A stretch of 63,723 nucleotides of DNA, the filler included, from Collodictyon triciliatum (taxonomy: Eukaryota): assembly GCA_043381765.1 (NCBI GenBank). It is 3 parts of 3 records of this genome, joined end to end, with 100 filler letters (N's around TTAATTAATTAA, not from the genome) between each part and the next. Parts side by side here need not be neighbours in the genome. Positions count along the whole stretch, not along the records: positions 1 to 27,209 come from JBHJMP010000996.1; 2 more parts are not named here. One strand, given 5' to 3'. The notes beneath the pieces were generated by a model. That model worked only from the letters and a program-made list of their open reading frames with translations, did no database searches and was not told the origin of the DNA. Position numbers and translations under genes: made by a program. Positions 1 to 63,723 of this stretch are shown here, piece after piece. Within the stretch, counting starts at the first letter, position 1; each line of letters begins with the position of its first letter.

Positions 1-1853
1 TTTTTGTTTTTTTGTTTTTTTGTTTTTTTGTTTTTTTGTTTTTTTGTTTTTTTTGTTTTTTATTAAGGCATCGATTATTTTTCTTCGTGCTTAGATTTGT
101 GTAACTTAATCGCATAATACCAAACGCCGCCCAGGTGAAGACGGTTGGATTATGATCTATTTTAGGGGATACAAGACCCTGTTGGTTTACTTGGAGACTG
201 CTCTAGAAAAAAAAAAGGAGAAACTTCAGCAGATCTCAAATATTATGGTGGCTGTTCTTCTCGGCTCTACATAGAAGCCTGATAAGAATACCCAAAATTA
301 TATGCATAACCTGTTTGGATTCTCCATATCCCATCCGTTGCAACGCTAACTTCATTCACTTCCAGCTTGTTCGATCGTACTTTACTAGCCTTGTCGCCGT
401 CCCCAAGCAAAGTCTCACCCTGACTCATACTCTTCCGATATACTTATGGGCAACTTTTTATTCGATTTAAAGTATTTCTGCTGTGATTTTTTAAAAGTAT
501 GCTTTCATGTCCACAATCACACGCCACCTCAATTCCTCATTTTAATTCTTCATATACACATCTATCTAAACATTTACAGAGCAATCATTATTTTTTCTTC
601 TCAAAAGCAAACTATCATCCTGAATCCTTTGAACACTTCGCCCAACTTTGTTTATTTCCCATCGAGGTTGTATTCCTGTATAAATTGTGTGTTTTTTTCA
701 TGTCAGAAAATATGCAGTCTTATACATTTTAGAATCTTATTTGGACTTTTTTTTTTTTTTTACAAAAAGCACCAAAAAGTATTCAAAGCATACACCAAAT
801 ATTAATTTTGTAATTGATTCAAACGCCCTAAAAAATTTTATTTCAAAGCATTATTTCAAGAATATAGAATTATGAAAGTTTGAACGCCTTTATCTAATCA
901 CAAATGTGTATAAAAACACCTCAATATATTAATTTCACCTTTAGTATGAACTCATTTACGTAGCCTCAAATAATTCAACCTCAATCATGTTCTAAACTAA
1001 ACTGCTTACTAGGTATATCATTCGTGCATTAATTCAAAAGAAATATTTCGTAATAAGAATGAATTGATATTATGTGCAACTACATCCATATATTCTTCTG
1101 AGGGACATGAGCATAAATGTCTTTGGAAGCAACCAGCTGGTCACGACCAAAAGACCTCATCTTTCAATAGCTAACAAAATTTGTATCTAAACGAACATTT
1201 CTGCTTTATATGACTATTATGTTGTTCTAGATCTACTTGGTTAGGAAAATCGAAAGGCTGTCATGAATTTTTTAAAAGAATACTACTCTGTTCCTCCATA
1301 ATACGAAAACTCGTACTAAATTGAACTAAACCTACGAAAAATAATCAAATTTAAGCTTTGGTAACCAATATGTCTGTCTTCCTATATTATTATATTTTAG
1401 CATACTTATGTAGCCACTCTCGATTAAAATGAAGCATTCCACGATGAAGTTATCAGAATCAGGATCACATAATTTATTATTTTTCGTGAATTAAACTTAT
1501 ATATCATTTGCACCTATATTTGAATCGAAATTTGGATATTTAAAAGGGAGCACATCACCAGTCCTTCAAAATAACATATTTTATCCAAGAAATATGATAA
1601 AATTTCATCAGAGATTCTTAGAACAAAACCATACTCCTACTACCTGTTTTTTTTTCTTTTTTTTGGTTACAAAAAGTTCAGGCGTGATAGATGGAAACAA
1701 TATCAAATAAATAAATATATAAGGAACCTAAGGACGGAATCCATTCAACTTCATTATATTACAAAGTGCTATTTGCTGCGTTGTAGGGCATATGATAAAT
1801 GATTTAAAAAAGGGAGCATATTCGATATAATCTTAAGCATATTGATTAAACCT

Positions 1854-1907
<54 letters not shown>

Positions 1908-1939
1908 TTTTTACCATTTTCAATGTAAAGAAAGACAAG

Positions 1940-4900
1940 ATGTCTTCAATTAAAGTTGGTCGTGCGACCATGGGGAACCGATTTAGGACTTTCAGGTTTA
2001 TTGAATTGGCTAATTCAATATTTTTCTTTGTTTGAATATTTTGAAATAAATCATAAAAATACACCAAAATATAAATATACTCAGCTAACCTGAAATCAAA
2101 CTTTTCAATAGCTCATATCACTTAAAATCCAAGACCGTAAGATGGGTTGCAATCACCATTGTTCTTCTCATCAACAGTATCTCGCGTGTGACAACATCAG
2201 ACAGGTATTTTTTTTATCAAAAATAAAATGTGTCCTACTTTTTGGTAGCATGCTAAATGTATACATATTAATAGATGTCACTACACTAAACCTGAACTAC
2301 TAAAAATGAAAATTGAAGATGCTTTTCTGATACTTTTACAACTTTATGAAGAAACGTGTCCGTTCGATATACATAATGAGAATCACTTGAGCATGAATTC
2401 TTATAATGAACCATATCTAACCAATGGAGAGCACTCCTTCGAGTCGGATAGTAATACACATTACACCAGAGAATATGGTGGAAACCTTTTGATAAGTGCA
2501 ACACCAACGAAGGAGGCTGCGCCTATCATAGAAAACGATTCTTTCAGAAATTTTTTTGAAGGAAATAACTTTTCTGAGCAATATGATATGCTAATAACCC
2601 TCTATGATGTACTGGACGGAGACGGATGGTATAAAAATGATGGTTGGAAAAATAAGACTATTCCAATATGTGAATGGTACGGGATCAAATGTGTCGAGGG
2701 GTGTCAGGACGATGATTATTCGGTTTGTTACTTTTTTTTTGTAAAAAAAAAACGACACAATTCTCCTCTTTTAAACTAACATAAATTCCAATAGAACAAC
2801 TCTTGTGATGTAGTGGGATTCGAGCTATCTGGTAATAATCTGCATGGGAATATCAGCGAGGCATTCTTTATAATGGAAAAGTTTTACTTTTTGAAAACTA
2901 TTCACTTGCACCATAATTTCATCTTTGGCAATTTAACCGACCCTCACTTTCCAAATATACGGAGTTTGACTATTTTTCAAAATCAAGTCACTGGAACTAT
3001 TCCTGACTTTCAAGGAATGAGCAATATTGAATACTTAAGAATAGACTCTAATGATTTGGTGGGTCAAATTCCTAACTTTTCCTCAATTCCTCTCGTAAGA
3101 GATTTATATATAGGCTCGAGTGATAAGTTAACAGGTCATGATTTATCAATTTTTAAAATACCAAGCAAAATAAAGGTGTAAAATAATATTCGTACCTGTT
3201 TCATATCGCATCTATAAACTTTATCAAATCTATTGCAGGGACTTTGCCTGACTTTGATAATATATGCAATATCCAGTCTCTTTTCATATACAGTACTCAG
3301 ATATCAGGTATGATATGATAGGTCTTTTTTTATTCACAAAGTATCACGAGAAACCAAAATTTTCTGCAAAATTAGGAACTATCCCAGACTTTGAAAATAT
3401 TGATTATATTTTTGAGCTAAATATGTTCAATAATCTGTTGAATGGTATGTCAGAGACGATTGACACTTTACATCAATATTTTTGCTCTTTTTTTTTTAAA
3501 AAAAAAATACCCCGACCTTGAAAAATATTCAAAATGGATATGTTTTATCAGACACATATCATTAACCTCATTGCATCAAAATTAAAATCAAATTAATAAT
3601 TATTTTTAAAACTCACTATATGTTACATTTTACAGGAACAGTTCCAAACTTTACCAAATTATCGTCTTTTTTCTGGCTTGATTTATCAAATAACCATCTC
3701 AGAGGTAAAATTAAAGATCTTCTGCGTGCATAAACTTGATGGCCTTTGATGAATAAAAATGAAATATTTTTAGGAACAATACCACTCTTCTGCAACAACG
3801 TTGAATATCTCGAGTTTATTGATTTATCAGATAATAACCTTGAAGGTATATTAGTTTACTATGACTTATTCATCTAAACTATAAAATTTGTAAATGTCGC
3901 CAGATTTTTCTATAATACCATGATAGATTTGAACCAAAGTCCATTCCATGTATAACATAGAAATGGAATTTTGGTATTTCAATAAAAGAATTATTAACGT
4001 GTATATTTTAATCAAGGAGCTATTCCGGACTTCAGTGGCTATCCAAATATATATCATATAGATTTTTCCAGCAATAAATTAAATGGTTCAATGATATTAT
4101 TCTATGACAGTTTTTTTTTAATTTATGAACAATGTTCAAACTTTAAAATTTAGGGACAATATATGACATCAGTAGTATTTCATCCATCCAACTTCTTGAG
4201 TTGTCACACAACCTACTGACAGGCAATATTCATTGAATTTCGTTTTTACCAAAAAAAAATTTTAGATTTATAGAAGGTTTGTATTTTATTTTTTCATTTG
4301 ATTGACCCTTCAACGACATTAACACCAGGAAAAGTCCCAAATTTTAATCAAATCCCGTACATCTATTGGATTGGTCTCTCGAAAAATCTATTGACTGGTA
4401 AATCTTGTATTTTCATTACAATTTTTTATTATGCAACATTTTAATAATCTTAGGTTAAAATGATTCCAGGAACAGTTTCAGATTTTCGCGATATGCCTTC
4501 GATATTATATATTGACTTATCCGACAATACATTGACTGGTTCGTTTTGATCTTTTTCTATACATTCTGGATAAAAAAATTGGTTGAAATATAATTTTGTG
4601 AGTATAATTGCTCCTCTTTTAATCACAGGCTCAATTCAAGAATTTACCGAAATCCCAACGGTTAACCTCATTGATCTTTCCAGTAATCTGTTTACAGGTA
4701 ATCTCAACATATTACTAATCGAATTTATTTAGCTCCCCTTTCATGTTATACATCAAAATATAGGCACAGTCCCTAACTTTAAAGGTTTCGAGAACTTCAG
4801 GAGAATGGATTTATCGAACAATCTTTTAGAAGGTCTTGAATTAGGGTGTGCATGATGAAGAACCTTTTTTTTTATTTTTTTTAAAATATCTGATTGTAAA

Positions 4901-6678
4901 CACCAGGAAATGTTCCGATATTTGAAAAACTCCTCACTGTGGTTACAATTAATTTATCAAATAATAGGCTCAGTGGTAAGGTTTTCATTTCTTGAAGGAT
5001 AGTAATTTTAATCGCCCCAAAAAATTTCATAACTTCACTTTTCTTTTTCTAATATTTTTCTATGCTTAAAAAATTCATCATTCACTAAGATAATTCCTGC
5101 TTGCTCACTTGACAAATCAAAGTGTGAAAGTAGGAATAGTGCAACATCTAATATACTAATGATATTGATTTTCTAAATAAAAAATATGTTATTCAGGTAC
5201 TATTCCACCTTTCAGTGACCAAATATATCTTCAAATACTACAACTGAGTGGAAATCACCTGAGTCGTAAGTAAAATAAAAGAATTTTATTTCTTGTGTAT
5301 TTGGGTATTCGTAAATACATATCATCTTGATTTAAAACTGAATCCTGATTTTGTAGGTATATCTGAGTTTGAACTTCCATCGCTTTCTTTTTTGTCGTTG
5401 GAAAACAATATAATAACAGGTTTTTTTAATGAATATGATAAATCGGAAGATTGCATGTATTAATAAAAACATTAGGAATGCTTCCCACTTTTCAAGGATG
5501 TCCGTCTTTGATCATGATATCTGCGTCTGATAATAGATTTACGATGAGTATGACAATTTTTGGCTTTTTTGCATCACTTCATTTTTTACTCTAAATATGT
5601 CTAGTGCAGTTTAGACTGTATAAAATTGCATAAAATTTATTGTGATTTGCAAGATTTTACTGTTGTAATAATTACAATCATTCTTGATTTTTTTTCTCAT
5701 TTTATGAATTTACCACTCTTAGTGCAAGAAATATCCGCGCCGCTTTTAGAATCCCTCGATTTATCGACGAATAGTCTTTCTGGTAATACATAACTTCAAC
5801 AAATTAAATGAAACATTATGCATAATCCATCGCATGTTTTTTTTTTTTTTGGTTTACCTCGTCGAATATTCCGAGTTTATTGGTTAATCATGAATTTCTT
5901 TATGGATAGGAGCACCTCCTGACCTAAAAAATGAACTCCTCAAGGAACTTGACCTATCCTTTAATCATTTAACTGGACCACTTCCGGCCTGGAATGCCCT
6001 AAAGAAACTTGAAAAACTTGATTTGTATGGAAATGAGCGCTTGGCTGGTCCTTTACCCTCTGGAATGAATGAATATGAGGATCTAACCTATTTAATTGCT
6101 ACAAATACAAGCATGCAAATGCAAGATACATCAGGTATTCTGCCGAAGGTGCTTTTTTTCTCAGAAACATATCAAATAGACAATATTGAAGATAACTACC
6201 AATGTCCCGTCATCGAAAGTAAATATAATGTGCGCTCGATTATTGGACTCAATTCTACATATTACGGACGAATCGTGTGCCAATGCTTGCCTGGGCACTT
6301 TGGATATGGTGATAACTGCATTAAATGCCCGAAGGATTGTGATTGTCCTGACGGTATTTCTCTCAAAAATTGCTACCCTTCTCCAAATGTTAAAAAAGTG
6401 AAGTCCATAATTACATGTCCTCGTCCAGAATCATGCCAAATGGTGGTCTCGAATAGGAAGACATACGAAAATTTTACAACAGTAACAAGCAGTACTTGTC
6501 AAGAAGGATACGAAGGACGTGCTTGTTCCAAATGCGAAATTGGATATGCGATGCAAGGGAGATCGTGTGTGAAATGTGTAAAATCGATGGTGTATTCAAC
6601 AATCATTATATACTCATTAGGGTTTCTTTTATTGTTGCTTTATCTTTACACTCTGGATAACCCAAAGTCAGGTATTTT
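1940..6678 (+). CDS. LRR-containing Cys-rich membrane receptor-like protein (multi-exon, 3' end lost in N gap)
   Basis: Spliced frame from ATG 1940 (MSSIKVGRATMG...WVAITIVLLINSIS, signal-anchor-like), plant-type LRR N-cap (LYDVLDGDGWYKNDGWKNKTIPICEWYGIKC), over 20 LxxLxLSxNxLxGxxP repeats mostly on 69-72 nt exons, then Cys-rich region (CQEGYEGRACSKCEIGYAMQGRSCVKC) and a hydrophobic helix (TIIIYSLGFLLLLLYLY) just before the gap at 6679. Confidence 0.88.
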
Positions 6679-7465
6679 NNNNNNNNNNNNNNNNNNNNNN
6701 NNNNNNNNNNNNNNNNNNNNNNNNNNNNNNNNNNNNNNNNNNNNNNNNNNNNNNNNNNNNNNNNNNNNNNNNNNNNNNNNNNNNNNNNNNNNNNNNNNNN
6801 NNNNNNNNNNNNNNNNNNNNNNNNNNNNNNNNNNNNNNNNNNNNNNNNNNNNNNNNNNNNNNNNNNNNNNNNNNNNNNNNNNNNNNNNNNNNNNNNNNNN
6901 NNNNNNNNNNNNNNNNNNNNNNNNNNNNNNNNNNNNNNNNNNNNNNNNNNNNNNNNNNNNNNNNNNNNNNNNNNNNNNNNNNNNNNNNNNNNNNNNNNNN
7001 NNNNNNNNNNNNNNNNNNNNNNNNNNNNNNNNNNNNNNNNNNNNNNNNNNNNNNNNNNNNNNNNNNNNNNNNNNNNNNNNNNNNNNNNNNNNNNNNNNNN
7101 NNNNNNNNNNNNNNNNNNNNNNNNNNNNNNNNNNNNNNNNNNNNNNNNNNNNNNNNNNNNNNNNNNNNNNNNNNNNNNNNNNNNNNNNNNNNNNNNNNNN
7201 NNNNNNNNNNNNNNNNNNNNNNNNNNNNNNNNNNNNNNNNNNNNNNNNNNNNNNNNNNNNNNNNNNNNNNNNNNNNNNNNNNNNNNNNNNNNNNNNNNNN
7301 NNNNNNNNNNNNNNNNNNNNNNNNNNNNNNNNNNNNNNNNNNNNNNNNNNNNNNNNNNNNNNNNNNNNNNNNNNNNNNNNNNNNNNNNNNNNNNNNNNNN
7401 NNNNNNNNNNNNNNNNNNNTTTTTTCATCTTATTCTGATCTTTTGGACTTTGATACTTGATTTAG

Positions 7466-9128
7466 GTTTCCATTGAAACCCTGAAGGAGCGGATCAGCTC
7501 AGCTCCAGCAGTGACAAACTTTCTCCATAGACTCAAGAATGCTCCAGGAACACCAGTAAATGACAATACATTTTCAGTCCTTAATCCGTAAAGAGGGCCT
7601 ACTCTCGTTCTTGTTTATCTGGATACGTAAATCATCGAGATTCGTTTGTCTTTAATATTTTACCAATCGCTTTTTGCTCCTTTATGTATTGTTTCGTTAC
7701 CCATCAGGTTCTCGCCGAGGTAAAAAGAGCGTCCCCATCTAAAGGTGACATTGCTGTCAACATAGATGCCGCCGAGCAAGGACTGAAGGTAGATATTTAT
7801 ATATATTTCATATTTTATCCTGTATTTTTCATTTAATTTTATTCGAAAAATGGTGGGATGTTGTACCTCAACGCGCTGGTAACGAAATGCCATATTTTCA
7901 AGTATGCCCAAGCAGGAGCAGCAGCTATATCAGTTCTTACTGAGCCAACTTGGTTCAAAGGGCACTTGACTGACATGCTTGGTGTAAGGAATGGTTCGTG
8001 TTCTATTCCTATTCATTCTACCCACAATTTCGGTCAATAAATCAAACGCTTATCGGCTTTTTGGTTCGGATGATTTCTGTTTATTCATATTTCTTAACAA
8101 CACCATTACTAACTCACTATCCCCATTTCAATGGCGTCATTGGATTCTGTTTACAGCTGTGGATTTCATGTCCACCGAAAGACCAGCAGTACTAAGGAAA
8201 GACTTCATCTTGGATGAGTACCAAGTCTACGAAGCGCGTGCCTATGGAGCTGACACAATTTTGCTCATTGTCAAGATGCTTTCGGACGAGGATGTAAGAT
8301 GGGAACTAATAAAAAAAAAATTATCTCAGTATCTCCACTTTTGAATTTTATGCTGCTAATGATGCACTTTTGCACCAAAATCTTCTTTCAATAACGCGAC
8401 TCAACATATATCCAGATAATATCATTGATGAATTTATCCCGCACACTCGGAATGGAGCCATTAGTAGAGGTTTGTCTTCCTATTCATTATTACTACTATT
8501 TTCTCTCCTTACATGTAAAGAATATGCAAACTAAAATTATCGATTGGATGATGACTTCTTTTATATATGATGATATTGGGTTCTGATATACAATATTGTG
8601 TATTAATATCTAGTATTCTGTGATGATGAATTGATACAGGTTCAGAATGTTGAGGAGATGAATCGGGCTGTAGCACTTGGGTCTCGTGTCATCGGAATAA
8701 ATAACCGAAACCTTCATGACTTCAATGGTAGCATAAGCAGACCGATATGCATTCATGCATAAACCTGAAGGAATGATTAATTCTGACGTTGATTTTTCTT
8801 CTCCGATGGTGCCCTCAGTTGATCTAGGCACTTCAGAGCGCTTGGTGTCTCTTGCTCCTGAGGACCGTATTGTGGTAGCCCTAAGCGGCATCAACAGTGG
8901 CGAAGACGTTCGTCGCTTTGAATCTTGTGGCATTAAAGGAGTTCTTGTTGGAGAAGGTGGCAAAGGGCCCACTCATCCATTCCCCTTTCCCCTTTTTTTT
9001 TATTTGTATTTATCATTACCACTATCTATTTTTATTTTGAACTCACTTCTTTTCCATCTGGGACAATAGCTCTGATGAAGCACAGTAACCCCGGACATCT
9101 TATCAGCGAATTATCTGGACGTAAATGA
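7466..9128 (+). CDS. trpC: Indole-3-glycerol phosphate synthase (IGPS), multi-exon, 5' part lost in gap
   Basis: Eight exons join to give [94 protein letters not shown]. The frame ends ...SELSGRK-TGA at 9126-9128. Confidence 0.95.
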
Positions 9129-10964
9129 GCGAATCATCTCAAACCCTTGTTAAAATTTGCGGCGTCAAAGATATAGAAATGGCCTGTGTGTTTTTCATTA
9201 TTCCATTCAAAATAATACCATTGTTCATGTAGGATTCGTATTCGCTGTGACACCTTTGATTTAATCTCTATTTTTTTTCTTCCTTTTTGTGCTCTTTCTC
9301 AATCTTTCTCATCTGGCCTTTATTCTGATAACCTCAGTGGCTGTTTTGGACTCTGGCGCTGACTTTCTTGGGCTGGTATTTGCCGAAGGCTCCAAGAGGC
9401 TTGTGGACATTGCAACTGCAAAGGCGATTACGGACGCTGTCAAGTCTAGACGGAAAGGGGCTTTCGACTCTCTGCAATTTGTGGCAAAACGGAGAACTGC
9501 TCCCAAAGACGTGACAGAATGGTTTATTGAGGAATCTCTGGCACTGAGAGAGGCGGTCTCCAAGACAGGTGAATATTCTAAGCCTTCTTTTTCCTCCATT
9601 CTGTGTGCAAGATGACTTGAAGGACAGCAATTGGATTCCATTTATTAACGATGTGAATGTAACATACTGGGCATTGTAATCAGGGATGCTGGTCGTCGGT
9701 GTATTTTCTGACCAATCACACGAGTACATGAATCAGTATGCGCTGCTATAGTTATTATCGTCTATGAGATGTTTAGTTTCCCACAGTTTTCTCGAATTAT
9801 TTTACAAGGAAATAATGAAAAAGAAATGCATTCCACGAGATGCAACACCCTCACGGAAGGAATCGTTTCGTCATTTTTCTCCTTTTTTTTTTGATTTGAT
9901 GTGTGCGCCCATTATAGCCACTCTGGTACTTACTGTTGCATGGTATGATGTAGTGTGGCATCAGAGGTTGGCTTGGATATTATTCAGCTTTCGGGTGTTG
10001 AAGGCTTCCAAGTCATCAACGAGATTCCCAGGTAATTTTAGGGAAAATACACTAAGTATGGGAAAGCTACCGACCTTTCTTTATAATAACATTCGTACTA
10101 AACTGTACAATGACTTTCCATCCAGCGTATGCATCAAGGCCATTCATGTAGGCGATGACCATCAAGCAGAGAGCATAGTTGGCCAGGTATTATTTCAATA
10201 TTTGCTACTTATCACGACTCAGAACCATTGTCAGTTGGTCTCTTTTTTCTTCCTTTTTGCCTTTATATCTTGGTGAATTATTATTTTTCACCAAAGAAAA
10301 ATGCACTTTTTTAGACCTGAATATTGTTTCTTGCTTGCGGCTCCTCATTAGAACTTTCAAAAATAGGCTGTTCCAAACACTGCGTCCCTCATTCTTCTGG
10401 ACACGCTCGTAGGTTCTCATAGAGGGGGAACAGGACAGGTGAGTTAAATCTCTCCACACTACCTTATTCACATGTCTAAAATCGCACAGTTCCGCTGCAA
10501 TTACTCCGCACCAATTCTCATGCTGAACATTGTGTGCCATGACAGACTTTTGACTGGGACATCGCCGCTCAGATTCAGGCCTCTGTGCCGGTCATGTTGG
10601 CTGGCGGATTGAATCCTGGAAACGTGTCACAAGCCGTCTCCAAGTAAAGTCTCATCCATTTTCCAGACCTTTGGCTCATATAATTTTCATTAACATTCAC
10701 CATTGTTTTTGTTTTTTCATTAAGGAAGGAGAAGGAGTAGTTCATACATATACGAACATTTATACACGAAAAAAAAGCCTTAAAAAAATGATAGAAATAA
10801 AATGTCATAAACTTTCCATCTGATGACTTTCTCGTGCTGTATGTGTTCGTCGCAGGGTGAAGCCGTGGGCAGTGGATGTCAGCAGCGGAGTAGAAACAAA
10901 CGGTGCGAAGGATATCGAAAAAATCCGCCAGTTTGTCTCTGCCGCGAAGCAAACAAATGCTTGA
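9125..10964 (+). CDS. trpF: Phosphoribosylanthranilate isomerase (PRAI), 8 exons
   Basis: ATG 9125 [106 protein letters not shown] 10962-10964. Carries the ~40-aa insertion typical of fungal-type fused TRP1 PRAI domains. Confidence 0.93.
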
Positions 10965-11343
10965 GAAGTTCGCATCGCTTTCTAGACAATATGTTCACCT
11001 CCGCACCCCCTTCCCTTTTGCTCATTTCCGGCGCCATATCCGAATGAAAAAAGGGAATGGAAGAGAGGAATAAATAAAACGCCGCAAGAAGGACGAAGTG
11101 GTATCGAAAGAAAAGAGAGGCCATAATACCTCATATTCTTTCCACAATATAATATTATGACGTAGTTTTTGCAGACACATCGATTGGGTTGTGCGGGGAT
11201 TCTGTTAATCTCGTCCATGGTGCTGTCTATCTTTCATGTAAAGACGTATCTTCTGGCACATGTTTGTTTTATGAAATAACTGGATAGGTGCCTTCTGCCA
11301 CAGCACTTGTGTTTGGAGCGGCAAACACGCGATATCTTTCTCT

Positions 11344-14300
11344 TCATGAACCACCACTAGTTGCAGTTGTAGCCGAGTCCCCCATCAAACTCATATGGCA
11401 GAACTGCGGGCGCTCAGCCGCATCCCCCTTCCAACACGTCTCCATCAACTCAACAACATGAACATCCATCCTTGGGCTGACCTTTGGCCGGAGTCCGCGC
11501 AGCACCTCCTTCTGAAGAGAGAGTCCGTCAAAGCCTTGGTACGGGATTGCTCGCGCCTCGATTTCCCACAGCAGGATTCCGAAGCTGTACACGTCCGCCT
11601 TCTCGTCGTATCTTTCACCTCGAATAATCTGAATACAGTTTCGATCCGGTTAATGTGGGAATAAATATGCGTATGAATGTATAATCATAATTAATAAATT
11701 AATTGTGGTTATCGTATGAATAAAGAAAGAGGAATGGAAAAAATAAATTTGATGAAAGGAAACAAATTGTCAGTTGTTCTGTCATGTAAAAATGAAGTGG
11801 TTGGAACCTCAGGGGCTTGGAATGGCATCGTCCCACACTTGGTCATTGTCTTGTTGCTTGATTTCATTCGAACAAAGCCAAAGTCACATATCTTGGCTTC
11901 GAAGTTGGAGGTTACCTACACCGTGGGATTGGCTGTGTGTTAATCCGACACCACTGGATATAGTCCCTCCGTTTTGCACTTAAGCAAACATCACTAATAT
12001 ATACTCGTGTGTAACCCATAACCTCGCCCAGGTAGAATAAATACAGAAATAATTACATGAATAAAGCATGCGTCAGTTGGTCGAGGTTGACAACTTACTA
12101 AAACATTTGCTGACTTTAGGTCTCTGTGCAATATCGGCGGATTATGGCCGTGCAGATATGACATGGCGCTGATTATTCCCGAAATAATTCGATATCTACG
12201 TACGGTAGATAATTCCATCAGTCCTTGGCTTTTGGTTTATTAGCTTGTCTGCACTACCAACCAATTCTTTACTTACTTCTCCTCGCGGCTTATCAAAGTC
12301 TTGTTATCCCGAAGGACGTGGTATAGGCTACCTGGCCGGACTAGTTCCGTCACAATCAGATTATTTTCAGATACGACACTTGCTCCCATAAACTTGACAA
12401 TGTTTGGGTGTGACAACTTCCTAAAGGAAAGGTTAGGCTGAGCTCCACAGCAAACATTATTTTTCCTCTTTGCCTTAATGAACATGCTTGTTATGGGAAA
12501 ATACTACATACTTTAAAGTGCTAGGTTTAATTACCTCATAATATTTATTTCTGTCACAAATCCGGACATATGCCTTTCATCGTTTTTTTTCTTTGTCAGT
12601 TTTTTCACCGCTACGTAAGAGCCCTGCGTAATTATTGAAATGTTCAGATTTGATGAAGGAATAGCGTAAGGGGAATACGCATAATTTCTAAAAGGCGAGT
12701 AAAATTCAGAAAAGTGAATGTAACGGGATAGCAGACACGACCCATGTTGCACGTACATTTAAGACACCAACAAAAACTGTTCCAAATGACCCAGTCCCAA
12801 GAACAAGCGGTTGGATTTCAAGAGCAGCCATGTCTACTTCCCATGTATGTCTCTCCTCCAACAAATATGTAGTTTCTAGTTTCCTATCTCTATCTGAATC
12901 ATCTGTGCTAGAGCTAGGCGCCACCACCGAAGGGAGGTTGGTTCCCTTCTCACTTTCATGAGTCTCTGCCTGTATTAAGCACCTTCATGATTAAGTGTGA
13001 AAAGGTTTTCACCTCCAAGATTTTAAGGTAATACGATTTCTGAAAGATAAAGTTTGGACAGTATTTTCAAATATTAACATCTATTGGGATTAAGGTGTTT
13101 GACCTGGAAAGATGCATTCGTAATTGAGTGTGCAACAAAACTTTGAGTTTTCCCAAATAAGCGTTCAGGCATATCGACCGGTGCAATCTAGAGGTTTCAA
13201 AATTAAATCTTAGAGATTGTGTACTCAATTCACCAAATAATGCTGTTCTAGAAGACTATACCATCTCACCATGGAAAAGAATGGAAAAAAAAACTTACTT
13301 CTCGAATATCACCGATTTCACTTCGTCCATCGACATTCTCATTTATTTCCATAGAGCGGCAAATCGATTCGAAGCTTAATTTACTATCAACGATAACCTG
13401 TATAATTCATGTATCGATCTCACAATAGGGAATACTGCGAATTGTGTCATTTTGTTTTGAGAATGCTTTCAAAAATTACCTTATGGGCGTTCTGGCCAAG
13501 TAGGGTTTGGCCACCCAAACTTACCTTTGAAAGCTTTGCAGCTCTGGTGACCGCCTGCAATTGTTTTCATTTAATAAAAATAAAAGAACTTCTGGAAAGC
13601 ACATGTCAGTGTTTTGATTCAAAAATCGTCTTGTTTCTGGGTCTCACTTTTCCAAAGTAGATTACAGTTGAATTTTCATTTTGATACTTGGATTTCAGGA
13701 CTCCAAAGTCGATTCCCTGGTTGAAGTATTTTCGCTTTAATAATAATCTTCAATGCGGCGTTTAACAACAAGAGGATTGGCCAATTCTATTTTGGTTCTA
13801 ACAATAGCAATATTACCATCTTAATTCGAAGTCCTCGCAAATTATTCTCTATTGAAGGCATACCAAACTCATGATTCAAGAGCTCAGTTGGCCAACTGGC
13901 TTCGTTGAGTCTTTTTTGAGCCGATGTACAAAATCTGGATAGATTGATTCTTTAGCATGCTGATTCTTTTTATTATCGATCAACTTCTTCATCTTCTTCA
14001 ATATATAGAAAATTCACCTCAGTGAGTCATCTACAGAACTAAAAACAATCAAAAATGTATCTGTGCTGTGTTGTCCAATATGTCCATTATGAGATTTGGA
14101 CAGCTACAATCAAATTACGAGAAAATTTTTAGTCATGATAGTAAGTGGCTATTCCTTTCACGCAGTTGTATTTCTAGCGGCATATAATGAGCGAATATAC
14201 CTCTTTGACAATATCATAATAGATGATGATGGATTCGCCCATCGTTTCAGGTATATCATCCCAAAGAGTGTTTGCTCCGTGAATTCGCAAGCAAACGGTT

Positions 14301-17300
14301 GCCAGAAGTCCATCAGACGGAGGTTTTTCGGAAGACCTGTTGAGCTCCTGTTGCAGTGCATACAGAATGTAATTATTTTTTTGTACATAAAAAAAAGTAA
14401 TGGGAGTTCATTTATTGAAAAAAATACGGTGAAATTTGTTTGGCCTTCCATGTGCTCTTGAGCAACCAATTTCTGTAAAGAAAGTGTCAGTCCACTCATC
14501 AATCAATAACTCATTAAAGTAACATAAAAATTAAAAGAAAATATACTAACCTCGATAACTTTCGTTATTTGCCGAAAAGTTGGGCGCTGCTGAGGGTTTT
14601 GATCCCATGCATGAACAATCATGTCCTTGATAGGCTGTGGTGTATTTTCAGGCATGTCAGGGCGCAGTTTATTTGTCACGACTTGAAACGAGACAGCGAA
14701 GGGGTTGTCTATGTTTGAGAATAGCTCCTTTCGACTCATTATCTCCCATGCTATCAGAGCAAAACTGTAAACGTCAGCAGCCTGAGTGTACTCCTTTCCT
14801 TCGATAATTTCTGGCGCCATCCACAACAGTGTGCCACTAGTCTCATGACTTTTTATTGTTCCTTGAATTATCGTCATTCCAAAATCACTATGAAGAAATA
14901 TTAAAAAATTGTTTTTAGATATTCCCAACGATTCAAACGCGTATTTGCTAATTTTATATTTTTCCAGATCACCTTATTTTTAGTCTGCATCTGTCATCAA
15001 CCTAATAAATTTGCGTGGTTGATTACAAAGTTTTCAATTTTGAGAAATACTGCACAATCTAAAGAAATTAGCGCATCGACAAAACAAACCAAAAAAAAAA
15101 TAATTACCAGGACGTTTAAACTTTTGAGGTCCCTGTGCAAGATAGGTGGGTTGGATGAGTGCAAGTATTGCATCCCTAATGAGTGATGTAGCAAGTTAGT
15201 GATAGAGCGAAGGATAGAAAGTTGATCGCGAGGCAAAATACCCTTAACAATATCGGAGATGAAGCAAAGGCGTTGATTTAGAGGTATGTCTATGGGTTTG
15301 TGAAGAAGCTCAAATAGTGTTCCTTGGTGCATGAGTTCGCAAACAAGACTAAGGTCATCCTCCTGAAAACTTGCACCCATATACAATACGATATTTGGAT
15401 GTCTTAACTCTCTAAATAGATGAAAATAAACGTTTAATGAGGTTATTGCTCATAATTTCTCCTAAATCAGAATGAATTAGGCCATATTGAGAAGAAATCA
15501 AAATTCATTATATATTAGAGACGATGTGCGAATATAATAAGTGGTTGTTTAAGACAATTTATTAACAAAAATTTTATGCAATTCAACTTACACCATTACA
15601 CAAATTTCTCTTTTAAACTCTTCAATCGCTTCCTTGCTCATTTTTCCTTTCGGTAACTTCTTTATTGCAACTTCAGTTCCTCTCCACTCGCCTTTGAAGA
15701 CCTTTAAATTGAATGCGATGAATAACTGATCAATTTTTAATTACTTTTAAAAGTATAGAATAAAAAGATAAAATACTTTTACCTGTCCGAAACTACCAGC
15801 TCCAAGTAAAGCCTTGCAATTAATATCGACTGGGTTGATAATCCCGTATAGCTTTTTTTCTGCTTCAGCCAAATGATCCAGCATTTTCTTTCTTCTGTAG
15901 AATACTAATATACCAGATGATATTGCAAATAGGCCCACGAGGCAGCTGCTTAATACGATTATGAATGTGTAATCCTTTTCTCGATGCTCTAAGGTACAAT
16001 TTAAGCCATATTTTTAAATGTCTGAAAGTATTCTTATATTATTTTTCATTAAATTGTGTATCATAAAAACGCCTGTTGTTCATACCTGGAACGCAGAATT
16101 TCTATGATAGAATATCAAATTACTATTAGTTATCCCGCGGGTCGTTCAATACAGTAAAATTATTATGAAATACATATTGAGAAATATATTTACCTCCGAG
16201 TTTAGCTCGTATCCTCGCTCACAAACACACATGTTCTCAGTGACATCCAGTCTGGAGTGCTTGGGGCATGCTTAAATGATGTATTTCTCAATAAAAAAAA
16301 AAACTGGATTCATTGAAGTTGTGAATATTTTGAAATAAGGTTCAACTTACATGCATGTATAATTGTAAACCCTTCGCATTGGGGACAGGGCATATTTTTA
16401 TTCCTCAGGTTTGAATGTGCAGATGTGAAGCGGATGAGAAATCCGTTTTTTGAAGTGTATATCTCGTGTCCGATTTCTATATTTCGTGATGAAATGGTGT
16501 TGTCTGGTACATCGACATCTCCCGAAACAGAGAATATCTCGATTCTAAATTCAATGAGATATCAGGAGGGGTATTCCATTACTTTAAGCAATCTCTGTAG
16601 CTAAACTGCAAATAAAGTGGAACATAATCACTGAAATTACTTGTCAATATCCCTTATCAATTTAGTAGTGAGTGCAATATGTGTAGCACTAGGTAAAATC
16701 CAAGTACAGTTGGTGCTTTCCAAATACATGGCATCCCCACTACCATCGTCAAATGATGACGGTTCAAAGGAGCTGTTTATCACCGTTGGAGACTTGCTTG
16801 AACAAAATCCTGAAAAAAATACACATTAAACAGTGTAAATTACACATTTTAGACCCGGTATTACCTGGTTTATATCCCATAACTTGATTTCTTAAAGTCA
16901 TCCCATGCTTTCCAGAGAAGTATATCAGAGTATCGTTTATCATCATTCCTGCGTGATGCGTGATAGGTCCATTATTTTTGAAACTGGGCGACTCAATGTG
17001 CATAACGCCTTGTCTCTGATGTTCTAAGATCAATATGGAGATAACATACATGTTAGTAAGTGATATTCCCTGATTGAATTTTATTAGAATGAGGAAAAAA
17101 TGGTGAAAAGGGATTTTCGATACTTTACTGAAATTAAACTATTGAAGCCTAAAAGAATCATATGCTACCATGTTGCAACATGAAAATTGTATTTTGCTTT
17201 AAGTGGTGATTGTATCCAGCCACGAGTGTAACGTTGTCAGATGAACCACACATGTGTGCAGACATTATCACGGAGTTTTCTTTACTTCTGTATTTTGACT

Positions 17301-20300
17301 CAACCCATTCATTCATTTCTATACAGATAGCGTCAAAACTAGATTAGAAGCAATATAAAGTAAAATAGCATTTGTTTAATATAGTTTTCAAATTGCTTAC
17401 CAATATCATATATCCAGTGGTCTCCCAAAGAAGCACCATCAACTCCTATTCCACCATAGAGAGAAATCTTGCTTGCGTCAGTTTGGCACAATGAGTGGTA
17501 GATTCTTCGGGCCTTTAGATAGGAACAAAAAATAAAACCAAATCAGAATTCACTCACTCATTCGCCATTTAAAATAAAATAGATAAATGTACGGGAGTTT
17601 TGGGGGCAAAATCCTTCGAAGAGACTGTTTTGTTCTTTGTATCGAAAGAGACAACAGCGTTGTAAAATTCAGTGACTCTGGTTCCAGGTGTTATCTAGAA
17701 AGTCATAAAATTTTATAGTGTTATTATTATAGGATACATTTTTGAAGATTTTGTCTAGCGTAATGGTGAGAGAGTGTTTACTTGGCCACCCCACATCCAA
17801 ACGGTGTCACCAATTTCTATATGAGCCATTCCATATCTCATGAATGGTCTCTGAAATGGAGAAAGCTCATTTTTCATCTCAACCTCTCTCCACGAACGAG
17901 CCCCTGCGCTCAGCATTAAAAAAAATAATTAGGACTAATCATCAACTTCTGTTGTTGGAGTGATTCCTATGTCCATTTGCTATGAATCCACACAAACGCA
18001 TACTCAGGTCGAATGCCCAAACGAATGGGTCTGAAATTCCGTGTTCTGTTCTACCACCAGTGATGAATATTGTGGAAGATATAGCAGTGACTACAGCTCC
18101 AGCTCGAGGTGGTGGCCTCATATCTGACGAGCCAAGAAACAGGGGTTTCCATTTTCCGTGCACTTTTTTTTAAAAAAAAAAATAATTAAATTACAAATTA
18201 CATTAATGAATTATTTCCCTCTATTCGGTCCAATGATTAGTTATTTTAATTGATAAAAACAAATAAAAATGAAAAATAAAGAGTGTTTTCTAGTAAGCGA
18301 AATACTTACGTATGTCAAAGGTCCAAAGGTCGTTCATTAGGACTTCTTCCAAAAATAAGGTGGAGCCTCCGAAAACAATAAAAGAGTTTTCGTCATATTT
18401 CCCAAAACCAGGTTCGAATCGGTGAATGGGGGAACGCACAATCGATGTATCTGTCCACGTCCTCAATTCTGATTCGGCAATATAAAGTCAGAATCTTCGA
18501 CAATCCCTCTAACATATAAACATGTTTTCGAACCCACCAGTATCCCAAACCCACAAGTCATTTCCGACATATCCATCAGTGCCTGCACCTCCTATGATTA
18601 TCATCTTGGTATCAATAGTCACAGATGCTGCTCCGTACTTCGGCGGTGGATAGGAGAGAGGAAGGTCAGGAAGCTTTAACCCATAATTTTTGCGGAACGT
18701 TATTTCCCGGGTTTCTAGTGTAAGAAAGAGTTATGCGAGATTGTCCTTCCTAGCTTTTTTTCTCTGGGAATCGATTGATTGTAATTTTGGACATTCACCC
18801 CTACCTATGTCGATGATGATGATATCCTCGAGCGGGTCCCTCATACGTAACCCCCCGAATATGTGAACCTCTTTTTCATTTGAGCTGAAGGCAAAGTTCT
18901 GTCTTCCATAGGTGCAATTGCGGCCCTCGTCAAGACATTCGATGCAATCATGCATCATCATTCCACCGTTTTCATGTCCACCGTTCACTATGTCGAAATG
19001 AAATGTCAAAATAGTCAACTTTTAACAAGATAAGTGAATAGTAATTGTTCGATGTAAAACTATTTACATATATCCAATTGAATGATTTGGTCGCTTTGAT
19101 AGCCTCCGTCAGCCCCGCCAAGCAGAAAAAATGTATTATTCACTACAAACATCCCGCCAAATGCTCTCTTGCCGTGATTCCCAAAGTCTATATCAATCGG
19201 TCTCCAAGTACCATTACCTGTTCGGGGTTTGAAATTCTGAATAAGTATATCGATACACAGGCTTGTTATTTAAAAAAATTGAAGGAAACCTGGATTATAC
19301 TCCAAAATATTTGACATCGTCGAACCAGACTCTATCTTCATTTTGTAACAAAATTTATATTAATGAAATATGAACTCCATTGATTTATGCTGTCGATAAC
19401 TCATCACTTTTAATCAAGTCATGCCTATTTACCTGTATTCCTCCGTGAATGTATATTCCAGAGCGATGCTTTTGGCACTGCGCCCCATAAAACGGATACG
19501 GTGCATATCCTTCCCTCATCCATTTAGATTCGTTAAGCAGAAGCGAGTAAGTGCCTCTGTCAGGTGCATCTGTGTGACCGCCCAAAAGAATTCCTTTACC
19601 ATCGTATTCGATGAAGCATGCATGAACCCGGCGTGTGGGTATATCACCTCCCACAGGCATCCTATACCAAGCTCCCAATTCTTTTTTGGAAAAGTAAGCC
19701 AAAAATAGATCAAAACAATGTAAGTCGCTGTATATACGCAAACGAGGGTAAAAACATCTTTTTATTAAAAAAAAAAAAAAAAGACAAAAAAACCTGTGAT
19801 TTCTGTCCAGAAGACGGTGTCCATAGGGTGATACTCATGAAAATTGTTCAGAACTGGAGAAGAGCTCCCAGCCACAGCATAAATTTTATTATTTATGAAT
19901 GCAGCAGAATGGTAAACGGATGGAGGAAGCTCTGTTCCTAACTCTATCATATCTCCTTGGCCCAATCCATCGATATCTATATTTTTGTTCCCCCGTTGAA
20001 TATATGCAGGCTAATAAAGAATAAAAACTGGTTGCGCGTTTGGGTCAGCCTAGAGGTACTCTCACATACCATTTATTCTTTCAGAGGATTCCTGGAATGA
20101 ACTCAGACAGTAAGTCTAAATTTTTTGTGCTCTTAGATTCCATCAAGCTGACTGCAAGACAATAGCAAATAATTCAAAAAATCGTGAAAGAAACACTGTA
20201 CCTTATTCTCTTCAGGCTGATGTGTCCCGTTAGAACACGGGATGCATTCCTTTTGAAAGTTGATGAATTTTTCAGCCTCACAAACGCATCCCTCTGGCCT

Positions 20301-23300
20301 AGCGATGAAACCAAGTTTGCAGTCTACAATCAACCAGTTCTGGTGAATAGTTTGTCATGTAGGTACCCCGAAATCTAGTTTGATAACTTACTAAATAAGT
20401 CGAATGAAAACCCAATAGTTGTGTCGCTGGCGTCTTGTGGAACCATGAATTCGACGACGGATACATAAGACGGAATTTCGATTATGTCTCCGACAGATAA
20501 CGATTTCATGTCGACCTATTAAAATCTTTTTTCAATTCTTGCCAAAAACCTTCCGACTATAATAAGCGAGGCAAAACCTTAAAACATGCATTTGCACTAA
20601 CCATTCTGTCGGACTTCAGCCCTATGTGAATTGACTCATCGCAATCTGAAGGTAATCCCAAAGTCAACGCAGCATCGCCTGAAACGTTTACATATTTCAC
20701 CTGTATAATCACACAGATTTAAAAATTGCTCCAATCAAAAATGAGGACAGTTTTTTTTATAGTTACATACCACCATGAAGTTCGAGTCCTCGATGCCCCA
20801 AGAACAATGAGTTCCAGGCATGTAATTAAACTCTCCGCTGCCATCCTCCAGCTTATCAATGCCACCTCGTAGCATTTCTTTATCCCGACACCAGAGTCGC
20901 TCTAAAGTTCATCACATCAGGGAAGTGTTTGATAGTATTTTAATATAGTCGAAGTGAGACGTAAAAAAAAAAAAAAATTGGTATTTTGAAAAAGAATGTG
21001 GAAAGCTATACCCAAATCTAACTCATACATCCCATTTGTGGGGAATATTCTTTTTTCTCCTTCATTGGAGCCAACATCAAACACGTTGCCGCCAAAAATG
21101 AAAGCCTTTCGATGGTGTACCAACGTTCCTGACCTTGTCCTACCGTGCAACTGTTTCATCTGGTTCTCCAGCTCCAAAGAGAAGCCTTTCGTGACTAGAT
21201 TGTAGGGAATATCATAGTGCACACACAAGGGTTAATCATGGTATAATTTTTATAATAATCTTAAAGTTTGGATATGTTCAAAGCAATTTACCATCGATTC
21301 CCCAAAATTCGTCTATAAATCTCCCGTGCTTATCCCATCCGCCAAACCCGAGGAGTGCTGTCGAAAATCCAAGAATGTTTATTTGGTCTGGAACATCCTC
21401 ATCAAGCAGCATCATCTGTGACCAACCATGTGTTTCTGTTGCAATTCATGTTAGTCCAAATACAATCGTTTTTTATAAAAAAAAAAAAAAAGGAAAGGTT
21501 TAAACCTCGAGTCCAGCACCAGACCTCCCTGTGCTTGCTTGTGCTTAACTGAGATAGATTGTCAATGAAGCACAGATTATCTCTCGAGGAGAAACCATTA
21601 ATGTTTCCTCTAACAATTGGGACGTTTGTTGAGTTTGTCACACTCTTTAGCTCTGATGTCTTCATATCATAGATTATGACGTGATTATCAATAGGGTTTG
21701 TATGGTTGCCATGCCCACCCCAAATTAATATTTCACTACCAACAGTGACAAAGGCGGCAAAGGAGCGAGTTGAAAGTGAAAGTAGCGCGGGATTCACGTT
21801 AATTTCTTCCCATGTTCTGCTCTCTGATTTTTAATTATTTTTTTTTAGTTGAATCTAATCATTTATTTTTGCTTTTATAAAAAAGAAGGAAAACCAGAGC
21901 ATACTTAGGGAGAACTTCATTGATAGCGCGGTTGCTTCAAGGTGGCTGATTCCTCCAAAAAGAAATATGTGCTCGTCGTAGTACGATATAATCTGCAGCA
22001 AAAGTATGAACCGAATAGCGTCCCTTTCACTTCGAATATGCATTGGAGATATACTTGTATATTTGTTTACAACTTACAGGATGCAATACTGAAGGCAGGC
22101 AAGTGTGATTATCTTGACATTCGGACTCCTGCCAGACTCTCTGCCAATTTTTTTCTCCTGCGTATTTACAGGGGTAATGAAAACACATACAATAAGCAAA
22201 GATGAATGAATAAAAGACATGTTGACTGAAATTTTATTCTCCTGCTTTATTGATTCAGTTTTTACCGATTTCATACGTCCAGAGGTCATTGATAAGCCTT
22301 TTTTCTCCATCATAGCACACTTCTCCTCCGTAGAGTGCCAACCTGTCCTCATCCATACCAGTAATTGCCGGCCACGCTCTGCCCATCGGGTAATGCTGTA
22401 AGCTGCTTGCCACCCATTCATTAAGAGCTGTAATTAAAAAATGGGTTAATGCTCACATATTGTCATCATATCCATATTTTAATAAATAAAAAAAAAAAAG
22501 ATATCCTATATCCGAAAAGAAACCTGTGTCAAATGCCCACACATCGTTTTGTGGGCACTTATTCGTTCCTCCAAAAAAGTAAATGGAGTTTCCGACGAGC
22601 ACCGATGACACGTCTTTCCTGGCTGACGGATGAGTGATAGGAAACTGAAGCGAGTTCTGGTTTTCAACGCTGAATAAAATCTCTGCCTGTCCGTTGTCTA
22701 AACATAAGTCATCATGAGCTCATGGCTGATTTGGCTTTCCTGACTGATGTCAAATCGATTCAATAAAATTATTTTATTCAACAATCTACTGCATAATCAG
22801 ATATATTTCTGAGCGAGCCACTACCGAGATTGACTCTGTACAAATCATTCGAAAAGGTCTCTCCTTCATGGTCTAATGAACCTCCAAAGATGAATACATG
22901 AGACTGAACCGCGTTTATTGTGCCAAAAATTCTGGGTGATATTCCAGAGGGGTATACAGGCGGTTCCCAATTTTTCGAGACTTTAGAAGCAGTTGGTTCA
23001 GTAATGTCATCATAATTTTTATATTTCTTATTTCCCCCAAAAAAAAAACACAATAATTTAATATAAATATACCTGTGTTGAAACGGAATATTGTGGCCGA
23101 CAAGTTTTCATCCTCATCTATGCCCCCATATATCAACAAATGATCGTTGTGAATCGTCATCTGGGATGTCACCACGTTGGGAGCGTACTCATAGTTTTGG
23201 CCTGGGAGATGACTTGTCCAAGTTTGACTCCCTTGCATAAGTATAGCAAAATCATTATTAAGGCTCCCTTCAATCACATTATTTAGGGCCTGTATCGGTG

Positions 23301-24462
23301 CATAGACTATCAATTTCTTTTTGATATTATAGCTCTCACCGATGTCATATGACCACAAGTCGTTAAGTTCATCCCCGTCGCACCCACCATACACATAAAT
23401 GGTGTTCTTTTGGGACGCGCATTCCATCGAATCTCGTCCTTGTGGAAGCTTTTCACTGTTGTAATGTTCCTTCGTCCATTCAAGACTTGTCAGGTCTAGC
23501 GAATACATCGTGTTCAAGTGATACCAATCATTTGCGTTCCACCCTCCAAACAGGTATATCTGGGTATTGGATGATGGCAAGCTTAGATAAAGCACTGAGC
23601 AAAGCAGGCACTTCTGTACATATTAGAGAGAAAATATTGTTAACCTTATTTTCCGCCAGAAGGAGACAGTAAAGGTATTGCCTTTCGGGAACTTCACCTT
23701 TCGTGGGTTTTGCCGTCCACCTGAATGTATCTTTTGCAGGGAGTAAAAATTATGTCTTGACATTTTCTCTATATTTTCCAAAAAAAAAATATGTCTGTAA
23801 TTGGTTTCTAAAAAAAAAAAGTCTGATAAAAGCTTACGTGTGTCAAAAATCCAAATGTTGTCGAATCTTGCTCGATCTTCTTTGTATTCTGTGTTGCTGA
23901 TATACATGTGGTGTGTCAATATCTTTTTAGTGAAACATGATTTGATTAATTGTAAAAAAAAATACCTCTATTATGTAACAAATATTTGTAAATAATGTCC
24001 CTTTCTTTCTATTCGGTGCTCTTCGCTTTGGATAGACACATGAGTGGCAAATAGTTGTACCTGCCGCCAAGAAAGTATATCTGATTTCCTTGGGAAACCA
24101 TAGTTGTCCAGGCTGACTCCAAGGGGTATCCTTGGTAATGGGCCCATCCTATTGTTGTTGTTTTTTTTTGACATTCATTTACGTGATGGAAATATATGAG
24201 TATCTATGTAGTCCAAGAACAGGAAATGGTGTTGTTTTTATATGTAAAAAATGGTATTTTTTTTCCCATAGACTTGCGTGCATTAATTTATGCATGTGGC
24301 CTTACCTTCCACTGGTTTTTCGTGCGCCTCGTGGGCCATCGTTGGAGCAGCAAGCGATACCAGGACAAGAATCACGACGGACAGGTGTATCGTTTCTCGT
24401 GGTTTTGCGAGCGGCTGGAGCAATCGAGGCATATGCCATCTCCTTTGGTTTTCACGTCTCAT
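11344..24462 (-). CDS. Receptor-type tandem TKL kinase: signal peptide-[kelch x~11-CUB-Cys-rich]x2-TM-kinase-degenerate class III cyclase-kinase
   Basis: First exon MRRENQRRWHMPRLL...IHLSVVILVLVSLAAPTMA; many kelch motifs (YLFGG, YVYGG, FIFGG, LIWGG etc.); CUB starts (DGSGEFNYMPGTHCSW ~20790-20850; DDGSGDAMYLESTNCTW ~16700-16750); TM (IIVLSSCLVGLFAISSGILVFY-RRKK ~15890-15965); kinase 1 (GAGSFG, VAIKK, HRDLKSLN, DFG, WMAPE); cyclase-like segment ~13530-14345; kinase 2 (GTGSFG, VAVKK, HRDLKSAN, DFG, QAPE, KADVYSFG); stop at 11344. Start codon is tentative. Confidence 0.88.
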
Positions 24463-25896
24463 CTATGAAAGCTGAAAGCTAGTCAAGTTTACTTCGGATG
24501 TTTTTTGATTTTAGAACAGGTTTTTTTTTTGTGCATGATTATTAGTATTGGTGTGTGTTTCTGTGTGCTTCCTCAAAGATATGAACCACTTAGTGACAAT
24601 ATAATATCGCTGCTTCCATGATTGATTTTTTTTTCTTTTGAAAGGCCAAGCCGCATGGCATTCCCTCTTGCCTACACCACTCAACAGCGCATGGATAGAT
24701 GATCACAGCCCGGCCGAAAGTGAGACACAAGAATCGTTGTGTGCCAACCAAAACATAAATAAAAAAAAACTAGAATAACCAGCAATTTATTTGTTCCCAA
24801 GATTTTATAGAAGAGGCTGCGAATACCTCACAACGCCCTCCAAAGCCAAGCACCAATATATTATCAAAGCCCTGTGTAAATCTCCGCCATTCCCATCCAA
24901 GGTAGCTGATTCCCAAAGCCCAAGCCAAGGAACGATGCAGTCCACACACTCAGGGCGCTATCTATTCTTTGCTAATTAGGCGCGTCCGCCGCTACAAGAT
25001 AGTCGTATTTTTATCTGGAATTGCAGGATTGGAAGAAGCAAATTCCTTCCTGGGGGATAGGATAACTTTTCATCTTCCCCAAACAGCAAACCCCAGAAGA
25101 AAGGCGCGCAGATGTACGGTACTATGCGCACCAAACGATGAATCCTTTGCAAAAAAAAAAAAAAACAGCCACGATTTTCAGGCACACGCCTCCCTTTCGC
25201 AGCGAATATTTCTATCTATATCCTTTGGGAACGCCGGGTTATTATCGGGAACGCTGAGAATATGCATCTTCTGGGTTTTTGGCGAGAGGACAAAGAAGAG
25301 ATGTTCAGTTCTCTCTGCTGCGAAGGAAGTTCGTCCTGCTTTCTCGCGGTGTGGTCTAACGTGAGCGCGTGACATTGTTTATTAGTTGGCGGACTGCATC
25401 GAGCCACGAGGCTGTGGGTTTGGACGATGGATCAAGTTTTTTGCTTCGTCTCGAGAAGATTTGTGGGGCCGCTTTTGTTAATCACGGATTGAAGCAACGA
25501 ATGCGATCAGTCGGAGGTCATCGTGGAATCGCTGCGCTATTCCTCACGTTAGACAATGGGATATAGTATATGTGTTGATAATTAAAAAAAAAGGAAATGA
25601 GATCAGATCACATTTCTACTTTTTTTGTGTGTGTTGTTTAATGATAATGCAAGTTGTGCGGACTCATTTATGCGTGACGAAAGAACTTATTCCCTTCGAG
25701 TGATTCTGCTAAGAAATTGTTTTTTGTTTTTTCTCATTTGCTTTTTTTTGTTTTTTGTTTTTTTGTTTTTTTGTTTTTTTGTTTTTTTGTTTTTTTGTTT
25801 TTTTTGTTTTTTTTGTTTTTTTTGTTTTTTTGTATTTTTGCTTTTTTGTTTTTTGCGCTGAAATTAGTAAACCCGCAGAAAATTATATAGAGCGTC

Positions 25897-27209
25897 ATGG
25901 AGAAGCACGAAGAGCACGGCGGGCACGAGGAATCCTTCCAGGAAAGCGCGTCGTTCATCGCTTTGTCTTACATATCCATAATTTCATACATCATGCTTTG
26001 CGGGAGCGTTTGCTCTTTGTCGATATTCCGTCGAAACTTTGGGAGAAAGAATGACACACGCCTGATGGAATGGACTCACTTCGCATTCTACTATGCCCTT
26101 TCCTTCCTTTGCGTTGGTGAGTGACTTTGGAACATTTATTGGGTTTAATTGTCTAATTTCATCAATCGATATATCAATACTAATGACACCGCTTGAGTAA
26201 TCAAACATATCGAACAAAAGATAGTGATATTCAAGAGCCTTTCTTTTAAAATTATCAACCTTTTTTTAAAAAAAAAAAAACAATATTTTTTTTATTCAGT
26301 TCGAATCGTGGATATCCTTGTTCTGATGTATGCAACCGAAGTGAAGGGTCTTTTGATTAGCCATGTGATTCTATACCGTATCGGACTGGTGGTTCTCCTG
26401 TTTTCTTTCAGCTGCATTGTTTATAGAAGGTTTTTTTTCTGAATTTTCCACAATCTGATACTGTTTTGATTCCCTTGTGCTCTAGTTTCATCTCAGAAAA
26501 AAAAGGCAAGTAGTAGCTAAAATATGGTGTTTTTTTTCGCACAGCGTCATCGTGCTTTATTTCTTTGAAGAAAATAAGTTGAAGATAATCCTCCTCTTTG
26601 TGATAAGTCTGAATCTCATCGCACTGGTTGAAACAGCTGCATGCATTCTTGTCGCTTTGAGCTTCTTCGAATGGGATGATGCGAAGGATGCATCAGATAT
26701 AGGACATCTATTGGAAGAAAACAGAGATATGCATATTCTGCTAGATGTAATCAAAAATCTCTAGGAGCATCTGTTTTATTCAAAAAAAAATACCATTTTC
26801 CGGATTATCTAGAAACCCCTTTCCGTCTTATTGATGCTCTCTATAATTATTTTTTTTGCAGGGAAACACAACATCTTTGGCCATACTATCCTTCATAGTA
26901 TCTTCATACTTTAGTTTCTTTATTGCGAAGATAAACCGAAAGTTAAATTACAAAGCACTCGCTTCTAATGGATCTAACCAGAGGAAAGTTTGGAAGGTAA
27001 CCCATGAAGTTATATGTGTTTTTCAGTCCTTATGAAAGCATTTAAAGTATTAAAAGCATTACGACTGCATCACGATAGGCCAACCTGCTAGGAGTTGCTG
27101 CTATTTTCTTCTTGCTCCATGGAGTGGCGATTATTTACACAAATGTTAATCACATGCACAATGTCGATTATATTTATATTCTCATACACTATTCCCTGCC
27201 AGACTTACT
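25897..27209 (+). CDS. Multi-pass (GPCR-like or THH1/TOM1-like) membrane protein, 3' end truncated at linker
   Basis: About 5 exons splice into an ORF with about 6 hydrophobic helices (ISIISYIMLCGSVCSLSIF; FAFYYALSFLCVVRIVDILVL; IGLVVLLFSFSCIVY; IILLFVISLNLIALV; LAILSFIVSSYFSFFI; LLGVAAIFFLLHGVAIIY). Family assignment is tentative. Confidence 0.65.
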
Positions 27210-27309
27210 NNNNNNNNNNNNNNNNNNNNNNNNNNNNNNNNNNNNNNNNNNNNTTAATTAATTAANNNNNNNNNNNNNNNNNNNNNNNNNNNNNNNNNNN
27301 NNNNNNNNN
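27210..27309. other. Artificial contig linker N44-TTAATTAATTAA-N44
   Basis: Six-frame-stop 12-mer at 27254-27265 centred in a 100-bp N block. Confidence 0.95.
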
Positions 27310-27413
<104 letters not shown>

Positions 27414-27420
27414 CTTTTAG

Positions 27421-36413
<8,993 letters not shown>

Positions 36414-37334
36414 GCTGGCTCTCCTCCCAAAACAACGCAACAAAGCGAGAGGCGCCGCGGCAAGAGACAGACAAACAGGAACAAGAACCCAAAAAGAAGA
36501 AAGAAAAAAAGGAAGAAAAGAAGAAAAAAAAAAAAGGAGGAGAGGAGAGGGAGAGAAAGAAGGATGTTGTCAACCCGAGTGCTGCTCTGCTGCTGCTGCC
36601 GCCCGCCTTCACGCTCTCAATCCCACACACAATCCCGCCCGCATTTCATCACCGAATAAAAACGCACGCCTCTCTTCCCTCGCAACGCCCCGCTCAAAGG
36701 CGCTCAATCAGGTGGAATCAGAACAAAACGCTGCTGATTGTGCAACGCAGGAAGCAGGTGTCCTTGGTCTTTTCTTTTTTTTTTGTTTTTTGTTTTTTTT
36801 TTGTTTCTGTTTTTTTTTTTATTTTGTTTTTCTTGTTTTTGTTTTTCTTGTTTTTGTTTTTGTTTTACTCTTCCTTCTAGTTAACCGGCTCATTCTTCAA
36901 CTTGAAAGCAAACAACTCCGCCGGTCGTAAAAAACCCTTTTCTGCATGGAGAAGCGCAAAGTATCTGGTACCGTCATTTTCATTTTCTCATTTTCTTTTA
37001 TTTTCCCTCTTTTCTCTCTTCTCTCTTTTTTCTCTTTTTTTTCTCGCTTTTTTTCTCGCTTTTTTCTCTTTTTTCTCTTTTCTCTTTTTTCTCTCTTCTC
37101 TCTTCTCTCTCTTCTCTCTTTTCTCTCTTTTCTCTCTTTTCTCTCTTTTCTCTCTTTTCTCTCTTTNNNNNNNNNNNNNNNNNNNNNNNNNNNNNNNNNN
37201 NNNNNNNNNNNNNNNNNNNNNNNNNNNNNNNTCTCTTTTCTCTCTTTTCCCTCTTTTCCCTCTTTTCCCTCTTTCTTCCGCTATATATTTCAAGATTACA
37301 TAGCCTACTGTATTCACTACTTCACTCTATTCAG

Positions 37335-37896
37335 CGAGGGCGGTTTCTTTAACGCAACCCTGTCCTTTCCGAAGGATTACCCTAATAGCCCACCAAAGAT
37401 GCGATTTACAACAGCCATTTGGCATCCGAACGGTATATCCCTTGGCTACCAGCATCCAAATATTGTTTTCTATATAATTGTCATATTTTAAGGCTTTTTG
37501 TTCTGAATATTCCTCATTGATATGTAGTGTACGAAAGTGGAGACGTCTGCATCTCCATCCTACATCCTCCAGGAAATGACTCTTTTGGATACGAGAAAGC
37601 ATCCGAAAGATGGCTTCCAGTCCACACGGTGGAGAGTATCATGCTCAGCGTAATTTCCATGCTGTCTTCTCCCAACGATGAAAGCCCGGCGAATCTGGAG
37701 GCTGCGGTGCTCATTTTCTCATAATGATCCATATGTCCACCTTACCATGATGATTGCTTTTTGCTATGGTTGGGAATGCCTTATAACGTTTTCATTCGAT
37801 ATGCTACCCTATGTATAGAAAGAATGGAGGGAAAATCGTGAAGGCTACAAGAAACGCGTTGGTCGCCTTGTTCGCCAGTCCCAGGAAATGATGTAG
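37335..37896 (+). CDS. UBC7: Ubiquitin-conjugating enzyme E2, UBC7/UBE2G type (5' exons missing, probably in the gap at 37167-37231)
   Basis: Three exons: [32 protein letters not shown] / [60 protein letters not shown] / [31 protein letters not shown] motif, catalytic Cys and the acidic-loop insert of the UBC7/Cdc34 class are present. Confidence 0.92.
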
Positions 37897-38546
37897 TGCC
37901 CAGCGCTTTGGCCATCTGGTTCTCTCCTTTCTCTCGTTATCGTGTTCTTGCCCTACCTCGTCGACAAGAAAAGGAAAGAAAACGACACATAGATACTACA
38001 GCAGCATTAATTTCTCATTCATCTTCCTTTTCTGCCTCTCTCGTGCGTGCTCAATCGGATTCTATCAGATAAAAATGAAAAAGAATATACAAATAGAAAA
38101 CGGTCATAGAAATGTTTTCCTTCTCCTGAATTTAATGTTCATGAGTTTTGGAGCATTCGTTATTAGTTTTCCTTTCTTTTTTTTATGTACGATAAGTTAA
38201 TCAGATATTCACTATCGGCTGTAAAATCATTTTGCTTCTTTTTTTTTTCCAACTCCATTAGATTCAAAGCGTGAGAAAGGAAAGAGATAGATGTGTATGA
38301 TTGTAGACCCGAATAGAAGATGTTGCAGCGAAGATGGCAGCACTCGAAAGAAACAAAAATAGAAAATCGGTTAGGCGAGCGGCCAAACTGATTGATTGGT
38401 TGGGTGGGTACCAAGGGTTGAATATGTTGTGGGAGATATCTTTCACGACACAGGCCCACGTGCCCCCCTTCGCTTGCGGTCAGAGTAGCAATCAAAGCAG
38501 GTGCGTTTCAGTAAGCTTACTATGTTCTTCCTTAAGATTTGTGTGA

Positions 38547-38675
38547 GGTGGTTGAGATTTTGGCTTTGGTTCGCTAGCTTTCGTGTGCATAGATGCTTCC
38601 ATTGGAACCTGAGTGACAAGGAAGTCGGTAATTAGGTTTTCATACCGCGCTTTGGCTTTTAGCCTAGGTCTTGTG
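38547..38675. repeat. Dispersed repeat copy, homologous to 54371-54501
   Basis: tggctttggttcgctagc, agtcggtaat-agg and tagcct-ggtcttgtg blocks occur in the same order at both loci. Confidence 0.8.
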
Positions 38676-41262
38676 GAGCATGAGAAGTGAGACGTGGTTT
38701 AATCGCTTTCTCAGCTTATTTTCACACGTCTCTTCTCACGGGGTCTTATCAACGAAGAATGTGAAGATGGCGAAGTAATCAGTTGTGGAAAGGGAGCCAT
38801 CTCATATTGGTAGCAATATTCTGCATTTTTCAAATTGTCTAATCTTTATATTCATGTCCAGGAATATTGCATGAAGAGACCATATGAACGTGTGGGAAAT
38901 ACAGCTTCATCCGCTTTGGTATGTCGAAGTATCATTGGTTTACTTATTTGTCCTATCATCTCATGAAATACCAGGTTTATTTCTTCATACCTTTATGTAG
39001 CACACATTTTTGGCAAGATTGCTGAAATCGGTGTTTTATCCTACTGGAGTCAATTATTTATCATTATTGTTTTAAAAAAAAAAGACATTAATCCAATCAG
39101 AGCCGTTGGTATTCTGCTCTGCAAATTTGTGTTGAAAAAAAATGACATGATAGAATTGTTTTGGCGAGCCTACATAAGTAAGCGAATTCAACTATTTCCA
39201 TCAACATAGTGATAATTTCAGACTTTATACTCGAAAATATGGTTAAATCAATCATTGGAACATCTACAATTTTTATATGGGGGCGAATAGGCACTATTAT
39301 TATGTCGCCATATACAAGTCGATATTGTCAATATAAGGTCTGATAAATAACTTTTAAACACAGCGTCCTTCTCCATTTATCATTCCGATGACTTATTTTT
39401 GTATTTTCATTCATATAGGAATGACTGCATTCATGCATCTCGATGGACTGCTGCTGAAGTAAACGAAAGCGACATAGTTTTTTTTTATGATAAACATGTA
39501 TTTTTACTTCACACATGCAAATCGATTGATACAGGACGGTGTGAATTTAATCGATTTTGATTGCTTCTTCAGTTTATTTTTATCCAATTTCAATAAATGT
39601 AAATAGCTGTAGCCACTGTACAGCCAAATTGGTTTCATTCTGAATAATGTCATATCGATGTATAAGTGATTGCATTCATGATTATGCCCACGCTGATGAG
39701 AAACTTAATCATTTGTTTATATCATGCAGGAGCTAGTTGAAGACCTATGAATACTCAATACGGCCGAAAGTAGACGAAATTATTTGCTTATTACGTTGTG
39801 TGGCTCACAGTTTATTAAGTAGCCTGAAATGAAAGATTATATTGAACAAATGCTTTTCTTTTTACCTCAATTTCTTTATGTGATTAATGTGTGCGACTGT
39901 TTCATGTTCCATCACGAATGTGGATAACATCGGAGTAGCTCAATACAGCGTATTTTAATGGTGTTTTTTTTTTTGGATATGTCCCAACCGAAAAATTTTA
40001 AGCAAAAAGAGGTGTTTATTTATCTGTATTATAAGAATCTCGATATATACCTTTCATTTTATGTTGATTCTCCAATAATTAGCTTGTTTAATGATGAATC
40101 AGAAGTCATGTATGAATGAGCATTCATAATTATAATTTAGTTTGTAAGAACAAACTAGCTGATAAGAGAAAACCGATGGTTGAATATCAATGTATTAGTT
40201 AACCAGCCAACGATGATATATAGTTTTTTTTTTTGAGTACCTATGTATTTTGAATCATTTCCATGTTAAACGATACATATATAAAAATCATCTTTGCGCA
40301 CTTGATTTTCGCTAACTTTATCTTCCGCTCTGAACCCTACGAAGGTCATGGTAAAAGGACACGAGACAAAACAACCAATGGAAAGGGAACTGTTCGATCT
40401 GCTGCTATTACCGAGAGGGGGGAGGGGTGGTTGGATGGACGGCTCCTAGTTTTTCCGATTATATGAAGAGATGGTCTAAGGAACGATTTGTGGGGTGTGG
40501 GGATGAGTTGTTGTGTGAGAAATAGTAAGTCTCAATGTTGTCCATAAACTTCATAAAAATAATAATAATCACTCCAATATATTCGATGTGTTAAAATTGA
40601 ACACCAATGGAAAGCATTTAATCACAAAAACTATTTTTATGGATTTGTGTAAATTGTTATTTTCATGCAGGACTTTGTCGATTTATACATTATTCAAAGA
40701 AATCAATTTGTCAGTATTGCCAAAAAAAATAATAATATACAATCGTGTATCTCCAATTCAATTTTATTTTGCTTTTCATAACTAATCAAAGCTTAATACA
40801 ACAGTGATGTCCGTGCCTGCAGACTTCAGAACTTATCTTTTCAATTCTATTAAAAAAAATTGTGTGTGAAAGATGAGCGTTTCATTTTGCAATTACTCTA
40901 ATTTGCTAGCCGTGTCTATTTATTATGAAACCGATAGGAGTCCTTGCCAAGCTGATAGCCACGTTTACTATGAAAGGAGTATCTTATTCTATGCATATTC
41001 GATTATTTTAATATCCTTTTTAGTCAAGAACATCTATCTGCTGGAAACACCCTCGCCTCAATTCGCCGCCTGTGATACCACCACCCCTCCCCCCGACTCG
41101 GCTGGGAATGTGCACTCGACAACAGCTCATCCTCACCCACATAAATCGTTGTCTCGCTTCGGCTGCCCTTTTTCCTGGTGTAGGTAAGAAGCATAAAGTG
41201 TTTTATTCAAATGAATATAAATGCGTGTGTGTGATATTTGCAGAATCACATAACTGATTTTG

Positions 41263-41540
41263 TTTCTTTTTTCTTTTTTCTTTTTTCTTTTTTCTTTTTT
41301 CTTTTTTCTTTTTTCTTTTTTCTTTTTTCTTTTTTCTTTTTTCTTTTTTCTTTTTTCTTTTTCTAATTCTTTTTCTTTTCTTCTCCTTTTCCTTTTCATT
41401 TTCTTTTTTCTTTTCCTTTTCCTTTTCCTTTTCCTTTTTCTTTTCCTTTTCCTTTTCCTTTTTCCTTTTTCCTTTTCTTTTCCTTTTTCTTTTCCTTTTT
41501 CCTTTTTCCTTTTTCTTTTCCTTTTTTTCTTTTCTTTCCT
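41263..41540. repeat. Polypyrimidine (TTTTTC/TTTTCC)n tract
   Basis: Direct reading. Similar low-complexity tracts occur at 1-62, 25740-25855, 36975-37275 and 47680-47860. Confidence 0.9.
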
Positions 41541-43896
41541 GGTGTAGGAGCAGATTTAGCAAGCCCAAAACCACGCCCTCCCCCCTCAAGTACGTACAAA
41601 AAGGAAAAGGAAGGGAAATATCTGCAGTAATCTATGTGTGGACATGATAATAGTTTAATCTCATCTATTATCTTAATCTGGAATATACGATTATTGACGA
41701 TTCTCCGACCATTCATTTTTTAATCAATCCTTTTTCAGTTTACTGATGTTTTGCTGTGGCTGCTGTCCTTACCAAACCATTATTCACACGCTGTCCCTCT
41801 CATACCTTTCATTTTTTATTCAATGACACCCAACACTAGCTGCCAATCGATTTGTTTGTGCATTTATTGGATTTTCTTGGCAACCATGAGGCGTGTTTTC
41901 AGCCGATCACCTGTCGATGCTTTCACATATTCGATCCAAGGTTCATTTCCCTCTCTTATTCACACAGACAACCGAGAACTTAATAAGAAAGTCTGTGATG
42001 GATTGGCAATTAAGGTTGCCTCAATCAATCAATTACTTTTCTTTTTGTTTTCACTCGATAATCCTCATACACATTACCAATCTAACGTATGATAACTATA
42101 TTTTATTTATCTTTCTCTTTTGTGTCATTCTTTTCATTTTCTTTTCTTGGGCGGAATAACGACGCGGAGATCGAAAGCGCTGGCTTCAAGCAAAGATAAG
42201 CAAGCACAAGAATGGAGTCCTTCGCTCGACCAAAGCTTACCAGCCACACAGCTATTCACCCCACAAAGAGCGCCTGGAAGCAGAGCCTATACAGACCGGG
42301 CTGCCACATCCGCCTTCGAGGTAAGCACAAACTGGCCCAGAACTACGACGTCCATATAAAAGCAAAGAAAGAATCGGCCTAAGTCCCAAAAGATCTTGAG
42401 TACCACGATTAGTAGACTATCAACCAGCTACCCGATCAACTTCAAGAATACGCAGCATACATTCCCAAATGAAAAAAAAAATCGCCGAGGGAGAATTATA
42501 TAATACTTTGACATTTTTTTCCGCCCATAACAAGAGAGGCCAGCTCCTTGCTACCCATTATCTGCGGTATTCCTCCTGGCTTCACTAAAAGCGACATGGA
42601 AGGTTCATGAAAATCAAAATTTTCATTTTCCACAATATGCTTCATAAGTTAAACCGTGTTTTGATGAATGATACACTGAATAAGAATTCAGCATCAGAAC
42701 CACCCAAAGTTTTTTTTTAAAAAAAAAATCGTCTTGCATTTTACGTTTCTTTCTTTCATTCATAATTCGTACCTAAATACAAGGAAATATGCAATAGAAA
42801 AACTAGTATCGTAAAATCCATCAAAAATAATAACAGAATGAGCTGTCGAGTAGAAAGATGTGGACTCTTCAAAACCCCACCTGGAGCTATGGAAGAATTG
42901 CCACCCAAGCAAGAAATAAACTTATAAAGGGCTCTCCAAAAAGAGTGGAGAAGGGCTATTGGAAACGCGCCTGACACTAAAACAATCTGGACAAACACCA
43001 AGGTGCGGTTATATGAAGTCAGTATTATTTCTAATTTTCATTGAAAATTTTGGTTACTTCTTAATCCGAAGAGTATTATTATTTTACAAATATAATACTC
43101 AAAGAAACATTTTCTTACTCGATTGGTCTGTTAATGCAAGACACATTTGGAAAACATACAGACGTAGAATAAAAAGGCGAGCACCTAAAACCTGAAAAAC
43201 TTGAGTGATGGTAGTTTGGTATTTTTATTTAAATATCACGAAAAATATTCACTATGGAAACCTCAGGATATGATGAACGGAGAGTATTTCGTGAGCATCG
43301 GTATTACGATTTATTTATTTATTTATTTTGAAAATTTGGCATTCTGTGGGAATATACTAACCATTGCATATAATTTGAGATATTTGCACTATTTAGAATA
43401 GATTCAAATACATGATATTAACATCAATCAGGAATAATCCCGATTCAGCGCATAGAGATTTGCAGACATCATATTTCTTATATTATACGAACTATTTCAG
43501 CATCGATAGAATGTTTAGTGGTTGTATGATGAATTAGGGACATGTACCAATATTATGTACTAATCAAAGAGGAAATTAAGAAAGATATGATAATTCATCT
43601 GATATGTGGAGAGAGAGATATTTGTATCCATTAATATTTAATTTGATAATAGTGAAAAATGAAAATAAACTGGCATGATTAAATTGAACTTTGAGCGTTG
43701 ATACAATATAACCTTGCTAGCCTATTGAAACTATCCAAAACGCATTCAAAATATGAATCGATGATTCAGACAATATCATCCAAAAAAAAAAGGAGAATAG
43801 CGTGATTTATATTAGACTTGATAAATGGCACACAATATAACTGATGAATATGATGATTTATTATGCAACACACAAAGGTATAGGAATATTCAAAAC

Positions 43897-46800
43897 ATGT
43901 CTGCAACCGAAACAAGCACCGAGGCTAACACCAGCCTTGTCACCATTGACGAAGTATGCACAAACAAATACATATTGATCAATAAATATTTGATACATTA
44001 GAATGGATTGCTTACTTACGCCAAATACTAAGCGCAGGCTGTCCTCGAATGGGTGAACCACCACCTGGGAAAAATCGAGCTCAAGGCGAAGAACATCCAC
44101 GGTGACTTTATGGACGGGTTCTTTTTGGCCATGCTGATTGAGGCGATCACCAAAAATTCTTTGGGAAGCTATCATTCTCGCTTGTTTGCGTATGATTTAT
44201 TAATGATATTCACAATTTTTATAATTTATTATTTTAATTGATTGGCATTTCATCCCTTTTTTTATATATCAGTGACAAAGCTATTGAGGAGGAGGTTCTT
44301 GTTGACAAGAATCAAAAACTCATTGTTGATTGGTATCTGAAATTGAATGTGCATGACGAGGCTGTTGCTTCTCAGACCCATTACGCTGGTTTGCTTTATT
44401 TGTTTTTAAGGAAAGTGGTTTTGGAATTTTTCATATATCATCCATTTATTTTGTATGAGTGACATATAAATATCTTACAGATTTGCTCAATGCAATCATT
44501 CGATATCTTATTGGACAAAGTGTTGGCCATTTGGGAAGTCTTGGGGTAACAAAACACCACCTTTTAATCTTTCATATGTAAGGTTTTTTTTTTTATTTTT
44601 TGAACCGTGCCGAAATATAATTTTCAATCGTTAAAAATTGTAGAAAAAATGTCGTGAGAAGTACGATATTGCCAAGAAGCTCTACGAAAGAGCGAAGGCC
44701 CCGTTTCCGTTCCATGGTTGAAATTCGATTTATATTTATCTTTTTTGTGATATTTTTATTTGATACTATATCAATTTCTCAACTGAATAAATTTAAATAT
44801 TGATGCAGGTCTTGGTCTGGAAGAAAAAGGCTCTGTCGTGCTCATCCGCACTTGCATTCTTCTTGATAAGGTAACCATTAAGAGAAAAAGAATACAATTT
44901 GACCAAAATCATTCAGTTTTGTGAAATGTAATCTCGAATTCAAACCAGATGGAGCTTGCTCGTGAAGACCTGAAGGAGAGGCAGTACAAGAAGTGGAATC
45001 CGGCTCCACAAAAATACGTGACATCGACACCATTGCCGATCGTTACCTCTGACCAGCGTGTCATCCGTGTTTATCTTTCCTCGACTCTCCGTGACATGCA
45101 GCAAGAAAGAGACGAGTTCTTCAAGAACGGAGCCCCTGAGTAAGAATAATCTATTTTTGTAATAATGAATTCATGATTAGGAATGATAATTTGATGCTTT
45201 TATTTACGAACAATTTTATCTTTATGTTAGATTGAAAAGGCTTGCAAAATCGAAGGGAGTGGACCTTGTCTTTATCGATTTGCGCTGGGGGCTGACTTCT
45301 GAAGACAGTAGCGAGGAATGGGTAATCACTTCATCGAACATCACATATTTTCGAAAAAAAATTAAATAATATTTTGCCATTCATAATATCAATATGTCTT
45401 TTTTCTTCATTTATTACAGGTTTTGATTCGCTGTCTGGACTCCATCGGAAAGTGCCCATACTTTGTGTGCTCTCTCGGTGCGCGCTACGGCTGGATTCCT
45501 GACCAAAACAAAACCGAGCTGAACAAACAAGCCCGCTTTGAGGAGCTGCTGAAAACCAAGCCAGATGCCACCATGAAAGATGTTTCTGTGGAATGGCGCA
45601 GTGAGACTAATGACCGCTTTCCTATAATCGGCGAAATGCCTGGACTGAGCGCGACTGAGTACGAGGTAAAGCGAATTTCTACATTATACTTTGTAACTTG
45701 TATATAATAATAATAGTAATAATAGTAATAATAAAAAAAATTAAATAAATCATACTTAATCAAATCTACATTTTCAGATTCAGTACGCTTGTCTGATTGA
45801 GAAACCAGCATGCAGCCGCGCCTTCTTTTACCTCCGCGATGAGCACTATGCTGTCCAACATGCCAAGAGTGAGGAAGAAAAAATGCTGTTCCAAGCTGAA
45901 AGCGAAGAGGCGGTAAAAAATTGGTTTTAAGTCTGATATTTTCGTTTTCAAGTAATTATATTATTTTATTTAATGATTCGATTTTTTGATATATATTTTA
46001 TTGTATTATTTAGCGTAAGAGGCAGGAGGAGCTCAAAGGGAAAGTCAAGGCCAAGTTCGGGCATGTTGTCTACAAAGGAGCGAAGGAGTATTCGGACTTT
46101 GTGACTTACCATCTGACCTACGCCATTGAGCACGACTTTGGGAATCAAACTGTAATTTTTTTATTTTTAATTAGTGCAAAAGTTTCAATATTGATTGGTG
46201 ACATGTATATATTTCATTTATATTTTGTTGACATAACCATAATCTAGGTGAGAGACCCTGAAGACGAAGCGCAGCACCAGTTCAAGATGCATCGACTGGC
46301 TGGGTTTGGTGGAAGAAAGGAACTTCTCAGGACAATTATGGAGCAAGTAAGTTGAAATGAAGAACAATTAGTTTATTAATATGATAATAATATCCTTTGA
46401 TTTTTTTCTTTTGTAATCCATAATAAAATTTTATCAGACCATGAACCAGCTCAACATGGACAACTCCAAAATCATCGTTCTTGCTGCAGAGTCTGGGATT
46501 GGAAAGTCATCACTGATGGCTGCTATAGCGAGAGACCTTGAAGGCCTGAAGCATCCTGGGCTGAATGTCTTTTTCCATTTTGTTGGATGCACCAATCTCA
46601 GCAGCTACGTGGAAAGGTTATTATATTTGTTTTGTTTTTATAGATTTTATTTCATGATATTCTATTTTATTCCAAAGATTTGTTTTTATTTAGTGTTTCG
46701 ATTCGCTTCTGGACTTTGGCCACAAACTCTGCCAACTTTGTCGGGGAAAAGAAGCAGGAATCTGGTATTACATTATTGTATTTTACTTTATATTCAAATG

Positions 46801-49800
46801 TCGTGTAATTACTCATGTATATTTTTATTTTGCCACCAGAATACGAAAAAGAGGGACTCCAGGGCTTGCTTAAAATTATTCAAGAGAAAAATAAGCAATA
46901 CTTCAATTTTTGTCTCTTTTTTTCTTTTAATTATCAAATCGCATAAAGAAAAAGTGAAATTGATTTTTCTTTTATAGGGACGAAAAGTTTGTCTTCCTCA
47001 TCGATGCCATCAACCAAATCCACCCGTCGCAAGGAACGCCAGCTCCGCATCTGCTGACCTGGTTGCCCAAAGAAACACCAGCTAATATCACCATGGTTGT
47101 GTCGACTATCGATACTCACGAATCTTGCACGGTATTTTTATTTATATTATTTTTTTGTTTATATTCTGCATAAAAAGGTGATTATGAGTGGAAATTTACT
47201 ACTTTTCTCTTTCACAAGTCTGCCAAGCAAAGTGGACTGGAGCCAATACCTGTCACCAAGTTGACTGAGGGTGAAGTTGAGGATGGTGTCGAATCTTTCT
47301 TGACTCGCTATGATAAAACTCTGAACGAGAAGCAAATGGATATGATTTTGGATGACTTGGAAGACACTGGTGAGGCATTATGGCGGACAGAGAGTGTCGA
47401 CTAATATATTACAGAAACCATCTATTTCTTATCTTCTTTTTTTTTAGGTCACCCACTCTACCTTCGTATCGTGTTGGATGAAATCCGAGTTTTCGGAGTA
47501 TACGAGAAGCTCGATGACGAATTGAACACACTGCTATCAACAAATGGTGTGGTGGAGCTCTATACCCTCATCATCCAGCGCTGGCAACTGAAGTTTGATA
47601 GAGAATGTGAGTATTGGTTTCATATTTCACCTAGTCAAATAAAAGTAATTATTATTGAAACATTTATTGAACGATTCTTCCTTTTTTTTTCTTTTTCTTT
47701 TTTTCTTTTCTTTTTTTCTTTTTCTTTTTCTTTTTTTCTTTTTTTCTTTTTCTTTTTTTCTTTTTTTCTTTTTTTCTTTTTTTCTTTTTTTCTTTTTTTC
47801 TTTTTTTCTTTTTTTCTTTTTTTCTTTTTTTCTTTTTTTCTTTTTTCTATTTTTTTTTTCAGTTTCCTCGCCTGATAGAAAAGAGACAACGAAAGTTGAG
47901 TATGTATCCCTCTCGATGAAAGTACTCTTCGTTTCTCGGATTGGCCTAAGCGAGGGTGATTTGGACAAGTACATGAAAGATACCATTGGTACAGGATTCG
48001 AGCTGGCTGAATGGTTTTTTTTAAAACATTAGTATTATTAGTCAACATAATATACTTTTATCTTTTACCTTTTTTTTTTGTTCATCTTTTTATTTAACTT
48101 ATCGTTTATCTATTCAAATAGGAAATCTTTCTTCTTTACCCTCATCGAGTCGCTTTTCGTCCGTAATGGAAGGTTGGTGTTATTTTATATTTTAATCATT
48201 TTATTCTTTCATTGACGCTTTTTTGATATAATTTTATTTGCATATAACCATGGTAATTGTTATTTATTATAGATATATGTACTTCCACCAGTTGCTGCTG
48301 GAGACCACAGAAAAGGTCTACCTCTCCACAAAGAAAGAGATGGAAAAAACCCACGAAAAATACGGAAAATGGTTGTTTGGCCAATATTCTGAGGCTGTTG
48401 ATGCGGATGAGGAGCTTGCTGCTGAGATTTGCTATCAGCTTCTAAAGGGCAATTTGCTTGACTTGCTTGTCCAATACATGATGCAAAAACATGTAAATTA
48501 TTAATATATTCAATTTTATTCAATGATTTTATTAATAAAAACATTATCACTGATTATTTTTATATTTCATAGGTTATCAGCGTCATGCTTGGTGGCCGCT
48601 ATCGCTACGAGTTCTTTACATGTTGGAGAGCAATCAATGCAAGTGGAGCGGCAAACTACAAAGATGTTTATGGAAGCTTGGCGAAGGTAATTTATTATTT
48701 TCTTTTAATTTCATATGTGCTTCTGCTTATAAAATGTAATCGTCAATCATGATTATACTTCTAAGTATTAATTTTTTCAGTCTTTGGATAAAGAGGGAGA
48801 CCTGCTTGTTGAATTTTTCTTTGAGTCTTTGGAGAACTCGTTTTTATTGTCTGTTCTTAATGTGCGTCTTGGAAAGCATCAGACAGAGGGTATGGGATCT
48901 ATTATCTTTGATTAATTTTAATCATGAAGATGAGCTTGTATGTGGATGTTCAATAACATATTAATTTATAGATTCAAAGGCTGCTGATTACCTGAATCTT
49001 GGTCGTGTCTACAAGAACCTCCATAAGTTAAAAAAACACTAATGATTATAGTTAGAACTTTACATGAAATTTTAAAGCAATTTTTTCTAATATAAAATGA
49101 ATTCAAACAGCTGGGCTGAATCCATGGTCTACTACAAGAAATGCCTCGATTCAGTCGAGAAAAATGAGAGTAATACCCTGCGTATTGCCATCATTCATGA
49201 AGAAATGGGAATCATCTATCAGCAGCAGGATAAGTAAGTCTCATCAATCACTGTAAAATAAATTATTTATAATATTATGTTTCAAAAATGTGTTCTGACT
49301 TTTTTTTTCTTATAAAATAGAATTGATGAAGCTCTCGATGAATACAAGAAATCACTGTTCTTGAGAATCAAACAACTGGGCGAGAACGACTTGCAAGTGG
49401 CCCAATCACATGACCGATTCGGAGACATCTATATGAAGCAGTCGCAGTATTTTTATCATTTCTTATATCCTGTTTCTGCTTTTATTTTGTATATATGTAT
49501 ATTTTGATTAATATTTTATGATAGGAATGAGCAGGCTCTGGATGAATACACTAAGGCCATGGAAATCCGCCAAAAGAAAGTCGGAAATGAGCATCCTCTT
49601 GTTGCAACATCGTATCAGAACTATGGCCATGTCTCCCTGGCTGAGAAAAAGTAGCATAGTCATTCAATCAAATATTAATTTGAATACGATTATCATTTAT
49701 TTTGTGAAATGTTAATATGATTGAATCACCAAGGTATGAAGAGTCTTTTGAAAGCTACGACAAAGCGAAATCAATCCTTGAAAAATCGCTTGGAGCTAAG

Positions 49801-52800
49801 CATGCATCTGTTGCCTCGACAATCCAGTTTATTGCAAATGTTCATTTCGCTAGTGGAAAGTTCAAATTTATAATTTTTAGATTTTTTCACTCAATAAATT
49901 AATTTTTTTTTTTTATGCTTTCAATTTTTCCAACATGAGTTTAGTTTCATACCCTTCATTTGTATGTACGCTACTTGAGGCTAATATTTTGCACTTTATA
50001 ATTCAATTAAATAACTATTTAATAATTAACTATTTATAGGAAAACGGAGGCCTTACTCTCATTAAAGCAGTCTCTGGACATTTTCATATATGCCCTGGGT
50101 GAAAACCATCCGAATGTTGTGGCCTGCTATGAGATGATTGGTGACATCAGACATGATTTGAAGGAGTAAGTTTTTATCAATTACATTAATTTTTGTTGTC
50201 AAATTTATGCATTTTATACTATCCTAGCCTTAAGGGTGCTTTGGAGTCCTGTACAAAGACGCTGGATATTCGCATGAGAACCCTGGGTGAAAAGCATGCG
50301 GACTATGCTACTTCCCTTGAAAATATTGGTCGAACAAACTTTGAGCTTCAAAGGTTAAATTTTACATAATATTTTACATAAAATCGAATATTGTGATTGA
50401 ATACTTGTGAAACATACATTGAATAATAAATAATGAGCATGCATTTAGATTGGACCAAGTCGCTGAGTACTTCCAGAAGGCAGCTGCTGTCAGAAAGGAG
50501 ACAAAGACTATCGTGTCACTGAAAGACACTCACCAAATTGATGGAATTATCCGACTGATGAAGTACAAGAAAGATTATGAAGCCGTCATCCAGCTTTACA
50601 AAACAGCTGCTGTTAGACATGCCGAAAAGTCATCCTATGAAAACTGGGACTGCTGGGTGGCTTGTGAGAATGTGCACCAATATTGCAAAGACAACAAGCT
50701 ACATGAAAGTGGCGTAGCATTCTGGACTGAGATGAGAGACAGATTTGCCGATAAAATTGGATGGATTCACGAGAGAACAAGGCTAGCAAATGTTTTCCTG
50801 TTGGATTTCGGCAAACATGTGGAGAATTTCAATATTGATATGAAGGGCTTCAACGTTTCGGATGTTGATAATGCAGATGCCCTGGAGAATGTTGGCAGAT
50901 CAAACTTTGAGCTCAAGAGGTTTAATATTACAGTATTTTGTATATTAAATAACAATATTTTGACTTAATACTGGTGAAAAAATCTATTAAATAATAATTA
51001 ATCTGTATGCATTTAGATCGGACCAAGTCATTGAATACTTCCAGAAGGCAGCTGCTGTCAGAAAGGAGACAAAGACTATCATGTCACTGAAAGATACTCA
51101 TCAAATTGATAATATAATCCGATTCATGAAGTACAAGAGAGAGCATGAAACAGTTATTCAACTTTACAGAGCAGCTATTGTTAGACATGGTGAAAAGTCA
51201 TCCTATGAAAACTGGAACTGCCAGGTGGCTTGTGAGAATGCGTACCAATACTGTAAAGACAACAAGCTACAAGAAAGTGCCATGGCATTCTGGACTGAGA
51301 TGAGAGACAGATTTGCTGATAAAATTGGATGGATTCACCCCAGAACATTAAACTTATGCAAATACTTGTCCTTCCATTCGAATGGAATCGGAATCAACAA
51401 AGAGCCCGTCGAGTTTACAAGAGTAAAAGAATTCATCAGTGAAACTCTCAGTGATGCAAAACTGGATGAAGGGTGGAATGGTGAACAAATAATAGCATTC
51501 TTATTCAGAATTATGTACATGTCACGAAATGATGAGAGCAAATCAAAGGCTGCATCTGATGCAATTACAATTTTAAATTTCATGAATGTTTCGTTTGGTG
51601 GAATGGATTTATCAAACATCAAAATTCCAAATGCAAATCTCAGCAATTCAATCCTTGATAGTGCAAACCTTACTGGTTCAAACTTGGATGGCGTTGATTT
51701 CACAAATTCGATGCTTGGTGATTGTATTTTAGATAATACCAATATGAGGAATGTGAAATTCGGAATTCCTCATGATAAACTAGAAGGTCATACGGATGTT
51801 GTCATGTGTTTTTGCATCATTCAAGGACCGAATGGTGAAAAATGGTTGGCTTCTGGGAGTAGGGATAGAACAATACGCATTTGGGATGTAGTCACAGGAC
51901 GTCAAATCAAAACATTGGAAGGGCATACATATGATGTCAGCTGCGTTTGCATTATTCAAGGACCTAATGGTGAAAATTGGTTGGTTTCTGGAAGTGGTGA
52001 TACTACAATACGTATTTGGGATGTAGCCGCAGGAAACCAAATCAAAATACTTGAGGGTCATACAAATGATGTCATCAGTGTTTGCAGTATTCAAGGACCG
52101 AATAGAGGAGAATGGGTGGCTTCTGGAGGTGAAGATAATACAATACGTATTTGGGATGTAGCTGCAGGAAATCAAATCAAAACATTAGAAGGACATGCAG
52201 GACCTGTCAACAGTGTTTGTAGTATTCAAGGACCGAATGGAGGAAAATGGGTGGCTTCTGGAAGTTGTGATAAAACAATACGTATTTGGGATTTAACCAC
52301 AGGAAATCCAATCAAAATATTAGTAGGACATACAAGTTGGGTCATCAGCGTCTGCAGTCTTCAAGGACCGAATGGAGAAAACTGGCTGGCTTCTGGAAGT
52401 GATGATAAAACAATACGTATTTGGGATGTAGCCACAGGAAACCAGATCAAAATACTTAAGGGTCATACATTGATTGTCATTAGCGTTTGCAGTATTCAAG
52501 GACCGAATGGTGAAAGGTGGCTGGCTTCTGGAAGTGATGATAAAACTGTACGTATTTGGGATGTAGCAACAGGAAACCAAATCAAAATATTAAAAGGACA
52601 TAGAAATCCTGTCAATAGTGTGTACGGTATTCAAGGACCGAATGGTAAAAACTGGCTGGCTTCGGGAAGTGGTGATAAAACAATACGTATTTGGGATGTA
52701 GCAACAGGAAATCAAACACATAGCCTGCAAAAATCAGAAGTGACATACACCCAAGGAAAATGCCTTGTCAAGAAAGAAAAGTCAGACGAAGTCATCGCAG

Positions 52801-53810
52801 CGTTCAATAGAACCAGTGATGCGATGAACATGATTCATATCAACGTAATCCAAGATGCAAAGACAGTCCAGATTGTTGGCCCAAGAAAGCTGCAAGGTGG
52901 AAACATCCAAATCAGAAATGTCAAAGAATTGAATCGATTCAACAAATCCATCCTACTTTCATTTGGTGCAGCTTCTTTTGATGCAGACTTTGCTGCCTAT
53001 TGTGAGCAGGATAAATTCACCGAGTACCAGGCTCGAATGATGGCTGAATGCTATGAGAATGGGTGGGGTGTTGAGAAGGACACCGAGAAGGCTTACTTCT
53101 GGAGAGTTGTCGCTCCTTTGAAATTATCATTAAATCTTGGTGGATTGCAGAATGTGGCACAACAAGGCTCAAAAGATGCATTCAGTATTTTGAAGGAAAT
53201 GGGTGAAATGAAGAAAGATATCAAAGACATTAGGAAAAGAAAAATTGGTGAAAAACTTTATTATCCAAAGGCTGTTTCTATTGTGGCAGAGTGCTATGAG
53301 AATGGATGGGGTGTTGAAAAGGACATCATAAAAGCAGCTGAGTGGTTTGGAAAATCGGAAAACTTTCAGAAACTGAAGCAACTTGCACAACAAGGCTTAA
53401 AAGATGCATTCAGTGTTTTGAAAGAAATGGCTGGAATGAAACACATAGGAAGATGGGATGGAAAATTGAAATATTTCCAGGCTGTATCTATTGTGGCGGA
53501 GTGCTATGAGAATGGATGGGGTGTTGAGAAGGACACTGAGAAAGCAGCTGAGTGGTTTAGGAATGCTGGAAGCTATGTGGAAGAAGACCAAGATAAATAT
53601 GGGGATGAATATGAAGATGAATATAGAGATGGAGATGGAGATGGATATGGATATGGATATGGATATGGATATGACAATGAATATAGAGATGAATATGGAG
53701 ATGAATATGGAGATGAATATGGAGATGAATATGGAGATGAATATGGAGATGAATATGGAGATGAATATGGAGATGAACATGAAGATGAACATGAACATGA
53801 ATGGATATAG
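43897..53810 (+). CDS. NLR-like STAND protein: CH-DUF4062-NACHT-TPR-pentapeptide-WD40x7-Sel1x3-acidic DEYG tail
   Basis: ATG 43897 MSATETSTEANTSLVTIDE; CH-like AVLEWVNHHLGKIELKAKNIHGDFMDGFFLAMLIE; DUF4062 IRVYLSSTLRDMQQERD, FIDLRWG, FVCSLGARYGWIP, SATEYEI; Walker A AESGIGKSS; Walker B FVFLIDAINQI; GHPLYLRIVLDEIRVFG; 42-aa TPRs on ~126-nt exons; final exon 51017-53810 per ORF track. Confidence 0.88.
51780..52724 (+). repeat. Seven tandem 135-bp coding repeats (45-aa WD40 units)
   Basis: Units LxGH...IQGPNGExWLASGSxDxTIRIWDVxTGNQIK recur every 135 nt from 51780, with near-identical DNA such as attcaaggaccgaatgg and caatacgtatttgggatgtagc. Confidence 0.95.
53595..53805 (+). repeat. Coding minisatellite (gatgaatatgga)n / (ggatat)n encoding DEYG and GY repeats
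   Basis: Direct reading of 12-bp and 6-bp units at the end of ORF 51081..53810. Confidence 0.9.
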
Positions 53811-54370
53811 AAAGCTTCGGCTTAACAAAGTAAGTAAAAATAAATCTAAACCCCCTTCCTCGCCTAGAATCGATAATGGGAAAAAATGGTAAGTAAACAA
53901 AAAAAAAATGCATTTAATCAATAAATTATTTAATTATATTTGTTTTTTTCGAGATATTCTTCGGGGTTTTTTCAAGCAGATCTCCGCTTTTTTCCAGAAG
54001 AATGGTCCATGAAAACTGAATAAAACCAAAAAATGAAAGAAAATCTGATCGAACTGTGTTGAATCCTATTCTTTTTTTTTCTTCTACCCAGTAAAACATC
54101 GTTTCTTGTTACATTATCAGCATGATAAATTTCAATAAATAACCGTCATGAGAAACAGAAGGAGCCATTCAACATCCAGCTATCTTATATCACAGCTGTT
54201 TGATAAATGGCGCTTGGGCTTCTCAGTGATTTCCTGTCATGGGTATGAAACTTCATTTGTCACTGTTACTAAAGATATTGTGTTTAATGCTGACATTTGG
54301 ACATCCCAAGCCCATGCACTATCATATCCGATTTTTCTATATATTTATTTTTCCTTTCAATTTTGAGCAG

Positions 54371-54503
54371 GATGGTGGAGATGCTGGCTTTGGTTCGCTA
54401 GCCTTCGTTTGCATGGACGCTACTTGGTGGCCGGGTGGCGGAGAAGTAGTCGGTAATCAGGAATTGCATCCTGCGGTTTGGCCTGTAGCCTGGGTCTTGT
54501 GCT
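54371..54503. repeat. Dispersed repeat copy at contig end, homologous to 38547-38675
   Basis: Same shared blocks. The minus strand reads AQDPGYRPNRRMQFLITDYFSATRPPSSVHANEG-stop. Confidence 0.8.
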
Positions 54504-54603
54504 NNNNNNNNNNNNNNNNNNNNNNNNNNNNNNNNNNNNNNNNNNNNTTAATTAATTAANNNNNNNNNNNNNNNNNNNNNNNNNNNNNNNNNNNNNNNNN
54601 NNN
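54504..54603. other. Artificial contig linker N44-TTAATTAATTAA-N44
   Basis: Same 12-mer at 54548-54559 centred in a 100-bp N block. Confidence 0.95.
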
Positions 54604-56070
54604 AAAAAGTGCATTTTAAGGGTCAAAATGTGCATTTTTAGGGTCAAAAAGTGCATTTTTGGGGTCAAAATGGGCATTTTTGGGGTAAAATTGTGCATTT
54701 TGGGGGTTATTAAAAAACACATATGAAAAAAATTTATAAATTTTATATAGGCCAAAAAGTGCATTTTTATGTCCAAAAAGTGCATTTTTAGGGTCAAAAT
54801 GTGCATTTTTAGGGTCAAAAAGTGCATTTTTGGGGTCAAAATGGGCATTTTTGGGGTAAAATTGTGCATTTTGGGGGTTATTAAAAAACACATATGAAAA
54901 AAATTTATAAATTTTATATAGGCCAAAAAGTGCATTTTTATGTCCAAAAAGTGCATTTTTAGGGTCAAAATGTGCATTTTTAGGGTCAAAAAGTGCATTT
55001 TTGGGGTCAAAATGGGCATTTTTGGGGTAAAATTGTGCATTTTGGAGGTTATTAAAAAACCCATATGAAAAAAAAAATAAATTTTAGGTACCCCAAATAG
55101 TGCACTTTTAGGGTCCAAAAGTGCATTTTTAGGGTCAAAAAGGGCCATTTTATAGTCAAAAAGTGCATTTTTGGGTCCAAAAAGTGCATTTTTGGGTCCA
55201 AAAAGGGCATTTTTAGGGTCAAAAAAGTGCATATTTTGCGGGATAAAAAAAAGGACCCAGATTTTTTTACGGTTTAGGTACCCCAAAAAGTGCACTTTTA
55301 GGGTCCAAAAGTGCATTTTTAAGGTCAAAAAGGGCCATTTTATAGTCAAAAAGTGCATTTTTGGGTCCAAAAAGTGCATTTNNNNNNNNNNNNNNNNNNN
55401 NNNNNNNNNNNNNNNNNNNNNNNNNNNNNNNNNNNNNNNNNNNNNNNNNNNNNNNNNNNNNNNNNNNNNNNNNNNNNNNNNNNNNNNNNNNNNNNNNNNN
55501 NNNNNNNNNNNNNNNNNNNNNNNNNNNNNNNNNNNNNNNNNNNNNNNNNNNNNNNNNNNNNNNNNNNNNNNNNNNNNNNNNNNNNNNNNNNNNNNNNNNN
55601 NNNNNNNNNNNNNNNNNNNNNNNNNNNNNNNNNNNNNNNNNNNNNNNNNNNNNNNNNNNNNNNNNNNNNNNNNNNNNNNNNNNNNNNNNNNNNNNNNNNN
55701 NNNNNNNNNNNNNNNNNNNNNNNNNNNNNNNNNNNNNNNNNNNNNNNNNNNNNNNNNNNNNNNNNNNNNNNNNNNNNNNNNNNNNNNNNNNNNNNNNNNN
55801 NNNNNNNNNNNNNNNNNAAAGGGCCATTTTATAGTCAAAAAGTGCATTTTTGGGTCCAAAAAGTGCATTTTTGGGTCCAAAAAGGGCATTTTTGGGTCCA
55901 AAAAGTGCATATTTTGCGGGATAAAAAAAAGGACCCAAATTTTTTTACGGTTTAGGTACCCCAAAAAGTGCACTTTTAGGGTCCAAAAGTGCATTTTTAA
56001 GGTCAAAAAGGGCCATTTTATAGTCAAAAAGTGCATTTTTGGGGCAAAAAAGGGGATTTTTGGGGCCTAA
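54604..56070. repeat. Satellite DNA: ~21-bp monomers in 171-bp and ~190-bp higher-order units
   Basis: Monomer aaaaagtgcatttttagggtc and variants. Landmark atatgaaaa at 54721, 54892, 55063 (period 171); ggtacccc at 55087 and 55277 (period 190). N gap 55382-55817 lies inside the array. Confidence 0.93.
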
Positions 56071-56242
56071 AAAACCATGGGTTTTTATGGGTTTTCATGG
56101 GCTTTTTGGGGCCAAAAAAATTCGCTAAGTATAAAAATCCAAAATGCCTCCATTCTCAAACTTTGTGGCCGTAACGGCTATCCGGCCACAAATTCCCCAG
56201 ATGACAGGGGGTACCAAGACCTGTCAAACGATGGGAACGGAG

Positions 56243-59200
56243 TTCGGGTCTGACGATTTTTGACAGGTGTCAGATAGGAGGTAACAGTTTTTTTTTGGGG
56301 GGGGGGGGTATTCTAATCAAAGCTAGACCCCCCCAAAAAATTTCGGAATTTATTTTTGTTTTCCTAGCATGTTAGATATTCATATGAGACGTATGTTGCA
56401 TAGCAACACATATGAAACTGACCCTATATTGGTGGACTTATAGAATACGACAAAGTACGAGGTATCAAAATTTGGGGTCAAACATGCGATTTTGGCCTCT
56501 TATGCAACTTGTGCACGGAAAAGCCGACCGACCCCCCGGACCCTCGGCATGTAAGGGGTACCTGGGGCTATCAGACTATGTGATCAGATTTGACGTGTGA
56601 TCATTTTTGATGGGGGTCTGATGGGTGGTCCGATCAAAAATTTGGTAAAAAAAAAAATTTTTTTTTGCACATGTACCTATGCCAGCCCCCCCAACCAAAA
56701 GCGGAACTTTATTTTTTTTTTAATATTCAGGTAGATATCAACGAGATCTATCATAATGATAAGCACGGCATATGAATATCTCTTACAACCATGGAGCTGG
56801 ACAAGGTGGGCGTCCGGATTTTTTTGGGTGTCGCATAACACATGTACCTATACCAGCCCCCCCAACCAAAAGCGGAATTTAAATTATTTTTTCAGATTTA
56901 GATACATATTAGCAGGGCCTATCATAGGTATGAATATCATTTGGATATCTGTTATACTCATCGACTTGCACAAGGTACATGTGCAAAATTTTTTGGGTGT
57001 CGCATACCACATGTACCTATGCCAGCCCCCCCAACCAAAAGCGGAATTTAAAATATTTTTTCAGATTCAGATACATATTAGCAGGGTCTATAACATGGGG
57101 GAATGGCATTTGGATATCTCTTATACTCATCGACTTGCACAAGGTACATGTCCAGATTTTTTAGGGTCCGGAATGACCACTTACCTTGACAGCCCCCCCC
57201 CCCCGGGTCCTAGAAAAAAAAAAGTTGCAGATTCTTGTAGATCATTGAATTCTAACTTTGTGATGTGAAAAAATATTTCAATTATCTCTTATATTGATGG
57301 ACTTTACCTTGGAGCCCAAGTACATATTGGGGGTCTCATATGGACTTTTCATATATAGACCAGATTAATCCAGGGGATCCATAGGATGTACCTAGGCATG
57401 CATCAGATGTCCTACTAAGTGGTATAGGGGTGTGCAGTTTTTCATCCTAATGACGTTTTTAATATCAGAATGGCTTGCCGAGGCCTTGAAGGCCCAGAAT
57501 AATAAAAAAAAAATTAGATTCCGCATATGGTAAGCCAGATATAGAAGTTTCTAGTTTTTTGCGGACGGCCTCCAAGTAAAACTTTTGCATGGAAATAGCT
57601 ATGAGCCTGTGATTTACTCGGTTGGTAGAGGGTACCTAGACCTATCTGCCCATGTGATCAGATTTCGGGTCTGACGATTTTTGACAGGTGTCAGATAGGT
57701 GGTGAAAATTTTTTTTTGGGACCCCGACCCTACATGTACCTATGCTAGACCCCCCCAAAAAAATTGCGATTTCATTTTTGTTTTCTGGGTATGTTAGATA
57801 TTCATATGGGACGTATGTTGCATAGCAACACATATGAAACTGACCCTATATTGGTGGACTTATAGAATACGACAAAGTACGAGGTATTAAAATTTGGGGT
57901 CAAACATGCGATTTTGGCCTCTTATGCAACTTGTGCACGGAAAAGCCGACCGACCCCCCGGACCCTCGGCATGTAAGGGGTACCTGGGGCTATCAGAATA
58001 TGTGATCAGATTTGACGTGTGATCATTTTTGATGGGGGTCTGATGGGTGGTCCGATCAAAAATTTGGTAAAAAAAAAATTTTTTTTTTACACATGTACCT
58101 ATGCCAGCCCCCCCAACCAAAAGCGGAACTTTATTTTTTTTTTAATATTCAGGTAGATATCAACGAGATCTATCATAATGATAAGCACGGCATATGAATA
58201 TCTCTTACAACCATGGAGCTGGACAAGGTGGGCGTCCGGATTTTTTTGGGTGTCGCATAACACATGTACCTATACCAGCCCCCCCAACCAAAAGCGGAAT
58301 TTAAATTATTTTTTCAGATTTAGATACATATTAGCAGGGCCTATCATAGGTATGAATATCATTTGGATATCTGTTATACTCATCGACTTGCACAAGGTAC
58401 ATGTGCAAAATTTTTTGGGTGTCGCATACCACATGTACCTATGCCAGCCCCCCCAACCAAAAGCGGAATTTAAAATATTTTTTCAGATTCAGATACATAT
58501 TAGCAGGGTCTATAACATGGGGGAATGGCATTTGGATATCTCTTATACTCATCGACTTGCACAAGGTACATGTCCAGATTTTTTAGGGTCCGGAATGACC
58601 ACTTACCTTGACAGCCCCCCCCCCCCGGGTCCTAGAAAAAAAAAAGTTGCAGATTCTTGTAGATCATTGAATTCTAACTTTGTGATGTGAAAAAATATTT
58701 CAATTATCTCTTATATTGATGGACTTTACCTTGGAGCCCAAGTACATATTGGGGGTCTCATATGGACTTTTCATATATAGACCAGATTAATCCAGGGGAT
58801 CCATAGGATGTACCTAGGCATGCATCAGATGTCCTACTAAGTGGTATAGGGGTGTGCAGTTTTTCATCCTAATGACGTTTTTAATATCAGAATGGCTTGC
58901 CGAGGCCTTGAAGGCCCAGAATAATAAAAAAAAAATTAGATTCCGCATATGGTAAGCCAGATATAGAAGTTTCTAGTTTTTTGCGGACGGCCTCCAAGTA
59001 AAACTTTTGCATGGAAATAGCTATGAGCCTGTGATTTACTCGGTTGGTAGAGGGTACCTAGACCTATCTGCCCATGTGATCAGATTTCGGGTCTGACGAT
59101 TTTTGACAGGTGTCAGATAGGTGGTGAAAATTTTTTTTTGGGACCCCGACCCTACATGTACCTATGCTAGACCCCCCCAAAAAAATTGCGATTTCATTTT

Positions 59201-59720
59201 TGTTTTCTGGGTATGTTAGATATTCATATGGGACGTATGTTGCATAGCAACACATATGAAACTGACCCTATATTGGTGGACTTATAGAATACGACAAAGT
59301 ACGAGGTACAAAAATTTGGGGTCAAACATGCGATTTTGGGCTCTTATGCAACTTGTGCACGGAAAAGCCGACCGACCCCCCGGACCCTCGGCATGTAAGG
59401 GGTACCTGGGGCTATCAGAATATGTGATCAGATTTGACGTGTGATCATTTTTGATGGGGGTCTGATGGGTGGTCCGATCAAAAATTTGGTAAAAAAAAAA
59501 ATTTTTTTTTGCACATGTACCTATGCCAGCCCCCCCAACCAAAAGCGGAACTTTATTTTTTTTTTAATATTCAGGTAGATATCAACGAGATCTATCATAA
59601 TGATAAGCACAACATATGAATATCTCTTACAACCATGGAGCTGGACAAGGTGGGCGTCCAGATTTTTTTGGATGTCGCATAACACATGTACCTATACCAG
59701 CCCCCCCAACCAAAAGCGGA
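56243..59720. repeat. 1422-bp tandem repeat (~2.4 near-identical copies) with internal ~170-bp subrepeats
   Basis: Identical spurious ORFs at 56756/58178 and 57642/59064 (offset 1422), and 56412/59256 (offset 2844). Subunit catgtacctat(g/a)ccagccccccaaccaaaagcggaa near 56670, 56841 and 57010. Confidence 0.95.
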
Positions 59721-60170
59721 ACTTTATTTTTTTTTTAATATTCAGATAGATATCAACGAGTTCTATCATTATTACAAAGACAGGATATGGATATCTCTCA
59801 CATCCATCGAGCTGCACAAGGTACATGTGCAAAATTTTTATGATGTCGGATACCACTTGGACCTATGCCAGCCCCCCCTACCAAAAGCGGAAGTTAAAAT
59901 GTTTTTTTATATTCACGTAGATATCAACGAGTTCTATCTTTCTTACAAACACAGGACATGGATATCTCTCACATCCATCGAGCTGCACAAGGTACATGTC
60001 CATATTTTTTATGGTGTCCGAGATCACAAGTACCTTGACACCCACCCCCCCTGATCATCACACCTCCCCGGTGATGATCGAGCCTGATAGAATTTTTAAT
60101 TTTGATATTGTAATGTGAAATTTCCAAATTGATATCTCTTATAGTGAAGGACTTTACCTTGGAGCCCAAC
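59721..60170. repeat. Diverged ~170-bp subrepeats of the same family
   Basis: Recurring ccagccccccc-accaaaagcggaa, tagatatcaacgag, cacaaggtacatgt and ggactttaccttggagccca blocks. Confidence 0.8.
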
Positions 60171-61489
60171 CACGGTTTTGGGGGGGTCCCTGGAAAAATT
60201 TTGCGGCTAAGTCAAATAATTTTTATAATAAGTTGTATTTTCCAAAAATGGGACAATTAAGCTAAAAGTTCCACATTTGTAAATGAAAGGGAAAAAAAAA
60301 TAGGGTAGGTGCGCATGTTGGGTTTATGATGGTATTATCACAATATATGTCTCATGACTATTACATACTTTGGTATATATGTTTGCAACTCATATAATCA
60401 TGAAGTATATAGGAATATAATGTTGTAAAGTCATGGTTTCATTGAGAAATTACTAATGAATAGGGGTCAAAATGATTATTTTTTTTATTTTCCACATAAA
60501 GTAATTTTTTTTTGCCTTAATATGGTCAAAAACACCACTAACACACCCTTTTTACCAAAAAAAGTCATTCTTGAAACACCAAAAATGGGGGTATACCCCA
60601 AATTTTGGCATGATTTGCCAAATTTCCGCTCCGAGTTTGGACGAAAATGCCGAGATGAACCTGGTCCGCCCCGGCCCTTAAGTCACACTACAGTCAACTG
60701 ATCAAAAGCAGATGGAGCGCCACTTTTTTCTTTGTACCCCAACTCTCAGTTCTCCTGAACCGCCCATCCAAACTGCACAAACTATACATTTTCTTGCTCA
60801 GCGCAACGCGCCTATCACTTTTATAAACTTTTTTCCGGGCTCCTGGCTTTTTTTCCGGTCGTTCTGTGTAAGATCGATCCGGGGATCGAGTGGGGGCCCG
60901 GGGCGCTGCGCAAGTTTTTCTGATCCCTCGCGCAGCGTCTCCACGTTGTCGGATCTCCTCGTTTTTTTTTTATAATTCACCTATCCCCACCACGTCCATC
61001 ACGAATCAATATAGTTTGGGGGGTTTGGGGGTCTCCGCGGGACGTTGCGTGTCGGGATCGACTGCGGGATCGACGGATCTACTATGTGCGGGACGACGTG
61101 GTACGAAAAACCGGACGGCCTCCTTGAGTAAGTCTTTCAATATAAGGAATTCGACCATGGTCGTTTACTACAGAGTGTAGAGGGTACCGAGACGGATCTA
61201 AAACCGTGCCCAGGATTTATTTTGGATCCCTCTGGATCCGGGTCCAAGCCTTCCGTACGACGCAAAAACCAATAAAGACCTATACCAGCCCAATAACGCA
61301 CAAGCCGACCCAACTTTTTTTTTTCATATTCTTGTAGATCTAGTGATTGTAGTATAGGGACGTATAGCGAGATTAAGAGATATGAGCAGTATTGAGCGAG
61401 TTTCATAAGGTGGGAAAACAGGATTTGGGGGGGGGGTCGGATCCTATTGATCCACTTTTTGACGGGCTCCAAGGACAACTCACGCATTA

Positions 61490-62300
61490 AAATAGCTATG
61501 CGCCCGTGAATTCATCAGTGTGTAGGGGGTACCTAGAGCTATCTAACCATGTGATCAGATTTGAGGTGTGATCATTTTTGATGGGGGTCGGATAGGTGGT
61601 CCGATCAAAATTTGATCACTGCATGTACCAATATTTGATATGGGTCAACATCAACCCCCCCCAAAAAATTTCGGATTTTCTTTCTGTTTTCACAGGATGA
61701 TAGATATTCATATGAGACGTATGTTGCATAGCAACACTTATGAAACTCGACTATACTGGTGGACTTTGACAAGGTAGGCAAATTTCACGGAGGTGCCTAA
61801 AATGACCCCAAATTTTTTACGGGGTTATTGTACAACTTTTGAACCATGAGGGATACCAGCCCGTCGGACCCATCGGCGTGTAGGGGGTACCTAGGGCTAT
61901 CAGACCATGTGATCAGATTTGGGGTGTGATCATTTTTGATGGGGGTCGGATAGGTGGTCCGATCAAAAAAGTCTGATCAAAAAAATTTTTTTTTTTTGCA
62001 CATGTACCTATGCCAGCCCCCCCAACCAAAAGCGGAACTTTAATTTTTTTTTTATAATTATGTAGATAGCAGTGAGTTGTATCATTCTTACAAAGACAGG
62101 ATATGAATATCTCTCATATCCATGGAGCTGGACAAGGTGGGTGTCGAGATTTTTTAGGGTGCCCGGATATCAAGGTACCTTGTCAGCCCCCCCACCCAGG
62201 GGTCGTGGCAAAAAAAAAATTATGGATTCCTGTGCATCTTTTAATTCTAACATTGTAATGTAAAAGAATCAGGCCGATATCTCTTATATTGAAGGAGTTG
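61490..62300. repeat. Diverged partial copy of the 1422-bp unit
   Basis: Shares catgtgatcagattt...gtgtgatcatttttgatggggg, gatattcatatgagacgtatgttgcatagcaacac, catgtacctatgccagcccccc and ccatggagctggacaaggtggg. Confidence 0.85.
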
Positions 62301-62340
62301 CACAAGGTCCATGTGCAGGCAAAATCACTGGTCAGGCGTC

Positions 62341-62690
62341 ATATCTATATGTGGAACTTAATTTTTATTATAAATACCACCCCCAACATAGTGTTTTTTC
62401 GCTCCAAAGTACCAAAATTATGATTGATAAATGTGTTTTAGCAGGTTTCCGTCCAGTTCGGAGTCACATGTCACCTGTCATGTTGCATGGGACCTGTCAT
62501 GTATACATGGGACCTGCCATATCTATATGTGGAACTTAATTTTTATTATAAATACCTCCCTCAACATAGTGTTTTTTCGCTCCAAAGTACCAAAATTATG
62601 ATTGATAAATGTGTTTTAGCAGGTTTCTGTCCAGTTCGGAGTCACATGTCACCTGTCATGTTACATGGGACCTGTCTGCCTATATGTGGA
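62341..62690. repeat. Tandem duplication, 178-bp period
   Basis: atatctatatgtggaactta...gagtcacatgtcacctgtcatgtt starts at 62341 and 62519. Confidence 0.9.
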
Positions 62691-62863
62691 ATATATGTTT
62701 TTTGAAAAAAAGCCTTGTATACCATAGGACTTTTTCCTTCCAAATTATAAAATTATCAATGATAATAGTGTATAAACACATTTAATATTCAGTTCCTGAA
62801 AAGATATCATTGCGCGGGCTGGCTTGAGAGGCAAAAAAAATTTCTAAGTCTTTTTTATATATG

Positions 62864-63115
62864 AAAAAAGTTAAAGACACCCTGATTTTTCTAAGTAAAC
62901 GCCTTTTATATATGAAAAAAGTTAAAGACACCCTGATTTTTCTAAGTAAACGCCTTTTTTTTCGAAAAAAGTTAAAGACACCCTGATTTTTCTAAGTAAA
63001 CGCCTTTTTTTTTCGAAAAAAGTTAAAGACACCCTGATTTTTCTAAGTAAACGCCTTTTTTTTTCGAAAAAAAGTTAAAGACACCCTGATTTTTCAAAGT
63101 AAACGCCTTTTTTTT
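62864..63115. repeat. ~51-bp minisatellite, 5 copies
   Basis: gttaaagacaccctgatttttctaagtaaacgcctttt starts at 62870, 62921, 62971, 63022 and 63074. Confidence 0.92.
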
Positions 63116-63723
63116 GAAAAAAGGGGGGTTTTTGCGCAAAAAAAATTTTTTTCCCGGGTTTTTTCAAAAAAATCGAAAAACCGGCCGAAAGACAAGGAAA
63201 AATCCGAAAAAACGCAAAAAAAATTTTTTTCCCGGGTTTTTTCAAAAAAGTGCCAAAAAGTGACAAAAAGTGCCAAAAAATGCCGAAAAATGCCAAAAAA
63301 CGCAAAAATTTTAAAAAACCCGGGAAAAAAAAATTTTGGGGCCTGCATGGGTTTTTTATATATAAAAACCGCTTTTTTGCGAAAAACGGGCCTGGACGGA
63401 TAAAAAAATGGGGCCAGGACGGGTTTTTTATATATAAAAACCCGCTTTTTTTGCGAAAAAACGGGGCGGGCCAAAAAAAAAAATTTTTTACGGGCCGGGG
63501 CAAAAAAAAATTTTTTTACGGGGGGCGGGCCAAAAAAAAAAAAAAAAATTTTTCCGGGGGCCAAAAAAAATTTTTTTAAGGGGGGCAGGACAAAAAAAAA
63601 AAAAAAAATTTTTTACGGGCCGGAAAAAAAAAAATTTTTTTTAGGGGGGGAGGACAAAAAAAAAAAAAAAAAATTTTTCCGGGGGCCAAAAAAAATTTTT
63701 TTACGGGGGGCGGGCCAAAAAAA

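What the first reader, a model, noticed from the sequence alone, without database searches (positions are those of the whole stretch)
9070..9185. Bacterial-operon-style ATGA stop/start overlap between trpC and trpF inside a spliced eukaryotic locus
Seen: one exon (9070-9185) reads ...TCT GGA CGT AAA TGA. The IGPS frame stops at TGA 9126-9128, and the PRAI frame begins at the overlapping ATG 9125-9127 in the -1 frame ([13 protein letters not shown]). Both domains look intact, there is no intergenic space, and 7 introns follow. No GT-AG intron restores the frame without deleting VKICG. Known: fungal-type TRP1 is an in-frame (TrpG)-TrpC-TrpF fusion, and ATGA overlaps are a hallmark of prokaryotic translational coupling. 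Inference: either a dicistronic nuclear mRNA using termination-reinitiation, or a programmed -1/+2 shift at an AAA-stop site regenerating the fusion, or a second transcript starting inside trpC. The mundane alternative is one missing A (CGT AAA ATG would be a perfect fusion).
Basis: partly seen in the sequence, partly recalled or inferred. Interest (0 to 1): 0.85.

Follow-up and report, generated by a model that had tools for sequence, protein, structure and literature searches.

The report
Split tryptophan gene, overlapping stop and start
In an intron-rich freshwater eukaryote, two tryptophan-pathway enzymes that relatives make as one fused protein sit in two reading frames sharing the letters ATGA on one spliced messenger RNA, an operon-like layout that is rare in nuclear genes.

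Summary
In exon 9070-9185 the IGPS (TrpC) frame ends ...GGA CGT AAA TGA (stop 9126-9128). The PRAI (TrpF) frame starts at ATG 9125-9127, one base back. It is not an assembly indel. Spliced RNA-derived contigs from 2 of 4 laid runs (X1, X2, different studies) cover the site with no gap, and one 1463-nt X1 contig spans both frames. All 14 introns are confirmed. The closest relative (P0002, 76% identical, TrpD-TrpC) stops at the same residue position. The next relatives are in-frame TrpD-TrpC-TrpF or fungal-type TrpG-TrpC-TrpF fusions. The TrpF frame is intact (253 codons over 8 exons), keeps all family motifs and is no more diverged than the fused F domains. So this looks like a fusion split by a one-base frame change, with TrpF still made, necessarily from AUG 9125. 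How is not shown. I favour termination-coupled reinitiation on the bicistronic mRNA (about 0.45). A shorter internal transcript is the main rival (about 0.3), and frameshifting is unlikely. No TURBS-like motif, slippery heptamer or unusual RNA structure was found. I rate it a new variant of a known kind, interest about 0.6.

The parts
6679..7419 (.). Run of N (scaffold gap) that hides the 5' part of the gene: the expected TrpD domain and the start of IGPS
   Evidence: tblastn of P0002 finds no match to its residues 1-367 anywhere in the window. RNA contigs of X1 and X2 carry 42 and 158 further letters upstream of 7465 (table 7).
7466..7555 (+). IGPS exon (first visible), [10 protein letters not shown]...
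   Evidence: Joint 7555>7708 in X1 and X2; frame
7708..7788 (+). IGPS exon with the [11 protein letters not shown] motif
   Evidence: Joints
7903..7993 (+). IGPS exon
   Evidence: joints; Pfam IGPS 6.1e-08
8157..8293 (+). IGPS exon (LRKDF motif)
   Evidence: joints; Pfam IGPS 4.2e-14
8416..8469 (+). IGPS exon (GMEPLVE)
   Evidence: joints
8640..8727 (+). IGPS exon (GINNRNL)
   Evidence: joints
8819..8956 (+). IGPS exon (ALSGI...VLVGE)
   Evidence: joints; Pfam IGPS 5.1e-09; 82% identical to P0002
9070..9185 (+). Junction exon: end of the IGPS frame and start of the PRAI frame
   Evidence: Continuous in X1 record 2 (118 letters, 0 gaps) and in X2 record 4 up to 9129 (table 8).
9125..9128 (+). 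ATGA: PRAI start ATG 9125-9127 overlapping IGPS stop TGA 9126-9128
   Evidence: In the PRAI frame the codon just before the ATG is TAA (9122-9124). It is CAA in the X1 variant, with no other ATG up to the next stop at 9086-9088.
9338..9568 (+). PRAI exon 2 (ADFLGLVF plus a lineage-specific insert)
   Evidence: Joints 9185>9338 and 9565>9681; alignment
9684..9735 (+). PRAI exon 3
   Evidence: joints (X1, X6)
9954..10031 (+). PRAI exon 4 (LDIIQLSG)
   Evidence: joints (X1, X6)
10126..10186 (+). PRAI exon 5
   Evidence: joints (X1, X6)
10367..10438 (+). PRAI exon 6 (LLD, GGTG)
   Evidence: joints
10546..10643 (+). PRAI exon 7 (AGGL)
   Evidence: joints; Pfam PRAI 7.7e-07
10856..10964 (+). PRAI last coding exon (DVSSGVE) with stop TGA 10962-10964
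   Evidence: joints; Pfam PRAI 6.2e-09. The stop is TAA in X1 and X6 (G>A at 10963).

Best explanation
This is a genuine nuclear gene in which an ancestral multi-domain tryptophan enzyme (TrpD-TrpC-TrpF type) was split by a one-base change of frame in the linker between the TrpC (IGPS) and TrpF (PRAI) domains. The mature, fully spliced mRNA carries two reading frames. The upstream frame (TrpC here; TrpD-TrpC by inference from the closest relative) stops at UGA 9126-9128. The TrpF frame starts at AUG 9125-9127, so the two share AUGA. TrpF is still made as a separate functional protein, and it must start at this AUG. I think the most likely route is termination-coupled reinitiation: ribosomes that finish TrpC at UGA restart on the overlapping AUG of the same mRNA, without a virus-type tethering element. 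Shown: the sequence, the splicing, the absence of an indel in RNA, the same stop position in a relative, and an intact, normally conserved TrpF. Inferred: the direction of change (fusion to split), that TrpD is upstream, and the reinitiation mechanism itself.
For: (1) Not an artefact. Of 4 laid runs, X1 and X2 (different studies, different haplotypes) cover the site with 0 gaps. X1 differs there only by T>C at 9122, which is synonymous in the IGPS frame. (2) One mRNA. X1 record 2 (1463 letters) joins exons from about 7756 to beyond 11000 through the unspliced junction exon. Its 5' end carries a loose adaptor-like tail (I recognise it from memory as a template-switch oligo tail), as expected of one oligo-dT-primed cDNA (tables 7 and 8). 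(3) Old and maintained. P0002, 76% identical over all 245 visible IGPS residues, is a complete 612-aa TrpD-IGPS ORF that ends ...ELSGAQ-stop, aligned end to end with the window's ...ELSGRK-stop. (4) Derived from a fusion. The window TrpF is most like the F domains of the in-frame fusions P0004 and P0005 (46-47%), aligning from LVKICG to the end. In the IGPS tree, window+P0002 (100/99) group with P0005 (D-C-F) and the fungal-type G-C-F of L001 (89/80) inside a 28-row eukaryote clade (100/98). A single clade of all F-less forms is rejected (AU p 0.0002; the group was named after seeing the tree). (5) TrpF is under constraint. It has 253 codons over 8 exons without a stop. [24 protein letters not shown] and DVSSGVE are all kept. 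Its identity to fused F domains (36-47%) lies in the same range as those domains show among themselves (32-47%). Haplotype differences in the frame are 2 synonymous, 2 at variable positions, and stop-to-stop TGA>TAA. (6) AUG 9125 is the only usable start. The next in-frame ATG (9179) lies after the catalytic Cys motif, and upstream the frame is closed (TAA) or lacks an ATG. (7) Leaky scanning is excluded, with 16 ATGs in the 734 visible upstream mRNA letters. (8) Precedent. AUGA/UAAUG overlaps drive reinitiation after long ORFs in viruses (PMC10275272, passages). Human cellular overlapping ORFs can use it (PMC3923131, abstract). Yeast can perform 80S-mediated reinitiation that is independent of cis-elements and works best with short or absent spacers (PMC11952965, abstract and passages).
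Against: Nothing here shows translation. No ribosome, peptide or 5'-end data were available. Reinitiation after a long ORF usually needs a special upstream element (PMC10275272), and none was found. The UGGGA motif (recalled) does not occur in the 734 upstream mRNA letters. Folding of the 60-120 letters on either side gives z between -1.3 and +1.5, unremarkable against the rest of the mRNA. The AUG has a pyrimidine at -3 (T, or C in X1). Contigs cannot exclude a shorter TrpF-only transcript, and X6 holds only the TrpF part (9363 onward), though 3' bias would give the same picture. The nucleotides at P0002's stop could not be seen, so conservation of ATGA itself (as opposed to the stop position) is not shown. 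TrpD is not in the window. Genomic DNA support for the junction is the window alone, because X3 does not cover it.
Confidence: 0.45

Rival explanations
1. The split is real and the same start is used, but TrpF is translated from a separate, shorter mRNA that begins inside the TrpC region (an internal promoter, for example in or near intron 8957-9069). On such an mRNA, AUG 9125 would be first, or would follow a 17-codon leftover of the TrpC frame (ATG 9075 to UGA 9126). That is ordinary short-uORF reinitiation or leaky scanning. The long bicistronic RNA would then yield only TrpD-TrpC.
For: This is the usual way eukaryotes resolve apparent bicistrons; my recollection, not a call, is that human MOCS2 turned out this way. 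X6 has contigs only for 9363-11000 and none for the TrpC part (tables 2 and 8). ATG 9075 lies in the IGPS frame, 17 codons before the UGA. No reinitiation element was found.
Against: No contig or loose end marks a 5' end between 8957 and 9125 (tables 6 and 7), though contigs are poor at showing ends. The X6 pattern fits the 3' bias of poly(A)-primed libraries. The exact AUGA overlap and the same stop position in P0002 are not needed under this model and would be coincidence.
Confidence: 0.3
2. Programmed ribosomal frameshifting (-1 or +2) at AAA-UGA regenerates a TrpD-TrpC-TrpF fusion protein.
For: AAA before a stop codon is a known shift-prone context in Euplotes (PMC12275403 passages). Linkers in true fusions vary in length and sequence, so a shifted product would probably work.
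Against: There is no X XXY YYZ heptamer. The base before AAA is T or C among haplotypes, so a -1 re-pairing is mismatched and unconstrained. No downstream structure was found (90 letters z -1.3, 60 letters z +0.17). In Euplotes, AAA-TAR gives +1 and +2 uses NTA-TAR. Here +1 meets a stop after 8 codons (my reading), and the stop is TGA. TGA behaves as a true stop in this organism (TGA/TAA interchange at the TrpF end). A shift needs no ATG, yet an ATG sits exactly on the stop.
Confidence: 0.08
3. The TrpF frame is a recently disabled, untranslated remnant, or the frame change is a null allele, and PRAI activity comes from another gene.
For: The whole genome is not held, so a second PRAI gene cannot be excluded. 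Stand-alone TrpD-TrpC forms exist in other eukaryotes.
Against: The frame is intact over 253 codons and 8 exons, with all motifs and normal divergence. The stop is kept as a stop in another haplotype. The same stop position occurs in a relative only 76% identical, so the split is old enough that an unused frame should have decayed. Three haplotypes all carry the split.
Confidence: 0.07
4. Assembly or sequencing error: one A of an AAAA run is missing, and the gene is an ordinary in-frame fusion.
For: A homopolymer run at the site. The scaffold is a draft with several N gaps.
Against: Two independent RNA-derived contig sets show AAA-TGA with 0 gaps. P0002, from a separate transcriptome, stops at the same position.
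Confidence: 0.02

Closest known systems
In-frame TrpD-TrpC-TrpF fusions of protists (P0004, P0005, P0006, P0015, P0017 and others) and the fungal-type TrpG-TrpC-TrpF (TRP1/trpC type; L001 ORF 5248-7557)
   Same: Same domains in the same order. IGPS is 47-56% and PRAI 36-47% identical. The linker is of similar length (window ..SGRK / [13 protein letters not shown] against P0005 ..SLKGQQPLDP-LVKICG). The window groups with these in the IGPS tree.
   Different: In the window the F domain lies one base out of frame, behind a stop, with its own ATG. The relatives are single polypeptides.
Stand-alone TrpD-TrpC proteins: P0002; chlorarachniophytes (Lotharella globosa P0007, Bigelowiella natans P0009 read from its 'Bigna1' label, which is my reading, Amorphochlora P0022); and the clade with Diplonema papillatum P0029
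   Same: They end within 0-4 residues of the position where the window's TrpC frame stops.
   Different: For these proteins the location of TrpF is unknown to me. Only the window shows TrpF immediately downstream and overlapping. Whether they share the layout could not be checked, because no DNA was available.
Viral termination-reinitiation (calicivirus VP1/VP2, influenza B M1/BM2) with TURBS
   Same: An out-of-frame stop/start overlap (AUGA or UAAUG) after a long upstream ORF, with both products needed (PMC10275272 passages).
   Different: No rRNA-complementary motif or structured element was found upstream. This is a cellular, spliced, nuclear mRNA for two metabolic enzymes.
Bacterial translational coupling at ATGA/TGATG overlaps in operons, including trp operons
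   Same: The four-letter overlap, and consecutive enzymes of one pathway (abstract of PMC6728339 in the listing; that trp operons have such overlaps is recalled).
   Different: No Shine-Dalgarno logic applies. There are 14 spliceosomal introns. The phylogeny points to a secondary split of a eukaryotic fusion, not a retained operon junction.
Polycistronic nuclear mRNAs of green algae
   Same: One capped, polyadenylated mRNA and two proteins (PMC7896298 passages; PMC11892635 abstract).
   Different: Those use leaky scanning past short upstream ORFs with weak start contexts. Here the upstream ORF is long (612 aa in P0002) and has 16 ATGs in its visible part.
Euplotes stop-codon frameshifting
   Same: AAA directly before an internal stop.
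   Different: There AAA-TAR gives +1, while +2 prefers NTA-TAR, and UGA is not a stop (PMC12275403 passages). Here the needed shift is +2/-1 at AAA-TGA, and TGA interchanges with TAA as a stop.

Membership tests
Indole-3-glycerol phosphate synthase (Pfam PF00218) | Profile match above the curated cut-off | tested here: met
   3 of 3 IGPS exons tried score 32.6-52.8 bits against a cut-off of 27.
Indole-3-glycerol phosphate synthase (Pfam PF00218) | Catalytic motifs, including the essential Lys | tested here: met
   [20 protein letters not shown] and GINNRNL are present. That the Lys is essential comes from PMC11528492 passages; the rest of the motif list is recalled. ALSGI replaces the ESGI I recall from bacterial IGPS, but ALSGI is present in every eukaryote-clade sequence I read.
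Phosphoribosylanthranilate isomerase (Pfam PF00697) | Profile match above the curated cut-off | tested here: met
   2 of 3 PRAI exons tried score 29.4 and 36.3 bits against a cut-off of 22.7. The 76-aa lineage-specific exon gave no hit.
Phosphoribosylanthranilate isomerase (Pfam PF00697) | Catalytic Cys near the N-terminus, plus the Asp and phosphate-binding motifs | tested here: met
   VKICG, LLD, GGTG, AGGL and DVSSGVE align with 12 homologues. The Cys is described as crucial in PMC11528492 passages; the other roles are recalled.
In-frame TrpC-TrpF (or D-C-F / G-C-F) fusion protein | Both domains in one open reading frame | tested here: not met
   A stop at 9126-9128 and PRAI in the -1 frame, seen in the genome and in 2 RNA contig sets.
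Bicistronic nuclear mRNA | One mature transcript holding both complete ORFs | tested here: inconclusive
   A 1463-letter spliced X1 contig spans both ORFs. The tool warns that a contig is not a single molecule, and the 5' part is hidden by the gap.
TURBS-type termination-reinitiation | Stop and start overlapping or within a few bases, out of frame | tested here: met
   AUGA at 9125-9128.
TURBS-type termination-reinitiation | Upstream structured element with an 18S-complementary motif | tested here: not met
   No UGGGA (motif recalled) in the 734 upstream mRNA letters. z is +0.41, +1.39 and -0.33 for the 90, 60 and 120 letters upstream. The organism's 18S rRNA is unknown, so other complementarity was not tested.
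TURBS-type termination-reinitiation | Downstream ORF translation depends on upstream termination | not testable with these tools
   Needs reporter assays or ribosome profiling.
-1 programmed ribosomal frameshift | Slippery heptamer X XXY YYZ plus a downstream stimulatory structure | tested here: not met
   The sequence G GAC GUA AAU GA has no such heptamer. Downstream 60 and 90 letters give z +0.17 and -1.3.
Euplotes-type stop-codon frameshift | AAA-TAR gives +1 (NTA-TAR gives +2); UGA is not a stop | tested here: not met
   The site is AAA-TGA. The +1 frame stops after 8 codons (my reading). The needed shift is +2. TGA and TAA interchange at the TrpF stop. The rule is from PMC12275403 passages.
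Leaky-scanning polycistron (green-algal type) | Short upstream ORF that scanning ribosomes can bypass | tested here: not met
   16 ATGs in the visible 734 upstream letters. The upstream ORF is 612 aa in P0002.

The most novel reading that the evidence does not exclude
A cellular mRNA of a free-living eukaryote uses termination-coupled reinitiation at an AUGA overlap after an upstream ORF of roughly 600 codons, without a virus-type tethering element, to make two consecutive tryptophan-pathway enzymes. The layout has been kept since before the split from a relative only 76% identical. It may also explain why TrpD-TrpC proteins of other protists (chlorarachniophytes, the Diplonema clade) end at the same residue. 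That would be a natural, selectable intermediate in the fission of a fusion gene and a eukaryotic counterpart of bacterial translational coupling.
Probability: 0.35. Interest if true: 0.8.

Novelty: new variant of a known kind. Interest (0 to 1): 0.6.

Why it matters
Eukaryotic ribosomes are generally held unable to restart efficiently after a long reading frame unless a virus supplies a special RNA element. An essential biosynthetic enzyme that can only be started at an AUG overlapping the stop of a long upstream frame, on an ordinary spliced nuclear mRNA, would be a natural test case. It would show whether cellular mRNAs can do this, and by what factors. It also catches a fusion gene at the moment of fission. 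One base change turns a three-domain enzyme into two proteins without relocating either part, which shows how domain architectures can change without an interval of lost function. The stop of the upstream frame has seven exon junctions behind it, so the mRNA should be a target of nonsense-mediated decay wherever that depends on downstream junctions. That point is my inference, not a tested result. Its presence in three RNA data sets makes it a handle on that question too. If the answer turns out to be an internal promoter, the case is a tidy but ordinary example of gene fission.

Tried and rejected
Whole-genome search for other IGPS or PRAI copies: no genome is held.

Protein search with the 76-aa TrpF exon ('longer'): 244 candidates, none significant.

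HMMER search of 1.84 billion representatives with the same exon: 3 hits. Only P0124 (43%, a fragment of an in-frame C-F fusion) is a relative. P0122 and P0123 are repeat proteins that I treat as chance. The TrpF of P0002's species was therefore not found. That fits its being a dropped second ORF on the same transcript, but it is weak negative evidence only.

Metagenome scan with the TrpF exon: 597 pattern matches, none confirmed. The scan with P0002 gave 12 loci at 39-59% identity. I opened 2 of them, L001 and L011; both hold intronless fungal-type G-C-F ORFs. The other 10 I judge from their contiguous matches only. No close relative's junction was obtained.

Rfam on the whole window: 0 matches.

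ESM Atlas with P0002: only prokaryotic TrpD-IGPS clusters, no help on taxonomy.

Laid runs: X6 and X3 do not cover the junction, and X3 (DNA) covers only four short stretches.

RNA folding and motif search around the junction: nothing unusual.

TGA read as an amino acid: rejected. The continued frame does not reach TrpF (it ends at TAG 16 codons on, my reading), and TGA interchanges with TAA at the TrpF stop.

RNA editing or a cryptic splice restoring the frame: rejected, because the RNA contigs are collinear with the exon.

The organism was not identified beyond 'intron-rich eukaryote whose near-identical transcripts occur in a freshwater metatranscriptome (X2) and metagenome (X3) that were laid'.

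Supplementary files of PMC11528492 (Table S5, Fig. S6) and PMC3942023 (trees) were not seen. They might list trp gene architectures relevant to the D-C forms.
Full report
THE OBSERVATION. Window 9117-9130 reads GGA CGT AAA TGA GCG. The preceding exon ends at 8956 in phase 1. Exon 9070-9185 therefore continues the IGPS frame as [19 protein letters not shown] and stops at TGA 9126-9128. The frame one base back opens at ATG 9125-9127 and reads [20 protein letters not shown]. Joining the exons by coordinates gives 245 IGPS codons plus stop for the visible part, and 253 PRAI codons plus stop over eight exons. Pfam recognises IGPS in 3 of 3 IGPS exons tried and PRAI in 2 of 3 PRAI exons tried.

IS IT AN ASSEMBLY ERROR? 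Two of them cover the site. X1, a probable RNA run of a named organism, has a 1463-letter spliced contig in which exon 9068-9185 is collinear with the window (118 letters on each, 0 gaps). Its only listed change there is T>C at 9122. X2, a freshwater metatranscriptome from another study, has a 340-letter spliced contig ending at 9129 with 0 gaps and 0 other letters. X6 and X3 do not reach the site. X1/X6 and X2 differ from the window at other positions, so these are separate haplotypes and not the assembly's own data. They are contigs, which drop rare variants, so a minor AAAA allele is not excluded. The same call confirms all 14 introns between 7555 and 10856. The last joint, listed as GT..GG with one letter between, is explained by a synonymous G>A at 10856, the first base of the exon (tables 5c and 7).

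WHAT THE GENE IS. The only database protein close to the IGPS exons is P0002, a complete 612-aa ORF from a protist transcriptome collection with TrpD (PF00591, PF02885) and IGPS domains. It is 76% identical to the window over all 245 visible residues. The alignment runs to the last residue of both...LIKELSGAQ-stop against ...[13 protein letters not shown]. The window holds no TrpD exons. The RNA contigs, however, continue upstream of 7465 by 42 and 158 letters. My reading of the printed 30 letters is ..FIDVYVAKQM, which matches P0002's ..FVDVVFAKQQ. The 5' part, presumably including TrpD, therefore lies in or beyond the N run 6679-7419.

A search with P0002 listed the best 120 of 7997 significant proteins, and I read 35 of them, P0002 included. 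They fall into three groups:
- TrpD-IGPS proteins of about 600-660 aa. These include Lotharella, a Bigelowiella gene model, Amorphochlora, a clade with Diplonema papillatum, and alphaproteobacterial MAG proteins.
- In-frame TrpD-IGPS-PRAI proteins of 720-1042 aa, from protist transcriptomes, eukaryote-like metagenome contigs and bacteria.
- Partial forms whose ORF ends just after the in-frame start of the F domain (P0010, P0011).
Two of the 12 metagenome loci found with P0002 (L001, L011) carry intronless fungal-type ORFs. Pfam confirms GATase-IGPS-PRAI for L001, and L011 is the same type by reading and alignment.

DIRECTION OF CHANGE. The window's TrpF is most similar to the F domains of the in-frame fusions P0004 and P0005 (46-47% over about 250 residues from LVKICG to the end). 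In a careful IGPS tree of 28 eukaryote-clade rows and 6 bacterial outgroups, window+P0002 (100/99) sit with P0005 and the fungal-type L001 (89/80, moderate support). F-less forms occur in at least four places. Forcing all F-less forms into one clade costs 59 log-likelihood units (AU p 0.0002), with the caveat that I named the group after seeing the tree. The simplest reading is that a C-F fusion is ancestral in this clade and that the window lineage lost one base in the linker. A linker reading ..AAA ATG A.. would, on losing one A, create the stop and keep the ATG in a single step. That particular ancestor is conjecture. The reverse (two overlapping cistrons later fused) is not excluded by an unrooted count.

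IS TrpF STILL USED? The frame is open across eight exons. It keeps the catalytic Cys motif VKICG (the Cys is described as crucial in PMC11528492, passages) and the LLD, GGTG, AGGL and DVSSGVE motifs. Its identity to fused F domains (36-47%) is within the range those domains show to each other (32-47%). Among haplotypes the TrpF frame shows two synonymous changes, two replacements at variable positions (L66P in a lineage-specific insert, A235T), and TGA>TAA at its stop. The TrpC frame shows two synonymous changes, one of them the base just before AAA. These counts are too small for a rate test. Together with a split that predates a 24% protein divergence, they argue that TrpF is translated. Translation must start at 9125. 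The next in-frame ATG (9179) lies beyond the catalytic Cys. Upstream the frame is closed by TAA at 9122-9124, or in X1 open but without an ATG back to the TAA at 9086-9088.

MECHANISM. Leaky scanning is out, because the visible 734 upstream mRNA letters alone hold 16 ATGs.

Frameshifting has nothing in its favour except the AAA. There is no slippery heptamer, the base before AAA varies (T or C), and the downstream folding z-scores are -1.3 and +0.17. The Euplotes rule is AAA-TAR for +1 and NTA-TAR for +2 (PMC12275403, passages). Here the +1 frame dies after eight codons, the stop is TGA, and TGA is a real stop in this organism.

That leaves two routes from AUG 9125. The first is reinitiation by ribosomes terminating at the overlapping UGA of the long mRNA. 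The second is a shorter transcript starting inside the TrpC region. On that transcript AUG 9125 would follow at most a 17-codon remnant ORF (ATG 9075), which is ordinary short-uORF behaviour.

For the first route:
- One contig, with an adaptor-like tail at its 5' end, spans both frames.
- The overlap is exact, and the stop position is conserved in P0002.
- Viral AUGA/UAAUG overlaps are a precedent (PMC10275272, passages).
- Human overlapping ORFs are another (PMC3923131, abstract).
- Yeast shows element-independent 80S reinitiation that weakens as the spacer lengthens (PMC11952965, abstract and passages).

Against the first route:
- Long-ORF reinitiation normally needs a tethering element, and I found none. 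The upstream z-scores are +0.41, +1.39 and -0.33, and there is no UGGGA, a motif I recall rather than took from a call.
- The AUG has a pyrimidine at -3.
- X6 shows only the TrpF half, although 3' bias would do the same.

I put reinitiation at about 0.45, an internal transcript at about 0.3, frameshifting at 0.08, an unused remnant at 0.07 and an artefact at 0.02.

COMPARISON WITH WHAT IS KNOWN. Both halves are ordinary members of their enzyme families. The gene is not a member of the in-frame fusion class, because that defining feature was tested and failed. It works like a bicistronic mRNA, but membership is inconclusive without single-molecule data. It shares the stop/start overlap with TURBS-type viral systems but not the upstream element. 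It differs from green-algal polycistrons, which rely on leaky scanning past short upstream ORFs (PMC7896298, passages; PMC11892635, abstract). It differs from bacterial ATGA coupling (PMC6728339, abstract in the listing) in its translation machinery and in its likely secondary origin. Fusions of trp genes in eukaryotes are well documented: InGPS-PRAI in stramenopiles (PMC3942023, passages) and a reversed TrpF-TrpC in an ochrophyte (PMC11528492, passages). My six literature searches turned up no description of an overlapping TrpC/TrpF pair in a nuclear genome. That is not proof that none exists.

VERDICT. The arrangement is a real, conserved split of a fusion gene with an operon-like AUGA overlap on a spliced nuclear mRNA. 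The mechanism of TrpF expression is unresolved between coupled reinitiation and an internal transcript. I class it as a new variant of a known kind, with interest 0.6, rising to about 0.8 if reinitiation after the long ORF is shown.

Noticed in passing
window 6679-7419; also N runs inside about 37170-37240 and about 55400-55830: Several runs of N show that this is a gapped draft scaffold. The first gap separates a + strand LRR/Cys-rich receptor-like exon ending in a membrane-span-like stretch (5894-6678) from the trp gene. It must be longer than its 741 N, or the join is wrong, since the whole TrpD part is missing.
   Followed up: partly
window 9121-9126 and 9338: GTAAAT at 9121 looks like a good splice donor, the same hexamer as the donor at 7556. 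Joined to the acceptor at 9337 it would give an in-frame TrpC-TrpF product lacking the first 20 TrpF residues, including the catalytic Cys. No contig uses it.
   Followed up: partly
window 2249-6678 (+), 11344-12236 (-), 14503-15449 (-): Leucine-rich-repeat, Cys-rich receptor-like exons and at least two tyrosine-kinase-like protein kinase genes flank the trp gene (Pfam LRR_4 and PK_Tyr_Ser-Thr).
   Followed up: partly
window 50991-53810 (+), with 50423-50968 and 46417-46977: A 939-aa ORF without introns carries seven WD40 repeats, Sel1 repeats and an acidic Gly/Tyr/Asp/Glu repeat tail. A near-duplicate of its N-terminal part lies just upstream (50423-50968), and an NPHP3_N/NACHT-like P-loop exon lies at 46417.
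   Followed up: no
window 56735-57268 and 58157-58690: Two identical 177-aa ORFs lie 1422 bases apart, with a related degenerate copy near 59683-60054. This looks like a tandemly repeated element.
   Followed up: no
window 19385-23622 (-): A Kelch-repeat gene with several exons (Pfam Kelch_1).
   Followed up: no
window about 36300-37300, 41133-41647, 47627-48057, 25713-26054: Long pyrimidine/purine microsatellites (CTT/GAA-type runs and a TAC run read as poly-Tyr) give long spurious ORFs.
   Followed up: no
P0005 versus P0008: These two protist TrpD-TrpC-TrpF proteins are identical except for a 34-residue insert after GMEPLVEV in P0008. It looks like a retained intron at the position of the window's intron 8470-8639.
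   Followed up: no
P0013, P0016, P0020: These TrpD-TrpC-TrpF relatives have a Ser/Pro-rich linker of roughly 120-170 residues between TrpC and TrpF. The linker tolerates very large changes.
   Followed up: no
window 10856: The first base of the last coding exon differs (G in the window, A in X1, X6 and X2). This made the read-laying tool report a GT..GG intron with one letter between; the change is synonymous (AAG to AAA).
   Followed up: yes
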